Shown one piece after another: positions 1 to 64,000 of a stretch of 64,000 bases of DNA. The notes beneath the pieces were generated by a model that worked only from the letters and a program-made list of their open reading frames with translations, did no database searches and was not told the origin of the DNA. Position 1 is the stretch's first letter, and every line of letters begins with the position of its first letter. Made by a program: the position numbers and the translations under genes. This DNA is from Planctomycetota bacterium. Lineage in GTDB: Bacteria > Planctomycetota > UBA8108 > UBA1146. The DNA is taken from contig JAPKAM010000004.1 of the NCBI GenBank assembly GCA_028825265.1, positions 333 to 64,332 on the forward strand, given 5' to 3'.

Positions 1-1152
1 CCAGGAAAGGGTGCCGCCATCGAATTTCTTTTTCCCATCGACACGGATGGCGAAATCGGCGCAGCCAATCCCCGCTTCCTCATCGGGAGGGCGACTGCTG
101 GCATCGATACCGGCGATGCCGACTAGGGTTCGATCACCCTCTTTGACCGCAAAGGTTAGGTAACTTCGGGAATGAACTCCGATTCCCGAAGAATATTGTC
201 GGGACCCGATCTGCAGTGGCTGACCCACTACATTGAGGTCTTTGCGCCAGGTCCACGGGAACCAGTCCGATCCGGGAATACCTTCATCCACTTTCAGCGG
301 CGGACGCTCGGTTAGCGGAATGATTCGACCCAGTTCAAAATGGATCTCAACGATTCGAGAGATGGGGATGGCGAGTTGCTGACGATCGGGTTGCTGCAAT
401 AGCAGGGAAGTTTCATCGCCCTGTAGTAATGCCCCGATGATCTCACTTCCTTCGATCGTCTGGACCCGCACCGGTAGCCCAACATCGGTGGCTGCGGGGC
501 GATCAGTGGGGATCTCCACCAGCCGGAAGGCGAGCAGTTTGGACCAAGGAATCGTCAGGGTTCCCAGGGAAGGGTCGTCAAACAGCACTCCTTCCGCCAG
601 TAAGGACTCGAGGATTCCCGTCAGCAAGGTCCCGTCACTGGTCAATAATTGGTCTGAATCGGTTTCCTGCAGCGGAAAGGGGGTGGCTGGAGCTCGATGG
701 GTTCGATATTCGATCAGATCCTCTAGCGAGATCTTCAACGGCGCCGAAAGCGAGGGGCTTTGCCACTGGATCGTCTCGGGACTCTGCTCCTGGTCGCGCA
801 GCAAATCCCCTTTCCAGAGGGTCCCATGACTCAGCAGGATCTGTTCCCTCGGCTGCCTCTCCAACGGATGAGAGGGGAATCGGATCGATAGGATGTCGCG
901 CATCGCCACGGTACGACCGGCCAACTCGATGCTCGGCTGGTCACCGCTAAAAGTGGGAATCGGAGCCTGAATTTTGCCATCGATGGTCTCGATCACCACC
1001 CCGACACCGTCCGCCTTGGAACGATCTAGTTCCGAGAAGAGTGAGGGGGGGGGATCTCCGCCTCCGAGATGGCTGGAGATCGTCATTGTCATGAAGAGTG
1101 CCATCCCTACTGTCAGTGGGGTGGTCCAGTTGGATCGGGCTACGCTGTTCAT
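1..1152 (-). CDS. Hypothetical secreted protein, 5' part only; the stop codon lies left of the window
   Basis: A minus-strand reading frame runs without stops from the ATG at 1152 (MNSVARSNWTTPLTVGMALFMTM..., hydrophobic N-terminus) to the window edge. It is absent from the ORF track only because there is no in-window stop. It contains a C9 run (plus-strand G9 at 1049-1057) that is read in frame. Confidence 0.45.
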   Translation of the reverse strand, partial: MNSVARSNWTTPLTVGMALFMTMTISSHLGGGDPPPSLFSELDRSKADGVGVVIETIDGKIQAPIPTFSGDQPSIELAGRTVAMRDILSIRFPSHPLERQPREQILLSHGTLWKGDLLRDQEQSPETIQWQSPSLSAPLKISLEDLIEYRTHRAPATPFPLQETDSDQLLTSDGTLLTGILESLLAEGVLFDDPSLGTLTIPWSKLLAFRLVEIPTDRPAATDVGLPVRVQTIEGSEIIGALLQGDETSLLLQQPDRQQLAIPISRIVEIHFELGRIIPLTERPPLKVDEGIPGSDWFPWTWRKDLNVVGQPLQIGSRQYSSGIGVHSRSYLTFAVKEGDRTLVGIAGIDASSRPPDEEAGIGCADFAIRVDGKKKFDGGTLSW

Positions 1153-1312
1153 CGACTCCCTTCCCGCAGATGTCGCGGACCTCTAAGGCGGGGACCGTAT
1201 CCACCATGATGAAGTCGGAATCGCTTTAACGCAACGCGTGCTTCTTGACCAGTCCCCTTTGCTCACCTATTCTCCCGTCAGGTACATGCCGGAAGATCAA
1301 TAAGGGGGAACT

Positions 1313-2215
1313 TTGGGGCGTCGAGATGATTTGAGCATGTTTGAAGTGCTTCATCAGCAGGGGAGTTCGTTACCTTCGCAGGAGCGGTCCAGTTCCGAAC
1401 CCTCAAATCCTGCATCCGCTTCTGCCAGTACGGATGACTCGACCAAGCCACCGGGGACCGGTTCGCGTCGACGAGTCTCTCTCGATGATCGGGCCAAGCG
1501 GAGTCCTGGTTCTCGACAATTGCCGGAGATTCCGGCGGCGAGCTCCTCCGGCGGATCGGCCGATGTGCCCCCCGCACGAGAGACCTTTCTCGCCGCAACG
1601 ATCGAGATCCGGCGGGCCACGTTGCTGGTCTTTGGCTTCGCCTCCCTGTTATTGATGGCGCTCTCATACATGACCGGAAAAAGTACCGCTCCGGTGCAAG
1701 AACCTGCTGGAATCGCAGAGATGGAGCGGACCCCCGTGAGTGACGATTCAAGTTGGCCGTTACTCGATCCAGAACCGGGAATCCGCCCCGCCATCCGGAA
1801 CATCGTGCAGCAGGCGGTGGCCCCCAGCAGTGCCGACTCCACGCAGAACTCCGATGTCGTAGTCGCGGTGGCTTCGGTCGCGGATGTCGTCGCGGTACCG
1901 GTGCAGCAAAATCTTTACGCGGTGTGGATCGGACAACACCTCAGCAAAGATCCAGCCGTGATCGATAAGTTGGTTCAATATGTGGACTCTGGATTAACTC
2001 GTTCGAAAGCAAGAGTTCGCATCAGCGATTCGGTCGGGGGGAAGCGGTACTTCAGCGTCTACGTTGGACCCTTCGAAAACCTCGACGACGCCCGATCTGC
2101 ACTGCGAGAAATCCAAGTCCTTCGACCTCATCAGGGAGTTCGTTTCCGCGATGCATTCCCGACCAATATGGTGTTCACCTCGGTTGAACTTCAAAATTTC
2201 CAGATGGGACGCTGA
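1313..2215 (+). CDS. Membrane-anchored SPOR-domain protein (peptidoglycan binding)
   Basis: One TM helix (LLVFGFASLLLMALSYM) and a C-terminal SPOR-like segment (RYFSVYVGPFENLDDARSALREIQ). The start could be the downstream M at 1337. Confidence 0.55.
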   Translation: MGRRDDLSMFEVLHQQGSSLPSQERSSSEPSNPASASASTDDSTKPPGTGSRRRVSLDDRAKRSPGSRQLPEIPAASSSGGSADVPPARETFLAATIEIRRATLLVFGFASLLLMALSYMTGKSTAPVQEPAGIAEMERTPVSDDSSWPLLDPEPGIRPAIRNIVQQAVAPSSADSTQNSDVVVAVASVADVVAVPVQQNLYAVWIGQHLSKDPAVIDKLVQYVDSGLTRSKARVRISDSVGGKRYFSVYVGPFENLDDARSALREIQVLRPHQGVRFRDAFPTNMVFTSVELQNFQMGR

Positions 2216-2218
2216 CCC

Positions 2219-3109
2219 TTGTCACGCTTTGTTCCACAGTGCTATCCGTGCGCTCTTCGGAGAGCACTCTGTACTGCAGAGCGAATCAGTGATGACGATT
2301 GGTTGCAGCAAAAAGTGGTCGACGAATCGATGCGGATCCTTCGCCAAGCGGAAACGGGGCAATCTCCGGCCGAGATGGTCGGCGGCTTGCTGAAAAGTGT
2401 CCACTCGGTGCTTGGCTCGGCAGATCCGTGGAGAGAGGTTCGGGAACGTTGGTTGGCCGAGATGCAGGAAGCGTTGCCAGGGATGCGCCAGCAAGCAGCG
2501 CAGGACTCGGATCCGCTCGGTCGAGCGCTCTTGATCTCGGCACGATGTAATGTCTTCGCCAACGAGATCCTCCAGTCGAAGGCGATCCGTGAGGATCTGA
2601 GAAGACTGGGGATGCGAGCCGGAGATCCGATGGATGGAGAATTTGTCCATGACGAGCGAAAAGCACTCGATCGGGCCCTCTCGGGGGCTTCTCGGCTGCT
2701 GTTCTTGCACGATACAGCCCCCGAATTGCCGGCAGATCTGGTGCTGCTGGAACAGTTGAAACAAGCGCGTAGCGGGCTTCATATCACCAGTGTCGTCCGA
2801 GAATCGCCGATGCTGCTGAAGGCGTGCCAGGAAGACGCAGATCGAGTCGAACTGGTCGGAGACCAGCGCGCAGACGATCTCTTCACGGTCGGCGGAGATG
2901 GCCTGGGATTGATGCTGGACGAGGTGGGGGAGTCGCTGCGGAAACGACTCGATCAGGCGGATCTGATCCTGGCCAAGGGGTCGTCTCATCAGCAGACCCT
3001 GGCCGCCAGCGGATTGCCGGTCTTCTTCCTGGTGCGGGCCAAATGTCCGGTCACTGCTGCTGCCCAGAGTTGCCGTATCGGCGAACTGCTACTAATCCGC
3101 TCCGACTGA
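2219..3109 (+). CDS. DUF89 / ARMT1-like damage-control phosphatase family protein
   Basis: N-terminal CxxC (CYPCALRR), then ...ILAKGSSHQQTL...FFLVRAKCPVTAAAQSCRIGELLL. This matches the DUF89 signature (IIAKGQGNFETL...FFLLKAKCP...). The antisense ORF 2222..2989 is spurious. Confidence 0.7.
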   Translation: MSRFVPQCYPCALRRALCTAERISDDDWLQQKVVDESMRILRQAETGQSPAEMVGGLLKSVHSVLGSADPWREVRERWLAEMQEALPGMRQQAAQDSDPLGRALLISARCNVFANEILQSKAIREDLRRLGMRAGDPMDGEFVHDERKALDRALSGASRLLFLHDTAPELPADLVLLEQLKQARSGLHITSVVRESPMLLKACQEDADRVELVGDQRADDLFTVGGDGLGLMLDEVGESLRKRLDQADLILAKGSSHQQTLAASGLPVFFLVRAKCPVTAAAQSCRIGELLLIRSD

Positions 3110-3305
3110 TCGGGGAATATTGGCAGCTTCGGCGGTTCGGTCCCTTCTCGGAGTCTCGCCGTGTGACTTCTCGTGGGATTGATTCCTCTAGATCTGTGTG
3201 TGAAGTTGACACACCACGTCCTGCCACATAGGATCCACCCTCTCTCTTCGCTCCATTATTTTGGAGGCGAAGGGGCTTCCGATCTGAAACGATCTGGGTC
3301 ATCGG

Positions 3306-3352
3306 CTTAGACCTACGACTTAGACCTACGACTTCGATCATTGACTTAGACC
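3306..3352. repeat. Direct repeats CTTAGACCTACGA x2 plus a partial third (GACTTAGACC)
   Basis: atcggCTTAGACCTACGA CTTAGACCTACGA cttcgatcattGACTTAGACCatcg, in a 375-bp intergenic region. Confidence 0.7.
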
Positions 3353-3441
3353 ATCGATGGATGGCATGCGTTTCGGGCCGGGCAGGGGTCGAAGTACACC
3401 TGCAATGAAGGGGAAGGAGGAGGACCATCCAGAATAATGCA

Positions 3442-3480
3442 ATTGATCACACGGGTATTGATCACACGTGTATTGAGCAT
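3442..3480. repeat. Tandem 15-bp repeats ATTGATCACACG(G/T)GT x2 plus a partial third, ending 3 bp before the ATG at 3484
   Basis: aATTGATCACACGGGTATTGATCACACGTGTATTGAGCATgag ATG. Confidence 0.7.
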
Positions 3481-3483
3481 GAG

Positions 3484-4767
3484 ATGATGGCGTCTTCCAT
3501 TTCGAGGTTCGGATCCCTGGTCAGTTCCTGTCTCGGTGTCGTACTCCTGCTGCTGACGATTGGACTGCTGACGATCGGATCTCCGATCCAGGCTCAGGAT
3601 GATCCGGTGAGAGGGCAGCCGACACTTCAACCCTGGATGGGTGAAGTGACGGGGAGTGTCGTCAATATCAGAACCGGTCCATCGACCAATCACTTGGCCT
3701 TCTTCCAGTTGGGTGGAGGGACTGCCCTCATCGCGCTGGGTGGCCAGGGAGATTGGGTCGAGGTTGCGGTTCCGGCCGATCGGCCAGTCTGGGTACATGG
3801 TGATTATCTGGCTGCGGATGGGGATACCCTCCGTGTCACAGGAAGTCGTGTGAGACTTCGTGCTTCTGCAGGCACGAAACATGCGCCGCTCGGGTTGACC
3901 GTCGCGGGCCAGAAATTGAAAGCGACCGGCAAGACCGATGCGAATGGAGACTGGATTGAAGTGTTTGCGCCTCTCAATGCGCATGCATGGATTCATGGAG
4001 ATTATATTCGTCGTAGTTCGTCAAAAATCCAATCGCTGCACCTATCCAGGCAGCACCAACAGATTCGAAGTTTCGGCGGGACCGTAACTACGGGAGTCGC
4101 TAATCCTGTCGGGAAAGAGCCCGAGTCTGCGGTGGAACCGATCGCCAGTGGCGATACAGGACCGGGTGCCGGAAATGCCGAGCCCGAGCAAGTTCTAGAT
4201 CCAAACACGGTCAAGATACCTGCGTTTGAATCTGCGAAATTGAAGAGATTGTTCGAGGATTTCCGTACAGAGACGCAAAAGAACCCAGTGGAATGGAACT
4301 TCAGTTCCTTGCTGGAGCAGATGAAAAGCATTGAGAATTCCAGTGAAGACATCGGAGAGGTCGAGGTCGTCCGAGATCTTTCCAGCACCATTTTAGAACA
4401 CTTCATGCCACTACATCGCCGACTGGTCGAGATCCAGCGGCAACAGCAAAAGGCCAAGATCGAGCGAGAGCTCGCCAAAGCCAAAGAGAATGAAATTTTG
4501 CGAAGGACAGGACATCGCAGCACGAGCCCTGGTGTCAAATACCAGGCCGTTGGCTGGGTCGTCCCGCTTGGGAAACACCGGGATGTCGAGGCAACTCACA
4601 AGTTGATGAAGGGGAATCAACTCCTCTTCTACCTCGATGGCGGCAAATTGAAACTTGATCCATACGTGAATAAAAGAGTTGGCATCGTTGGGTCTGTTGA
4701 AGAACAGGCCCCCAGTACTGGAGCCCGACTCATCCGAATCCGTAGTATCGAGGTTCTGTCGCAGTAG
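3484..4767 (+). CDS. Secreted protein with two bacterial SH3-like repeats and a coiled-coil C-terminal region
   Basis: Signal peptide (LVSSCLGVVLLLLTIGLLTIGSPIQA), then two SH3b-like units (VNIRTGPS...GDWVEVAVPADRPVWVHGDYL and RVRLRASAGT...GDWIEVFAPLNAHAWIHGDYI). Confidence 0.55.
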   Translation: MMASSISRFGSLVSSCLGVVLLLLTIGLLTIGSPIQAQDDPVRGQPTLQPWMGEVTGSVVNIRTGPSTNHLAFFQLGGGTALIALGGQGDWVEVAVPADRPVWVHGDYLAADGDTLRVTGSRVRLRASAGTKHAPLGLTVAGQKLKATGKTDANGDWIEVFAPLNAHAWIHGDYIRRSSSKIQSLHLSRQHQQIRSFGGTVTTGVANPVGKEPESAVEPIASGDTGPGAGNAEPEQVLDPNTVKIPAFESAKLKRLFEDFRTETQKNPVEWNFSSLLEQMKSIENSSEDIGEVEVVRDLSSTILEHFMPLHRRLVEIQRQQQKAKIERELAKAKENEILRRTGHRSTSPGVKYQAVGWVVPLGKHRDVEATHKLMKGNQLLFYLDGGKLKLDPYVNKRVGIVGSVEEQAPSTGARLIRIRSIEVLSQ

Positions 4768-4827
4768 CCCCTCGGGGCCGCCTTCCTCTGGTCTTTCCCC
4801 TGCAGTGCCTTCTGCGGGAGGAATGAT

Positions 4828-6456
4828 TTGATCAAATTTCTAGTACTGTCCCCAGAGCTGTCCTCAGCCCTGTCGCCTGCCCTATCCCCTACCCTGTCTC
4901 TTGCACAGGTCAATACCGCTGACTGGCTGGTTCCAGTGGGCCTGATCCTGGCTGCACTAATTGGGATCGCCGTCATGACTCAGCGATCTCAGGCTCGTAA
5001 TCGTGAAGAGCGCCGTGTCTTGCTCGAGGAAAGCCGGGAAGAGGCGGACCGGATTCGCAAGGACACTCGCACGGAGACCCAGGATTGGGTCAAGCATCAA
5101 CGAAGCGATGTCCTGCAGCAGCAACGCGAACTTCGGGATGAGGCCAAGGAATCAGAAAAGCAGTTCAGCAAGCGTGAGGATGGACTCGAGCGCCGGATGG
5201 CCCTTCTCACCAAGAAGGAAACGGGTCTTCAATCGGAAGAGTCCGATCTCAACAACCGGGTGCTTCGCATCAAGACCCGTGAGGAAGAGTTGGACGAGGT
5301 GCTCGATACTGAGCGTGAAAACCTCGAACGAATTGCAGACATGACGCGAGAGGAAGCTCGCAACTCCCTGGTCCAGAAGATGGAGAAAGAAGTCGAACAC
5401 GAGGGAGATATCCTCATCCAGCGGATGGTGGAACGGGTCAAGGATACTGCCGATTCCAAGGCTCGAGATATCCTGGCCTCGACTCTGCAGCGTATTTCTT
5501 CCGGATATTGTCAGGAGTCAACGGTCACCACTATCGACATCATTTCTGACGATATGAAGGGCCGGATCATCGGTCGTGAGGGACGTAACATCCGTGCTTT
5601 CGAAAAAGCTACAGGCGTCGATGTGATCGTCGATGATAGTCCCGGCGTGATCACTCTTTCTTGTTTTGATCCGATTCGGCGCGAGATGGCGGGGCGTTCA
5701 CTCAATAAACTTTTGGCCGATGGACGGATTCACCCCAGTCGCATCGAAGAGGTCGTGGCAGAGGCGAAGAAATCTCTCAACGAGGAAATCCAGAAAACAG
5801 GAGTTCAGGTCTCCTATGACCTCGATCTTCCCGGTGTCCATCCAAAACTGGTGACGATGCTAGGTCGTCTCAAATACCGGACATCCTATGGGCAAAACAT
5901 GCTCTCTCATTCCGTGGAGTGTGCCCAGATGTGCGGCATGATTGCTGCTGAGTTTGGTCTCGATCAGGATCTGGCCAAGCGTTGTGGATTGTTTCATGAC
6001 ATCGGCAAGGCGGTCGATCACCAGTACGAAGGTGGACATCCGGAGATCGGCGCGACCATCCTCAAAAGGTATGACGAACCGAAAGAAGTCGTGAACTCTG
6101 CGGCCAGTCACCACAACGATGTTCCGCAGGAGAGTCTCTACGCAGTGCTCGTCCAGGCGGCTGATTCCATCAGTGGCAGCCGTCCCGGGGCGAGAGGCGA
6201 ATCTCTGGATCGCTATGTCGAACGCCTCGAGAAACTGGAGGGATTGGTCAATTCCTTTGCTGGAGTCTCCAATGCACAGGCGATTCAAGCGGGCCGTGAA
6301 GTGAGAGTGTTCGTCAATGCTCACAAGGTCAGTGACAAGAAGGCGGTTCGACTGGCTCATGAGGTGGCCAAGCAGATCGAGGATCAATTGACTTACCCCG
6401 GCGAGATCAAAATTACCCTGATCAGAGAAACCCGTGTGGTCGAATATGCCCGCTGA
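4828..6456 (+). CDS. rny: Ribonuclease Y
   Basis: N-terminal TM helix, KH domain (GRIIGREGRNIRAFEKATGVDVIVDD) and HD domain (HSVECAQMCGMIAAEFG...HDIGKA). There is a ~30-aa N-terminal extension before the TM helix, so the true start is uncertain. Confidence 0.85.
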   Translation: MIKFLVLSPELSSALSPALSPTLSLAQVNTADWLVPVGLILAALIGIAVMTQRSQARNREERRVLLEESREEADRIRKDTRTETQDWVKHQRSDVLQQQRELRDEAKESEKQFSKREDGLERRMALLTKKETGLQSEESDLNNRVLRIKTREEELDEVLDTERENLERIADMTREEARNSLVQKMEKEVEHEGDILIQRMVERVKDTADSKARDILASTLQRISSGYCQESTVTTIDIISDDMKGRIIGREGRNIRAFEKATGVDVIVDDSPGVITLSCFDPIRREMAGRSLNKLLADGRIHPSRIEEVVAEAKKSLNEEIQKTGVQVSYDLDLPGVHPKLVTMLGRLKYRTSYGQNMLSHSVECAQMCGMIAAEFGLDQDLAKRCGLFHDIGKAVDHQYEGGHPEIGATILKRYDEPKEVVNSAASHHNDVPQESLYAVLVQAADSISGSRPGARGESLDRYVERLEKLEGLVNSFAGVSNAQAIQAGREVRVFVNAHKVSDKKAVRLAHEVAKQIEDQLTYPGEIKITLIRETRVVEYAR

Positions 6457-7300
6457 TAGTTCCGCCACTCGAATCCTCCTGATTGGTGACATTGTCGGTA
6501 GACCCGGTAGAAGAATCGTTCAAGAAATGCTGCCAGGTTTGCGTGATTCATTGAATCTTGACCTGGTGATCGCCAATGCCGAAAATTCGGCAGCGGGATC
6601 GGGGATCACCCCGAAGATTTTCGCAGAGCTTCTGGCAGCGGGGGTCGATCTAATGACTCTGGGTGATCATGCGTGGAAACGCAGGGATAATCTCGAGGTT
6701 CTTGAGAAGGAACCCCTCTGTTTGCGACCGCATAATTATCCGGATGAGGCGCTGGGTACCGGCTGGGCTGTGGTGGAAACTGCCGGTGGAGTGAAGGTCG
6801 CTCACATCATCGTCCTGGGACGTGTCTTCATGGACTCCGTCGCATGTCCTTTCCGCACTGTGGATGCGGTCTTGCAGGAAATCCCTGAAGAAGTGAAAAT
6901 CCGGATCGTCGAGTTCCATGCCGAAGCGACCAGCGAGAAACAAGCCGCGGGCTGGCATTTCGATGGTCGTGTGAGTGCTGTGGTCGGCACTCATACTCAT
7001 GTAATGACTGCTGACGCCCGAATCCTGCCCGGAGGCACCGGATATCTTTCCGATATGGGAATGACCGGACCCTACGATGGTGTCATCGGGCGAGACTCCC
7101 GACCGGTTCTGCACAAGTTCCTGACCTCGATGCATGCTCCATTCACGGTGGCTGAAAACAATGCTCACCTCTGCGGAGTGTTGCTCACGGTCGATCCCAC
7201 CTCGGGAAAACCGACCTCTTTCAGATCCGTCGATATCGCCGAAGCGCCGGAAGGTGCCTTCTTCCACGATGTCATTGAGGGGCCCGATTTGACCATCTAG
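6434..7300 (+). CDS. ymdB: YmdB-like metallophosphoesterase (TIGR00282 family)
   Basis: ILLIGDIVGRPGRR...VIANAEN...GDHAW motifs. It sits directly downstream of rny, overlapping its end, as in the conserved rny-ymdB pair. Confidence 0.75.
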   Translation: MWSNMPADSSATRILLIGDIVGRPGRRIVQEMLPGLRDSLNLDLVIANAENSAAGSGITPKIFAELLAAGVDLMTLGDHAWKRRDNLEVLEKEPLCLRPHNYPDEALGTGWAVVETAGGVKVAHIIVLGRVFMDSVACPFRTVDAVLQEIPEEVKIRIVEFHAEATSEKQAAGWHFDGRVSAVVGTHTHVMTADARILPGGTGYLSDMGMTGPYDGVIGRDSRPVLHKFLTSMHAPFTVAENNAHLCGVLLTVDPTSGKPTSFRSVDIAEAPEGAFFHDVIEGPDLTI

Positions 7301-7362
7301 CCAGGTTCTCCTCCTGGTCATCTCGATTCCTGATATCATCGCGAGATGGATATGGAGGTGAT

Positions 7363-7815
7363 GTGCGTGTACTGGTACAGCGAGTTCTGCAAGCCCAAGT
7401 CGAGGTCGATGGCGTAACGGTCGGTTCCATCGGCGCCGGCCTGCTGCTGCTGATCGGTCTCGGCATTGGCGATGGTTCTGCGGAACTGGAGTGGATGGCA
7501 CGTAAGGTGGCAGGACTACGAATTTTCCCCGATACCGAGGGCCAGATGAATCTCGATTTGACTCAGGTGGACGGAGCCATCCTGGCAGTGAGCCAGTTCA
7601 CTCTTTACGGAGATTGCAGTCATGGTCGGCGCCCTTCATGGATGAAGGCGCTTGAACCGGGCCTGGCGGAGCCATTATTCGAACAGTTTGTAGATCTAGT
7701 TCGCGAGCAAGGTATTCCCACAGTGGAGACTGGACGCTTTGGAGCCGACATGAAGGTCCACATGATCAACGACGGACCGGTGACTCTCTGGATCGAACGT
7801 GAGGCCGTCAGTTGA
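7363..7815 (+). CDS. dtd: D-aminoacyl-tRNA deacylase
   Basis: MRVLVQRV...VEVDG...SQFTLYGD...NDGPVT; typical 150-aa Dtd. Confidence 0.85.
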   Translation: MRVLVQRVLQAQVEVDGVTVGSIGAGLLLLIGLGIGDGSAELEWMARKVAGLRIFPDTEGQMNLDLTQVDGAILAVSQFTLYGDCSHGRRPSWMKALEPGLAEPLFEQFVDLVREQGIPTVETGRFGADMKVHMINDGPVTLWIEREAVS

Positions 7816-8621
7816 AGAATGGATTCGTAGATCACTACTTGGTCCTTCGTGTCGATCCCGATTGCAGGCAAGAGCAGATACGCGTTTCTTTTCGCAAACG
7901 CTTGCTGGAGATTCATCCCGATAAGACGGAACACCCGAAGGATCCTGAAGAGATGCGTGCGCTATTACTGGCGTTTGAGATCCTCTCCGATACCGAGCGA
8001 CGCGACAATTACGACAATATGTGGAAGATCGTCGCCGGGAAAAATTCGGATCTGTCATCGATCCCTCATGTTACGGAAAGTGGCAGGCCTGCGGCTCGTG
8101 TGAGATCGGTCCTTTTCTTGTTACTAGAACAGCGGAACGAAGAAGCACTCGAACGACTTTCGGAGTTGGAACCAGGAAGTCGGATTCTGCTGCGGAACCA
8201 TCTTGCGACTAGTGAATTCGTGGATGCTTGCTTCTTGCTGGGGGAGATCGACGAGGATCGCAAGAACTGGAGCGGTGCGCTCGAATGGTACGAGGAACTG
8301 ATCCGAGTAGAACAACCTCGAAATGTCAAACGACCCTGTTTCACCGAAGCGATGGAAAGAGCCAGAAAGCTGTTGCTGAAACGTACGACCGGGCGACTCG
8401 ATCCCCGAATCGGCCTGGAATATCTTCGCCGTGCAGAGATCCTCGGACTCGATCGGGCCGGTCATGCGGAGGTCGCCAAGAAAAGAGCGAGTTGCTACCT
8501 CGAAATGGAAATGAAAGTCGAGGCGGCCAAGCATTTCAAGGAGTACTTGAAACTTCAGCCTCGAGCCAAGGGAGTGGATCGGCTCAAATCGGCACTGCAG
8601 GGATATCTGGAAGATGAGTGA
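7812..8621 (+). CDS. J-domain (DnaJ-like) protein with TPR-like C-terminus
   Basis: DHYLVLRVDPDCRQEQIRVSFRKRLLEIHPDK (HPD motif). TTG start overlapping the dtd stop. Confidence 0.65.
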   Translation: MKNGFVDHYLVLRVDPDCRQEQIRVSFRKRLLEIHPDKTEHPKDPEEMRALLLAFEILSDTERRDNYDNMWKIVAGKNSDLSSIPHVTESGRPAARVRSVLFLLLEQRNEEALERLSELEPGSRILLRNHLATSEFVDACFLLGEIDEDRKNWSGALEWYEELIRVEQPRNVKRPCFTEAMERARKLLLKRTTGRLDPRIGLEYLRRAEILGLDRAGHAEVAKKRASCYLEMEMKVEAAKHFKEYLKLQPRAKGVDRLKSALQGYLEDE

Positions 8622-9807
8622 AGCACTGCATGTGGTCATCCTGGCAGGAGGCGGGGGGCAGCGTCTGTGGCCCTGGAGTCGCAAGGATCGTCCCAAACCT
8701 TGTCTGCCACTACTGAATGATCGCTCCCTTCTGAAGCAAACCCTCGACCGGGCATCGCAACTGGCGACCGCACAGCAGATTCACCTGGTGGCCGGGCCAG
8801 AACTGGTCGATTGGGCTGAAGGATGTCAATTCCTCGAAGAGGCCGTCAGTCGCAATACCGCACCCGCCATCATCTCTGCAGTGACCGAAATCGCCCAACG
8901 AGATCCTACTGCGTTGGTCCTGGTGGTTCCGGCAGATCATCACGTGCAAGATCCCGATCAATATCTGCAGTACATCAGGAATACCATCGAAAAAGCGGCT
9001 TCGGCCCCGGATCGGCTGTGGTTGTTCGGGACCTCTGCTGAATCGGATCGGGCCTACGGATTCATCGTTCCCGAAAATCTAGAGCCGGTCTCCTCGGTGC
9101 TAGAATTCGTAGAGAAGCCGGCTGCCGCCGATCAACCACGCCTCGATGATGCCGGAGCCCTTCGGAACTGTGGCGTGTTGCTCTTTCGAGCTCAGTTCTT
9201 GCTGGATCTGGTCGGCGCAACGATGCTCGATGATGATTCTCGATCGCAGAGTGCGGACTCGATACCGGCGATTTCCTTCGATCACTTCCTGTTGTCACGA
9301 CCAGAGATTCAACCGCATCTGATGGTCGTCCGGGTCGACCCCATCTGGCACGATCTGGGCTCATGGCCGGCGCTTCGCCGCTGGCATGATGTCGACGATC
9401 AGGGCAATCTTCGATTCCAGATCGACACCTCTCCCATCGAGAGAATCGAACCCGGATCGCCCATCTCGATTCGTGCGGAACCATCTCACCTTGAAAGTGA
9501 TGGTGTTCGTCAATTGGTGCTGCTCGGAACCGGGCCCTTAAATCTTGAATCGGTGCGGGATGGTGTCACCGTGGATATGAGAGAAGGAGGTGAGGATCCC
9601 ATCGAATCGGGTGATTCACTGAGCGATTGCCAGCAACTGATTTGCCTGGTAGAGGGGGAGATCGCTGTCCAGGTGATCTCTGCACGAGGAGGCCTGGTGG
9701 CGGTGTCTCCAGACCTAGTGCTGGTGGCGACTGAAGCGGAAATCGGTTCGGGAGGATTGCGTGATGTCTTGAAGGTACTCGAACAACGCGAAGGAGAGTG
9801 CCGATGA
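8614..9807 (+). CDS. Sugar-phosphate nucleotidyltransferase (mannose-1-phosphate guanylyltransferase-like)
   Basis: HVVILAGGGGQRLWPWSRKDRPKPCLPL N-terminus and LVVPADHHV motif. Confidence 0.6.
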   Translation: MSEALHVVILAGGGGQRLWPWSRKDRPKPCLPLLNDRSLLKQTLDRASQLATAQQIHLVAGPELVDWAEGCQFLEEAVSRNTAPAIISAVTEIAQRDPTALVLVVPADHHVQDPDQYLQYIRNTIEKAASAPDRLWLFGTSAESDRAYGFIVPENLEPVSSVLEFVEKPAAADQPRLDDAGALRNCGVLLFRAQFLLDLVGATMLDDDSRSQSADSIPAISFDHFLLSRPEIQPHLMVVRVDPIWHDLGSWPALRRWHDVDDQGNLRFQIDTSPIERIEPGSPISIRAEPSHLESDGVRQLVLLGTGPLNLESVRDGVTVDMREGGEDPIESGDSLSDCQQLICLVEGEIAVQVISARGGLVAVSPDLVLVATEAEIGSGGLRDVLKVLEQREGECR

Positions 9808-10235
9808 GTGTCTGGATCGGAGTCGACCCTGGTGAGAAGAGAATCGGGATTTCTCGCGGAGATCCTCTCGGTGTGCTGGCGACTCCGCGAGCGGTGGTGG
9901 CCACTCGACAGGATCTGGTTCGCTGGATCGAGGCTGCGGATCAGGAGTTCGGCGTGATCGGCGTACTGATCGGCATGCCTCGCAACATGGACGGCTCCTT
10001 TGGTCCGATGGCGATTCGTTCCCTGCAACTGGTGCGGTGGCTGCGGGAGCAGGTCGACTTGGACTTCCAACTGTGGGATGAGCGTTTGACTTCTTCTCAG
10101 GCGGAGAAGGTCGGGACTCACTCCGGACTCGACCAGAAGGCGGCAGCGATCCTCTTACAATCGTTCCTCGACGCGGGGACCCCGTCTTTGCCCGATCCTC
10201 CAGGGTTGGTGGAGGCGGCCGAGCGGGCAAAATAG
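9804..10235 (+). CDS. ruvX: Holliday junction resolvase-like RNase (YqgF/RuvX)
   Basis: [28 protein letters not shown]...[25 protein letters not shown]; ATGA overlap with the upstream gene. Confidence 0.8.
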
Positions 10236-10414
10236 AGCCGTTTCTGCCAATTTTACCTCCCTGGGCCTTACATTGTCTTGCCCTTCCTGGGCCTCGCTGT
10301 AGCATCCACCACTGGTCTGGTTGGACCGAGCCGTTGCGGGAATCCGCTGGCTTAGGTCACAGGATTTTAGTTCATCGCAGACAGGGTTACATACAGACAG
10401 GGTTGCATCGGCAA

Positions 10415-10684
10415 ATGAGCATCACAGCAGAACGCAAGACCGCATTGATTGTTGAGTACCGTACTTCGGAAAACGACAAGGGATCTGTTCAGGTCCAGGT
10501 CGCGATCCTGACGGAGAGAATCCGGAATATTACGGATCATCTTCGTTCTCGGAAGAAAGATTACGCAAGTCAGCGTGGCCTGCTCATTCTGGTGGGAAAG
10601 CGTAAGCGTCTCCTCCAGTACCTGATGCGCAAGAATCGGCCCGAATACCGGCTCTTGATCGAATCCCTCGGATTGCGTCGTTAG
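10415..10684 (+). CDS. rpsO: 30S ribosomal protein S15
   Basis: [15 protein letters not shown]...[16 protein letters not shown], 89 aa. The ORF-track start at 10334 is an upstream extension. Confidence 0.9.
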
Positions 10685-10886
10685 TTCGACCGTTGCCGTG
10701 TAGTGGCTTTCGAGATCGAGTCGAGGATAGTCCTGCGGAGTGTCGTGTGGCCGCTGGCCACTGACCCGTACAGAGACTTCAATCCTCCCTTCCAGTAAGA
10801 ATATAAATCAGAAGTAATTAAAGTTAGTAAGAATAGTGGATGAGGGCGCAAGGGCGCCCAGGCAGCAAGGGCTGCCAGGAGGATGG

Positions 10887-13139
10887 ATGAAACATATTGT
10901 AAGCCGGGAAATTGGTGGCCGTACCATCAGTATCGAAACCGGAGAAATTGCAAAACAAGCGGCAGGCTCGACCATCGTTCGCTGCGGCGATTGCGCGGTT
11001 TTCTGCGCAGTCACCTGGGGTGAGCCCCGCTGGGGTGGAGACTTCTTCCCCCTGACCGTCGACTATCGTGAGAATAACTATGCCGCGGGCAAGATCCCCG
11101 GTGGGTTCTTCAAGCGAGAAGGTCGCCCGACGACCAAGGAAGTGCTGACTTCCAGATTGATTGACCGCCCGGTGCGTCCTCTGTTCCCCGATGGGTACAT
11201 GAAGGACGTGATGGTGACGGTGGCGGTTCTTTCCGCAGATCGTGAGAACGACCCTGATATCCTGGCAATGATCGCGGCCTCTTCGGCGCTCTCCATCTCA
11301 GAGTTGCCATTCCAGGGTCCCATCGGAGCGGTTCGTATTGGACGCGTGGATGGAAAACTGATCATCAACCCGACACACCAACAGCGTGATCAGGGTGATA
11401 TCGACCTGGTGGTTGCCGGAACCGAGAAAGCGATCGTGATGGTGGAAGCGGGAGCCAAGGAAGTGGCCGAAGCCGAGATGATCGATGCACTTGAAAAGGC
11501 CCATGACGTCTCCACCGAGGTGGTTTCGATGGTGAAGGAGTTTGCCAAACTCGCAGGCAAGCCAAAAATCGAGTTCAAGGCTCCTGAGGTGAACGAGGAA
11601 CTGAAGGCCAAGGTCTTCTCGATGGCCTATGACGACGTTCGCAAGGTGATTCACACCGATGGCAAGTTCGCACGATCGAACGCCATGAGTGCCGTTTGTG
11701 ATGGAGTCTTCGATCAACTTTGCCCGAAGGAGCAGCGGGAAGCCGACAACTGCGAAAATGATCCGAAAGAGGTCAAGAAGTTCCTCTCGGGCGTCAAGAA
11801 AAAGGTCGAACGCGACATCATCATCGAGGATCAGAAGAGATGTGATGGCCGTTCATTCACCGATATTCGCAACATCGATACCGAATTGGCACTGTTGCCG
11901 AGAACCCATGGTTCTGCACTGTTCACCCGTGGTGAGACACAGGCGATCGTCACTGCAACTCTGGGTACATCCTTCGACGAACAGCGTGTGGATGGATTGA
12001 TCGACGAGAAGAAAGATCACTTCATGCTGCACTACAACTTCCCGGGATACTGTGTCGGGGAGTCGTGGCCCAATCGTGGACCCAAACGCCGAGAGATCGG
12101 CCACGGGGCCCTGGCAGAGCGTTCCATCCGTCACATCCTTCCCGATCACGATGACTTCCCTTACACGATTCGTATCGTCAGTGATATCACGGAGTCCAAT
12201 GGATCCTCGTCGATGGCGAGCGTCTGTGGAGGAACCCTGGCACTAATGGATGCTGGAGTTCCACTCAAGCGACCTGTTGCAGGAATCGCCATGGGATTGA
12301 TCGAAGATGGTAGTGATCACTACATCCTCTCCGACATCCTCGGTAGTGAAGACCACAACGGAGACATGGATTTCAAGGTGGCCGGATCGCAGAACGGGAT
12401 CACCGCACTCCAGATGGATGTGAAGATTTCCGGACTTAGTCGCGAACTGATGGGCCGTGCTCTCGAGCAAGCTCGTGAGGGGCGTCTGCATATCCTCAGG
12501 GAGATGCTGAAAAAACTCGATCGTCCGAGAACCGAAGTTTCTCCGCTGGCACCCAAGATCATGCGCATCAACATCGATCCGGAAAAGATCGGTCTGGTGA
12601 TCGGGCCTGGCGGCAAGGTGATCAAGGGAATCCAGGAAGCGACCGGTGCGACGATTGAAATTGTCGATTCCGGAGTCATCACCATCTGGGGCAAAGATTT
12701 CGACAGTGCCAACGAGGCTCGTGAGCAGATCGAGATGATCACTCAAGACGTCGAGGTGGGACGTACCTACGATGGAAAGGTCGTCTCCATCAAGGATTTC
12801 GGCTGCTTTGTCGAGGTTCTACCGGGCCAGGAAGGCCTGGTTCACGTTTCTGAACTCTCCGGAGACTTTGTCGATGATGTTTCCTCCGTGGTGAAACGGG
12901 GAGATGCTCTCAGGGTCAAGGTCCTCGAATGTGATCCACAGGGTCGACTGCGACTCTCGCACAAGGCGGTTCTCATCGAAGAGGGCAAATTGGAAGAGAC
13001 CGTGGCTACTGGAGATTCAGGCCGTAGCGGAGGATCCGATCGTGGGAGTCGCGGCGGCGGTGGCGGCGACCGTGATCGTCGCGGCGGCGGCGGCGGCGGA
13101 GGCCGAGATGGCGGAGGCGACCGCGGAGGTCGTCGCTGA
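10887..13139 (+). CDS. pnp: Polyribonucleotide nucleotidyltransferase (PNPase) with C-terminal Gly/Arg-rich tail
   Basis: MKHIVSREIGGRTISIETGEIAKQAAGS, two RNase PH domains, KH and S1 domains; AGGAGG RBS. The tail is GDSGRSGGSDRGSRGGGGGDRDRRGGGGGGGRDGGGDRGGRR. Confidence 0.9.
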   Translation: MKHIVSREIGGRTISIETGEIAKQAAGSTIVRCGDCAVFCAVTWGEPRWGGDFFPLTVDYRENNYAAGKIPGGFFKREGRPTTKEVLTSRLIDRPVRPLFPDGYMKDVMVTVAVLSADRENDPDILAMIAASSALSISELPFQGPIGAVRIGRVDGKLIINPTHQQRDQGDIDLVVAGTEKAIVMVEAGAKEVAEAEMIDALEKAHDVSTEVVSMVKEFAKLAGKPKIEFKAPEVNEELKAKVFSMAYDDVRKVIHTDGKFARSNAMSAVCDGVFDQLCPKEQREADNCENDPKEVKKFLSGVKKKVERDIIIEDQKRCDGRSFTDIRNIDTELALLPRTHGSALFTRGETQAIVTATLGTSFDEQRVDGLIDEKKDHFMLHYNFPGYCVGESWPNRGPKRREIGHGALAERSIRHILPDHDDFPYTIRIVSDITESNGSSSMASVCGGTLALMDAGVPLKRPVAGIAMGLIEDGSDHYILSDILGSEDHNGDMDFKVAGSQNGITALQMDVKISGLSRELMGRALEQAREGRLHILREMLKKLDRPRTEVSPLAPKIMRINIDPEKIGLVIGPGGKVIKGIQEATGATIEIVDSGVITIWGKDFDSANEAREQIEMITQDVEVGRTYDGKVVSIKDFGCFVEVLPGQEGLVHVSELSGDFVDDVSSVVKRGDALRVKVLECDPQGRLRLSHKAVLIEEGKLEETVATGDSGRSGGSDRGSRGGGGGDRDRRGGGGGGGRDGGGDRGGRR

Positions 13140-13157
13140 TCAGCAACGTATTTCAAA

Positions 13158-13192
13158 GGGGGACGGTCCAGGTAGGATCGTCCCCCTTTTTT
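13158..13192 (+). terminator. Rho-independent terminator after pnp
   Basis: GGGGGACG ...13 nt... CGTCCCCC followed by TTTTTT. Confidence 0.6.
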
Positions 13193-13208
13193 CATGCTGG
13201 AGGTGTGA

Positions 13209-14729
13209 GTGGGCGCCTGGTTACTGCGAGGCGTGAAAAGATTCCCAGGTGATCCAGGGAATCGATACGATTTGCGAATTGATGATGGGGTGATCACGAA
13301 TTGGTGCAATGCCGGTCGGGGCGATTCCAACGATGCACAGGTTCGAGATCTCGATGATCATTGGATTCTGCCAGCCTTTGTCGATAGTCACCTTCACCTG
13401 TTGTATTCCCTCGAGCATGCTCGTCAGCTCGACCTTTCAAATCTGACACCAGAATCGATTCGATCGCTGCTGACGCCCAGTGATCGGGTCGGGGACGCGG
13501 CCACCCGGGTGGTCGGACATGGCTGGAAGGATCCGCTCGGCGAGCAACTCCGACCTGACCCACGTCGTTTTCTCGATTCAATTCTTCCCGACAGTGCGGT
13601 GTTCCTGTGGAACTCCGATCATCACCGAGCCTTGGTTTCATCCGTGGCGTTGGAGTCGGCAGGAATCGAACCCGTCGGCCATAGCGGCGTCGTGACGGAA
13701 CAGGATGCCGAAAGGGTATGGGCTTCGCTCGGTCCGCCACCACAACCGGATGCTGCTGCGGCATCTCGCTGGCTTCTCGAGCGTGGCATCACTGCAGCCA
13801 CGACCTTTGATCGAGGCGACTCCATCGAATGTCTTCGCCGAGAAAACTCCGAAGGCCAACTTGGCGTACGTCTGCGTCATGGATTGCCAGAGTGCCAGTT
13901 CCTCGAAATTCTCGAGAGCGGCGCGGGTTGTCACCCCGAGGGTGGTGAAGACAGTTCTTTCGCCATGCCATGGATCAAGATCTTCCTCGACGGAACCCTC
14001 GGATCGCGGACCGCTTGGATGAAATCTGAATATGACGATGATCCCAACAATTTCGGCGTCGTACGAAGGACTGCCGAGACTCTCGAAAAAACCGCACGGC
14101 TCGCTGCAGAGCATGGTTGGGCTCTTGCAATCCATGCCATCGGCGATGCCGCTGTGGCGGAAGCAAACCGCTGGATCCACTTCACACGAGAACTTCGAGG
14201 ATCTGATTTGCCCGATCGAATCGAGCATTTCCAGTGTTTTGACCCGGCCGACCTGGCGGCAATTCGGCAAGCCGGTTCCATCGCATCGATGCAACCGTGT
14301 CATCTGTTTCAGGATCGTAAAATCATCGAGAGTCGATGGGGTTCTCGTGCTGCCCATGCGTTGGCGATGAACTCCATCGATGAAGCCGGGATTCCCATCG
14401 TCATGGGATCGGACGCTCCTATCGAAAGTGCCGACCCTTGGCTGGATATCGATGCCGCTGTCCGCCGTCTCGATCGCGATGGCGAAGGAAATAGTTTCTA
14501 TCCTCAGCAACGTGTTTCGTTCGAGAAGGCGTTTGGTTGGAGAACCGCTGCTGCTGCATTCGCAAACATGCTGCCTTCCGGATGGGGGACACTCGAACCG
14601 GGGAGTGTTGCCGATCTTCAGATCATCGGCGCAGATGATCCTTCCCAGGTACGATGTGTGGCGGATGCGAAGTTGATCGACGTATTCAGTTTGGGACAGT
14701 GGCGCCTCGGGGATCGGGAGGACCGATGA
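13209..14729 (+). CDS. Amidohydrolase-3 family metal-dependent hydrolase (YtcJ-like)
   Basis: ILPAFVDSHLHL metal-binding motif, IHAIGDAAV, GSDAPIE C-terminal motif. Confidence 0.65.
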   Translation: MGAWLLRGVKRFPGDPGNRYDLRIDDGVITNWCNAGRGDSNDAQVRDLDDHWILPAFVDSHLHLLYSLEHARQLDLSNLTPESIRSLLTPSDRVGDAATRVVGHGWKDPLGEQLRPDPRRFLDSILPDSAVFLWNSDHHRALVSSVALESAGIEPVGHSGVVTEQDAERVWASLGPPPQPDAAAASRWLLERGITAATTFDRGDSIECLRRENSEGQLGVRLRHGLPECQFLEILESGAGCHPEGGEDSSFAMPWIKIFLDGTLGSRTAWMKSEYDDDPNNFGVVRRTAETLEKTARLAAEHGWALAIHAIGDAAVAEANRWIHFTRELRGSDLPDRIEHFQCFDPADLAAIRQAGSIASMQPCHLFQDRKIIESRWGSRAAHALAMNSIDEAGIPIVMGSDAPIESADPWLDIDAAVRRLDRDGEGNSFYPQQRVSFEKAFGWRTAAAAFANMLPSGWGTLEPGSVADLQIIGADDPSQVRCVADAKLIDVFSLGQWRLGDREDR

Positions 14730-15667
14730 GAGTGGATCTGCATGTCGATACGTTGTGGCGACTCGAGGAGAAGGGCGGAGGCCTGTACCCTCGACGAGAT
14801 GAACTTCATATCGATGCGCAACGCTGTCGTGAAGGTGCGGTTCGATTGCTCTGTACCGCAGTCTTCACGGAAGATCGGAACCCGGATCCGTGGGGGCATT
14901 GCAATCGCCTGCTCGATGTCCGTGATCGATTACATGAAAGCCGTGAGGAACCATTCCAGATGGTCACGGCTCCCTCCGAACTGGCCACCTTGCCCATCGA
15001 GATGACCGGCATGCTGGCCACCATCGAGAATGCATCCTGTCTCGAGGGAGATCTGTCGAGGATTGAGGAACTGCACCGAAGAGGGGTGAGAATTCTCGGG
15101 GTGACTTGGAACGGCGCGAATCAATTGGGCCAGGGTGTCCTTCAAGATGATCACGAGGGGTTAACTCCGTTCGGCATGGAGGCGATCCAACTGGCTACCG
15201 AATTAGGGTGGGCCATCGATGTTTCTCATCTGAATCGTGAGGGAGTCATCGACGTTTGCCAAACGGGAGCGACTGTTATGGCCACCCATTCCAATGTCCG
15301 GTCGATTCATGATCACCCCAGAAATTTATCGGACGAGTTGATTGAGATGATCGGGAGTCGTGGGGGAATGGTGGGGGTCAACCTGTACCCTCCCTTCCTC
15401 GGACCGAAGGACCATTCCATCACACTGGAAACCGTGACACAACACGTACTACACCTGCTGGAGATCCTCGGAGAGGATCGGGTAGGAGTGGGTACCGATC
15501 TGGACGGGATCGAGCAAACTCCGCAAGGGTTCCGCGATCATCGAGACCTGCCTTGCCTGGCCGATGCGCTCCAAAGCGGGGGGATCCCGCTGGCCACGGT
15601 CGATAAGATACTGGGGACTGGATTCATTGGTTGGTGGGAGTCCTGGAGCCAGAAAAGCCACTCATGA
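14726..15667 (+). CDS. Membrane dipeptidase (peptidase M19 family)
   Basis: MRVDLHVDTLWRL...ATHSNVRSIHDHPRNLSDE, typical M19. ATGA overlap with the upstream gene; the ORF track starts it earlier, at 14654. Confidence 0.7.
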   Translation: MRVDLHVDTLWRLEEKGGGLYPRRDELHIDAQRCREGAVRLLCTAVFTEDRNPDPWGHCNRLLDVRDRLHESREEPFQMVTAPSELATLPIEMTGMLATIENASCLEGDLSRIEELHRRGVRILGVTWNGANQLGQGVLQDDHEGLTPFGMEAIQLATELGWAIDVSHLNREGVIDVCQTGATVMATHSNVRSIHDHPRNLSDELIEMIGSRGGMVGVNLYPPFLGPKDHSITLETVTQHVLHLLEILGEDRVGVGTDLDGIEQTPQGFRDHRDLPCLADALQSGGIPLATVDKILGTGFIGWWESWSQKSHS

Positions 15668-16888
15668 GGCGTGACCTTGAGAGAGTCCGGGGCTTCCCGG
15701 TTCGGTGGATTGTCGAACTCGATCGATCAAGGCGTGCGCCCTCGTTTTAGTCATTGGAACCCAGCGAGAACGAGCGATTCTTGATTGAATCGAGTCCGTG
15801 CTATAAACGGCACTGGTGATATGCCTTCCGCTAGAGGTGAAGATGTGGATTCTTCCCTGTGGACCACGAAGGACGATGGTCGATTCCCTGCGGTCCTCGA
15901 ACAGGTCCGATTCGTCGCCATCGAGAAGGTCTGACAGCGCCGCAGAAGTGGGTCGATTGGGGTCTTCCGAGCGTTGCTGCGCATGTTTGGTTCGTCGATC
16001 ATTGCGCCGCCGTAACGTTTCCAACTGAGATCTTGATTCGATGAGCAGATCGACGATTCTTTGGCGTGAACTCTTTAATGAGGCTCGCTTGCCTTTCGAA
16101 GCATCGACCAGTAACTGCTCCTGGAAATGATGCAGTGAGGATCGAAGCGCGCCGATCCAACCCGACATGATCGAGCGCGAGTGGTCCGCGGTGATGGTGT
16201 CGATGTGATGGGGCGCAGGGACTGCACAGAGCAGGTTGAGTGAGTATCGAGGAACCACCCTTCCCACTCTCGATTCAAGAATCAGCGCAGTGATGCAAAG
16301 GGATTCGGATGCCTGACCAGGGATCGGAAAACCGCCCGCCAGTAACGCACCGACCGGTCGGGCGAAGAGAGAATCGTTGAGGTATTCCGGCAAGATTTCA
16401 CCGAGCAGTTCACCCTCACCCAGCCAGCAGACTGCCGGACCTGGATGTTCGCCATAGAGCAGGTCGATCTGGGGATCCCCGTTCTCGATGAAGAGGGATG
16501 CCAACTCTCTCCAGATCGGGATTCCTGTGGCGGACCACCCGACCAGAATGGAGCGAGAATCGGGTGGCTGCGAATGCTGGCAGACCGGTGCTTGGCACCA
16601 GTAACAAGGTGCATGGCCAGTACGATGCCCGAGAGATTCGGTTTCTCCCTGGATCCGAAGTGTTTCGACCTGTGCGAGGAGTGAGTCGGCGAATTGCACA
16701 GAATCGCGGTGATCATTCTCTTGTAGATGGATGGGAATCCGGAGCCGCAACTCGATGTGGTCTGGAAGGCCAGCGAGTGAGTCGCCGTCAGTCCCATTCA
16801 GGAGAGCCTTCACCACTCCTCGGATCCTTCGGTGAATCGCTTCCGCGGCTCGGGATCTGGGTTTTCTGTGTGGGCCTTGTGGTTCCAT
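15662..16888 (-). CDS. Hypothetical Cys-containing protein, the only opposite-strand gene in this block
   Basis: 408-aa ORF with no recognisable motif (CYWCQAPVCQHSQ). Confidence 0.35.
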   Translation of the reverse strand: MEPQGPHRKPRSRAAEAIHRRIRGVVKALLNGTDGDSLAGLPDHIELRLRIPIHLQENDHRDSVQFADSLLAQVETLRIQGETESLGHRTGHAPCYWCQAPVCQHSQPPDSRSILVGWSATGIPIWRELASLFIENGDPQIDLLYGEHPGPAVCWLGEGELLGEILPEYLNDSLFARPVGALLAGGFPIPGQASESLCITALILESRVGRVVPRYSLNLLCAVPAPHHIDTITADHSRSIMSGWIGALRSSLHHFQEQLLVDASKGKRASLKSSRQRIVDLLIESRSQLETLRRRNDRRTKHAQQRSEDPNRPTSAALSDLLDGDESDLFEDRRESTIVLRGPQGRIHIFTSSGRHITSAVYSTDSIQSRIARSRWVPMTKTRAHALIDRVRQSTEPGSPGLSQGHAS

Positions 16889-16999
16889 GATGTTTCTCCT
16901 ACTCGATCCTAGTCGCTGATCAACGGCTAGTCAGCCTTGTGATCTCCCTCTTCCGGGTCTAGTCTTGCGGAGGATCAGTAGGCATCAGGAGGTATCTGG

Positions 17000-18472
17000 A
17001 TGAGAAAACCGAAAAATCATTCTGTTGACGATTTCCGACCGGTTCTCGCACTACTGGTCGGACTTCTTCTGGCCTTCATCGCACCTTCGCTACTGGCGGG
17101 GTCAGACCTGGTCGATTCGATCATGGCGGAAGCCAAGAAACTAGGATTGAAGGAAACTGAAATTTCTTTCTCGATACGAATCCCTGCTGGAGAGGTGCTC
17201 GAGCACCGTGGATCCCAGCTTCGGGCACCGGCGTCGTGCATGAAGTTGGTGGTGGCTGCAGCGACACTGGATCGGCTCGGACCCGATCATTTACTGCAGA
17301 CTGAATTGATGCATCTCGGGGAGATCCAGGACGGGGTACTTCAGGGAGATCTTCTGGTGATCGGTGGTGGAGATCCAGCCATCTGTGGCCGAGAAAACAA
17401 GGACGATCTGTTGTGGGAATTGCGCCCGTGGATCTCTCGCCTGAAGGAACTGGGCATCCGGCGAATCGACGGTCGTGTCCTCGCCGATGTTCGCTACCTA
17501 TCGGGTCCAGGGATTCACCCCGATTGGCCCGTTGAACAGTTAACCCGCTGGTACTGTGCTCCCTCGGGAGCGTTGAACCTCAATGATAACTGCATCGATG
17601 TCGTCATCGGTCCGGTGGTCGAGGGTCTGGTTTCGGTTCAACTCAAACCGGAGCATTCACTTCTTTCCCTTCGCAATCGGTTGATCCCGACCCGCAATAA
17701 AAAGGATCACCTCTATCGAATTGATCGGAAAGAGAAGGGCTGGGAGGTGACCGTTTCGGGGAAATTCCTGGCCACCTCCGGTGCCAGGACGGAATGGATC
17801 ACGGTTCCAGATCCAGCGGATGGATTTGCCAGCATCCTGCTGAAGATGATCGAGGATTCAGGGATTGAGGTGTTGGGAAAGACGCTCGCTCCTGCAGCGA
17901 AAGCCATTTCGGTGGCCAGAATTCACCACTCACTTTCATCCCGGTTACCGGTGATGCTCAAGCAGAGTCAGAATCTATACGCAGATGCATTGGCACGAGT
18001 GCTCGGACGAGAGAGCGGTGGAGATGGGTCCTTTGAGTCGGCGTCCTCGGCGCTGAAATCATGGATCGTGAAAAACCTATCGGTTCACGAAGGCGTGGTG
18101 ATTCGCGATGGATCGGGTCTCTCGCAACGCAATCGTCTCGACACTCGGCTACTGAGGGAACTGATGGAAAAGGCACTGGTGAGTCGCTGGGGTGGGGTAC
18201 TGCTCGACGGTCTACCGGTCGGTGCGATCGACGGGACGCTGGCCAAACGATTCCGATCATCGCCGCTGGCGGGAAAGGTGCGAGCCAAGACCGGCACCAT
18301 CCGGGGTGTCAGTTCGCTAACAGGGGTGCTGGAGACGAAGGAGACATCGGTCCCCTTCAGTTTGATCTATCAGGGTCGCCATGGCTTCACCTCTCGCGCT
18401 CGTGATTGGCAGGATAAATCACTGTATTTGCTCCATAAGGCATTTGGAGCCGACCTGAAGCCCTCTGGGTGA
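17000..18472 (+). CDS. dacB: D-alanyl-D-alanine carboxypeptidase/endopeptidase (PBP4, peptidase S13)
   Basis: Signal peptide, SxxK motif (ASCMK), S13-like length and SGLS motif. Confidence 0.75.
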   Translation: MRKPKNHSVDDFRPVLALLVGLLLAFIAPSLLAGSDLVDSIMAEAKKLGLKETEISFSIRIPAGEVLEHRGSQLRAPASCMKLVVAAATLDRLGPDHLLQTELMHLGEIQDGVLQGDLLVIGGGDPAICGRENKDDLLWELRPWISRLKELGIRRIDGRVLADVRYLSGPGIHPDWPVEQLTRWYCAPSGALNLNDNCIDVVIGPVVEGLVSVQLKPEHSLLSLRNRLIPTRNKKDHLYRIDRKEKGWEVTVSGKFLATSGARTEWITVPDPADGFASILLKMIEDSGIEVLGKTLAPAAKAISVARIHHSLSSRLPVMLKQSQNLYADALARVLGRESGGDGSFESASSALKSWIVKNLSVHEGVVIRDGSGLSQRNRLDTRLLRELMEKALVSRWGGVLLDGLPVGAIDGTLAKRFRSSPLAGKVRAKTGTIRGVSSLTGVLETKETSVPFSLIYQGRHGFTSRARDWQDKSLYLLHKAFGADLKPSG

Positions 18473-18514
18473 TCTGCACCCCCCTGTAAAATCCTCTTTA
18501 CATCTGGATTCTCC

Positions 18515-20659
18515 ATGCGACCATCTAGAAGTCCCTGGAATCCCATTCCAAGCCCAAAGATGGAGACTCAATTGGACGTGCCAGAACGAGCACGAGGTGA
18601 GAGGCAGTCGAACTCTTCGGCGAGCCCTACCCGACTGGTCATCCGTGATATGGCGGGGGAACGCTATGTCACGCTCGATGGCGATACCATCTCGATCGGT
18701 CGCTCTCGCGATAACGACATAGAGGTGGGAGACATCTCATCTTCTCGTCAGCATTGCCAGATGAAGAGGATTCAGGGGCGCTGGCACATCGAGGACTTAC
18801 GTAGTCGAAATGGAACTCTCGTCAACGGGATCCTCATCCGCCGTCAACCCTTGATGGGGGGAGATCTGATCGAGATCGGCAAGACCCAGATCTTTTTTGG
18901 CGAAATTCCTGAACTGCATCGGGAGAATGCTCCAGCGGGAGAGACCCTGATACTCAGCACCGAGTACTTTCTCGAGCCGATCGCAGAAGAGGTCACCACC
19001 GAAGATCCGATTCGATTCCAGAAGGAACGAGAAATCTTCCTCCGATTACTCGAGTTGACCAGGGATCTCGGAGCCATCCTCGTGACAGAAGAATTGTTCG
19101 AAGTTATTCTTCAGAATATCATCGAGATTTCCGGAGCCGAGCGGGGATTCCTGATCATCGAGGATGATCAGGAATTACGGGTGGCTTCTTCTCGAAACAT
19201 CGACCGTGATGTGGTTCGAAGAGCTCATTTGCAGGTGAGCCAGTCTCTCACTCGAAGAGTGATCGATTCAGGTGAGCCGGTTCTGACTGGCGATGCTCGA
19301 AGTGATCCTCGTTTTCATGATTCTGCATCGATCGCAAATCTGCGGCTGGAATCGGTTCTGTGCGTGCCCCTCCGATTGCGCGGCAAGATTCTGGGGGCTG
19401 CATATGTCGATAATCGATTTGAAAAGCACTCCTTCCACCAGGGGACTCTCCGTTTCGTTCAGTTTCTTGCGGACCAAGCAGCGATCTATATCGAAAATGC
19501 CCGATTGTTCGAGGAACTGCAGCGTAAGCAGGAAGCGATCCAAACCTCCAAGGATCAGGTCGAGGCGCTGAACCGGGAACTACAGGCGATGTTGATCGCT
19601 CGCGACGTGGAACCCGAGGATGTCCGGGAATTGCTCAAGCGTGGAGCGCGACCTGATCTGAAGCACTCCTTTGATCGAATCGTGACTCGCTCTCCGGTCA
19701 TGATCCGGGTCTTCGAGTTGCTCGATCGCATCATCGATACCGACATGCCGGTGTTGATTCTTGGAGAAAGTGGAACCGGGAAGGAACTGGTGGCTCAGGC
19801 GATCCATGTTGGATCGGATCGAAGAAGTGACGCCTTTGTTTCCCAGAACTGCGCGGCGATCCCTGAGAACTTGCTGGAGAGCGAATTCTTTGGTCACGTC
19901 AAGGGCGCCTTTACCGGTGCTCATCGTGACAAGAAGGGTCTTTTCGAATTGGCCGACGGAGGGACTCTGTTCCTCGATGAGATCGGAGATATGAGTACAG
20001 ATCTTCAGGCGAAGTTACTTCGGGTACTCGAAGACGGGGAAATTCGTCCAGTTGGGTCTCGAGATACGATTCGCGTGAAAGTGAGAATCATCTCCGCCAC
20101 CAATCAGAAACTGGAAGAGATGGTTCGCAACGGTAAATTCCGTGAAGATCTCTACTACCGATTGAATGTGCTGACGGTTCAGTTGCCTGCACTGCGGGAA
20201 CGCCGCGAGGATATCCCTCTGCTGGTAGACCATTTCATCGATGAGGTTTGTTCCCGTCATGATCGGGAGCGCCCCAAGATGGATCCGAGAACTTTGTATG
20301 CGCTTTACCACAGCCCTTGGCCTGGAAATGTTCGACAACTGGAAAATGAAATAGAGCGACTGGTGGCACTCTCCGAAGGTGTCATCGTGCCAGAAACGAT
20401 TTCTCCATCGGTGTTGTCGCATGGCCCTACGGCCGGTTCGGGAAATCGGGAGCCGATGCGTGGCACACTTCGGGAACTGGTCGCTGAAGCGACCGAGGGG
20501 CTGGAACGGCAGGTCATCAGTGCGACCCTCGAGGAGAACTCATGGAACAAAAGCCAGACCGCCCGACAATTGGGAGTCTCCAGGCCAACACTGGATCAGA
20601 AGATCGAGAAGTATCAACTGAAGCGCAAATCAGAGACGGATGGGGAGAATCTAGCATGA
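18515..20659 (+). CDS. Sigma-54-dependent transcriptional activator with N-terminal FHA domain and GAF domain
   Basis: FHA (ISIGRSRDNDIEVGD...SRQHCQM...NGTLVNG), GAF, AAA+ (GESGTGKELVAQAIH, GAFTGA, ESEFFGH) and Fis-type HTH (QTARQLGVSRPTLDQKIEKY). The real start may be the internal M at 18560 or 18650. Confidence 0.8.
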   Translation: MRPSRSPWNPIPSPKMETQLDVPERARGERQSNSSASPTRLVIRDMAGERYVTLDGDTISIGRSRDNDIEVGDISSSRQHCQMKRIQGRWHIEDLRSRNGTLVNGILIRRQPLMGGDLIEIGKTQIFFGEIPELHRENAPAGETLILSTEYFLEPIAEEVTTEDPIRFQKEREIFLRLLELTRDLGAILVTEELFEVILQNIIEISGAERGFLIIEDDQELRVASSRNIDRDVVRRAHLQVSQSLTRRVIDSGEPVLTGDARSDPRFHDSASIANLRLESVLCVPLRLRGKILGAAYVDNRFEKHSFHQGTLRFVQFLADQAAIYIENARLFEELQRKQEAIQTSKDQVEALNRELQAMLIARDVEPEDVRELLKRGARPDLKHSFDRIVTRSPVMIRVFELLDRIIDTDMPVLILGESGTGKELVAQAIHVGSDRRSDAFVSQNCAAIPENLLESEFFGHVKGAFTGAHRDKKGLFELADGGTLFLDEIGDMSTDLQAKLLRVLEDGEIRPVGSRDTIRVKVRIISATNQKLEEMVRNGKFREDLYYRLNVLTVQLPALRERREDIPLLVDHFIDEVCSRHDRERPKMDPRTLYALYHSPWPGNVRQLENEIERLVALSEGVIVPETISPSVLSHGPTAGSGNREPMRGTLRELVAEATEGLERQVISATLEENSWNKSQTARQLGVSRPTLDQKIEKYQLKRKSETDGENLA

Positions 20660-23217
20660 GTGGCAGGATTCGCGTGAAGGACCTCGGTCGCAAGACTATC
20701 GTCAACATTTCAGATCAACCGATCACTGTCGGCCGGGACCCCGATTCCCGCATCGTGATCGGCGATCGAGCGGCTTCTCGTAAACATGGAGTGTTTAGTT
20801 GGGAAGGGAGTGACTTTGTCTATCAAGATCTCTCCTCATCCAATGGAAGTGTCCTGGCGGGAAAGAAGATCGATAAGGTGTCGCTGTCTCATGGAGACTG
20901 CATCTACATCGGAGATGCGGAGTTCCAATTGGAACTGTTGGACGGGGCCCCTCTCGATGACGAGACCGATCGAACGCCGATCGATGGTGTTGTTTCCTCA
21001 CGAGGGAACGATGCACCTACTGGCCCTGGCCTAGTTTATCAACATGAAGGTACCGATCAGTGGGTCCAGGCGGTCGGAAGGATCGTTGTCGGTCGCTCCG
21101 AGGAAGCCGATGTGACCCTAAATGACGGTCGAGTGTCATCCAAGCACGCCGTCATGCTCGAACAAGATGGATGCTGGTACATGGCCGATCTTGGCTCCGG
21201 AAACGGCATTGTGGTGGGACAAACAAAGGTCAAGAAACTTGAACTCACCGATGGTGTTCAGTTTCGAATTGGTTCCACGGAGTTCAAGGCGAGAGGCTTC
21301 TTGAACCGGGCACAACCCTCCAGGGATGGCGGGACAGCCGCTTCGATCTCGACTCGGTCTGTCGCGAATCGGGCTGTCTCGAATCGATCTTCTGCGAATC
21401 GGCCTGTCGCGAATCCAGCGGCGGAGATGACGGTGGGGCGAAGTACCCGGGTCGATGTCGGTTCGGAGGGTTCCCAGGGTCTCTTTACCATCGCCTTCAT
21501 CTTGGTACTGGGGGTGGTGCTCTACTCCGGTTACGGCTGGCTTCAAGACCTCGCGAGTAATCCTGACCTGGTGGTCCCGGAGGGGGATCGACTCTCCGGT
21601 GCTGGTCATTTTGAACTGGTTCCCCCTGGGCCGCTCGATGATGGTCCGTGGCGCTGGATCAGTGGTGAGGGTTCACTCGTTGTCGAGCGAGGGGAAGCGG
21701 CTCCCCACGGCCAGCAATGGCTCTCTTGTCGCGGCTCCTCCGATCCACGAGGTGTCATGCGACTCGAATATGACACCGTTTTCGAGGTGCAACAGGGACA
21801 AGGGTTACGCCTTAGTGCACGGCTCCAGAATACAGGATTCGATCGAATCGGACTGTCCGTCCGCTGGATTGAATCACGCGATGAGGGCGATCGAATTGTC
21901 GATGAGCAATTCTCTTCCTTGAAATCATCTTCCAACTGGAGTGGTCATGCTGCCGAGTTTGCCCCTCCGGTGGCGGGCAAGGGAGGTTCTGCAAGAGTCT
22001 CCGTGGTTGCATTGGGTCAAGGCAGAGAAATCCAGGTGGATCAAATGGTGATTCGCACAGTCGAAGCGCAGCGAGATCAACTGATTCATATCACCGCAGG
22101 AGATGCCGAACAGAAGATGGATCTTGCCATCGACGCCTCGGGAGTCGGCAAGTTGGTGCGCGGGCGGCAGGAGCTGATTTCAGATTTGCGGATCGCGATC
22201 GGTCCTCCAAGGAGCATGCCCTGGGGCCAACTTTTACCGATTCGCCGTGAGCAAATCGTCAGCGGCGATGATGGTTCCATCCGGCTTGGCTTCGAACTCG
22301 ATGAACAAGGACAAGGAAAAGTAGCGATTCAGCAGTTTGCCCGTTCGATCGGCTGGAAGATTGCTGCCAGTTGGACTCCGCAACGACCCACTCCGATGAT
22401 CCTGGTGGGAAGGGTGCCGATCCGAAGGGGTTCTTCACCGGTGCAAGTTTTTGCCGGCAGTAAATCCGTCGCAGTGGCGGATCGTTGGACCGATCTTGAG
22501 CCCTGTTCCGGGACAGAGATCTCGATTGGAATCGGTAACGATCAGATGGTTGCGACCTTTCAGCAGCCGATGATGTTCTCAGTGATCCCCGGTCAGGACG
22601 GTCGAGGTGCACTGTTGGTGGCCGATGCTGGAATCGTCATCGCTGGAGGTTCTCTCGATGTTTCATTCTCCGCCAGTAGCGAGCGCGAGCAATCCCGGGT
22701 GCTGGAGGCTCTCGCCGAGGTGAACCGAACGCTGGACGCGAGATCTGAGGGAGAGGCGGCTCAACTGATCCGACTGGCCCGAGCCGATTTCCCTTGGAGA
22801 GTGGACTTGGCCCGCAAACTGGACCTGATCGAAGAACGCATCGAGGTCGAAGTCGACGCTGCGCTGGGCCAGATCGCTGCCGTACTCGAAGATTCGAGGA
22901 AGTATCCAGGATCCTCAACCAGCATGTATTTGGAGAGAATTTGTCGCGAGGCGGTTGGTAGATTTGTCGGACTAGATCCCGCCCAGGAGTCGCAGCAGAT
23001 CCTGGATCAGCGCAAGAGTGCCAGTCAAAACGCAAATGACCGGATGGCCGTGGGGAAAGTCGAACTACTGCTGGCTCGTGGGCGATCCGCTCTAGGGAAA
23101 CATCGTTTCGAGATCGCTCGCTTCTACTTCCGCATGCTACTGGATCAGTATCCAGAATCTCCCGGTGCGGCGATCGCGGCTCAGGAATTAAAACTCATCA
23201 CTGCGAGGGGGGACTGA
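20656..23217 (+). CDS. Membrane protein with two N-terminal FHA domains and a large periplasmic domain
   Basis: FHA1 (ITVGRDPDSRIVIGD...SRKHGVF...SSNGSVLAG) and FHA2 (IVVGRSEEADVTLND...SSKHAVM...GSGNGIVVG). One TM helix (LFTIAFILVLGVVLYSGYGWL), then ~570 periplasmic aa. ATGA overlap with the upstream activator; the ORF track starts it earlier, at 20542. Confidence 0.65.
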   Translation: MSGRIRVKDLGRKTIVNISDQPITVGRDPDSRIVIGDRAASRKHGVFSWEGSDFVYQDLSSSNGSVLAGKKIDKVSLSHGDCIYIGDAEFQLELLDGAPLDDETDRTPIDGVVSSRGNDAPTGPGLVYQHEGTDQWVQAVGRIVVGRSEEADVTLNDGRVSSKHAVMLEQDGCWYMADLGSGNGIVVGQTKVKKLELTDGVQFRIGSTEFKARGFLNRAQPSRDGGTAASISTRSVANRAVSNRSSANRPVANPAAEMTVGRSTRVDVGSEGSQGLFTIAFILVLGVVLYSGYGWLQDLASNPDLVVPEGDRLSGAGHFELVPPGPLDDGPWRWISGEGSLVVERGEAAPHGQQWLSCRGSSDPRGVMRLEYDTVFEVQQGQGLRLSARLQNTGFDRIGLSVRWIESRDEGDRIVDEQFSSLKSSSNWSGHAAEFAPPVAGKGGSARVSVVALGQGREIQVDQMVIRTVEAQRDQLIHITAGDAEQKMDLAIDASGVGKLVRGRQELISDLRIAIGPPRSMPWGQLLPIRREQIVSGDDGSIRLGFELDEQGQGKVAIQQFARSIGWKIAASWTPQRPTPMILVGRVPIRRGSSPVQVFAGSKSVAVADRWTDLEPCSGTEISIGIGNDQMVATFQQPMMFSVIPGQDGRGALLVADAGIVIAGGSLDVSFSASSEREQSRVLEALAEVNRTLDARSEGEAAQLIRLARADFPWRVDLARKLDLIEERIEVEVDAALGQIAAVLEDSRKYPGSSTSMYLERICREAVGRFVGLDPAQESQQILDQRKSASQNANDRMAVGKVELLLARGRSALGKHRFEIARFYFRMLLDQYPESPGAAIAAQELKLITARGD

Positions 23218-24836
23218 TGGCTTACAAGGGACAGGTCACTGTTCTCGAGTTGAAGTCCCACCGCTGGCGTGCAGTCCATGTGCGTGGAATCGGGCATACC
23301 GTTGAGGTGGTCTCGGTTAACGAGGTGGAATCCCCCGCAGATGAAGACATCGGGGCATGGGTCAAGGAACTGACGACCAGAAAATTTCCGACCGGAAACA
23401 TTGTACTTCTGCTCGATGGAGAGAGTTCATCACTTCGCTACCATAGCGTGCCTCCGGTACCTTCCTGGCGGCTCGACCTGATCCTTCATTACGAGATCGA
23501 GGAGATCGCAGAAAAGACTGGTGATGCCCTCTCCGGGGGGCACATCGAACTGCTGGTTCCGGAGAGCCTATCCGAGGACACCTTGTTGCTGCTTGGGGTC
23601 GGGAAAGACTCGGTGATCCAGCCCCTCATCGACCAAATCCGGGAGGGCCATGGACAAGTGAAGTTGGCCTTGCCTTCTGCGATCGGAACTTTCCACGGAC
23701 ATCTCGCCAGTCACGGACCTGAGAGCGAAGATCAGACGGTCTTGCTGTGCGATGTGCAGGAGACTGAAACACAGGTGCTCGTGGTTCGGGAAAACCGATT
23801 ACTTTTTGCTCGAAGTGTCGGATTTGGTCTTCAAGGAATGGTCGATCTGGTCACCGAACGAACATCGGTTTCTGAAGCGAAAGCACGTCAGATGATCGCC
23901 GCATTCGTTTCGGGAGATCTGATCGATGGAGAAGAAGCGATGGTCGGCTGTCACCGCGGCTGGACCAGTCAGTTGGGGCAAATGCTCACGTCTTCTCTCT
24001 CCTTCTGTAAAGCTCAGCTGAAGATTGACGATGTCATCGCAGATCGAGTACTACTTTCGGGTATCGGAGCAGAGCTCGTAAGTCGATGCGATCAGCTCCG
24101 TCGATTGATGGATAAAGATCTAGAGGTGGTCTCCTTCGCGGGAACCGCTGGATCGCAGTGGACTCTGAATATAGGGACTGCAGCAGCAGCCCTCGATTCC
24201 GACGATCGAATTGTCGATCTGCTGCCCACTGCCGAGCGCAAGCGCAGAACGTTTCGAGACCACACACGCTTTTTGTGGGCCGGTGTTGCTGCGTTGGTTT
24301 TGGCCGTCGGATTGCAGGCGATGGATGTGTCTGTTTCTGCCGCACGCGCTACCGGTGCATCCCAAACGATTCGTCAGTGGCGCGGCGATATTTCCAACTG
24401 GCGGTCGGCAGAAGAAGATGCTCGAAAAAGTAACGATGTGTTCCGGAAAAGGGAGACCAGGATCATCCAGGAGATCGAGACGGGGAAGTTTTACTCGAAG
24501 ATCCTCGACCGACTTCGGCAGGATCTTCCCTCCGAAATCTCACTGGAGCAGATCAGCCTTCGCAGGGTTGTCGGCGATTCAGAGATCGGTATCGAGATCG
24601 AACTGATCGGCCAGGCGGACAATTCTCGACGTAATGGCCTCGAAGCCATCGAGACGTTGCAGGGTAACCTCGAGGGTATTCCTGGTGTTGAACGGGTTCG
24701 TTCCACACCTGAAGACCAGAAATCAGGCGCCTATCCATTCAGTATCTTGGTTTCTCCGGATGAAAAGTTGCCGGAGAAGAGTAACCGGGGTCCTGGCAAC
24801 CGTCGTAGGAAGTCACCGTTCGGGGGGAGAGGATGA
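23217..24836 (+). CDS. GspL-like / PilM-PilN fusion-like inner-membrane assembly protein
   Basis: Cytoplasmic actin-like segment (LLCDVQETETQVLVV...FARSVGFG...RVLLSGIGAEL), single TM helix (FLWAGVAALVLAVGLQAM) and a periplasmic coiled-coil domain. TGATG overlap with the upstream gene. Confidence 0.4.
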   Translation: MAYKGQVTVLELKSHRWRAVHVRGIGHTVEVVSVNEVESPADEDIGAWVKELTTRKFPTGNIVLLLDGESSSLRYHSVPPVPSWRLDLILHYEIEEIAEKTGDALSGGHIELLVPESLSEDTLLLLGVGKDSVIQPLIDQIREGHGQVKLALPSAIGTFHGHLASHGPESEDQTVLLCDVQETETQVLVVRENRLLFARSVGFGLQGMVDLVTERTSVSEAKARQMIAAFVSGDLIDGEEAMVGCHRGWTSQLGQMLTSSLSFCKAQLKIDDVIADRVLLSGIGAELVSRCDQLRRLMDKDLEVVSFAGTAGSQWTLNIGTAAAALDSDDRIVDLLPTAERKRRTFRDHTRFLWAGVAALVLAVGLQAMDVSVSAARATGASQTIRQWRGDISNWRSAEEDARKSNDVFRKRETRIIQEIETGKFYSKILDRLRQDLPSEISLEQISLRRVVGDSEIGIEIELIGQADNSRRNGLEAIETLQGNLEGIPGVERVRSTPEDQKSGAYPFSILVSPDEKLPEKSNRGPGNRRRKSPFGGRG

Positions 24837-25639
24837 TCCAGGAAATCTGGCAAAAAAACCGCAAGGTTTTGATTCAGGTGCTTTCAGCACTGGCGATTTT
24901 TCTGGTCGCTACTAATGTCACTAGCAGTTATCGAGCCGACCATGAAAAAAACCTGATTCGACATGAAGAGGACGCCCAACTGGTCGCACAGGATCTCGAG
25001 GGGCTCGAAGGTGTGGTCGATGTGGAGAGAAAATCTCGGACCGCCCTTGAGGATCGGAATCTGGATCTCCTTAAGAAACTGGGGATCTCTTTTTCAGCAA
25101 TTCATCAACCATCGGTGGATGAGGCATCTGTCAGTACTGATTTCAAGAGAGCCAAGGACCTGGTCTGGAACAACTTCAGGGACCAGGCCAATCGAGCTGG
25201 AATGGTGACTCCCGCCGAGATTCCGAATTTTGATGAGCGTTCTGATCTGTCATTGCTGGAATGGGCCGATCGGTATCGACTGCTGGAAGTTCTCGATCGA
25301 TTCACCAGGGTCTGCCTTCAAACCGGGGTTGCGCGCCTTGATGATGTGATCCCTGCGAAACGGCTGCAGGAGGCATTAGAAGATCCTAACAAGGTGCTCG
25401 CTCGTTATCCGCTCCACGTCAAGATGCTCTGCAAGCCCGAGCAATTGGTGGAGATGCTGCTTCGTTTTCAGCGCGACGGCGGATTCCTGTCACTAGAGCC
25501 GACAAGGGTGACCCAGGAAAAGTCCGGCGGTGAGAAAATCGAAGTGGATTTACTAGTTGTTGGAATTGACATGGAAGACCCTCGAGTCGACAGCGGCTCG
25601 ACTCGTCGGGGATCCGACCGTTCGAGGAGGGGATTCTGA
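24833..25639 (+). CDS. Bitopic membrane protein, GspM/PilO-like by architecture
   Basis: N-terminal TM helix (VLIQVLSALAIFLVATNV) plus a periplasmic domain. ATGA-coupled within the operon. Confidence 0.35.
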   Translation: MIQEIWQKNRKVLIQVLSALAIFLVATNVTSSYRADHEKNLIRHEEDAQLVAQDLEGLEGVVDVERKSRTALEDRNLDLLKKLGISFSAIHQPSVDEASVSTDFKRAKDLVWNNFRDQANRAGMVTPAEIPNFDERSDLSLLEWADRYRLLEVLDRFTRVCLQTGVARLDDVIPAKRLQEALEDPNKVLARYPLHVKMLCKPEQLVEMLLRFQRDGGFLSLEPTRVTQEKSGGEKIEVDLLVVGIDMEDPRVDSGSTRRGSDRSRRGF

Positions 25640-26025
25640 TGCGCTGGAACATCGAAAAGGGATTCTGTGTTATCTGCCTCGGGTTTTTACTCCTGAGTGT
25701 TCTGGGGCTAGCTAAAACCTACATCCTGGAAGATCCACTGGCGGGGGTCGATCTCAGGGTCCCTGAATCCAGTGATGGGGGAACTGTCGGAGGGCTGGTG
25801 AGGCTGGAGTGGTATGAACCGGCTCCCATAGAAATGGCCAGAAATCCATTCTCCAGTGTCAGCGAATGGAAAACTGCTCCAACAGATTTGTTGGGCGTGC
25901 CGCCCCTCAGTCCCGTACTACGCAGGGTACCGCTGCCGGCACTGGTGTCTGGCGACCCCAGGACCCGCCTTCGTGCCGAACTGGCGACTCCCGTAGCGGT
26001 CGAAGATGAGAAGGAGTCTCAATGA
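25639..26025 (+). CDS. Small bitopic membrane protein (GspC/PilP-like position)
   Basis: TM helix (FCVICLGFLLLSVLGLA) and a Pro-rich periplasmic tail. Translationally coupled at both ends. Confidence 0.3.
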   Translation: MRWNIEKGFCVICLGFLLLSVLGLAKTYILEDPLAGVDLRVPESSDGGTVGGLVRLEWYEPAPIEMARNPFSSVSEWKTAPTDLLGVPPLSPVLRRVPLPALVSGDPRTRLRAELATPVAVEDEKESQ

Positions 26026-28352
26026 CGAAGTGGTTCAGTTGCCTGCTCTTCATCGCCTTTCTACTGTTCCCACGGGCAGTTCTTGAAGGTCAAACGGCCA
26101 TCGATCTAGAGATCCGTGCCTACGATGTCATCGAATTGAATAATGGAAATCAGTTCGAGGGCAGGATCATCGCAGAGTTATCGAATTTGATTCAATTTGA
26201 AACTGCGGCGGGAAAAGTCACCTTCCCTCTTTCAGATGTCCGTAACATCTTCTACAGAAATCCTCCCGAAAAGGTCTACCAGACTCGGCTGCAGGATGGA
26301 TTTGATGAGTCTTCAGCTGCCGAGCAATTTGAAATCGGCAGATGGTGCCTGGATCCAGCAGTCGGACTGCTGGAGCAAGCCGTGAATCACCTGGAGATGG
26401 CCGTCCAACTCGATCCGACATCGGCGGCTCCTTACCAGCTGTTGATCCCCATCTACCAGCAAGACGATGCTCGCCAATTCCAGTCCACTGATCATGAAAT
26501 GACTGCCGATGTGGCGATGACGCAGACACTTCTGAAGGGTGTTCGTGCCAACATCGAGATCGAAGGTCTCTTCGAACTCACGGTCACCCAACTGATCCAG
26601 ATCGGCGAATCAGAAGCGGCCGTGTTGCTGTTGATGCGCCAGAGTGAAGGTGACGTCACGATTCCTTCCGTCGCGGCGGCGCTGAAAAAATTGGTGGTAC
26701 TTCTCGATGCACTGGGTCGTAGTGAAGAGTCGAGACAGGCCGCCAGTCGACTTCGCAAAGGCGGTGGTGGAAGCGATGTCGAGGTCTTGCAGCGAGAAAT
26801 TCGATGGGCGGTCCTCGACTATGCCGCTGGATCGCTGGATTCACGCGATGCGATCGAACAGTTGTTCGATGATCTGATCGCCGCGGGTGGTGCGGATGGG
26901 CAGAGTTATCTCTATCGTGGTACGGCTCGGTTACTCGACGATCAACTAGTACTGGCGCAAGACGACTTCAAGAAGGCTTTTCGGGCCGGAAGTGTCGATG
27001 CCATTGCTGCCACCACTTTTGCCCTCTCCTTCGCCAGGATGGGCGATTTCGACAAAGCACTAGGACTACTGGGGCCCGCTTCCGAGGGGGACCAGGTCAA
27101 CGTGGATTGGCGACTCGTGGAAGCCTACGTACTGGAATCTCAGGGAGAATCCAGGGCTGCGGTAGATCTCTATCAGGAGGCGACCGAGCAGGCTGAGGCC
27201 ACCTGGCAATCACGCCTGTTAAGCATCGAAGCGAGGCGGAGGCTAGATCCGAACTGGGATCCGACTTCGGATGTTGAAAAGGTCATGCGACACGACGTGC
27301 TGTCCTCCGCTGCTTTTGCCGAATGCGCACTGGTGCTGGGAGACCATGCTCTTTCACGAGGAAAACAGGCGGAAGCCAGACGTTGGTTGGAATACGCCGT
27401 TGCCAGTGGGCTCGACGGTTCTGATGTGATGCTTCGCCTCGGTCTCGCACAACGCGGACCGGGTGGTGATCCGAAGAGAGCGCGAGATGCACTGACTCTG
27501 GTGACGATAGATCAGCCAAAGAACCCCGACGGTTGGAATGCTCTGGCGGAGTTCCTCCATTCCAATGGTGAACTCGAAGACGCTCGTTTAGCCCTGCGGA
27601 AGTCGCTGGACCTGTTCCCTGAAAAGATGCGAGATAACTGGGCGCCCGATGCGCCGGCTCCTTTGCGCTGGGCACTGCGCGCTCAGCGACGAATCAATCG
27701 GACCCTTTCAGAAGAGTACTGGTACGATGATTTTGATCGAGCAAATGACTCTTCACTACAGAATAACTGGCGTGAAGAAGAAGCCTTTGGTGTCTCCGTT
27801 TCTCTCAAGGATGGCATGGCGATCATCGAAGGAGTCCAGAAACATCAACCGGACCGCTTGACCTCGATGAAACGTGAAATCCTGACTTCTCGTCTGACAG
27901 GATTTCGGTCGACACTTCGGTTATTGGCTGCTGGCACTGGCACGCGGATTGCATTTCGTGTGGAAGACCAATCGGGTGGTGGGCTGATCTTCTTCCGAGA
28001 TCCCGATGGTGTCCTTGGTTTCGCCCTTCTCGGGGGGAAAGAGATCAAGATGGTTCGCAGCGACGATGCCGAACAGGGGGAGGACTTTGGTTTGATTGAA
28101 ACCATCTGGTCGCCGGACGATCGTGCTCACCAGTTGGAAATCATTTTCACGCGGGAAGGCAAGGAGGGCGCCGAGTTGTGGTTTGACGGCATCCTTGTGG
28201 CGCGGGAAATTCCATATCGACCGGCCAGGAAGGCTGGCTTGACGGCTGGTTTTTCCGGTCAGGCTCCTCTCGATGAAAAATATCATCTGGCCATCGAGGA
28301 GTTCGAGGTGTTTCGCCGAAAGGCGGTCTCAATCAGGGAGCAGGAGTACTAG
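26022..28352 (+). CDS. Secreted TPR-repeat protein with C-terminal beta-rich domain
   Basis: Signal peptide (WFSCLLFIAFLLFPRAVLEG), multiple TPR-like helical repeats and a ~200-aa non-TPR C-terminal domain. Coupled within the operon. Confidence 0.5.
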   Translation: MTKWFSCLLFIAFLLFPRAVLEGQTAIDLEIRAYDVIELNNGNQFEGRIIAELSNLIQFETAAGKVTFPLSDVRNIFYRNPPEKVYQTRLQDGFDESSAAEQFEIGRWCLDPAVGLLEQAVNHLEMAVQLDPTSAAPYQLLIPIYQQDDARQFQSTDHEMTADVAMTQTLLKGVRANIEIEGLFELTVTQLIQIGESEAAVLLLMRQSEGDVTIPSVAAALKKLVVLLDALGRSEESRQAASRLRKGGGGSDVEVLQREIRWAVLDYAAGSLDSRDAIEQLFDDLIAAGGADGQSYLYRGTARLLDDQLVLAQDDFKKAFRAGSVDAIAATTFALSFARMGDFDKALGLLGPASEGDQVNVDWRLVEAYVLESQGESRAAVDLYQEATEQAEATWQSRLLSIEARRRLDPNWDPTSDVEKVMRHDVLSSAAFAECALVLGDHALSRGKQAEARRWLEYAVASGLDGSDVMLRLGLAQRGPGGDPKRARDALTLVTIDQPKNPDGWNALAEFLHSNGELEDARLALRKSLDLFPEKMRDNWAPDAPAPLRWALRAQRRINRTLSEEYWYDDFDRANDSSLQNNWREEEAFGVSVSLKDGMAIIEGVQKHQPDRLTSMKREILTSRLTGFRSTLRLLAAGTGTRIAFRVEDQSGGGLIFFRDPDGVLGFALLGGKEIKMVRSDDAEQGEDFGLIETIWSPDDRAHQLEIIFTREGKEGAELWFDGILVAREIPYRPARKAGLTAGFSGQAPLDEKYHLAIEEFEVFRRKAVSIREQEY

Positions 28353-28994
28353 ATGAACCCTTCACCACGAGCCGGATTCACCCTGGTCGAACTACTGGTG
28401 GTGATTGCCATCATCGGCGTTTTGGCTGGACTGGGTTCGAAGATGCTGAGCTTTGCCACCAAGAGCAGTGCCATCGGCCTGGCCGAACAGGAGATGCAAC
28501 GATTGGTGCTGGGCGTGGAAACCTATCAACTCGATTTCGGCGATTTCCCACCCAGTTCGATGGAGCAAGAGTACGAGATCTCCGGCAATGGTCTAGACGA
28601 GGGAAACGAGAGTTTGGTGGCCCATCTCGCCAGTCGCTCGAGAGGCCGGAGTTACTTCGAGTTCAAGGAGGAGTTTCTCGAGAATCTCGATGATGATCGT
28701 ATCGGTGATGCAGATCTCTATCAGCAGATGCGCTGGGTTTTCGGCGATGAACAACTGAGAGAATACGTAGATCCCTGGGGAGTTCCTTACGTCTACATTC
28801 ACAATAGAGATTACGGCATCGATTACTCTGTGACTCAAGAATCAGGCCCGATCAAGATCCACGCAGGGAATTCTCGTAAAACTGCGACCTATCATGAACC
28901 ACTTCGTTTCCAGATATGGTCAGCGGGGCCGGATGGTATTCACCAGATCGATGTCGATGATCCGGATGCCTCGGATGACGTGGCGCCATGGTGA
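28353..28994 (+). CDS. gspG: Major pseudopilin, GspG-like (type II secretion / type IV pilin-like)
   Basis: Class III signal RAG|FTLVELLVVIAIIGVLAGL with Glu+5, GspG 'DPWGVPYVY' motif, and C-terminal SAGPDG (cf. GspG GADG). 213 aa against a canonical ~145. Confidence 0.7.
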   Translation: MNPSPRAGFTLVELLVVIAIIGVLAGLGSKMLSFATKSSAIGLAEQEMQRLVLGVETYQLDFGDFPPSSMEQEYEISGNGLDEGNESLVAHLASRSRGRSYFEFKEEFLENLDDDRIGDADLYQQMRWVFGDEQLREYVDPWGVPYVYIHNRDYGIDYSVTQESGPIKIHAGNSRKTATYHEPLRFQIWSAGPDGIHQIDVDDPDASDDVAPW

Positions 28995-30376
28995 GAAGAA
29001 GTTTCGATTCGAATCACGGCGTGACCTTGATCGAGCTCCTGGTGGTGCTTTCGATCCTGTCGGTCATGCTCGGAATGTCGATGTCCGTTTTTCGGTCCTT
29101 CGGCGAGGCCCAGACGCTGGAGATCGCTTCCAGCAGCATCTCTACGACGGTCAGAGCTGCGCGGAACTGGTCGATCTCATCCGGGATGCAGAGCCGGATT
29201 CTGGTCGATCCAGAGCATCGTAAAGTGACCGCCTTCGGATTTCAATTGGCGGGTGCCTGGGGTTTCGAGGATTTTTACGGCCTTCCTGAAAAGCAGTTAT
29301 TGCCGCCGGGATCGGTGACCCTCGGTGCCTATCGCCAGCCAGCAGAACTGGTCGGCCAGGTGGAACCCTGTGCCGGATCGATCGGTCGAGGGGCGATGTT
29401 CGTCAACGATGGTGCCGCATTTCGTGCTCGTCGCCTGGCCAGTTACGAGGGTCGTAATGGGGTTTCCATCGAAGCGTGGGTTCATTTCTGGAAGCCGCCC
29501 TGGCGTCCAGAAGATGGAATTGAGCCGGATGGGGGCTTTTCCGATCCGCGGCGGGAGATGCGCATGGCCGTGCTTGGCATTCCCGATTCATTCGAGATGG
29601 GAATCCTCGGCGATGGCGCCGTTTACATGCAGATCGGTGATCCGCAGAGGGCCATCGATGGGCAATACATCCGCGCCCAGACGGAGGGATCTGCGGTCCT
29701 TGCGGATCGATGGGTACACCTGAGAGCCACTTTTGATTGTACCGAACTGATTCTCGAGGTGGACGGCGTCGAGCAGGCTTGGATTCCTGAGGGCTTCGAA
29801 ATGATCGAACAGTGGCCGCCATTACCCACTGCAATCCCTCACAGCGATTCCGATCTGTGGATTAGTCATCCCAATCGATTTTTCATGGGAGCCATCGATC
29901 AGGTGGTCCTGAGGGTGGCAACGACACCAGAGATCGTCGAATTGCCCATCGATATCGAACTGTTGGGTCCCACGACGCTGATTTATCTCGACAGCCGAGG
30001 GGCTCTCGATCCGTTGCTGCACAATTTCCCTGTGGTGATTCACGTGGCGGAGGTCGGAGATTTTTCTGAAATTGAAGCCGCAGATGGAACTGCAGTTGCA
30101 AAAGAAGGATTCAGGGATCGCATCGAACGAGAGCGACAGGAACAGGCGGCTAGAGACGGTGAGATCGTCCAGGCATTTGGCGATCCCATCTCGGATCTGA
30201 TGAAGCATCTGGAAGGCTGGGAAACCGATCCAGATGCTCTCATCGAAGAGGAAGAAGAGAAGAACCCGGTGCCATTGACTCCAGGAATGCACTACGGAAT
30301 TGGCGATGTGGATGGAACATCAGTGCTTCGTCTTCATAACATCGTGATTGATATGACGGGAGCTATTCGTGGTTAA
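28988..30376 (+). CDS. Large pseudopilin-like protein (GspH-like position)
   Basis: Prepilin N-terminus NHG|VTLIELLVVLSIL with Glu+5. 462 aa. Confidence 0.5.
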   Translation: MVRRSFDSNHGVTLIELLVVLSILSVMLGMSMSVFRSFGEAQTLEIASSSISTTVRAARNWSISSGMQSRILVDPEHRKVTAFGFQLAGAWGFEDFYGLPEKQLLPPGSVTLGAYRQPAELVGQVEPCAGSIGRGAMFVNDGAAFRARRLASYEGRNGVSIEAWVHFWKPPWRPEDGIEPDGGFSDPRREMRMAVLGIPDSFEMGILGDGAVYMQIGDPQRAIDGQYIRAQTEGSAVLADRWVHLRATFDCTELILEVDGVEQAWIPEGFEMIEQWPPLPTAIPHSDSDLWISHPNRFFMGAIDQVVLRVATTPEIVELPIDIELLGPTTLIYLDSRGALDPLLHNFPVVIHVAEVGDFSEIEAADGTAVAKEGFRDRIERERQEQAARDGEIVQAFGDPISDLMKHLEGWETDPDALIEEEEEKNPVPLTPGMHYGIGDVDGTSVLRLHNIVIDMTGAIRG

Positions 30377-33300
30377 GCCAGAGAGAAATCTTGAACGAGG
30401 AATGGCCTTGTTGATGGTCATCCTGGTGCTCTCCGCGCTGGCAGCGATCGGTACTCCGTTTGTGATTTCGATGAAACTTCAAGAAAGAGGTGCCGCTCGG
30501 GCAATCGCACAGCAGCACGCACAACTCGCTGCGCAAAGTGCCAGAGGACATGCTCTTAGCCGATTGTTCGATACTCATCATAGTCGAGAACGAGATCGCT
30601 GGCGCCCCGGAGTGGAGGCTCCTGACTTGGTCGATGGACTGGACGAATTGAAAGTCGACTTTCCTGGTGTGATCACAACTGTACCTGTGGTCGGTACACC
30701 TCCGGAGGATTTTCAAATTCGAGGTAATTCTCAGGTGATCCTCGATGCTCGCGTGACTGACGAGCAGGGCAAGATCAACATCAACTCTGCGATGCCTAAT
30801 CTCATGGGCAACTTGTTGGCCGGGAGTCATCTGTCCGAAGCGATCAGCTATGAAACGGATCTGGGAGAGTTGCCACTCGACGACACCTCTTCTTTTCCCG
30901 CGGATGATGATCCGGAGACGATTGATGGTGTCGTCGTGATCCTCAATCCGATCTTCTTCACTGTCGAGGCGATTTCATACACTGGAAAAACTGAAACAGC
31001 GTTGACCGGGATCTTCAGGGGACAATACCTGTCGGGGACATGGGAGCACCAGAAAGGTTGGCCAGTCTTCGACCTTCGTGGGTTGAAGGTCTTCTTGCAT
31101 CGGCTCGCCAATCTCTCTGACGGTGAAATCGCGACCTTCCGTACTCCGATTGGAATCCGTCAGATTGCCGATTGGTCGGTGGTTCCCTATTTCCTCAAGA
31201 CCCTGGCAGTGGTGGGGCTCAATTTCAAGAACATGGCGGAATGGGGTCTGACCACAGAGATGCTGGTGCGTGCGGGGATCGATCCATCCTTGCTCCAGGG
31301 GGATACAGAACAAGTGGATGAAGCGGAATATCGTAAAGCACGAAAGATGTTTCTCGATAATAACATCCCCAAGGATGTGGTCGATCTGGTCGAGTCGATT
31401 CGTGGAAAAGCTGCGGTGATCGAAGCGGCTGAGGTGGTCGCGGGCTTTGGTCTGACCAAGGCCAGGGGGAATGCATTCAAGGGTGTCTATCTGACCTTCA
31501 TCGCACCGGAGCTGAAGAAGATCAAGAAGAGGGGCAAGAGTTATTTCCCCAGCGCCATCCTCGCTTACCAGGAAATTTTTGATCTCCCCGGAATGGAAAC
31601 CTTTTCAGCTTTTGAGTTTGAGCAAATCCGCGACCTGATCACGACCACCTCGACCCAGCCGAGGGCATGGTCGCAGGAACAGATGGTCGAGGGAGAGATC
31701 ACCGATAGTGCGCTACTCGGAGTCCCGCAGATGCGTCTGCCACGGTATGACTTCTTCAATCCTGGAACTGTGGTGAGAATCCGCAGCATCGATGATCCCT
31801 CGAAGGTTGAATATGGACTCGCTGCGGGGGCTTTCCCGACTCCTCGGGGAGGATTCCGGGGATTGGGAGCTGGCTCCATCTTTCAGGGCGGTGTGATTCT
31901 CAAGGAACCCTTGAAATATCAGTGGGGCGAGCGCGAGGCGATGGTTAGTGCCGCACTTCGGCATCCGGTCAACATCAATACCGCCCCTCGTAGGGTCCTC
32001 GAAGCGGTCTTGACCGGGCTCTCCACCGATCGGTTCGAGGCACGATTCAACGGAGTGACCGTCGAAGAAGCGCGTGGATTGACCGACCTCCTGATGGAAG
32101 CGATGCCGATTTCTGGTTTCGCCGCTTTGCGGGAGGTGGTGGAAGCCGCTCAGATGAGTGGCGTCCTCGATGGCGGTGATTCCGAAGCGATTCTCATTAA
32201 CGCACTGAACCCAAATCAGCCACGACTCTCCATCTCCACCACGGGATTTTGTTACGCCACTTCTGAGATCTACACCGTTGAATCGACCGGAGTGGCCAGG
32301 AGCCCGGTGGGTACTCCTCAAGCGACGGTTCGCCTTCGTGAGGTGATCGAGGTTGCACCTCCGGATCCGCTTTCGCTAAGGCTGGAAACGCAGGAGGACT
32401 GGTCTTCCATCTTTCTCACACGTAATTCGAGCGGTGGGATGTTCTCTCGATTCAACACGACTTTCGTCCCCGGTCGGGCGTCGAACCTGGTGATCAGTGG
32501 TCCGATCCCTCTCAACCGTCGCAAGTTCACCGGGCCTTCTCTCGATGAAGGAACTCTTCGTGGAGCGACCATCTCGTATGATCGAGATTCAGGGAACTAC
32601 GGTTTCGGCTCGGTCGGCTTGCTGGATGTCGAGCACTTTAGCGAAACCATCGAGGGGTATGAACTGGAAGACGGTTCCTGGAAGCGATCGATTCTCCTCC
32701 AGCAAGAAACCGAACCGACTCGGGGCCGAGGACGCAGGGGGGCGGCGCCTGATCCCCAAGTTTTGGATCAAAATTCGACTGAAGACGCCCTTTCGACCAT
32801 CCCTGCGATGATTGATTTCTGGTACCGCCCGCGCTGGGGCTCGCGAAGTGGAAACCGAATTATCTTCGATACCGTGGGCCCGACCCTGGATCGATATCGT
32901 GATCGTGTGCGATTGTTCTTCTCCGGGGATACACAGGAACTGGTGCTGCAGGTCTTTGATGAGACCGGATCTGCAGTGGCGTGGGATACCAATGTTCTAC
33001 CTGCGGCAGAGGTTCGGCACTCGGTCACGACCATCAACTTTGCAGATGACACCTGGTATCACATCTCTGCGGGATGGAGATCGACGAGGCCTGGAGATCT
33101 GGTGCTGATGATCGATCGTCGGCCGGTCGGTCGTCAGTCCTGGTTGTCACGCCTCAATGGTGCGCTTTCATTCTCGGGCAATCGTGTTTCCATCGTCGAT
33201 GGTGACATGGCGACCCGGTTCCCCCCGATGGGCACCTTGCTGGTGGGTTCTGAAGCGATCGATTACTCGGGTCGGGAAGGGGCTGCCTTCATCGTCAGGT

Positions 33301-36092
33301 CACCAGGGCTCAACGGCTCTCCTCCGATCGGGCGCGGAGTTCGTGGGACGGTTCGGTCGAGCCATGCTGCGGGCACTCCTGTAAGGCTTCTGGGGTATTC
33401 ATTGCCCATCGCCAATTCTGATCCACGACGCGGACTGGCCGATTCCTCCAGTGACATCATCATCGGTCCTGGTGGGGCATCTCTGGAGATTGAGATCACT
33501 CCGACGATGAGGGTTGCGGCCTTCAACACCGGTACAGGTGCAGTGGAATTGACGCCTGCGACATTTTCACGTGCCTCGACCCAGATCCCCTTCTCTGCCG
33601 GAAGTCCCGTGACCAGTACCCTGGAATTGGAGCCGTTTGCGGCCACTTCGTCTTCCTTGCTGGTTCAGACCAACGGAAGCCATCCTCTGGAACTGGGTTT
33701 TCCGCCGCGAGGATATCTTCATATCCAACAGTGGACCCAGCAGGGGATCGAAAGGGCGCAATTGGTGGCGTCTGAATTCGCCAAGTACTCCTCCATCACT
33801 CCGGGACCGATCCCTGGCCTCTATCGCTTCACCGCCATGGGTAGAGCGCTGCTAAACTCGACGGCGACCCAGGGTGTCATCACGGCCACCTCCACAACCA
33901 CCCTGCAGGTCAGGGGTGTTTCTATCGAGTCGAATGCGACCGATTTGAATCTGAGTTATGCACCTTCCGGTGTGATTCAGATCGATTACATGCCTGGCTC
34001 GCAGAGTCTCGGGCTGCTCCAGGATGCCGAATGGATTCGATACACGCAGATCGCCGAGGGCAAGTTCTTCATCTGTGATCCGGATCAGGTCGAGGCCTTT
34101 CGTGGCTTCACCGGGGACCAGTACATCAACACCAGTGATCCATTCCGTCGTAATCGGCCACTGTGGGATATGAATGGCATCGTGCGCCATGCTGCCGGAC
34201 AGGAGATCACTCAGGTGGTCCGCGCGGTCGGGGCCTCTGCTGGATTTGGTGACGAAGTGATCCTCGGGGATGGCTATGGCGATCCGACTACCCGGCTGCG
34301 AGAAGAAACGCCGCTGAGAGTTCGCAAGGTCCGCGAAACCGACAGTGGCACCTATGTCAGCTTTTACTGGCCTCCTGAGGGAATCTATCGGCCGGGACAG
34401 GATCCACGAATCCGTCGTTTCCCCAGTGGTGGTTTACCTTCTTCATCCAACGGGGAGATTCGCTTCGGGTCATCGATGATCAGCGGCGATGGGATCGATG
34501 CACCGGGGACCCTGGACGAGGTTCGTTTTAGTCGCCTCGACTCGAGTGACGTCGACACCTATGCATTTCCCGCCGCTTCCAATGGTGGGTTCCGGACGAT
34601 GCCGATCCAGGCTTCGCCGGGATTGCCGTCGGGGGTTCGAACCGAGGTGCTGCGTAGCGGATACACGGAACAGGATTCTGAACAGCCGGGCGGAGTGCTC
34701 GACAAGATTCACTTGTTGGCTCGTTCAAAACTCACCGCTTCCGCTGTGACGCCACCGGAAGGTGCCACTGATTTCACTGCAGGATCGGTTCGATCCTTTT
34801 CAGTCGGCGATCCTCGAGGATTTGGGCTGGGAAAACGAGAAGGATTGTTTCAGGTCGATGATGAGGTGATGCATTACACCTTTGACCCCGGCTCGGTCGA
34901 GGCCTCGGTGGTGATCCAGTTGGAGCAGGATCTTCCGCGCGATCCTTACCTGGATGAAGATGCGCTCGGTGAAGGGGAGGTGGTTCCCTATGACCCCAAC
35001 CGAGACCTGAGAGTGGAAGTGGTCAACATTGTCCGGGTCAACAACACCGCCAACCTACCTCCCAACGGCGGATTCCTTGAGATGATCTCCGGACCCACCA
35101 ACGAAGTGCTCTACTACCAGCAAGCTTCGAACGGGGTGCTACGCAATGTGCTGCGCGGCCAGCTCGGATCATCGGTGGGTGGGTATGTTTATCAGTGGTC
35201 CTACACCGACGCCGCCGGTGCTGTTCAAGTTGTGACCAATACCCACCAATTGCGGTTGATCCCCAGTCGTACCATCGATGTGATGACCCGAGGAATGCTC
35301 ACCACGGAACGTGCTAGCAATGAGTTGGGACACGAACCTCTGGTTCCGCTCCCCAGTATCCCAGTGGCACGGCTCGCCGGGCAGGTCGCTGAATCGGGTT
35401 TGACGCTGGAGGTGATGGGACTTCCCGGAAACGAAGGTGAGAATCGCCAGCTGCTGGGATTCCCTTCCGGCGAGGGATATCTGCTGGTGGATGACGGAAT
35501 CGTCTCGACACCCGACGAGATCATCGCTCACACCGGAGCGCAGGGCGGTAGCTTTGGACTGTTCCGTGACGATCGCACTGGCAAGGGAATTTTCCGCGGT
35601 CGCTTCGGCACCGATTTTAAGGTCCATGCCGCGGGTACCCCTGTCATCGAACTTCTGGCTCGACATCACGATCGTTATCAGCCGCTGGTGGAATCGAAGG
35701 ATCTCCAGTATCTCGAGCGGGCCTGGACGATGCCAGGAACGATGTGGGACCGCATCAGTTGGGCTGTGGAACAGTCTCGAAACCGTTCCACCGCCGGAAC
35801 CGTACGAATACTCGCCCGTTTTGATGGCATCCCTGGTTGGGATTCCACTCCGACCAATGCACCGGGTGGGCTCTATCTGTTCGACGATCCAGATGACGCG
35901 AATCGACTGGGGAGATTTGGTGATGCGATTGAAATTCGGATTCACTATCGTCACCGAAAAGGAGCCTTTGGCCTGACGCGTCAGTCGGGGATCTGGAATG
36001 ACGAATGGAAACATCTTCCCATCTTGAAAAGCGTAGCGATCGAGCACCGCAAGGAGTGGCGTATCTTGCATCACGAGGAATACCCGTATTGA
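30369..36092 (+). CDS. Giant GspK-like minor pseudopilin (1907 aa)
   Basis: GTG start. GspK-type N-terminus RG|MALLMVILVLSALAAIG lacking Glu+5, as in GspK. GspK family motif HPVNINTAPRRVLEAVLTGLS, followed by >1500 aa of extra sequence. Confidence 0.5.
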   Translation: MVKPERNLERGMALLMVILVLSALAAIGTPFVISMKLQERGAARAIAQQHAQLAAQSARGHALSRLFDTHHSRERDRWRPGVEAPDLVDGLDELKVDFPGVITTVPVVGTPPEDFQIRGNSQVILDARVTDEQGKININSAMPNLMGNLLAGSHLSEAISYETDLGELPLDDTSSFPADDDPETIDGVVVILNPIFFTVEAISYTGKTETALTGIFRGQYLSGTWEHQKGWPVFDLRGLKVFLHRLANLSDGEIATFRTPIGIRQIADWSVVPYFLKTLAVVGLNFKNMAEWGLTTEMLVRAGIDPSLLQGDTEQVDEAEYRKARKMFLDNNIPKDVVDLVESIRGKAAVIEAAEVVAGFGLTKARGNAFKGVYLTFIAPELKKIKKRGKSYFPSAILAYQEIFDLPGMETFSAFEFEQIRDLITTTSTQPRAWSQEQMVEGEITDSALLGVPQMRLPRYDFFNPGTVVRIRSIDDPSKVEYGLAAGAFPTPRGGFRGLGAGSIFQGGVILKEPLKYQWGEREAMVSAALRHPVNINTAPRRVLEAVLTGLSTDRFEARFNGVTVEEARGLTDLLMEAMPISGFAALREVVEAAQMSGVLDGGDSEAILINALNPNQPRLSISTTGFCYATSEIYTVESTGVARSPVGTPQATVRLREVIEVAPPDPLSLRLETQEDWSSIFLTRNSSGGMFSRFNTTFVPGRASNLVISGPIPLNRRKFTGPSLDEGTLRGATISYDRDSGNYGFGSVGLLDVEHFSETIEGYELEDGSWKRSILLQQETEPTRGRGRRGAAPDPQVLDQNSTEDALSTIPAMIDFWYRPRWGSRSGNRIIFDTVGPTLDRYRDRVRLFFSGDTQELVLQVFDETGSAVAWDTNVLPAAEVRHSVTTINFADDTWYHISAGWRSTRPGDLVLMIDRRPVGRQSWLSRLNGALSFSGNRVSIVDGDMATRFPPMGTLLVGSEAIDYSGREGAAFIVRSPGLNGSPPIGRGVRGTVRSSHAAGTPVRLLGYSLPIANSDPRRGLADSSSDIIIGPGGASLEIEITPTMRVAAFNTGTGAVELTPATFSRASTQIPFSAGSPVTSTLELEPFAATSSSLLVQTNGSHPLELGFPPRGYLHIQQWTQQGIERAQLVASEFAKYSSITPGPIPGLYRFTAMGRALLNSTATQGVITATSTTTLQVRGVSIESNATDLNLSYAPSGVIQIDYMPGSQSLGLLQDAEWIRYTQIAEGKFFICDPDQVEAFRGFTGDQYINTSDPFRRNRPLWDMNGIVRHAAGQEITQVVRAVGASAGFGDEVILGDGYGDPTTRLREETPLRVRKVRETDSGTYVSFYWPPEGIYRPGQDPRIRRFPSGGLPSSSNGEIRFGSSMISGDGIDAPGTLDEVRFSRLDSSDVDTYAFPAASNGGFRTMPIQASPGLPSGVRTEVLRSGYTEQDSEQPGGVLDKIHLLARSKLTASAVTPPEGATDFTAGSVRSFSVGDPRGFGLGKREGLFQVDDEVMHYTFDPGSVEASVVIQLEQDLPRDPYLDEDALGEGEVVPYDPNRDLRVEVVNIVRVNNTANLPPNGGFLEMISGPTNEVLYYQQASNGVLRNVLRGQLGSSVGGYVYQWSYTDAAGAVQVVTNTHQLRLIPSRTIDVMTRGMLTTERASNELGHEPLVPLPSIPVARLAGQVAESGLTLEVMGLPGNEGENRQLLGFPSGEGYLLVDDGIVSTPDEIIAHTGAQGGSFGLFRDDRTGKGIFRGRFGTDFKVHAAGTPVIELLARHHDRYQPLVESKDLQYLERAWTMPGTMWDRISWAVEQSRNRSTAGTVRILARFDGIPGWDSTPTNAPGGLYLFDDPDDANRLGRFGDAIEIRIHYRHRKGAFGLTRQSGIWNDEWKHLPILKSVAIEHRKEWRILHHEEYPY

Positions 36093-37174
36093 TGAACAAA
36101 GAACAAGGAATGACTCTGATCGAGATTCTCGTATCGCTGGGTATCTTCGTGATGCTCGGGAGTGGCCTGGTTGTGTTTCTGAAAGATGGAATTTCCACCT
36201 GGCAAGTCGGCGAATCGAGACGTGAAGCGATCGAACGATCGGAGGCGATTCTGCAGCCGCTTTGTGCCGATCTGAGATCTCTCTTCTCGCAACCCGATCC
36301 TGGACCTGGTGGTGGACTCGTCGATGTACTGCTGCTGTGTGATCGTGACGCTCTGGGTCGATCCCGATTGCGCATGGTCAGTGTGCTTGACGAGGAGGTT
36401 CGCAATCCGATCACCCGGATTGCTGGATCGCTGACGGGCGGTCTTGCCGACATCGATTACCGAAATGATGCGATGGAAGCTCGGCTGGGAATTCTTCGTG
36501 CCCCTGGCGGCCTGTGCGAGGTGAGCTATTCGATGGGACCCGCGGCAGGTTCCGAAGTGTTGTGGAAGGGGTTCAAGAGCCCCATCGGGGGCGAAGGCAC
36601 CCTTTTCAATCAGGCCAACTTGGCGCCCGATGTCGATGGCACTCCGATGCGGAGTCGCCCCATCGCCGATGGTGTGCTCTACATCGAATGGTCCTTCTGG
36701 GGTGGAGATCGTCGTCGCTGGGTCGATGGCAAAATCCAGCCCCCGATCACCCGCTGGGATTCGACTCGCGGTATCTTGCCGATGGATCGAAAAACTGGAA
36801 TTCGCTGGGATCCTGACAGTCGAGATGATCCCTCCGATGATGTGTTCCCCGACACCGTCGAGGTGCTGCTGGTTCTGAGACCTGCCCGGTCGATGGCTCT
36901 AGCAAGACTGATTTCGGATATCGACGATAGAACCGCTGAGATTCGGGTTGATTCCACCGCGCAGTATCCAGTGGGTCCTGATCATTACATCCGCATCGAC
37001 TCCGAATGGATTCGCGTGGGGCGCATCACACGAGGTGCTTTTCTCGATTGCGAAAGAGGAATGCGAGGTTCGGTAGCGCAGCAACACGCACGTCTGCGGC
37101 CGGTGGTCCACGGCTCTGAATTCCGGAAAACGGTTCGGATTCCAGGATCCCGGGATCCGGGGGGGCAGCGATGA
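36092..37174 (+). CDS. Pseudopilin-like protein (GspJ-like position)
   Basis: QG|MTLIEILVSLGIFVMLGS with Glu+5. TGATG overlap with the giant gene; the ORF track starts it earlier, at 36005. Confidence 0.55.
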   Translation: MNKEQGMTLIEILVSLGIFVMLGSGLVVFLKDGISTWQVGESRREAIERSEAILQPLCADLRSLFSQPDPGPGGGLVDVLLLCDRDALGRSRLRMVSVLDEEVRNPITRIAGSLTGGLADIDYRNDAMEARLGILRAPGGLCEVSYSMGPAAGSEVLWKGFKSPIGGEGTLFNQANLAPDVDGTPMRSRPIADGVLYIEWSFWGGDRRRWVDGKIQPPITRWDSTRGILPMDRKTGIRWDPDSRDDPSDDVFPDTVEVLLVLRPARSMALARLISDIDDRTAEIRVDSTAQYPVGPDHYIRIDSEWIRVGRITRGAFLDCERGMRGSVAQQHARLRPVVHGSEFRKTVRIPGSRDPGGQR

Positions 37175-37596
37175 AAGTGCAGCACAAAGAATCAGGATTC
37201 ACCTTGCTCGAGGTGGTCGTGGCTCTCGGAATCCTGACGGTCGGAGTCAGTGCTGCCATCTCCCTGTTCGCCGCAGGTACCGCTTCGCATCGGCGTGCGG
37301 TCGATCGGATCCGGGCCATCGAGGTCTCGGAAGTGGTCCTCTCCGCCCTCGAAGGGACGATTCGCGACGGAGCAACGGTGACCGATTTGATCCAGAATCC
37401 ACCGTGGCAACCATTGATCTCTCGGTGGCCTGGAATCTCAGTGGAGGTGCGTTATGGCACCGTTCCCAAGGTAGACTTCACCGATGAGCTGCTGGTCGAG
37501 ATTCATGTGCAGTGGATCTCTCGCGGGCTCGATAGTGAGGAAGTGTTTCGACAGATCGTTCCGAGGATGAGAAGTATCCGATTGGATGCGCCCTGA
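37171..37596 (+). CDS. Small pseudopilin (GspI-like)
   Basis: SG|FTLLEVVVALGILTVGVSAAISLF with Glu+5. 141 aa. ATGA overlap. Confidence 0.6.
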   Translation: MKVQHKESGFTLLEVVVALGILTVGVSAAISLFAAGTASHRRAVDRIRAIEVSEVVLSALEGTIRDGATVTDLIQNPPWQPLISRWPGISVEVRYGTVPKVDFTDELLVEIHVQWISRGLDSEEVFRQIVPRMRSIRLDAP

Positions 37597-37608
37597 GACG
37601 GGATCGGG

Positions 37609-38730
37609 TCAGACGCTGACCACTGCGCGCTCGATCAACTCTACCGGTAAAGCTCCACTACCACTCTTGAGTTGCCAGTCCATCTCGATCAAGGTTTCGA
37701 TGATCCGCAGGGTTCTGGGAAGATCGCAACTTTTGTACTGCTTGCGAATCCTCGGCAGGAACGGGCGGGCGATCCCTGCTTGTTCGAGAATTTGCTGTTC
37801 TCCTCCGCCTTCGGCAACGATTCGATGCACGCTTCTCAACTCTCGGGCACGTTTGAGCGATAGGGCGAGAAACTGAAGCAACAACCTCTGGGGGTCTCGA
37901 ACTCGTTGGTTCTTTTCATCGAGAGCCCCTCGGGCAACGATATCGGAAAGCACCCGGAGTGATCGTGCTCGGTCCTGCTCGAACCAGGAATCCACCAGTT
38001 CAAAAGCGGACCCGTCGCCTCCGGCCGCACTGTTATCGATGACGATGCTCTCGGAGACCTGCTGAATCTGACGAGAATCACAGATGGTGGAGATCTTCTC
38101 GATGGTTCCGGCGAGTTGATCCATCTGCGGACCGATTCGATCGATGAGAAGTTGGGCCACCGGAGCCGTCACCTTCAAAGATTGTTTTTGAAATCGATGG
38201 ATCACCCAGGTATTCAACTCGTGTTCCCAAGGCTTGGCATCGGGCTGCCAGGGGGGTGGCCGGTGAAAGGGTCGATCTGCGGAGATGGAAAGACCGAATT
38301 TGGTGATCGCCTTGGCCACCTTGCTTCGACCGTCGAGTGCGTCGGCGGTGAGGATCAGCAGGGATCCGGTGGGGGCCGCTGAGAAAAACTTGACCCAGGC
38401 ATCGGGATCTGATTTGAACCAGTTCTGAGCGTCCTGGACGATCACTACAGGACCTCCTCCGAACAGGCTCGGAGTCCTCAGTTCGTCAAATATTTCACGA
38501 ATCTGATCGTCGGAGGCGGAGCGGGTTCCCTGGTAGCGGATGATCGAGTCGGAGTCTGGAGTGCCGCCCGGGAGGGATTCCAGGAGCATTTCGATCGCTT
38601 CACGGCGCAGCAGTTGTTCCTGTCCTACCACCATGGAGATGGCCGGTGGCCCCTCTTTGAGTCGTGCGGGCAGGGTGGTCACGGTCACCTTGCGGTCAGA
38701 AGATCGAGTTCTGGAAGCTGATTTCGCCAT
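37609..38730 (-). CDS. holA: DNA polymerase III delta subunit
   Basis: MAKSASR...VVGQEQLLRREAIEML...LILTADALDGRSKVAKAI. The ORF-track extension to 39135 is an in-frame stop-free run in high-GC DNA. The ATG at 38730 gives 373 aa. Confidence 0.7.
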   Translation of the reverse strand: MAKSASRTRSSDRKVTVTTLPARLKEGPPAISMVVGQEQLLRREAIEMLLESLPGGTPDSDSIIRYQGTRSASDDQIREIFDELRTPSLFGGGPVVIVQDAQNWFKSDPDAWVKFFSAAPTGSLLILTADALDGRSKVAKAITKFGLSISADRPFHRPPPWQPDAKPWEHELNTWVIHRFQKQSLKVTAPVAQLLIDRIGPQMDQLAGTIEKISTICDSRQIQQVSESIVIDNSAAGGDGSAFELVDSWFEQDRARSLRVLSDIVARGALDEKNQRVRDPQRLLLQFLALSLKRARELRSVHRIVAEGGGEQQILEQAGIARPFLPRIRKQYKSCDLPRTLRIIETLIEMDWQLKSGSGALPVELIERAVVSV

Positions 38731-38825
38731 GACCCCAGTGTCCGGCCGTATCTGGCTCAATTCAACTGTTGGTCCTTGAACCGGGGTAAAAGGTTTTGTA
38801 TCTAGGGCCGTGACAGGATTGATCC

Positions 38826-38995
38826 GGGGCAACCTGGATCGGAAGTGTGGTGAGATTCCACCGCGGTGCCGCCGCTGTAACCGGGGACAACCCCTGCACT
38901 CCAGGTTTGAGCCTGGAAAGCCACTACGGGATTCCGTGGCAAGGCGCAGGGAGAGGATGATCCGGGAGCCAGAAGACCTCCTGTCAGGCGAATCG
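38826..38995 (+). promoter_or_regulatory. Probable cobalamin (AdoCbl) riboswitch; boundaries approximate
   Basis: GGUGAGAUUCCACCGCGGUGCCGCCGCUGUAACCGGGGA matches the cobalamin aptamer core (GGUGnnAAnUCCnnnGCGGUCCCGCCACUGUnAnCGGnGA). Downstream GAGCCAGAAGACCUCC matches the B12-box (btuB AAGCCCGAAGACCUGCC). It is followed by a hairpin, GGCCCG-UUUGUG-CGGGUC. Confidence 0.6.
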
Positions 38996-39095
38996 GGCCC
39001 GTTTGTGCGGGTCTGATTCCAACCTGGATGGCTCCGGTGTACGCACAGTGCGTGACTCCGGCATCCAGCACTCCGAGCAGAGAGGTGAGGTCCCG

Positions 39096-40463
39096 TTGCT
39101 TTCAGCGCTTTTTTCACTCCTATCTGTGGATTCAACCACTACACCTTTGCGAATCTTTGTGCTGATGGGTTGTTGGGTGCCGGTCCTCGGTTTTTGCGGG
39201 GATCCGATCGCCGAGGTTTCATTTTCGAATCCTTCTTCGATCGTCGATTCTCACCCTTACTCGATTGTGATCGATGACCTTCACCAGTTTGGCTATGCCT
39301 CGATCTGTGGGGATGTGGCTCCGATGGGTGAGCCGGTCGAGGATCACAGCGGCCATCAGGTGGTCGAGTTTGATGCTCGCTCTCTCAAGGTGCTGAGAAC
39401 TTTCGATGTCGGCTACTACCCGACCGATATGTTGATCTCTGGCTCCGATCTGTGGGTCAGTTGCTCCACCGTCAGCAGTCTGTTCAGGGTCGATCTGGTC
39501 AGCGGCGAGGTCTCTTCGGTACCGTTCACGGACAGTTCTGGATCCGACATCGGATATCCATCGGGACTGGCCCTCGGCTGGAACGGGGAAATCATCGTCT
39601 CTTCCAATGGCGGTAATTTTGACGGATCCGATGAAAACATCGTGATTCTGAATCCGCTGACCGAGGAAGTTATTCAGCACATCGAAGTCGCAGGAGGCAT
39701 CTCTACCATGGCGGCACTCGAAGATGGTTCCCTGCTGGTTCCGGTCGGTTTCCCCGGCAATGACTTCACGGCGGCGCCGCTGTTGCAGTGGATCAACCCG
39801 ATCGATGGTCAACTGCTCGATCAACTCATCATCGATGTCGAGACTTCAGATTTTCCTGCACCGAGTGACCTGGAGATCCTGGATGACCAAAGTGCGCTGC
39901 TGACCATCTTCGGAGGAAGTGCGGTGGTTTACCGCATCGACCTCATCAACCGGACCCTGATGATGGAATACCCGATGGATTCGGTCGATCCGGTTCAGAG
40001 TGCCGTGGTCCAGGGGGATTCCGACACCTTCCTCGTGGCTGAATATTTCGCAGGAACCGTGTCACGATATCAGCTCGATAGCGGTGAACTGGTCGAAACT
40101 CTCACCGGGGGAGATCTTCCCAATCGGATCTGTGTCTCGGGAGGGCGGATTTTTACCACCCAACAGGGTGTCGAGTCGATCACCGTTCACGGCGGGGTCG
40201 GGGCCTTTGTCCGCGCGGATCTGAATCTGGACGGACAGGTGGATCTGGCCGATCCGATCCGATTACTCAATTACTTGTTTCTTGGGACATCGCTGGATTG
40301 CCTCGATTCCGCCGACAGCAACGACGATGGGGCGCTGGATCTCTCCGATGTGATCCACATCTTATCTTTCCTCTTTTCACAGGGGCCGTCTCCGCTATAC
40401 CCTTTCCCAGTGGCCGGTGGAGACCTGAGCGATGACAACCTGGATTGCGAGACCACCGGATGA
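39096..40463 (+). CDS. Beta-propeller (YVTN/NHL-like repeat) protein with C-terminal dockerin-like Ca-binding domain
   Basis: Repeated blade-like units (VGYYPTDMLISGSDLWVSCS...). C-terminal DLNLDGQVDLADPIRLLNYLF...DSNDDGALDLSDVIHILSFLF (dockerin type-I-like repeats). Start uncertain: TTG at 39096 follows AGGTGAGG; ATG at 39165. The ORF-track ATG at 39003 lies inside the riboswitch. Confidence 0.5.
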   Translation: MLSALFSLLSVDSTTTPLRIFVLMGCWVPVLGFCGDPIAEVSFSNPSSIVDSHPYSIVIDDLHQFGYASICGDVAPMGEPVEDHSGHQVVEFDARSLKVLRTFDVGYYPTDMLISGSDLWVSCSTVSSLFRVDLVSGEVSSVPFTDSSGSDIGYPSGLALGWNGEIIVSSNGGNFDGSDENIVILNPLTEEVIQHIEVAGGISTMAALEDGSLLVPVGFPGNDFTAAPLLQWINPIDGQLLDQLIIDVETSDFPAPSDLEILDDQSALLTIFGGSAVVYRIDLINRTLMMEYPMDSVDPVQSAVVQGDSDTFLVAEYFAGTVSRYQLDSGELVETLTGGDLPNRICVSGGRIFTTQQGVESITVHGGVGAFVRADLNLDGQVDLADPIRLLNYLFLGTSLDCLDSADSNDDGALDLSDVIHILSFLFSQGPSPLYPFPVAGGDLSDDNLDCETTG

Positions 40464-40504
40464 AACTTACAACCTGCCCATCCCCGTTCGAGAGAGGAAA
40501 CTTC

Positions 40505-41776
40505 ATGTCCTTCCCCAGCAAGATTCTGCTCTGTTGTGCGATCGTTTTTTCGACTTGGATCGGTTTTCCGACAGGTCTTCTCGGTCAGGGGGCCTGGTAC
40601 GGTGACCAGCAGAATCTTTGGGTCCACGGGGAGGCGGGTTCGACACCCATAGTGAATCTCTCCACCGATCTGCGAGCCATCGCTCGAACCGCCGATGGCG
40701 GCGGTTGGATCGCCATCGATGGCAGCCAGCAGGTGATTCATGTCGATGCCAGTGGATCCATCGTCGAAGTGGTCGATACCGTGGTGGGCGTACAGTCGCT
40801 GGCCATCGATGCCAGCGGCCTGGTGTGGGGAACCCGACCGGGACTCGATGATTTGATCGTGATCGAATCGGGTTCGGGGATCATCGCCACTCATTCGGTC
40901 GGCTCGGTCCCCTATGGTCTCTCGATCGATTCCGATGGACGGATCTGGGTCAGTTGCTCCTATGCGAACCAGATCGATCTTCTCGATGGATCCGGGTCGC
41001 TGCTTGCGAGTTTCCCGGTGGGTTTCTTCCCGACCGGAATCAGTGCGGCTCACGGGGGAGGTGTCTGGGTTGCCGAGAAAGGCGGCTTGAAGCGATTGTC
41101 TTCTACCGGAGAGGTGCTGTGGAGCGAGACGGTCGGCACCTTTCCCATCGCCGTCACCACCGACCTGCAGGGGCGAGCTTGGTTTTGCTGTCAAACCAGC
41201 GATCAGGTAGTGGTGGTGGGCGATCTGGGTGTCGAATCGATCATCGATGTGCCCGCTCGTCCATTGGGCATCAGTGCCAACGGAGATGGGACCGTTACGG
41301 TGGTTTGTCGGGATGGATCGGCACTGGTGAGGATCTCCTCTCAGAGTGAGATCCTTTCGTTGGAAATGGTTGCGAATCCCATCGGTCACGGCGATCTGAC
41401 TGGCCTCCAGCGAGCTTTGCTGGCGGATCCACTCGGAGATCAGGATTTCGACGGGGTGGCCAATCTCGAAGAGGCGCAGTTCGGGTTCAATCCCCTCGAT
41501 GCGGCTTCGGTTCCGGCACTCTTTGTCCGAGGCGATACCAACCGCGATGGAATGGTCGATCTCGCGGACGCGATTCATGAATTGTTGGTGCTGTTTGGGG
41601 TGGCCACGAGCCCCTGCCTGGAAGCCTTGGATGTGGATGACGATGCAAGGTTGACCCTGGCAGATCCGATCCGGATCCTTGATTTTGTCTTTTCTGCGGG
41701 ACCTCCTCCTGGGGCTCCATTCCCCGAATACGGTCTGGATCCATCTCCTATGCAGGGTTTTCCTTGCTCCCCCTGA
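40505..41776 (+). CDS. Paralogous beta-propeller protein with C-terminal dockerin-like domain
   Basis: Signal peptide MSFPSKILLCCAIVFSTWIGFPTGLLGQ. YVTN-like repeats (VGSVPYGLSIDSDGRIWVSCS..). C-terminal RGDTNRDGMVDLADAIHELLVLF...LDVDDDARLTLADPIRILDFVF. Confidence 0.55.
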   Translation: MSFPSKILLCCAIVFSTWIGFPTGLLGQGAWYGDQQNLWVHGEAGSTPIVNLSTDLRAIARTADGGGWIAIDGSQQVIHVDASGSIVEVVDTVVGVQSLAIDASGLVWGTRPGLDDLIVIESGSGIIATHSVGSVPYGLSIDSDGRIWVSCSYANQIDLLDGSGSLLASFPVGFFPTGISAAHGGGVWVAEKGGLKRLSSTGEVLWSETVGTFPIAVTTDLQGRAWFCCQTSDQVVVVGDLGVESIIDVPARPLGISANGDGTVTVVCRDGSALVRISSQSEILSLEMVANPIGHGDLTGLQRALLADPLGDQDFDGVANLEEAQFGFNPLDAASVPALFVRGDTNRDGMVDLADAIHELLVLFGVATSPCLEALDVDDDARLTLADPIRILDFVFSAGPPPGAPFPEYGLDPSPMQGFPCSP

Positions 41777-42030
41777 TGGCACTCTCTGTCTCTTCGGAAG
41801 ATCGGTGCCCGAGCGGGGTTGCATCGACGGGGGAGGACATGGCATGATGTGCAGGTCTGCTTCTCGCCGGAGAAGCCGCTCGTCGATCCTCGGTTGGGGA
41901 TTGACCACTCGTTCAGCCTTGAATCCCCCGAGTGGGAGTCAAGAAGGACGAATTCTCCAGATGAACTGGCGTCCCTTCCCGTTTTCAGGAATGTAGGACT
42001 CGCCGGTACCCCGATCGAAGGGGGACTGAA

Positions 42031-42822
42031 TTGAACAATAACAAGGCGGAGCCGGAGCACCAGATCGCCGTATTTGTCGACCTCGACAACATCGCCATCG
42101 GTGTCAAGGAAGCCAAAATTGCCAAACTGGATATTTCCAAGATTCTCGACCGACTGGTCGAGAAGGGCAAAATCACAGTCAAGCGAGCTTACGCTGACTG
42201 GTCCAACTGGACTCATTACAAGCGACCCTTTCATGAGTGTGCGATCGAACTGATCGACATTCCCCAGCGCAGGATGGGTGGCAAGAATAGCGCTGATATC
42301 AAGATGGTGGTCGATGCCCTGGAACTGTCTTACTCGAAACCGCACGTCGATACCTTCGTGTTGATCTCGGGTGATAGTGACTTCTCGCCACTGGTCTCTC
42401 AGTTACGAGAGAACAACAAGAAGATCATCGGGCTCGGGGTCAAGCATTCATCCAGTAACCTGCTCATCGATAACTGCGATGAGTTCATCTTTTACGAAGA
42501 TCTGGTTCGGACTCGCAAGAAGAGAATCCGCAAGACGACCAAGAAGGCCTCTCCCAAGGTCAGCAAAGATCAAGAGGCCGCTTTCTCACTGTTGATCAGT
42601 TCGATCGCTGCCCTGCAACGAGAGAACTACGAAATTATCTGGGCGTCGATGGTCAAGCAAACAATGAAGCGCAAGCAGCCGACCTTTAGCGAGGAATATC
42701 ACGGCTACACCCACTTTTCCAAGTTGCTTGTCGATGCCGAAAAGCATCAATTGATCAGTGTCCACAAGGACCAGCGATCGGGCACCTACATCATCGACGA
42801 GTTGCTCGAAGACGAGATCTAG
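42031..42822 (+). CDS. NYN-domain (PIN-like RNase) protein with C-terminal OST-HTH/LOTUS domain
   Basis: IAVFVDLDNIAIG...RAYADWSNW...FVLISGDSDFSPL (NYN). C-terminal LLISSIAALQRENYEIIWASMV...HGYTHFSKLL (OST-HTH-like). Confidence 0.65.
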   Translation: MNNNKAEPEHQIAVFVDLDNIAIGVKEAKIAKLDISKILDRLVEKGKITVKRAYADWSNWTHYKRPFHECAIELIDIPQRRMGGKNSADIKMVVDALELSYSKPHVDTFVLISGDSDFSPLVSQLRENNKKIIGLGVKHSSSNLLIDNCDEFIFYEDLVRTRKKRIRKTTKKASPKVSKDQEAAFSLLISSIAALQRENYEIIWASMVKQTMKRKQPTFSEEYHGYTHFSKLLVDAEKHQLISVHKDQRSGTYIIDELLEDEI

Positions 42823-43658
42823 TCCTGATCGATACGATCCTCTGGCAAGCATGCGATTCGGTGAGTCCTTCCGCCCGCTAGCGAGAAGGCCACCAGGTCA
42901 CCTCCATAGACGCAACCCGCGTCGATGCTGATGTGCTTCTCATGGCGAACCAGCCCTAGAGCGGCCCAGTGGCCAGAGACACTCGCGTGTTCCCGGGTGA
43001 GTCGATTCTCGATCTGGAACCAAGGGGTCACCGATGGAGGCCAAGAACTTGGATGTCCGGTCCACTGATCCGCCAGTGACAGGTCTGCATTGAATCCTCT
43101 CAGACGGGTCAGGATGGCTGCGGTATATCCATCAGGATCGGTGATGTTTCGGTACCAAGACCAATCACCGCTGCGAAGACGATGGGAGAGACTCTCAGCT
43201 CTGATCAGCACTTCGGCGACACTCCACTGCGGATGGATTCCCGCGTGAACCAACAACCACGGGGTTCCGGTCGAATCGGATTGGAGCAGGGCGAGAGGCT
43301 TTTGCTCCAGCCAACGAACCCAGCACCACGAGGATGGAGGTGAAGGTTCCGCTTCTTCGAGGCACGGTTCCAGCAGATCACCAGGGCGAGATTTCGCCAC
43401 CTGTGCATGAACCGCAAGCAGATGCAGATCATGATTGCCGAGAATCACCTGGGCACGATCCCCCAGCGAATCGACGGTTTTTAGCACCTCGAGACTGGCG
43501 GGGCCCTTACCGACGAGGTCCCCGACGAAAACGAATCGACTATCAAGATCGATTTCCAGCAACGAATCGAGCAGCTTTTTGAGGGTGGAGTGGCAACCGT
43601 GGACATCCCCGATGACCCAGGTGTCGGGACCTTCCTGCTCCGTAGTGGGTGAATTCAA
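42819..43658 (-). CDS. ApaH/PrpE-like metallophosphoesterase (bis(5'-nucleosyl)-tetraphosphatase-like)
   Basis: VIGDVHGCH...GDLVGKGP...GNHD motifs. The ORF track's GTG start at 43745 lies inside tRNA-Arg. The first start past the tRNA is the TTG at 43658, so the start is uncertain. Confidence 0.55.
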   Translation of the reverse strand: MNSPTTEQEGPDTWVIGDVHGCHSTLKKLLDSLLEIDLDSRFVFVGDLVGKGPASLEVLKTVDSLGDRAQVILGNHDLHLLAVHAQVAKSRPGDLLEPCLEEAEPSPPSSWCWVRWLEQKPLALLQSDSTGTPWLLVHAGIHPQWSVAEVLIRAESLSHRLRSGDWSWYRNITDPDGYTAAILTRLRGFNADLSLADQWTGHPSSWPPSVTPWFQIENRLTREHASVSGHWAALGLVRHEKHISIDAGCVYGGDLVAFSLAGGRTHRIACLPEDRIDQD

Positions 43659-43715
43659 AGATCCTCCCGCAAAGAAGCCCGCGCCGGGAGCGAGGGCTCC
43701 CGGCGCCGATTTGAA

Positions 43716-43788
43716 TGACCCTGGCACGATTCGAACGTGCGACACCCGGCTTCGGAGGCCGGTGCTCTATCCACTGAGCTACAGGGCC
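43716..43788 (-). tRNA. tRNA-Arg (anticodon CCG)
   Basis: Manual fold: acceptor GGCCCUG/CAGGGUC, D-arm GCUC-AGUGGAUA-GAGC, anticodon stem CCGGC/GCCGG with loop CUCCGAA, T-arm GCACG-UUCGAAU-CGUGC, discriminator A. Confidence 0.85.
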
Positions 43789-43916
43789 CTGTTGACAGGG
43801 AATAGGGGTTGTCGGACTGGATTGAACCCCGATGTCGTGCCGTTTTTTAGCAGATCCACCGACCAGAATCCAGACGCACTGGCCCCAAGAGCCGAGTTCC
43901 TGCACAATCAATCGCC

Positions 43917-45512
43917 ATGAACTTCATCTCCTACTCCTGCCGTGTATTGATGCCAGTCACCGCTTTGATGGTGCTGGGCCCTTGGTTCCTCAGTCCGACG
44001 GGTAGCACGCCGGTCGAGGGATGGGCCACGCTCCCCCTCGCAATGGGGTTTGTGGCCCTGATCGAGTTGCTCCTGCAAATTCGAATCGGCGCTTTTCGCA
44101 CTGCTCTACCCGGATTTACGGTGCTGCTGCTGTGCTTGACTGGCGCCATTTGGAGTCATGAAGTGCTGGTCATCATCGGTGCCCTGCTGGCTCTTGGATT
44201 CAGTCTGTTGCGAGCGCTTTCTTTCCTGCTCGATCGAATGCGACGGGGCGGCGCTCTGGTGGTTTTCCTCTTCTTCTTGGCGCCAGTGCTAGTCGGAGCG
44301 CTGCTACTGGTGCAACCTCGTTGCCAGGGGGGTGGCGACCCGCTGACCGGTTCGGAGGCGATCTTCACCGCCGTCAGTGCCGTGACGGTCACAGGCCTGA
44401 CCGTCATCGATGTTGGCTCCCGATTGTCGGTCGAGGGACAGTGGCTGCTGCTGGGATTGATTCAACTGGGAGGCCTCGGTGTCATCAGTCTGTTTGCCTT
44501 TTTTGCCATGGTACTGAGCAATGGCCTAGGAATCCGTCAGGGCAGAGCTGTACGAGACGCGCTCGATGGAGTCGGAATCGCTGAATTGAAGCAATTGTTG
44601 AGTGTGATCGTGATCTCCACACTACTGGTGGAGACGATCGGCACCTTGCTGTTGTTCCTTGCGCCAGAATCGAAGGGTTCCTTCTTCGATGCTCTATTCC
44701 ATGCCATCAGTGCTTTCTGCAATGCGGGATTTTCACTCCATTCCACATCACTGGAGTCGTATCCGACGATATCACGTGCGGTGATGGCACTACTGATCAT
44801 CGTCGGCGGACTCGGATTTCCGGTACTTCTCGATCTGTGGCGCCACTATCGTTCGGGAAGAAGCCAGCGAGTCCCACTCCAGACCCGGTTAATTCTCTCG
44901 GTTAGTTTTATCTTGCTGGCGGTTGGAGGCCTACTCCTGTCCATCACCGGAGCGGGGCCCGATGCATGGTTTTGGACCGTGACGGCTAGGACTGCCGGAT
45001 TCAATACGTCGTCAACCAGCCAACTCCCTCTGGCCAGTACCCTGGTTTTGATGTTCCTGATGGGCATTGGAGCCTCTCCAGGGTCGACGGGCGGGGGCTT
45101 GAAGACGACGACCCTCGGTGTCTTGGTCCTGGCGACTTGGTCGGAGTTGCGTGGCGGGGGTCCGGTGGTGGCCTGGAAACGCTGGATACCCGACACGGTG
45201 ATCCGGACCGCAGCAGTCCTGACGATCATCGGAATGCTGCTGTGGGGAATCCTGCTGGGCTTGCTACTGCTGGTTGAAAAAGGCCAATCCTACCAATTCA
45301 TCGATTATGCCTTCGAGGTGACCAGTGCACTGGCGACCGTGGGATTGAGTCGAGGTGTGACCTCAGAGTTGAGTGTTTCGGGTCAGTGGATCATCGAGGT
45401 GGCGATGATCTGCGGTCGATTGGGGCCGCTGGCGCTGGTTCTGGCGATGGCATCGATTTCCAGTACCACGACGCGTGGCGAGCGACCTGCCGGTCGCGTG
45501 ATGCTGGGCTAG
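43917..45512 (+). CDS. trkH: Trk-type potassium uptake protein, membrane subunit
   Basis: Multi-pass membrane protein with repeated GGLGVISL / GIGASPGSTGGGLKTTT selectivity-filter-like motifs. Confidence 0.8.
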   Translation: MNFISYSCRVLMPVTALMVLGPWFLSPTGSTPVEGWATLPLAMGFVALIELLLQIRIGAFRTALPGFTVLLLCLTGAIWSHEVLVIIGALLALGFSLLRALSFLLDRMRRGGALVVFLFFLAPVLVGALLLVQPRCQGGGDPLTGSEAIFTAVSAVTVTGLTVIDVGSRLSVEGQWLLLGLIQLGGLGVISLFAFFAMVLSNGLGIRQGRAVRDALDGVGIAELKQLLSVIVISTLLVETIGTLLLFLAPESKGSFFDALFHAISAFCNAGFSLHSTSLESYPTISRAVMALLIIVGGLGFPVLLDLWRHYRSGRSQRVPLQTRLILSVSFILLAVGGLLLSITGAGPDAWFWTVTARTAGFNTSSTSQLPLASTLVLMFLMGIGASPGSTGGGLKTTTLGVLVLATWSELRGGGPVVAWKRWIPDTVIRTAAVLTIIGMLLWGILLGLLLLVEKGQSYQFIDYAFEVTSALATVGLSRGVTSELSVSGQWIIEVAMICGRLGPLALVLAMASISSTTTRGERPAGRVMLG

Positions 45513-45517
45513 TCGAA

Positions 45518-46180
45518 CTAAGAGTCCAACTGCTTCAGATTCGCCAGTCGATCCTTCGATCCGAGCAAGTAGATCTTGTCTCCTTCCAGGAGAGGATCAT
45601 CGATCGCTGGGCTGAAGTCTGCTTCTGCCGTTCCGGCGCGTTGGATGCAGATCAGGTTGAGAGCATGTTTCTGGCGGATATTAATCTCGCCAATGGTTTG
45701 GCCGAGCCAGGATTCCGGCACCGGGATCTCGACGATGGCCTGATCTTCCATCATCGGCAGGGAATCGACGAAGTTGGGCACCGCCAATTTCTGCGCCATC
45801 TGGTGAGCGGCTTTTTTCTCCGGCGAATAGACATCGTCGGCACCCAGTTTGAGGAGAATTTTTTTAGCGGTATTTCCGTGAGCTCGAACAAGAATCCGCG
45901 GGATATCCAACTCCTTGGCGATGGTGGTTAGCAAGATTCCTGGCATCGGAGTTTCTCCGATGCACACCACCAGCGTCTGGACTCCGGTGAGATGATCTCG
46001 GATCGCCTCTTCATCGAGGATATCTAGAGTCAGGGCGTCGTCACAATATTCGGCGATCTCCTCGACCTTTCGAGGATCCTTGTCGATGGCGAGAATCTCG
46101 ACCTTATTGCGGGCCAGTTCACGAACCAAGGAAGTGCCGAATTGTCCCAGTCCAATGACCGCGATTCGTTCTTTATTCAT
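45518..46180 (-). CDS. trkA: Trk/Ktr system NAD-binding subunit (TrkA-N/KtrA-like)
   Basis: MNKERIAVIGLGQFGTSLVRELARNKVEILAIDKD Rossmann motif. GGAG RBS before the ATG at 46180. The ORF-track start at 46315 is an extension. Confidence 0.75.
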   Translation of the reverse strand: MNKERIAVIGLGQFGTSLVRELARNKVEILAIDKDPRKVEEIAEYCDDALTLDILDEEAIRDHLTGVQTLVVCIGETPMPGILLTTIAKELDIPRILVRAHGNTAKKILLKLGADDVYSPEKKAAHQMAQKLAVPNFVDSLPMMEDQAIVEIPVPESWLGQTIGEINIRQKHALNLICIQRAGTAEADFSPAIDDPLLEGDKIYLLGSKDRLANLKQLDS

Positions 46181-46194
46181 CGGGGATCTCCTCG

Positions 46195-47145
46195 CTAAAA
46201 ACCTGTGCTTTTGACGATATCCAGCTTCAACAGGCGAAGTTGATGACGGATTTGCAAGTATCGCGTCTGCGATGAGTAACTCTGGGTTCCATGCATGTCT
46301 AGCCACTGGTCCCACAGGTCGAGTTTTTCCAGGACTTCTCTACGTTGCTCGGTCGGGAATCCTTCCCTCAGCCTTGAACGGATCGAGGACATCCAACGTT
46401 CCAGTTGTTCCGTTGATTTGCCATCCGCCTCGGGAAGTGGAGATGTGGGAAGACTCCAGGCGATTCTGGTCAGATTTTGGAGCCGTTTCGATCGTTCCGA
46501 GGGGATCAGGCGTACCAGTCCCTCGGGACCCCCTTGTTGAATCCAGGCGTTCCAGCGGACCTTTTCGATCGGCTCATCTCTGCCGATGCTCTCGATCATA
46601 GAGAGGGTGTCGACCAGGCTACCCGGTGGAAGTGTGTGGGCTGGTGCGGTCGGCGCAGCAACGCGTGTTGCGCGGATGCGTGATGTTGGGACTCGGATCA
46701 CCAGACCTCCGGGGAGTTCGATTTCTCCGGTACCGGCGTGGATACGCAGCGATCGATAGGCGAGTGATGCACCGCCTTTGAGGTTCATGTAGAGCAGTGG
46801 TTCTGCAGCGGTGCCTGCACTCTGTCCGAGGCGTCTCAGTTCTCGCTGACAAATCGATTCGAGGAGCAGCAGTTGATCCTCTGTGGAAGAATCGGCTCGA
46901 TCTAATTCGTTGCGGTCGATGGGAGACCAACTAGAGAGACGTGCTTGGATCGAGCGCCTTTGTTCCGGAGACCACGACTTGGGCTGCGGGACCGGCTCGA
47001 CCGCTCGGGGATCGGATTCAAGTTCCGTGTTGGTGGAAGTCGTAACAGAGTACTCGATGAATTCGACCTTCGGTGGGCGATCCTGCAGTGCTTGTAAAAG
47101 CACTCCGGTCGTCAACATGGCACAGAAGATCAACATCCTCGTCAT
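46195..47145 (-). CDS. Hypothetical secreted protein
   Basis: Signal peptide MTRMLIFCAMLTTGVLLQALQ. No recognisable domain. Confidence 0.4.
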   Translation of the reverse strand: MTRMLIFCAMLTTGVLLQALQDRPPKVEFIEYSVTTSTNTELESDPRAVEPVPQPKSWSPEQRRSIQARLSSWSPIDRNELDRADSSTEDQLLLLESICQRELRRLGQSAGTAAEPLLYMNLKGGASLAYRSLRIHAGTGEIELPGGLVIRVPTSRIRATRVAAPTAPAHTLPPGSLVDTLSMIESIGRDEPIEKVRWNAWIQQGGPEGLVRLIPSERSKRLQNLTRIAWSLPTSPLPEADGKSTEQLERWMSSIRSRLREGFPTEQRREVLEKLDLWDQWLDMHGTQSYSSQTRYLQIRHQLRLLKLDIVKSTGF

Positions 47146-48242
47146 CTGGACTTTCCTTTTCCATGTTGGAGAAATGCACGGATCAAATGCTGGGCAGGTT
47201 TCCCCGCTGGAGTGTAACTTGGGTCTTGCTCACCGCCATCCATGTGAAGTGCATAGAAGAAGACACCCTGCAGGTGAGGATCCGCCGAAAAAGTGTCAAA
47301 GAAGGACTGATAACCCCGAGCCTGAATCCAGGGGTCTGCAGGTAACTGCACGGTATGATTCCACGGCTCCTTGAGCCCCAGGGAATGAGCTGGGAATCCC
47401 AATTCGCTGAAAAAAACCGGGATGCCAGATTGCACCGTCCAGCGATGGATTTGGGATCGAAATGGTAGCCATCGAGCGATCAGCGCTTCATTCCGATCAT
47501 GCGGGTCGGTCGCCAGCGGGATGTAGCCGTTGAGGCCCAGTGCGTCGAGGTGTCTGGCAAATTCGATCTGCTGCCAATCATCCCAGTTGGCGGAATAACT
47601 GATCCACCCGGAAAATGAAAGCCTGACCTGCTCGATGATGTGATTCCAGCGAACGGTGTCACGCTGCATCGAGGACAACTCACTTCCGATGAAGAACAGA
47701 TCCACCTGATGCTGCTGAGCCAGTTGAGCCAGATCGAGAATCCACCGCTTGTAACTCTCAAACCAGCGCGATCGGTGGTCCGGTTTCAGTTGCCCTCGCC
47801 AGTGAGGATCCAGTGGGTCCTGGATCAGTAAAAGAGGGTGGAGGGCGACCTGCATGCCGGCATTCTTGGCGCAGATGATGGCATCCGAAAGGCTCTCCAG
47901 TGATGGACTCCTGTGATCTTCGATCGGGAAATTAGTAGAATCGAAACGCCGCTGGTATGCCGGAAAAGAAATCTGGATCCAGTCGAAACCCAGCTGACGA
48001 GCCCACTGAAGGTTGGCGGGGAATCTTGCCGGTGGATCTTCTCCCATCAGCAAAATGGTCATTCCTAGCGGTGCACTCCATGGCGGGCTGGGTTCGACAG
48101 AAGAGGTTGGTCTGGATGGAGCCTGCGGGCCTGCCGAGAAACTGACGGGTGGAAGGGAGACCAGAAGGATGGCCAGCAAGATCACCGGTGAGATGGAAGC
48201 GAGGAAGCGGAAATTCAACAATCTTCTCCTGGAGTCCATCAT
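47142..48242 (-). CDS. Putative secreted TIM-barrel glycoside hydrolase (GH5/GH113-like)
   Basis: Signal peptide MMDSRRRLLNFRFLASISPVILLAILLVSL. Candidate catalytic glutamates in FFIGSELSS and FFSELGFPA. The GTG start at 48329 in the ORF track would add a repeat-encoded extension. Confidence 0.4.
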   Translation of the reverse strand: MMDSRRRLLNFRFLASISPVILLAILLVSLPPVSFSAGPQAPSRPTSSVEPSPPWSAPLGMTILLMGEDPPARFPANLQWARQLGFDWIQISFPAYQRRFDSTNFPIEDHRSPSLESLSDAIICAKNAGMQVALHPLLLIQDPLDPHWRGQLKPDHRSRWFESYKRWILDLAQLAQQHQVDLFFIGSELSSMQRDTVRWNHIIEQVRLSFSGWISYSANWDDWQQIEFARHLDALGLNGYIPLATDPHDRNEALIARWLPFRSQIHRWTVQSGIPVFFSELGFPAHSLGLKEPWNHTVQLPADPWIQARGYQSFFDTFSADPHLQGVFFYALHMDGGEQDPSYTPAGKPAQHLIRAFLQHGKGKSR

Positions 48243-48274
48243 GGGCCTATCTGGGAGTGGTAGGGATCGCACTG

Positions 48275-48326
48275 TGGGGATGGCATTGTGGGGATGGAAT
48301 GGCTGGGATGGAATGGCTGGGATGGA
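48275..48326. repeat. Tandem ~14-bp repeats TGGGGATGG(C/A)ATGGC x ~3.7
   Basis: Read directly: tggggatggcattg tggggatggaatggc tgggatggaatggc tgggatgg. They lie between divergent genes, upstream of the GH-like gene. Confidence 0.7.
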
Positions 48327-48498
48327 CACGAGCCGTTCCTGTCGCCAGAATCACATCCTCGCTGGTGGTTTGAAGTGGACAGGATAACCTGTATCGGGTC
48401 GCTTTCATCGAGTGGCGGTAGACACTGGATTGACCGCGCTGGTTCATCGGAAGCGATACCCGACCAGCGACATCTCGGATCCTCGTGGAGGTATTTCA

Positions 48499-50202
48499 AT
48501 GTTCGATGGTTCAAGGCTCACCGCTTTCTCCCGAATCTTCCTGCTCTTTGTTTTGATGCTCTACTCCTCTTCCACTGACGTGGAGGCGCAGGGACTGGAC
48601 CATTGGAAGGAACAATTCCGCCAGCAAAAAAATCTGGAAGTACTGGAACGAATCGATGCGATCCAGAAGATCGGCGAAATGGACACCTTGGAAGCTTCTG
48701 AATTTTTGGCCAAGATCATCGAGGATCGAGCCGAGAAAACTTCGATCATCGAGTCCGCAATTCGATTGGTGGCTCTCCATCGCCATGCGGTCGGTCTCAA
48801 GGCTGTGGTGGAATCGGGGTTCACGATTCTTCCGACCCGCTCCTACTGGGTGATCAGGGATTGCTGGGACCGGGATCTGAGTCAGGAAGAAGCGGATTAC
48901 CTCGCAGAGACCGGGATTCTCAGGGTTCCGGCTCTCGATATTGAATCGCAGAATATTCTCTTATCGATGGCGCTCAGGGCCGACAATTCCGTGGCGGGTG
49001 AGTCCGCTGCGAAAATACTCGGAAATCGAAAAATCGCTCCGCACAACCAGGCATTGATCGTCGATCTGATCCGCTTACATCGGGTCGATTCGGTCAACAA
49101 GAAACTGGGGAAACTGTTCCGGGTCAACGATGCCAAGTTACAGGTCGCGGTGCTTCAAGCGCTTCAGCAGTTGGAAGCCGATGATCAGAGTCGCACTTTC
49201 CACAAAGCCCTCAAGAGTACTCACTGGACCGTTCGTGCCTGTGCGGTGGATATCTTCGGTGACACTCACGACCCGGATGTGGTCAAGGTCTTGCTTCCGA
49301 TGCTGAAGGATCCTTTTGTCGAGGTGCAAGTGTCGACGGTCATGGCATTGCGCAAGATTGGCGGTAAGGAAGTGGCCAAGGCTCTGGTCAAACAGGTGGG
49401 CCAGCAAAAGGGCCGGGTACTCGATGATATCTGTGATGCGCTGGTCTGGTTGACGGGGCAGGACTACGGCCCCAGCGAGGTCTCCTGGACCTCATGGTGG
49501 GACCGAGAAGGTGCGGATGCGAAGATCGAGGGGATCTCTCGTGAAGAGTACGAGCGGATTCGAGCCGAAGCGTCAGAGAGCAGCACAGGAACCTATTATG
49601 GACTGCGGGTGATCAGTCGCTTCGTGACCTTCATCGTCGATATTTCGGGGAGCATGGAGGAGCCCTACGAGGTGGATTCGATCAAATTACCAGGAGGGCG
49701 CATCCAACGCGGTGGCACCGGTGTGGCCCCCGGCGATTCAGGTAAGACGCGCAAGCGGGAAAAGCTGGCCAAGATCGAGGTCGCTCGGCGGGAGTTAGTG
49801 AGGGTTCTCGACGGAATACCGAATGGAACGCAGTTCAATATCATTGCCTTTGAGAGTACTTTCACGCCCTGGAGACCTGCCCTTGTCGAGATGGAGGAGG
49901 GGATCCGATCGGATGCCATGGATTACGTGAGATCCCTCGGCCCCCGTGGCATGACCAATGTTTACGACACACTGGTCTCCGCTTTCGACGATCCGGATGT
50001 GAACACCATCTACTTCCTCAGCGATGGATCTCCAACGATGGGGAAAATCGTCGAACCGGGGGGCATCCTGGCTGCGATTCGATCACTAAATCAGCAGCGC
50101 AAGGTCAAAATCCACACCATTGGATTTCATCTGGATCCTGCAGCTTCGCAATTGATGCGCCTGCTGGCCGAAGAAAATCATGGGACCTTCGTCGAGCGTT
50201 GA
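48499..50202 (+). CDS. HEAT-repeat protein with C-terminal von Willebrand factor A domain
   Basis: Signal-like N-terminus, PBS-lyase HEAT-like repeats (AVLQALQQLEADD.., VDIFGDTHDPDV..), VWA MIDAS motif (VTFIVDISGSM). Confidence 0.6.
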   Translation: MFDGSRLTAFSRIFLLFVLMLYSSSTDVEAQGLDHWKEQFRQQKNLEVLERIDAIQKIGEMDTLEASEFLAKIIEDRAEKTSIIESAIRLVALHRHAVGLKAVVESGFTILPTRSYWVIRDCWDRDLSQEEADYLAETGILRVPALDIESQNILLSMALRADNSVAGESAAKILGNRKIAPHNQALIVDLIRLHRVDSVNKKLGKLFRVNDAKLQVAVLQALQQLEADDQSRTFHKALKSTHWTVRACAVDIFGDTHDPDVVKVLLPMLKDPFVEVQVSTVMALRKIGGKEVAKALVKQVGQQKGRVLDDICDALVWLTGQDYGPSEVSWTSWWDREGADAKIEGISREEYERIRAEASESSTGTYYGLRVISRFVTFIVDISGSMEEPYEVDSIKLPGGRIQRGGTGVAPGDSGKTRKREKLAKIEVARRELVRVLDGIPNGTQFNIIAFESTFTPWRPALVEMEEGIRSDAMDYVRSLGPRGMTNVYDTLVSAFDDPDVNTIYFLSDGSPTMGKIVEPGGILAAIRSLNQQRKVKIHTIGFHLDPAASQLMRLLAEENHGTFVER

Positions 50203-50212
50203 TGAAATGGAT

Positions 50213-50253
50213 CCGCAGTGAATCTAGAAATAGATTTCGCTGCGGCTCTTTTC
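50213..50253. terminator. Bidirectional hairpin terminator between convergent genes
   Basis: Near-perfect inverted repeat ccgcagTgaatcta-gaaa-tagatttcGctgcgg, then ctcttttc. The minus-strand stop codon (CTA at 50224-50226) lies in the stem. Confidence 0.45.
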
Positions 50254-50685
50254 ATATCGAGCGGCGAAGACGAGGGTGATCAAGAAAAACAAGATGGTTC
50301 CACCGAGCAGTGAATAGTTCAGCGCCGGGCCGAGTTCTGTCGTAGATCCTGCCGAGTTCAACTGCATCAGATAGATCAGTCCGATGAGGATGAACAGAAT
50401 CCCTGGAACTGAAGCAGAGATGAGGGCTTTCTTTTCACTCGCTTTAGCCATCGATATTCTGGCGATCTCACCGGAGTCTGGAACCTGGCCGCTGTGCATG
50501 CAGATGGGACAGTTTGCGGATGTACTGGAACTGTTTTGCATGAACAAGAAGTCAGAGTAGCACTCACTACAGACGACGGGGATGCCGCCTGAAGTTGGAG
50601 CTGTCGCGACTAACTTCGGGGTGTTCTTCTTGCTGGATCCACCGCGTTTAGTTTTTCTTGCGGAGGGTTTGCTTCGCTTGGCCAT
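50224..50685 (-). CDS. Small membrane protein with zinc-ribbon-like Cys motifs
   Basis: CSECYSDFLF...CPICMHSG pairs, then two TM helices. Confidence 0.4.
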   Translation of the reverse strand: MAKRSKPSARKTKRGGSSKKNTPKLVATAPTSGGIPVVCSECYSDFLFMQNSSSTSANCPICMHSGQVPDSGEIARISMAKASEKKALISASVPGILFILIGLIYLMQLNSAGSTTELGPALNYSLLGGTILFFLITLVFAARYEKSRSEIYF

Positions 50686-50823
50686 CGGTTCCTCTCGGGT
50701 TCGTTCAGGAATCTAAAATCCTAGCAAGCAGAGAAATCGGGTCAAGGTGAGAAGATGGTGGAATCGGAGACTCTCCCATGACCCGGAGGGGCTGCCAGGG
50801 ACCCTCATCGAAGCCGATGTGGA

Positions 50824-51834
50824 TCAGGTATTGTGATCCAGAGCACCCAGGTCCTGCTGGGAGCGACGCTGGGCTTCCAGTGTGCTGACTGGAGATAATC
50901 GAGGAGATCGGCCCTTGTGCCGCTCAGCACCATCGATTTGACCTGGATGCCTTCGCTTTCCGGCTCCCGGAGGGGTTCGTCGCTCCCCGGCTCCCGGAGG
51001 AGGTCTTCGTTCCCCGGCTCCCGGAGGGAGTCTTCGCTCCTCGGCTCCCTGAGGGGGTCTTCGGCGCAGCCGATGTCGACCCATTCTCTGCTGGCGTCGC
51101 TCCATCCCCTTTCGAAGCATTCTCTGAATTCGTTGCTTCATTTGACTGCTCAACTGCTGGACCACTGTTTGCAGATGAGGGTGGCTTCCATCCAATTCAC
51201 CGCTCTCGATGAATCGTTCCATCTGGACGCGATCGAGATCGCGGGCCAGATCCAAGACACGGTGGGCGGCCGGGGACAGCGAGGAGAGGCGGTGGTTCTT
51301 TCTTCTCATCAATTCCAGCCGTTGCTGTCGTGCAGGCAACTGTTCGATCCGTTGGCGTTCTAGGGGTGGGAGAGTGGCGAGGATGCGCGGTATACGCAAT
51401 TTGATTTCATCGTCGATGATGGCCATCTTCTCCGCCGCAGAACCCTGGCGAAATAGCTTTCGATCTGCCGTGGAAAGCTCGATATCCCATAACCGTAATG
51501 CAGTTCGTTTTTGACGCACCACTTTTTGGGCCGCATCGGATGACTTCAAGAACTGATGAAGTTTTCGAATCACCTTGGGTGCCTCTCTGGGGGACAGTTC
51601 TCTCAATCTCTGAATCAACTGGCTTCGCTGCTGTTCAGAAAGATGTTGAAGAGCCGTATGGATTCGGACCAGTGATCGACGCTTCTCGATGGGCAATGAC
51701 TTCCAGCGATCGAGCGCATCCGAGGCGCTGGTGGAAGCGGTGTCGGCCGGCGTTTGTGCGTGATTCGGTGATGACGATCCCAGTAGAAGAAGGGTCCCGA
51801 AGATCAGCAGAAAGAATGTGTCTCTTTTCATCAC
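50824..51834 (-). CDS. Periplasmic helical protein with C-terminal RRxPPGAGE repeats (ECF-operon member)
   Basis: Signal peptide MMKRDTFFLLIFGTLLLLGSSSP. Helical Arg/Gln-rich body. C-terminal 4x repeat encoded by 30-bp DNA tandem repeats. Confidence 0.4.
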   Translation of the reverse strand: MMKRDTFFLLIFGTLLLLGSSSPNHAQTPADTASTSASDALDRWKSLPIEKRRSLVRIHTALQHLSEQQRSQLIQRLRELSPREAPKVIRKLHQFLKSSDAAQKVVRQKRTALRLWDIELSTADRKLFRQGSAAEKMAIIDDEIKLRIPRILATLPPLERQRIEQLPARQQRLELMRRKNHRLSSLSPAAHRVLDLARDLDRVQMERFIESGELDGSHPHLQTVVQQLSSQMKQRIQRMLRKGMERRQQRMGRHRLRRRPPQGAEERRLPPGAGERRPPPGAGERRTPPGAGKRRHPGQIDGAERHKGRSPRLSPVSTLEAQRRSQQDLGALDHNT

Positions 51835-52379
51835 TCCTCCTCTTGCTCGTCTACGAGTAGTTCCAGGGGTAGAGCTGCGAGATCGAGATCGAATCCATAA
51901 AGATCGAATCCATCGAGGGTGTCGATGTGAGTGGGAGCCAGAATCGCGATCAGTTCTGGATCCATTCCTTCGAGGAGTTCCAGCACGTAGAGTTGCTCCA
52001 GCAACTGGGAGGAAGGATTCTGGACCAGAACATGATCCAGTGTTGGAGGGGTGGAGCCGGGATCTGGCATGGTGTACGGAAAGATGATGGCGAACAGCAC
52101 CACTGCCGCGGCTGCGGCGGTGAACAATTTCTGGAGACGTTGACGACGCTGGAGCCGCTGATTCAGGCGGACCAAAAATGGCTCGGGATCGATCGTGTCG
52201 ACCGTCTCCTTGCGGGCCGCTTCGTCGAGGAGCGACTGCAATTCCAGGCTCTCATCATCGTGTTCGTGTTCATCGAGTTCGTGTTCATCGTGTTCGTGCT
52301 CATTCATCATCATACCTGCATTTCTCTGCGGAGCCGTGGGTGACCAGCCAAGATCACAGTCGCGGCGCTCAAGGACCAT
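51831..52379 (-). CDS. Putative anti-sigma factor with His/Glu-rich N-terminus
   Basis: Immediately downstream of, and overlapping, the ECF sigma gene. Cytoplasmic NEHEHDEHELDEHEHDDE, single TM helix (LFTAAAAAVVLFAIIFPY), periplasmic tail. The start is probably the internal M at 52313. Confidence 0.4.
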   Translation of the reverse strand: MVLERRDCDLGWSPTAPQRNAGMMMNEHEHDEHELDEHEHDDESLELQSLLDEAARKETVDTIDPEPFLVRLNQRLQRRQRLQKLFTAAAAAVVLFAIIFPYTMPDPGSTPPTLDHVLVQNPSSQLLEQLYVLELLEGMDPELIAILAPTHIDTLDGFDLYGFDLDLAALPLELLVDEQEEE

Positions 52380-52971
52380 CTCTTTTCGTATCGTCGATGT
52401 AAGCCTTCAACTCACTCAGTAACAACTTTCTAGCCCTGAACAGCACAGACTTGGTTGCCGGAATCGTCAAACCGAGCGACTCGGCAATTCTGGAAACCGG
52501 CCACTGTTCAAAGTTCTGCAGCCAGATCGCCTGTCGAGCGGGTTCCTCGAGGCGTTCAATCGCGTCCCTTACGGCCTGTTCTTTCTCCTGATTCAGGAGA
52601 CTCTGAGTCGGGTCTATCGAACGATTGGAGCCGCCCACCCAGTCGCTTCCCGCCTCCACGTCAGGATCGCTGGAAAGAGATGAACGAGGAATCCAGCGCT
52701 TCCTTTTTCGTGTACGAATCTCATTCAGAGCAATCCTGGTGGTGATTTTCGCGATCCAACCTCGAAAGGAGATGGCCTCGCGAAAGCGGTCTCTGGAGCT
52801 CCATACCCGCAGAAACACGGCCTGGGCCACATCCTCGGCTCCCGCCAGATCCTTGACGTAGCGTCGGGCATGACGCACCACGAAATCGAGATTTGTCCGG
52901 ACCAGCGTCTCGAAAGCGTCTGAATCACCTTGTTGGAAGCGACGCATCAGCAGTTCATCGTCATCTTTCAT
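52369..52971 (-). CDS. ECF (extracytoplasmic function) sigma-70 family factor
   Basis: Region 2 (LMRRFQQGDSDAFETLVRTNLDFVVRHARRY..DVAQAVFLRVW) and region 4 (ESLGLTIPATKSVLFRARKLL). Confidence 0.8.
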   Translation of the reverse strand: MKDDDELLMRRFQQGDSDAFETLVRTNLDFVVRHARRYVKDLAGAEDVAQAVFLRVWSSRDRFREAISFRGWIAKITTRIALNEIRTRKRKRWIPRSSLSSDPDVEAGSDWVGGSNRSIDPTQSLLNQEKEQAVRDAIERLEEPARQAIWLQNFEQWPVSRIAESLGLTIPATKSVLFRARKLLLSELKAYIDDTKRDGP

Positions 52972-53066
52972 CAAGATCTCTCCGACATGACATCTGAACC
53001 CCTCTAATTGGTCCCAGGTCGCTCGAATTAGAAGTATTCTGACGATATTGGCCACACTTTTACAGG

Positions 53067-54188
53067 TTGGAGCCTGATTTGCCTCCAAAATCGTCAGATA
53101 TTCACCACGATGGATTCCGGCCGACGGAGAACCCGGTTCCGGAGGTGCTCTATTCTGCGCTGGCCTGCGGCGATCGCGTCATCGACGTTCGTTCGCCGGG
53201 TGAGTTTGCCGAAGATCACATTCCTGGAGCTCGCAATGTGCCATTGCTCGACGATGAGGAGCGCAAGGTCACCGGCACCTTGTATCGTGTCGAGGGGGCT
53301 GATTCCGCGACCCAGTGGGCCTTGCAGAGGCTGAATCTGCGTCTGCAGGCATTCCTGTCCGAGTTGCTGTCCCACATCACAACCGACAGTGTTCCGATCA
53401 TCTGTTGTGCCAGGGGAGGCGATCGATCCGCCCACGTGGTCCAATTTTTGATCCAGTCGGGACTGGCTGCAAAGCAACTGATCGGCGGCTATCGCAGTTA
53501 CCGCAAGGATGTTTGTCAGCAACTGGAGCAATGCGATCTGAAGCAACTGTGGATCCTAGACGGATACACCGGAGTCGGGAAAACCGATGTCTTGCGCCAG
53601 ATTGCGCTTCAACAGCCAGATCGCATCATCGATCTGGAAGGTCATGCAGGGCATCGATCATCGATTCTTGGCGATCTCGGGTTGAAGCCGACCAGTCAGA
53701 AGCGATTCGAAAGTCTACTGGCTGCAGCACTGACGAAACTCGATCGACAAGCACGCTGGATTCTCATCGAAGGCGAAAGTCGTAAAGTGGGGAATCGGCA
53801 GATTCCTGCGGCTCTGTGGCAACGGATGGCCAAGGCTCCGCGGATCGAGTTGTTCGCCTCGATGGAACTACGGGTCCGCTGGTTGGTCGATGAGTACGAC
53901 ACCGGAGATGACTGGCGGCAACTTCATCAGAGAGTCGATCGTTTGCGAAGTTACCGTCAACTGGGAGATGAACGGGTCGATCATCTTCAAAAGTGTCTTG
54001 AACTGGGGGATCCTGAATCTGCAGCGCGCAGTTTACTGGAACATCATTACGATCCCCGATATCAGCATGGCCCACAGAAGAACTTCCAGATTCGGCTCGA
54101 AAACCTCGACGCTTGTCGAGCCGCTGTTGCGCTAGTGGAGCAACTGGAGCAGGTCACCACCGATCGCCCCGATGAAGCGGGAGCATGA
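53067..54188 (+). CDS. selU: tRNA 2-selenouridine synthase (rhodanese + P-loop)
   Basis: Rhodanese CCARGGDRSAHVVQFL, Walker A DGYTGVGKT, and EHHYDPRY matching E. coli SelU/YbbB. Confidence 0.7.
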   Translation: MEPDLPPKSSDIHHDGFRPTENPVPEVLYSALACGDRVIDVRSPGEFAEDHIPGARNVPLLDDEERKVTGTLYRVEGADSATQWALQRLNLRLQAFLSELLSHITTDSVPIICCARGGDRSAHVVQFLIQSGLAAKQLIGGYRSYRKDVCQQLEQCDLKQLWILDGYTGVGKTDVLRQIALQQPDRIIDLEGHAGHRSSILGDLGLKPTSQKRFESLLAAALTKLDRQARWILIEGESRKVGNRQIPAALWQRMAKAPRIELFASMELRVRWLVDEYDTGDDWRQLHQRVDRLRSYRQLGDERVDHLQKCLELGDPESAARSLLEHHYDPRYQHGPQKNFQIRLENLDACRAAVALVEQLEQVTTDRPDEAGA

Positions 54189-54192
54189 CCGC

Positions 54193-54927
54193 TCAGGAGC
54201 GGGGAGCGTCGTCAGAAAAGCGCCCATGAATCAAGAAATGAATGATTTCTTGCTGGGTACGGGTACGCCAGAAAACAAAGGTATGTGAGCCCGGCAGGTG
54301 GATCTGATCGGCCGCTCCATCGAGTTGGGTCAGTTCCTGGGGGACCAGAGTGTCGCTGTTGGCGGCAATCACTCCGGTGGTGGATCCAGGCATCGTTCCC
54401 CGTGGCAGCGGCCCACCCTCGCGGCTGGAGAGATCCTCGATCGTTGCGATCCACGGCCCCAGCACCCCCTCCAACTTCGAGGCCCAAGGCGATCCAAGAT
54501 TGGGTGGGCTGATCTGTACGACCCGTCCGATGCCGGGGATGGTCGGAGTCGTGGCCTTGACCGAGATCACGGCGCCAAGACTGTGTCCGACGACATGAAG
54601 CGGAACTTGCGGATCCCGGGCGATCTGGTCGACGAGGAACTGGCGTAGATTCCGCCCCAGTTCTTCGACACTCTTCTGGGTGGAAGGGTAACGATATTCG
54701 ATGACATGGAAGCCGGCTTCAGTCAGTGGCGTACGCAACGGCCGCATCGCGCGCTGGGTCCGGAATAAACCATGAACCACGACGACGTTTTGCTGCTCGG
54801 CGAGTTTCATTTGTTTCCCCTCGGTCAGATCGGGCAAGGAATTGCAGCCGACCAGATGGACCACCAGCCACGGCGTGAGCCAGATCCAGTGGCGGATGAT
54901 TGTGGTCAAACCGGAAACACGCTCCAT
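54193..54927 (-). CDS. Alpha/beta-hydrolase (lipase-like) lipoprotein
   Basis: Lipobox LVG|C after a hydrophobic stretch. GHSLG nucleophile elbow (VVGHSLGAV). The ORF-track start at 55086 abuts the tRNA. Confidence 0.5.
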   Translation of the reverse strand: MERVSGLTTIIRHWIWLTPWLVVHLVGCNSLPDLTEGKQMKLAEQQNVVVVHGLFRTQRAMRPLRTPLTEAGFHVIEYRYPSTQKSVEELGRNLRQFLVDQIARDPQVPLHVVGHSLGAVISVKATTPTIPGIGRVVQISPPNLGSPWASKLEGVLGPWIATIEDLSSREGGPLPRGTMPGSTTGVIAANSDTLVPQELTQLDGAADQIHLPGSHTFVFWRTRTQQEIIHFLIHGRFSDDAPRS

Positions 54928-55094
54928 CAATACTCCCCGATCTTCATGGAAACCCATTGGAACCGAACCCGAGTCGGCTGTCTCCGATGAACTTCGCCAT
55001 CCGCGCGGAACTAGCGCGTGATCAGTCATCTCCATCGCTGGGCACGAAGAAACCCGCCAAGCGGTAAAGCCTGGCGGGTTCTCCACTTGATTTC

Positions 55095-55170
55095 TGGTGG
55101 ACCTGAGGGGGCTCGAACCCCTGACCTCTGCGTTGCGAACGCAGCGCTCTCCCAGCTGAGCTACAGGCCC
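55095..55170 (-). tRNA. tRNA-Ala (anticodon CGC), CCA encoded
   Basis: Manual fold: acceptor GGGCCUG/CAGGUCC with G3:U70, anticodon stem CUGCG/CGCAG with loop UUCGCAA, T-arm AGGGG-UUCGAGC-CCCCU, ACCA 3' end. Confidence 0.85.
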
Positions 55171-55280
55171 TGATGATTAAACCTAACGGAACTCCAGCCG
55201 TCAGGGTGGCGCTGGAGTTGGGTCGAAGCGAGTCTCAATTTATAGAGAGACGCTGAGGAGACGGCAAGGGATAAAGAAGA

Positions 55281-56318
55281 TCAAGAACGATCGAGTAGAC
55301 CCTTGAGCTGACTTTCCAGATCTCGGATCCGTTCCCTCAGTTCGGGTAATTGTGAGATGACACCATAGATCTTGCGTGTCTGCCGAGCTTCCGCCGCCGG
55401 AGTGCCCATGAGGACCTGATTTCCTTCAAAACTGCGCATCACGGCTGATTTGGCCGCGACCTGGGTCTTGCTCCCCAGTTCCACGTGGCCAACCACTCCG
55501 CTTTGACCACCAAACGCACAATCATCACCGATGACGGTCGATCCGGCGATACCGACCTGTGCGGCGAAGAAACAACGTGAGCCGATCACCACATTATGAG
55601 CAATGTGCACCAGGTTGTCGATCTTGGTCGCCTCACCGATGTGGGTATCCTCGAGGGCTCCACGATCGATGGTGCAGTTGCAACCGATCTCGACATCTCG
55701 GCTGATCTGAACACCGCCGCGATGGGGGATCTTGCAAGGACCGTCGGTGCCCTGTGCGTATCCGAAACCATCTCCTCCGACCACGGTTCCCGAATGGATG
55801 GTGGTCCCTTCTCCGATGGTGGTATTTCCGTAGATCACCACATTCGCGTGCAACGTGACCCCGGCGGCGATGGTGGTTGGGCCCAGAATCACCACTCCTG
55901 GATGAATCACCGCTTCGGTGGAAACGACAACTTCGCCACCGATGAAGGCCCCGGGACCGATGGAAACGTGCTCCTCGATATGAGCATCGGGGTGAATTCG
56001 TGCCTGGTCGCTGATTCCGATGAAGGGGGGATCCGGTTCAGGATGGAGCAGCAAGATGGCTCGGGCAAAGGCTTCATTGGTATTGGAGTGTCGGATGATG
56101 GCGGGAACCTCGATCAGATTCTCGCATTCTCGATCGGGTCCGATGAGCACTGCGGAAGCGGCGATGCCCGCGGGTACCGTGCGGTCGTCCGCGATCCAGG
56201 CCAGATCTCCATCGCCCGCACTTTCCGGTGGGCGCACCCTGTGGAGCAGGGCATCGGACTGGCCTTCGAGCTGGCCACCAATTCGATCGGCAAGTTCCTG
56301 AGCTTCCATCGCCATCAT
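55281..56318 (-). CDS. lpxD: UDP-3-O-acylglucosamine N-acyltransferase
   Basis: 345 aa. N-terminal LpxD domain plus left-handed beta-helix hexapeptide repeats (HPGVVILGPTTIAAGVTLHANVVIYGNTTIGEGTTIHSGTVVGGDGFG). Confidence 0.8.
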   Translation of the reverse strand: MMAMEAQELADRIGGQLEGQSDALLHRVRPPESAGDGDLAWIADDRTVPAGIAASAVLIGPDRECENLIEVPAIIRHSNTNEAFARAILLLHPEPDPPFIGISDQARIHPDAHIEEHVSIGPGAFIGGEVVVSTEAVIHPGVVILGPTTIAAGVTLHANVVIYGNTTIGEGTTIHSGTVVGGDGFGYAQGTDGPCKIPHRGGVQISRDVEIGCNCTIDRGALEDTHIGEATKIDNLVHIAHNVVIGSRCFFAAQVGIAGSTVIGDDCAFGGQSGVVGHVELGSKTQVAAKSAVMRSFEGNQVLMGTPAAEARQTRKIYGVISQLPELRERIRDLESQLKGLLDRS

Positions 56319-57385
56319 CGACTCCCCGGTCGGACCACTCCGAGAAGGTCGATGACGAGTGGTTTTGACAGTTCGGTATCCAGCGTCACCGTCAACTTAC
56401 CGTAGATCCCACCTGGAGAATTCGGGAACGGTTCGGCGACAAAAGCGCGCATCTGAACGCTGCCATCGGTGAGATTCTTGGAGGTGAAGGAGAGTTCGAG
56501 ACCGCTCGGATGGCGAGTTAGATCGAGTCGGATATCGACCACCTTGAGCGGCTTGCCATCGACTCTTCGTAGCGTCAGCACACTGTCCGAAAATCCACAC
56601 TGTTTGACTTGGTTGAGGTTCCACGCTTGCGGCTGATACATCACCAGGCCAAAGGCGCGTCCCCGGATGGGGACGGTGAAGGGGAGTCCGTTACAGAATC
56701 CATGGATGCGACCGGCAAATCGACCGGGAGCGATCTCCGATCGTACGGTGACTTCGACTCGGGCACGATTCTTCAGCGGTTCGAGCAAGCGCACTCGGAA
56801 GTTCGAGTGGTCGCTGGTCAACTGGGTGATGACGGGCGCTTGGATCGCAGAGAGCGCCTCGAACTCGACCACCTGAGTCGCTTCCGGAATTTCTGCGACC
56901 TTCGAGGTGGACAGCACCAACTCGCGTCGTGATGTGCGAATGCCAGGGTGGAATTGGGCGATGACTGGAAGCCTGAGCACCGGTTGATTTCCGACATGGA
57001 CTTCGATTTTCTTGGAGAATGAGCCCCATCCACGACCGAAACTCAGGTCGAAGCGGAAAGTTCTTTTCTCTCCGGGGCCGAGCGGAGTCCTGACATCGGG
57101 AGATCTCATCTTCATGCAACCACAGGTCGGGTGAATCTTCGTCAGTTGGATCGGTTCCTTGGTCAGGTTGATCAGCTGGAACTCGAGAGTTTTCACCTGA
57201 CCATGGCCAACGACGCCGACATCGAGCTGCCTTGGAGCCAGTTCCAGCGAGGAAGCGGAGGATTGGCCAGCCAGCGGAATTGGCATCGATATTAGCATCG
57301 AGCCGATCAGGACCGAGAGCAGCAGCCCGCTGAGCAGCGACGGACGGCGACCAAGGGGCGAGAGGGCCTGTCGAAAGTGGTGCAT
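56315..57385 (-). CDS. Secreted DUF1573-like beta-sandwich protein
   Basis: Signal peptide. HPTCGCMKM motif (cf. the DUF1573 CGC motif). Beta-rich sequence. Confidence 0.4.
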   Translation of the reverse strand: MHHFRQALSPLGRRPSLLSGLLLSVLIGSMLISMPIPLAGQSSASSLELAPRQLDVGVVGHGQVKTLEFQLINLTKEPIQLTKIHPTCGCMKMRSPDVRTPLGPGEKRTFRFDLSFGRGWGSFSKKIEVHVGNQPVLRLPVIAQFHPGIRTSRRELVLSTSKVAEIPEATQVVEFEALSAIQAPVITQLTSDHSNFRVRLLEPLKNRARVEVTVRSEIAPGRFAGRIHGFCNGLPFTVPIRGRAFGLVMYQPQAWNLNQVKQCGFSDSVLTLRRVDGKPLKVVDIRLDLTRHPSGLELSFTSKNLTDGSVQMRAFVAEPFPNSPGGIYGKLTVTLDTELSKPLVIDLLGVVRPGSR

Positions 57386-57429
57386 CGGGTCTTCTCCTCG
57401 CGGGAGATTGTAACCTTTTCTGACCCGCT

Positions 57430-58167
57430 TTGGGGGTGCATCTGGTGCCTAGCGATCGGGTGGTCTATTTTCCAGTTCCCCTGCCGGATCGGGGGCAGAG
57501 AGTCGCAGCACAAAAAGGGGGCATCGTGGGCAAAGAGGTGGTCGAGCAGGTGTGGGGCATTTCCCGCCCGGTGATGGAGCAACAGATCGGTCGCTTCCAG
57601 GGCTTCCTTGCGGACCGAGGGGATCTGATCCGTCGCTGCCAGGCGCTGGAAGATCTGGGAACCTTTCGACCGCGAGATCAGGTCGAGGAGGATTCGAGCT
57701 GGAAACAGGTCATCCCCTACATGGTCTTGCGCCACGACCAGCAGATTTTGCAACTACGGCGTCTGTCGACCCAGGGGGAAGCTCGCTTGCATCATCGGAT
57801 TTCCATCGGAGTCGGAGGACATGTCAATCCGGAACCGGGTGCCCATGAACCGTTGTTGCTGCGCGGGATGCGACGTGAATTGGCCGAGGAGATCTGCATC
57901 GATGCCCAATCGGTTCAGTTTCGACTGCTGGGTTGGATCAATGACGATGAGACGGAAGTGGGGCAGGTTCACTTGGGCCTGGCGGTCGAGGCGTTTCTCG
58001 ACCACCGGCCAGAAATTCGTGAAACGGACCGGATGGAGGGGACCTGGCAGCGGTTGGATCGAATCGACGCGACCGATCCTGCCTGGGAATCGTGGTCTGC
58101 ACTGCTTCTTTCGGCTTTGGAGTCGGATCCTTCGGTCGCCGAGAGAAATATCAGTCATCTGAAGTGA
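57430..58167 (+). CDS. NUDIX-like hydrolase
   Basis: Degenerate Nudix box around GMRRELAEEICI. The start is uncertain. Confidence 0.4.
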   Translation: MGVHLVPSDRVVYFPVPLPDRGQRVAAQKGGIVGKEVVEQVWGISRPVMEQQIGRFQGFLADRGDLIRRCQALEDLGTFRPRDQVEEDSSWKQVIPYMVLRHDQQILQLRRLSTQGEARLHHRISIGVGGHVNPEPGAHEPLLLRGMRRELAEEICIDAQSVQFRLLGWINDDETEVGQVHLGLAVEAFLDHRPEIRETDRMEGTWQRLDRIDATDPAWESWSALLLSALESDPSVAERNISHLK

Positions 58168-58258
58168 AACCGACCCGGTGCGATTGACGCTCCATTCGGT
58201 GCCGGGATAGAATCACGGCGAGTCGAGCAGGATCGGCAGCAGCGATCGGGCGACAATC

Positions 58259-58310
58259 GGTGTCACTAGACACTGGTGTCACTAAACTCGGTGTCACTAC
58301 AGTTCGTCAC
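58259..58310 (+). repeat. Three direct copies of GGTGTCACTA at 15-16-bp spacing upstream of tRNA-Gln
   Basis: cGGTGTCACTAgacacTGGTGTCACTAaactcGGTGTCACTAcagttcGTCACgatgg; the last copy ends 26 bp before the tRNA. Confidence 0.7.
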
Positions 58311-58324
58311 GATGGAAATACAGC

Positions 58325-58399
58325 TACCCGGTGGTGTAATTGGCAACACAACTGGTTTTGGTCCAGTCATTCGAGGTTCGAGTCCTCGCCGGGTAGCCA
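58325..58399 (+). tRNA. tRNA-Gln (anticodon UUG), CCA encoded
   Basis: Manual fold: acceptor UACCCGG/CCGGGUA, D-arm GUGU-AAUUGGCA-ACAC, anticodon stem ACUGG/CCAGU with loop UUUUGGU, T-arm CGAGG-UUCGAGU-CCUCG, discriminator G, CCA. Confidence 0.85.
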
Positions 58400-58521
58400 T
58401 TCGTCAAAGTGTCGATTGAGACTCTGGGCATCGGTCAGCAATACCGAACAGCGACCGGATCTCCTTCGAATCTGTGGAATCTTTCGCCGGACAGGCGATG
58501 TAGCAGGACAGGACACCTTCG

Positions 58522-59841
58522 ATGGACATCCAGTTGTCCGCCATCATCCTGGCTGCCGGTCGCGGTTCACGGATGAAGTCCGATGTACCCAAGGTCCTAC
58601 ACCCAGTCCTCGGGATTCCGATGATCGAACTGGTCACCCAACAGGTACGTCAGTGTGGAGCGGATGACCTGACCTTGGTGCTGGGGCACGGCGCACCGTT
58701 GGTCGAGAAGGCGCTCGGGGATGCCCCGATCCGCTGTGCGATCCAGGAACCACAAAGAGGCACTGCGGATGCGGTGCTGGCCGGATTGTTACAGCAGCCG
58801 CCGTTGCATTCGGATGTACTGGTCGTCAACGGCGATCTTCCCGACCTCGATCCCAAGTTGCTGGCCCGTTTTGTCGCCGACCATCGCAGCGGCGGAGCCG
58901 CTTTTTCGGTGGCGACTGCCCAGGTCAGTGATCCCGTTGGGATGGGAAGAATCGTTCGAAATGATGAGGGCGCTTTCCAACAGATCGTCGAGCAACAGGA
59001 TGCAAATCCTGTCATCCAGCAGATCGATGAGGTCAACCTGGGGCTGTACATGCTCCAGGTCGAGACGATATTGCCGATCCTTCAGCAGGTCGTGACGGAG
59101 GATCTCTCTACCGCAGATGCGGGTTTTGAGAGTTATCTGACCCGAGTGGTCGAGGTGCTTGTCCAGAAGGACATTGCAGTGGCCGCGGTCCCAGTCGCTG
59201 CGGATCGCCAGTTCTTGCAGGTCAATGACCGGAGAGGGTTGGCTCGAGCCTCGAGAGTTCTACAAGATCGGCTCCAGCAACAGTTTCTCGAGGCAGGAGT
59301 GACCATCATCGACCCGCTCACCACCTGGATCGAACTGGAGGTCGAGATCGGCACTGACACAGTGATCCATCCCCAGACAGTGATTCGACGCGGAGTTCGT
59401 GTCGGTCGTCATTGCGAGATTGGCCCCTTTGCACACCTTCGCGAAGGTACCGTGATCGAGAACGATGTGAAGGTGGGGAACTTTGTCGAGATCAACCGCA
59501 GCCACCTGGCCAATGGTGTTCGGGCCAAGCACCTCGCCTACCTGGGAGACACCCAAGTCGAGAGAGGTGCCAACATCGGAGCCGGGGCGGTGGTCGCGAA
59601 CTACGACGGAACCAAGAAATCTCCGACCGTCATCGGCGAACGGGCATTTATCGGCAGCGGTAGTGTCATCGTGGCTCCTGGTCAGATCGGTGCGGATTCC
59701 ATCGTCGGGGCCGGGGCAGTCGTCCCACCTGGGAAACCAGTCGAGTCCGGCTCGATCGTCGTCGGTGTACCGGCACGAAAATTGAAACGAAATATTAACC
59801 GTCCCGGAGAAATCCGTGAGGATGAAAGAGGAATCCGATGA
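58522..59841 (+). CDS. glmU: Bifunctional GlcNAc-1-phosphate uridyltransferase / GlcN-1-phosphate acetyltransferase
   Basis: AIILAAGRGSRMKSDVPKVLHPVLG N-terminus. C-terminal hexapeptide repeats (GANIGAGAVVANYDG). Confidence 0.85.
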   Translation: MDIQLSAIILAAGRGSRMKSDVPKVLHPVLGIPMIELVTQQVRQCGADDLTLVLGHGAPLVEKALGDAPIRCAIQEPQRGTADAVLAGLLQQPPLHSDVLVVNGDLPDLDPKLLARFVADHRSGGAAFSVATAQVSDPVGMGRIVRNDEGAFQQIVEQQDANPVIQQIDEVNLGLYMLQVETILPILQQVVTEDLSTADAGFESYLTRVVEVLVQKDIAVAAVPVAADRQFLQVNDRRGLARASRVLQDRLQQQFLEAGVTIIDPLTTWIELEVEIGTDTVIHPQTVIRRGVRVGRHCEIGPFAHLREGTVIENDVKVGNFVEINRSHLANGVRAKHLAYLGDTQVERGANIGAGAVVANYDGTKKSPTVIGERAFIGSGSVIVAPGQIGADSIVGAGAVVPPGKPVESGSIVVGVPARKLKRNINRPGEIREDERGIR

Positions 59842-60791
59842 GCCAGAAACTGTCCGATCGAATGGTGGTTCTGAGTGGCAACTCGAATCGATCGCTGGCT
59901 GCGGATATCTGTTCCGAACTGGGACTGGAACCGGGCCGAGCGGATGTGACTCGGTTCCCCGACGGAGAGATCTCAGTGACACTCGGCGAAGATGTTCGTG
60001 GTAAGGATGTGTTTGTCGTCCAATCGACCTGTCCGCCAGTCAATGAGAACTTGATGGAACTGTTGGTGATGATCGACTGCGTCAAGCGATCGTCAGCCGC
60101 CCGGATTACCGCTGTCATTCCCTACTTTGGCTACGCTCGACAAGACCGTAGGGAGCAGGGTGCACGGGTCCCGATCACCGCCAAGATGGTCGCCAACTTG
60201 ATCGTGGCCTCCGGAGCCGATCGAGTGGTGACGATGGACCTACACTGCGAACAGATTCAGGGTTTCTTTGATATTCCGGTGGATCACGTTTACGCAGGAT
60301 CGGTCCTCGTCGATCACTACGCCCGCAAGAAAATGACCGACCTGGTGGTGGTCAGCCCCGATGTCGGAGCCATCAAGATGGCCCGTGCCTACAGTCGCGG
60401 CCTGGGAGCCAGACTGGCCACCGTCGATAAACGCCGAGTGAGTGGCGAGAAGACCGAGATCGGCTTCATCATTGGGGAGGTGGCCGGACTCCATGCGATT
60501 ATCGCCGATGATGTCATCGCCACCGGCGGGTCGATTACCGCTGCTGCCCAGTTGATCCTCGAGAAAGGGGCCAAATCGGTGTTTCTGGCCTGTACCCATC
60601 CGGTGCTCTGCGGCCCTGCGGTGGAGCGACTGCAGGCCAGTCCCGCCCAGGAGTTTGCATTCGTGGACACCATTCCCGTGGACGGAAAGTTATCTGGTGA
60701 TAGGGTAGTCCTGTTGTCAAGTGCCCCGGCCTTTGCCAATTCAATCCGGCAGATTCATAAATCTGCTTCGATAGGGCGCAACAGCTTGTGA
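59838..60791 (+). CDS. prs: Ribose-phosphate pyrophosphokinase
   Basis: LSGNSNRSLA...FPDGEISV...DLHCEQIQGFFDIPVDH...DDVIATGGS. ATGA overlap with glmU. Confidence 0.85.
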   Translation: MSQKLSDRMVVLSGNSNRSLAADICSELGLEPGRADVTRFPDGEISVTLGEDVRGKDVFVVQSTCPPVNENLMELLVMIDCVKRSSAARITAVIPYFGYARQDRREQGARVPITAKMVANLIVASGADRVVTMDLHCEQIQGFFDIPVDHVYAGSVLVDHYARKKMTDLVVVSPDVGAIKMARAYSRGLGARLATVDKRRVSGEKTEIGFIIGEVAGLHAIIADDVIATGGSITAAAQLILEKGAKSVFLACTHPVLCGPAVERLQASPAQEFAFVDTIPVDGKLSGDRVVLLSSAPAFANSIRQIHKSASIGRNSL

Positions 60792-60835
60792 TTTAGTAGG
60801 TCCGCAGAGGCTGGACCATGAAAGGCGACGAGACG

Positions 60836-61393
60836 ATGGACAAGTATGTGCTGGAGGGCCAGTCAAGAGAGGCCTCAAATCAGGGCACCCGTGCGGCCCG
60901 AAAACTCCGTAGTGATGGGCAGATGCCGGTCAACGTTTATGGAGCCGGAAAACCTAATCAATTCTTCTCAGTCAAAGCGACCGAGTTTTTTGGTGCGCTT
61001 GAGGGGAGTCACAGGCTCTTCGAGATCACCTGCAATGGGCAAACGGAGATGGGCCTCGTCAAAGAGGTCCAGTACGACACCTTTGGTGATCATGCGATCC
61101 ACGCCGATCTGAACCGTGTTTCGATGGATGACGTGGTCGATTCCACGATGCACATCAAGACGCTTGGCGTTCCCAAGGGTCTCAGTACTGGCGGCACCCT
61201 CGATGTCGCTTATCACCACATGCCAGTGCGCGGCAAGGTCAGCGCTCTGAAGGACTCCGTGGTGATCAATATCGAAAATCTCGCATCCGACGAATCGATT
61301 CGAGCGCGAGATATCGATCTTCCCGCTGGTGTCGAGACGCCATTACCCGAGGGAACTCCGATCATCATCGTGCACGGTCGCCGCGGCGGTTAA
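60836..61393 (+). CDS. rplY: 50S ribosomal protein L25 / general stress protein Ctc
   Basis: MDKYVLEGQSRE..GTRAARKLRSDGQMPVNVYG. Long Ctc-type form. Confidence 0.8.
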   Translation: MDKYVLEGQSREASNQGTRAARKLRSDGQMPVNVYGAGKPNQFFSVKATEFFGALEGSHRLFEITCNGQTEMGLVKEVQYDTFGDHAIHADLNRVSMDDVVDSTMHIKTLGVPKGLSTGGTLDVAYHHMPVRGKVSALKDSVVINIENLASDESIRARDIDLPAGVETPLPEGTPIIIVHGRRGG

Positions 61394-61428
61394 TCGTCGC
61401 GTGAGATCTGTATGGGGAGGCCGAAGCG

Positions 61429-62079
61429 TTGCAGCACTCTTCAGTGCAAGAACGGGGACCTGATCGATCGGTCCCACTGGTGCTGATCGGGCTCGGGAAT
61501 CCTGGCCCCGAATACCTCGGAAGCCGCCACAATGTCGGATTCACAGTGGCGGACCAGGTCGTCGAGCGATTGCGCCGACCGGTCGAGGGTTCTGCGACCG
61601 GCGCATTTGTCACCTCCGGCTCCTGGAAGTGGCGCAAGGTCCACGTGCTCAAACCCAATCGCTTCATGAATCTGAGTGGTGATCCGGTCAGGATCTTCCT
61701 CGAACGTCATCAACTGACCCCAAAGCAATGCCTGGTGGTGGTCGATGATCTGGATCTTCCGCCAGGAACCCTCCGTATCCGCGGCCAGGGTTCTTCCGGG
61801 GGGCAGAAGGGGCTGGAAGATATCATCTCGGCCCTGGGAACCCCGAACATCGCGCGTTGCCGGATCGGCATCGGTCGTCCGGAAGCGGGCCAGGATGTCT
61901 CCAAGCATGTGCTGGAAAGACCGGCCGGGCAGCAGAAACTCGATTTTGAGCGATCTCTGACCCGGGCGACCGATTCCGTACTTTGCTGGTTGGTTGAGGG
62001 TGTATTGAATGCGGCTCGTCGCTACAATGGGCCGCTTCCTGGACCGGAGATCGAGATTCCGGAGGGGCTGGAAAACTAG
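61429..62079 (+). CDS. pth: Peptidyl-tRNA hydrolase
   Basis: LVLIGLGNPGPEYLGSRHNVGF, FMNLSG, VVVDDLDLPPG. Confidence 0.8.
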   Translation: MQHSSVQERGPDRSVPLVLIGLGNPGPEYLGSRHNVGFTVADQVVERLRRPVEGSATGAFVTSGSWKWRKVHVLKPNRFMNLSGDPVRIFLERHQLTPKQCLVVVDDLDLPPGTLRIRGQGSSGGQKGLEDIISALGTPNIARCRIGIGRPEAGQDVSKHVLERPAGQQKLDFERSLTRATDSVLCWLVEGVLNAARRYNGPLPGPEIEIPEGLEN

Positions 62080-62302
62080 TTTGTGGAGTGAATAGGATCG
62101 CAGTCCCAGTGGCTCGATCGCCTGCTGATTGCAGGTCCGCTGGCTGCAAGTCCGCTAGTTGCAAGTCGGCTGGCTGTAGGTCACTGGTTGAGTTGAATAT
62201 CGCGCAGAAAAAACAGGTGCTGCCATTGCATAGATTCCCTGAAGGTCATCGGGGGGGCAGGGCGGCGGATCATGATCTTGGATAGATCTAGAGGAGACCA
62301 TT

Positions 62303-62950
62303 TTGACCGAACGACTTTACGAGGGCTTATTCCTCGTCGCTGCGACAGAAGCAGCATCTGAATGGACCGCGATCGAGGGACAGATTCGTGCCATGATCGA
62401 GAGCCACGGCGCGACCATCGAATATGCTGAACGGTGGCCGGAGCAGCGCCTGGCCTATCCGGTCAAGGGAGTGAAGCGAGGAGTTTATTTCCTGGCCTAC
62501 TTTACCTCTGATACTGGAGCCATCGCATCGATTCGAACCGATGGTCAACTGAATGAAAAAATCTTGCGTATGCTGATCATCCAAGAGGACTTCCTCGTGA
62601 CAGAGATGGCCAAGCGCAAAGAATCTGCGGCTCGTTCAGCCGAATATGCGGCCAAAAAAGCCAGTGCAGAAGCCGAATCCACGAGTGCCGATGCGAAGGC
62701 TGCGGATGCCACAGTTGCAGATGCCACCGATACAGATACAGATGCCGCGGATGCGGATGCCACAGTTGCGGATGCCACGGATTCTGTGCCAGCAGCGGCT
62801 GGAGCCACAGATGCTGGCGAGGCTGCCGTGGATGCTCCGGTCAGCTCCGACGAGACGGTCGCCGCTGCGGATGAGGAGCGCGTTGTGGCCCAGGTCGATG
62901 AAGAGTCGCCGGTCGAAGAGGTCGCCAATACAGAAGAAGAAACGCAGTAA
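62303..62950 (+). CDS. rpsF: 30S ribosomal protein S6 with ~110-aa acidic, Ala/Asp/Thr-rich C-terminal extension
   Basis: YEGLFLV...RWPEQRLAYPVKGVKRGVYFL S6 core, then a repetitive tail (ADATVADATDTDTDAADADATVADATDS...). Confidence 0.8.
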   Translation: MTERLYEGLFLVAATEAASEWTAIEGQIRAMIESHGATIEYAERWPEQRLAYPVKGVKRGVYFLAYFTSDTGAIASIRTDGQLNEKILRMLIIQEDFLVTEMAKRKESAARSAEYAAKKASAEAESTSADAKAADATVADATDTDTDAADADATVADATDSVPAAAGATDAGEAAVDAPVSSDETVAAADEERVVAQVDEESPVEEVANTEEETQ

Positions 62951-62974
62951 TTTCTGAAACGAGAAGAGGGAGTC

Positions 62975-63424
62975 ATGGAAATCAACAGAGTCATCATCGC
63001 GGGCAATCTGACGAGGGATCCAGAACTCAAGATGATTGCTGGAGGCACGGCAGTCTGTGATCTAGGGCTCGCCTCGAATCGGCGCTTTCGCAAGAAAGAT
63101 TCGGAACAGATGCAGGAAGAAACTTGCTATGTTTCGATCACCGTGTGGGGGCGCCAGGCCGAAACTTGCAACCAGTACCTGAGCAAGGGCAAGCAAGTCG
63201 TGGTCGAGGGAAGACTCAAGTACGACCAGTGGGTCGACAAGGACAGTGGTAAAAATCGTAACAAGTTGACAGTGGTGGCCGATCGGGTCCACTTCATGCC
63301 TCGCTCTAGCGAGGGAGGATCCACACCGGGTGGCTACTCCACGACCGGCGAGCAGAGCTCGGGAGAAAAAACTCCCAGCGACTTCCCCCAGGGCCAACCA
63401 TTTAACGACGAGGTGCCCTTCTAG
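62975..63424 (+). CDS. ssb: Single-stranded DNA-binding protein
   Basis: OB-fold N-terminus (NRVIIAGNLTRDPEL). Gly-rich tail ending in the acidic tip NDEVPF. Confidence 0.8.
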   Translation: MEINRVIIAGNLTRDPELKMIAGGTAVCDLGLASNRRFRKKDSEQMQEETCYVSITVWGRQAETCNQYLSKGKQVVVEGRLKYDQWVDKDSGKNRNKLTVVADRVHFMPRSSEGGSTPGGYSTTGEQSSGEKTPSDFPQGQPFNDEVPF

Positions 63425-63441
63425 GGCAGAAAGAGATCAAC

Positions 63442-63648
63442 ATGTTTGGACGCAGAGATAAAAAGTCGGTGGTCGCGGATATGACCTACATCGACTACAA
63501 GAATGTCGACCTTTTACACAAGTTGCTGACCGGTGGAGGAAAACTCACCTCTCGCCGGCAGATCGGCTGTGATGCGAGGATGCAACACCGCATCAAGCGA
63601 GCGGTCCATCAGGCCCGTTTCATGGCATTGGTTCCGTACGGACAGTGA
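63442..63648 (+). CDS. rpsR: 30S ribosomal protein S18
   Basis: IDYKNVDLLHKLLTGGGKLTSRRQIG...QHRIKRAVHQARFMALVPY. Confidence 0.85.
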   Translation: MFGRRDKKSVVADMTYIDYKNVDLLHKLLTGGGKLTSRRQIGCDARMQHRIKRAVHQARFMALVPYGQ

Positions 63649-63703
63649 TTCCTTACGGACAGTGATTCCAAACGGAGAGTGAATTCGAACGAATAGTGAT
63701 TCC
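63634..63703 (+). repeat. Four tandem ~17-bp repeats (ACGGACAGTGATTCC-like) spanning the rpsR stop and the rpsR-rplI spacer
   Basis: ccgtacggacagtgattcc / ttacggacagtgattcc / aaacggagagtgaattc / gaacgaatagtgattcc. Confidence 0.7.
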
Positions 63704-63767
63704 TTCGGAGACTCAAAATACTTTGTAGACATCCCCCAAGGGGGAAATGGTAACTGGAGCCAAATCG

Positions 63768-64000
63768 ATGAAATTGTTTCTCAAGAAGAATATCAAGGAA
63801 CTGGGTGAGATCGGCGAAGTGATCGATGTGAAAACTGGTTACGCCCGGAACTTCCTGATTCCTCAGGGAATTGGTGTCGAGGTGGGGCAGGCAAACCTGC
63901 AGTGGATCGATGCACAAAAGCGACGCCTGGTCGTGGAAGAAACTGAGCGCAATGCAGAGATGAAGGATCTCGCAGATCGCATCAATGGCGCTTCCTGTAC
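63768..64000 (+). CDS. rplI: 50S ribosomal protein L9, N-terminal part (runs off the window)
   Basis: MKLFLKKNIKELGEIGEVIDVKTGYARNFLIPQG matches the L9 N-domain. There is no stop in the window. Confidence 0.75.
   Translation, partial: MKLFLKKNIKELGEIGEVIDVKTGYARNFLIPQGIGVEVGQANLQWIDAQKRRLVVEETERNAEMKDLADRINGASC

What the first reader, a model, noticed from the sequence alone, without database searches (positions are those of the whole stretch)
39096..41776. Two paralogous beta-propeller proteins with dockerin-like C-termini apparently under B12-riboswitch control
Cobalamin riboswitches usually gate B12 uptake (btuB/btuFCD), B12-independent isozymes, or cobalamin biosynthesis. Here the first downstream genes are two secreted YVTN/NHL-type beta-propeller proteins. 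Each ends in a tandem Ca-binding dockerin-like module (D.N.DG.VDL.D...L..LF twice). In Bacteroides the surface B12-capture protein BtuG is a beta-propeller. These could be analogous corrinoid-capture or corrinoid-processing proteins anchored via dockerin-cohesin-like contacts in an organism lacking classical TonB-dependent BtuB. That would be an undescribed uptake route.
Basis: inference. Interest (0 to 1): 0.7.

Follow-up and report, generated by a model that had tools for sequence, protein, structure and literature searches.

The report
B12-switched secreted propeller proteins, Planctomycetota
A vitamin-B12-sensing RNA switch sits directly in front of two secreted beta-propeller genes in an uncultured marine planctomycete, and this linkage holds in every related genome and in most distant relatives checked, so they are strong but untested candidates for a new family of B12-scavenging proteins outside the Bacteroidota.

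Summary
A full-length cobalamin riboswitch (38798-38998, 70.8 bits) lies 98 nt upstream of two same-strand genes. Both encode signal-peptide-bearing seven-bladed beta-propellers with dockerin-like C-termini.

"Paralogous" is overstated. Only the ~70-aa C-terminal module is clearly shared (43% identity). The propellers are remote relatives (hhalign 92%, 20% identity).

The linkage is not chance. All 26 species-level marine Planctomycetota genomes encoding gene 1 carry the riboswitch directly upstream. Gene 2 follows in 25 (one contig ends). A covarying hairpin with an invariant CGNGCA loop abuts the ribosome-binding site, and the loop is complementary to aptamer loop L5. This is the classic B12-OFF translational design.

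A profile search found distant gene-1 relatives (16-27% identity to gene 1). Eleven of 12 looked up also follow a cobalamin riboswitch. Several sit next to BtuB-like or BtuF-like genes, and two have lipoprotein signals. One soil subfamily lacks the riboswitch (0 of 20).

Fold searches are uninformative, because both are generic propellers. Gene 2 lacks the Vgb lyase catalytic histidines.

Best reading: B12-repressed extracellular corrinoid-capture proteins analogous to Bacteroides BtuG/BtuK. Binding is untested. I found no published description.

The parts
38798..38998 (+). Cobalamin riboswitch aptamer (RF00174). Loop L5 is GG-UGCCG-CC.
   Evidence: 70.8 bits, full-length model. The L5 sequence is identical in all but one of 27 marine-clade copies; for L012 the search pattern did not match, so it was not assessed.
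39071..39082 (+). Regulatory hairpin P13: stem CUC/GAG, loop CGAGCA at 39074-39079. The loop can pair with L5 UGCCG through 5 base pairs if the third loop base is bulged.
   Evidence: Present in all 27 marine-clade copies. Stem covariation: 90.5% of cells paired, 22 cells changed on both sides against 8.2 in shuffles, 0 of 500 shuffles as high. Loop/L5 covariation with distant riboswitches. The kissing-loop pairing itself is inferred.
39080..39090 (+). Shine-Dalgarno-like purine tract GAGAGGTGAGG. It overlaps the 3' strand of P13 and lies 5 nt before the TTG start.
   Evidence: Read directly from the sequence. The start codon agrees with the public 455-aa call P0030.
39096..40463 (+). Gene 1 (prop1): signal peptide (about residues 1-35), seven-bladed YVTN/YncE-type propeller (about 39-366), dockerin-like module. 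Hallmark loops are SNGGxFDGSxEN, PVGFPxNDFTAxP and DVxTSDFPxPSD.
   Evidence: No Pfam family reaches its cut-off.
40206..40415 (+). Dockerin-like C-terminal module of gene 1 (residues about 371-440): two Ca-loop-plus-helix repeats, with a conserved Cys402 and a conserved C-terminal Cys451.
   Evidence: helices 385-396, 403-406, 416-428.
40505..41776 (+). Gene 2 (prop2): signal peptide, seven-bladed NHL/Vgb-type propeller (about residues 30-290), linker, dockerin-like module.
   Evidence: Pfam PF24684 at 56.8 bits, above the cut-off of 50..
41522..41704 (+). Dockerin-like C-terminal module of gene 2 (residues about 340-400).

Best explanation
The two genes form a B12-repressed operon.

Regulation (inferred): when cobalamin is plentiful, the aptamer binds it. 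The downstream hairpin P13 docks on aptamer loop L5 as a kissing loop. The ribosome-binding site of gene 1 is then occluded and translation falls. When B12 is scarce, both proteins are made.

Export and location (shown by sequence and models, location inferred): both proteins are exported through Sec signal peptides. Their dockerin-like, Ca-binding C-terminal modules probably hold them at the cell surface.

Function (inferred, about even odds): gene 1 belongs to a wider family of extracytoplasmic seven-bladed propellers in the cobalamin regulon of Planctomycetota, plus at least one Acidobacteriota genome. It most likely binds corrinoids on one face of the propeller and passes them to an envelope transporter, as BtuG and BtuK1 do in Bacteroides. 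Gene 2 is specific to this marine clade and is probably an accessory partner. It could be a second binder or a non-binding scaffold, as with BtuK2.

Shown: the riboswitch, its conservation, the RBS-adjacent covarying hairpin, the secretion signals, the folds and the gene contexts.
Inferred: the direction of regulation, surface anchoring, and corrinoid binding and hand-off.
For: (1) Riboswitch at 70.8 bits, on the same strand, 98 nt upstream, with nothing in between.

(2) 26 of 26 species-level genomes have the riboswitch directly upstream, at gene-1 identities of 37-81%. 25 of 26 have gene 2 next; the remaining contig ends.

(3) The P13 hairpin abuts or overlaps the SD in all copies. Its stem covaries. 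Its loop CGNGCA is invariant except for the one base that would be bulged. L5 and L13 covary between clades: UGCCG/CGnGCA against ACCCG/CGAGGU or CGGGU.

(4) The distant riboswitches are followed by what look like intrinsic terminators, which is also an OFF design.

(5) Profile search: 11 of 12 distant single-domain relatives that were looked up follow a cobalamin riboswitch.

(6) Transport context in relatives:
- L038: riboswitch, propeller, riboswitch, TonB-B12-like receptor (212 bits, the best-scoring TBDT family), then a BtuF-type binding protein.
- L067: a BtuF-type gene 68 nt downstream of the propeller.
- L032: the orthologous binding protein is divergent.

(7) P0135 and P0199 have lipoprotein-like signals.

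(8) Precedent: BtuG and BtuK1 are riboswitch-controlled seven-bladed propellers that bind B12 on one propeller face. BtuK1 and BtuK2 are a tandem pair in which only one binds (PMC10404256, PMC12751083, PMC13616437).

(9) Gene 2 lacks the Vgb catalytic histidines. His228 aligns with Leu, and the family has no invariant His.
Against: - No binding data exist.
- Fold searches cannot distinguish these proteins from any seven-bladed propeller.
- The weak profile match of the gene-1 family to BtuG (E about 0.005) aligns different blades, so it reflects repeat-level similarity only.
- No B12 transport, biosynthesis or B12-dependent gene lies in the 64-kb window or within 8 kb in the 26 marine loci.
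- A related soil subfamily (P0087-like) has no riboswitch in 0 of 20 loci with enough upstream sequence. The fold family as a whole is therefore not B12-dedicated.
- The OFF direction is inferred from architecture, not measured.
- Co-regulation of gene 2 rests only on the 41-nt gap and conserved order.
Confidence: 0.5

Rival explanations
1. The propellers are extracellular enzymes that act on corrinoids or their carriers. They might release B12 from binding proteins or detritus, or remodel or cleave corrinoid analogues. They would not be passive binders.
For: Gene 2 passes the Pfam cut-off of the Vgb lyase family. Its closest solved relatives by sequence include Vgb lyase (1e-18). Many propellers of this type are lactonases or lyases. 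The conserved acidic loops in gene 1 could bind a metal.
Against: The Vgb catalytic histidines are not conserved: His228 aligns with Leu, and the family has no invariant His. Gene 1 matches no enzyme family. The known riboswitch-controlled propellers (BtuG, BtuK1) are binders.
Confidence: 0.15
2. Cobalamin serves as an environmental cue, for example for the proximity of producers or a nutrient-rich patch. The propellers would be surface adhesion or interaction proteins with no role in B12 uptake.
For: The marine loci contain no transport genes. The dockerin-like module is a general tag on many secreted proteins of these bacteria. The related soil subfamily is not riboswitch-linked.
Against: Independent lineages place riboswitch-linked relatives beside BtuB-like and BtuF-like genes. 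To my knowledge, riboswitches rarely control functions unrelated to their ligand.
Confidence: 0.1
3. The proteins take part in acquiring something other than complete corrinoids, needed when B12 is scarce. Candidates are cobalt or a precursor such as cobinamide or a lower ligand, to feed salvage or synthesis.
For: Cobalamin riboswitches also control cobalt transporters and salvage genes (general knowledge, Rodionov-type regulon surveys). The two Ca-type loops and acidic motifs show affinity for metals.
Against: No cobalt-transporter or cob/cbi genes lie nearby. The contexts in relatives are BtuB/BtuF-type. BtuG itself binds cobinamide as well as cobalamin (PMC10404256), so this rival partly merges with the main explanation.
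Confidence: 0.1
4. The riboswitch is a relic or acts on something else, and the propeller genes are B12-independent.
For: No expression data exist.
Against: The riboswitch is conserved in 26 of 26 genomes. The RBS-adjacent hairpin covaries and its loop is invariant. The same linkage recurs in distant lineages with different expression platforms.
Confidence: 0.02

Closest known systems
BtuG (Bacteroides thetaiotaomicron BT1954 and paralogues; PDB 3DSM, 8BMX)
   Same: Extracytoplasmic seven-bladed YVTN/YncE-type propeller. The gene is under a cobalamin riboswitch and is expressed when B12 is scarce. A riboswitch-linked relative in L038 lies next to a BtuB-like receptor, as btuG does.
   Different: There is no usable sequence homology: the profile E is about 0.005 and the alignment is out of register. 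Structurally it is no closer than generic propellers. The window proteins have Sec-type signals and a C-terminal dockerin-like module instead of an N-terminal lipid anchor. No btuB is adjacent in the marine clade. BtuG was reported as exclusive to Bacteroidetes (PMC6143338). B12 binding is untested here.
BtuK1/BtuK2 (B. thetaiotaomicron BT1486/BT1487)
   Same: Two tandem propeller genes are the first genes after a cobalamin riboswitch. Both are seven-bladed propellers plus an extra small domain. In that pair only one member binds B12, which is a plausible model for gene 1 and gene 2 here (PMC12751083, PMC13616437).
   Different: BtuK proteins are lipoproteins with an N-terminal PKD domain, and the two are similar to each other. 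Here the extra domain is C-terminal and dockerin-like, and the two propellers are only remotely related. No sequence comparison with BtuK was possible.
Virginiamycin B lyase (Vgb; PDB 2Z2N) / Pfam PF24684
   Different: The catalytic and metal-binding histidines are absent: His228 aligns with Leu, and the family has no conserved His. The protein is secreted, dockerin-tagged and riboswitch-controlled. Gene 1 is not in this family.
Type I dockerin (cellulosomal)
   Same: Two tandem 12-residue Ca-binding loops, each followed by a helix, at the extreme C-terminus of secreted proteins. Weak profile matches to solved dockerins.
   Different: Below the Pfam cut-off for gene 1, with no Dockerin_1 hit at E <= 0.1 for gene 2. 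It carries an extra conserved cysteine pair and a proline-rich tail. No cohesin partner is known or was sought. It occurs on many unrelated planctomycete secreted proteins.

Membership tests
Cobalamin riboswitch (RF00174) | Score above the curated Rfam gathering threshold over the full aptamer model | tested here: met
   70.8 bits against 31.5, model positions 1-189. 64-81 bits in all 26 related loci.
Cobalamin riboswitch (RF00174) | Expression platform: a P13 hairpin whose loop pairs with L5 and which controls the RBS or a terminator | tested here: met
   Covarying hairpin next to the SD. Loop/L5 complementarity, with covariation between clades. The ligand response itself was not measured.
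BtuG family | Seven-bladed beta-propeller | tested here: met
BtuG family | Detectable sequence homology to BtuG2 | tested here: not met
BtuG family | N-terminal lipoprotein signal (surface lipoprotein) | tested here: not met
   The window proteins and their orthologues have AxA/Q-type Sec signals. Only the distant relatives P0135 and P0199 have a lipobox-like LAAC/IAGC. Judged by eye; no signal-peptide predictor was available.
BtuG family | Genetic linkage to btuB | tested here: not met
   No TonB-dependent receptor in the window or within 8 kb in the 26 marine loci. Linkage is met only in a distant relative, L038.
BtuG family | High-affinity corrinoid binding in the central cavity of the propeller | not testable with these tools
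   Needs a binding assay or a ligand-aware structural comparison. Model coordinates could not be analysed here.
Vgb lyase family (PF24684), for gene 2 | Pfam score above the gathering cut-off | tested here: met
   56.8 bits against 50.
Vgb lyase family (PF24684), for gene 2 | Catalytic/Mg-binding His228, Glu268, His270 and Glu284. H270A is the inactive mutant in PDB 2Z2P. The residue roles are taken from the literature, from memory. | tested here: not met
   His228 aligns with the Leu of the conserved RPLGIS motif. The 22-member family has no invariant or near-invariant His. The last Vgb blade (268-284) does not align.
Type I dockerin (PF00404) | Two Ca-binding loop-helix repeats; Pfam score above the cut-off; a cohesin partner | tested here: inconclusive
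   Loops and helices are present. Pfam gives 13.3 bits against 22.9 for gene 1 and no hit at E <= 0.1 for gene 2. Profile E against solved dockerins is 1e-3 to 5e-2. No cohesin partner was searched for.

The most novel reading that the evidence does not exclude
Gene 1 founds a previously unrecognised, Planctomycetota-wide family of cobalamin-riboswitch-controlled extracytoplasmic propellers, with members in Acidobacteriota. These would be high-affinity corrinoid receptors that arose independently of BtuG and BtuK. The family has been fitted with at least four different anchoring solutions: a dockerin-like module, a lipid anchor, a helical tail, and a C-terminal beta domain. In oligotrophic marine lineages it would work with a second propeller as a surface B12-harvesting pair.
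Probability: 0.45. Interest if true: 0.8.

Novelty: new variant of a known kind. Interest (0 to 1): 0.7.

Why it matters
B12 is a scarce, growth-limiting vitamin in the sea. How abundant uncultured heterotrophs such as marine Planctomycetota obtain it is largely unknown.

Surface B12-capturing propellers (BtuG, BtuK) have been described only in gut Bacteroidota, and BtuG was reported as exclusive to that phylum.

A separate protein family shows the same regulatory signature in another phylum. It is currently labelled 'hypothetical' or 'YncE family' and has no Pfam model. If it binds corrinoids, three things follow:
- Extracellular corrinoid capture by propellers would be a convergent, widespread strategy.
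- Metagenomic surveys would gain a new marker for B12 scavenging.
- There would be a set of probably very tight B12 binders to characterise.

The finding is directly testable with two recombinant proteins and a pink-band assay.

Tried and rejected
- Sequence link to BtuG. It is weak and out of register, so I rejected it as evidence of homology.
- Vgb lyase activity for gene 2. Rejected, because the catalytic histidines are missing.
- B12-related neighbours in the window. Pfam scans of 30 further window ORFs, in addition to the four nearest the riboswitch, found none. tblastn with TBDT, BtuF-like and HEAT queries against the window and the 26 marine loci found nothing.
- Metagenome scan with the broad family alignment. 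The scan with the P0087-like subgroup returned 27 soil loci, none with an upstream riboswitch. This showed that the linkage is subfamily-specific rather than universal.
- Third homology search, with the broad alignment. It returned essentially the same marine clade.
- Sigma-70 promoter and terminator scans. They were no better than shuffles.
- A simple regular expression for the riboswitch core. It missed variant copies (L035, L066, L067), so I replaced it with a purpose-built covariance model.
- Literature searches for riboswitch-linked propellers in Planctomycetota found nothing.
Full report
**What is there.**

Rfam finds one cobalamin riboswitch in the window, at 38798-38998 on the + strand. 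It scores 70.8 bits against a gathering score of 31.5 and covers the full model. It occupies the divergent gap between a holA-like gene on the minus strand (Pfam DNA_pol3_delta) and two + strand genes.

Gene 1 runs from a TTG at 39096 to 40463 (455 aa). A purine tract, GAGAGGTGAGG, precedes the start. The public annotation makes the same call: P0030, 'MAG: hypothetical protein OSB09_00950 [Planctomycetota bacterium]', is 100% identical over 100% of the length. Gene 2 runs from an ATG at 40505 to 41776 (423 aa), 41 nt after gene 1.

Family alignments show N-terminal signal peptides in both proteins, with cleavage-type sites just before the conserved mature N-termini.

AlphaFold models are confident, at pLDDT 88.6 and 82.5. 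Each shows a seven-bladed beta-propeller followed by a short helical module.

The C-terminal ~70 residues hold two DxNxDGxxDxxD loops, each followed by a helix. They are 43% identical between the two proteins (E 9e-13). They match solved dockerins only weakly. Pfam Dockerin_1 is below its cut-off for gene 1, and gene 2 has no hit at E <= 0.1.

The two propellers are only remote relatives: BLASTP E 0.001 over 77 aa, and hhalign 92% probability at 20% identity.

**Is the riboswitch-gene linkage real?**

A scan of one genome per species found 26 loci encoding a gene-1 relative at 37-81% identity. Most are labelled Planctomycetota/Planctomycetia MAGs. A few are titled only 'bacterium' or 'uncultured bacterium', and one is titled Bacillota. 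All 26 have an RF00174 hit (64-81 bits) directly upstream on the same strand. Gene 2 follows gene 1 in 25; the 26th contig ends.

The whole neighbourhood is syntenic: pseudopilin genes, holA, the riboswitch, gene 1, gene 2, an NYN-domain gene, a metallophosphatase, a tRNA and trkH. Synteny alone would therefore not prove function. The expression platform does show selection, in four ways:

- A small hairpin lies immediately before, or overlapping, the Shine-Dalgarno tract in all 27 copies.
- Its stem covaries. 90.5% of cells are paired. 22 cells have changes on both sides against 8.2 in shuffles, with 0 of 500 shuffles as high. Slid controls give 36-55% paired.
- Its six-base loop is CGNGCA in every copy. 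Aptamer loop L5 is UGCCG in 26 of the 27; the pattern did not match L012. These can form five pairs if N is bulged, and N is the only loop base that varies.
- In distant riboswitches of the same protein family, L5 is ACCCG and the first hairpin after P1 has CGAGGU or CGGGU in its loop. That gives two compensatory changes across the proposed loop-loop contact.

This is the L5-L13 kissing-loop design of known B12-OFF riboswitches, which I identify from general knowledge. In the window, P13 is 39071-39082, with its loop at 39074-39079. The direction of regulation (B12 represses) is inferred from this architecture, not measured.

**What are the proteins?**

Gene 1 reaches no Pfam or NCBIfam cut-off. 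Its orthologues are confined to these marine MAGs. Gene 2 passes the Pfam Vgb_lyase cut-off (56.8 against 50). By sequence it resembles Vgb lyase and PknD/NHL-type propellers.

The gene-1 family profile hits BtuG entries (8BMY, 8BMX, 3DSM) at E about 0.005. However, gene-1 residues 259-364 align with BtuG 81-189, which are different blades, so this is repeat-level similarity only.

I confirmed the S. aureus Vgb sequence against PDB 2Z2N and aligned it to the gene-2 family profile. His228 falls on the Leu of the conserved RPLGIS motif, and the last Vgb blade does not align. The 22-member family has no invariant or near-invariant histidine. H270A is the inactive mutant deposited as 2Z2P. Gene 2 is therefore not a Vgb-type lyase.

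**Evidence from distant relatives.**

I searched a profile of the gene-1 propeller alone (A3) against 1.84 billion representatives. It gave 675 hits at E < 1e-10. Most are large multi-repeat YVTN proteins. About twenty are single-domain proteins of 360-500 aa that match end to end, at E 1e-16 to 1e-41.

These single-domain proteins share signal peptides and several gene-1 motifs but carry different C-termini. One group has a helical tail. Another has a beta domain ending in VVVQP. A third has no extra domain. P0135 and P0199 have lipoprotein-like signals. Those with names come from Planctomycetota MAGs ('YncE family protein'), and one comes from an Acidobacteriota MAG.

I looked up the genomic context of twelve of them. 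Rfam found a cobalamin riboswitch directly upstream for eight:

- P0081.
- P0083, with a HEAT-repeat gene between the riboswitch and the propeller gene.
- P0090, with the same HEAT-repeat arrangement.
- P0107, which has two riboswitches in tandem.
- P0123.
- P0175.
- P0135.
- P0087.

A covariance model built from 22 of these riboswitches added three more. These are P0199 (120 bits), P0149 (54 bits, cut by the contig end) and P0110 (42 bits, a short variant that Rfam's threshold had not reported). Only P0080, on a 2-kb contig, has none. The total is 11 of 12.

The contexts point to uptake:

- In L038 the order is riboswitch, propeller, second riboswitch, TonB-dependent receptor, BtuF-type binding protein. 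The receptor's best NCBIfam match is TonB-B12 (212 bits).
- In L067 a Peripla_BP_2 gene follows the propeller gene by 68 nt. Its 58%-identical orthologue is divergent from the propeller gene in L032.

**Limits.**

A metagenome scan seeded with the P0087-like subgroup returned 27 mostly soil loci. None of the 20 with at least 400 nt of upstream sequence has a riboswitch. One of the 27, L048 (368 nt upstream), has a riboswitch-controlled receptor 3 kb downstream. The linkage therefore belongs to particular subfamilies, not to the whole fold family.

In the marine clade no B12 transporter, biosynthesis gene or B12-dependent enzyme lies in the 64-kb window or within 8 kb of the locus. I could not survey whole genomes.

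The dockerin-like module also ends many unrelated secreted proteins of these bacteria, including FG-GAP, peptidase and hydrolase architectures. It is a general tag, and no cohesin partner was sought.

**Comparison with what is known.**

In Bacteroides, BtuG is a riboswitch-controlled surface lipoprotein. It is a seven-bladed propeller that binds corrinoids in its central cavity and caps BtuB (PMC10404256). Its homologues were reported only in Bacteroidetes (PMC6143338).

BtuK1 and BtuK2 are tandem PKD-plus-propeller lipoproteins encoded first in a riboswitch operon. BtuK1 binds B12 at nM-pM affinity and BtuK2 does not (PMC12751083, PMC13616437).

The locus here works like these on paper. It differs in protein family, in anchoring (C-terminal dockerin-like module rather than a lipid) and in phylum. 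In the marine clade it is also not adjacent to a receptor gene.

Four literature searches found no description of riboswitch-linked propellers in Planctomycetota.

**Verdict.**

The functional reading is extracellular corrinoid capture by a new propeller family. It is the best available explanation, at roughly even odds, and it is cheaply testable. I rate it a new variant of a known kind, with interest 0.7.

Noticed in passing
L032 2790-2937 and 3123-3327 (same in L033): Two cobalamin riboswitches in tandem precede a gene-1-like propeller gene. One is a short variant lacking the peripheral extension and one is full-length. A BtuF-type binding-protein gene is divergent from them.
   Followed up: partly
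L029 416-1258; L030 573-1328; L027 5661-7022 (-): In one subfamily of gene-1 relatives, a membrane-anchored HEAT-repeat protein lies between the riboswitch and the propeller gene, or convergent to it. It has a weak NblB/CpcF-like match; those are proteins that handle tetrapyrroles. It may be a second unknown B12-regulon component.
   Followed up: partly
L038 5419-9947: An Acidobacteriota locus with the order riboswitch, gene-1-like propeller, second riboswitch, TonB-B12-like receptor, BtuF-like binding protein. This is the clearest transport context found.
   Followed up: yes
L039-L065 (soil metagenome loci): Close relatives of P0087 (46-68% identical) have no cobalamin riboswitch within 5 kb. 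In L048, however, a riboswitch (4585-4781) precedes a TonB-dependent receptor 3 kb downstream of the propeller gene.
   Followed up: partly
window 26022-37596: A cluster of genes with prepilin-type N-terminal methylation motifs lies just upstream of holA, and its pseudopilin gene and holA are syntenic in the related marine loci checked. It includes a 1907-aa protein and resembles a type II secretion or pseudopilus system. It could be the export route for the propellers, but this is speculation.
   Followed up: no
Proteins P0032 and P0048 (orthologues of gene 1): The public gene calls are over-extended at the 5' end and translate through the riboswitch (..RERTIRKPEDLL.. and MIREPEDLL..). This annotation artefact could hide the riboswitch from protein-centred pipelines.
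   Followed up: yes
window 40206-40415 and 41522-41704; proteins P0061-P0075: The dockerin-like module has a conserved internal Cys, a C-terminal Cys and a PxxPxP tail. It ends many unrelated secreted proteins, mostly from unnamed metagenome sequences. This suggests a lineage-wide surface-anchoring or sorting signal with an unknown partner.
   Followed up: partly
window 42031-42822: An NYN-domain (PIN-like RNase) gene lies 255 nt downstream of gene 2 on the same strand. It is far more conserved (66-93% identity) than the propellers (37-81%). Whether it belongs to the riboswitch-controlled transcript is unknown.
   Followed up: no
window 38999-39070: In the window and its closest relatives (L001-L004), about 75 nt containing two strong hairpins separate the aptamer from P13. 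In other clade members P13 follows the aptamer almost directly. The role of this insert is unknown.
   Followed up: no
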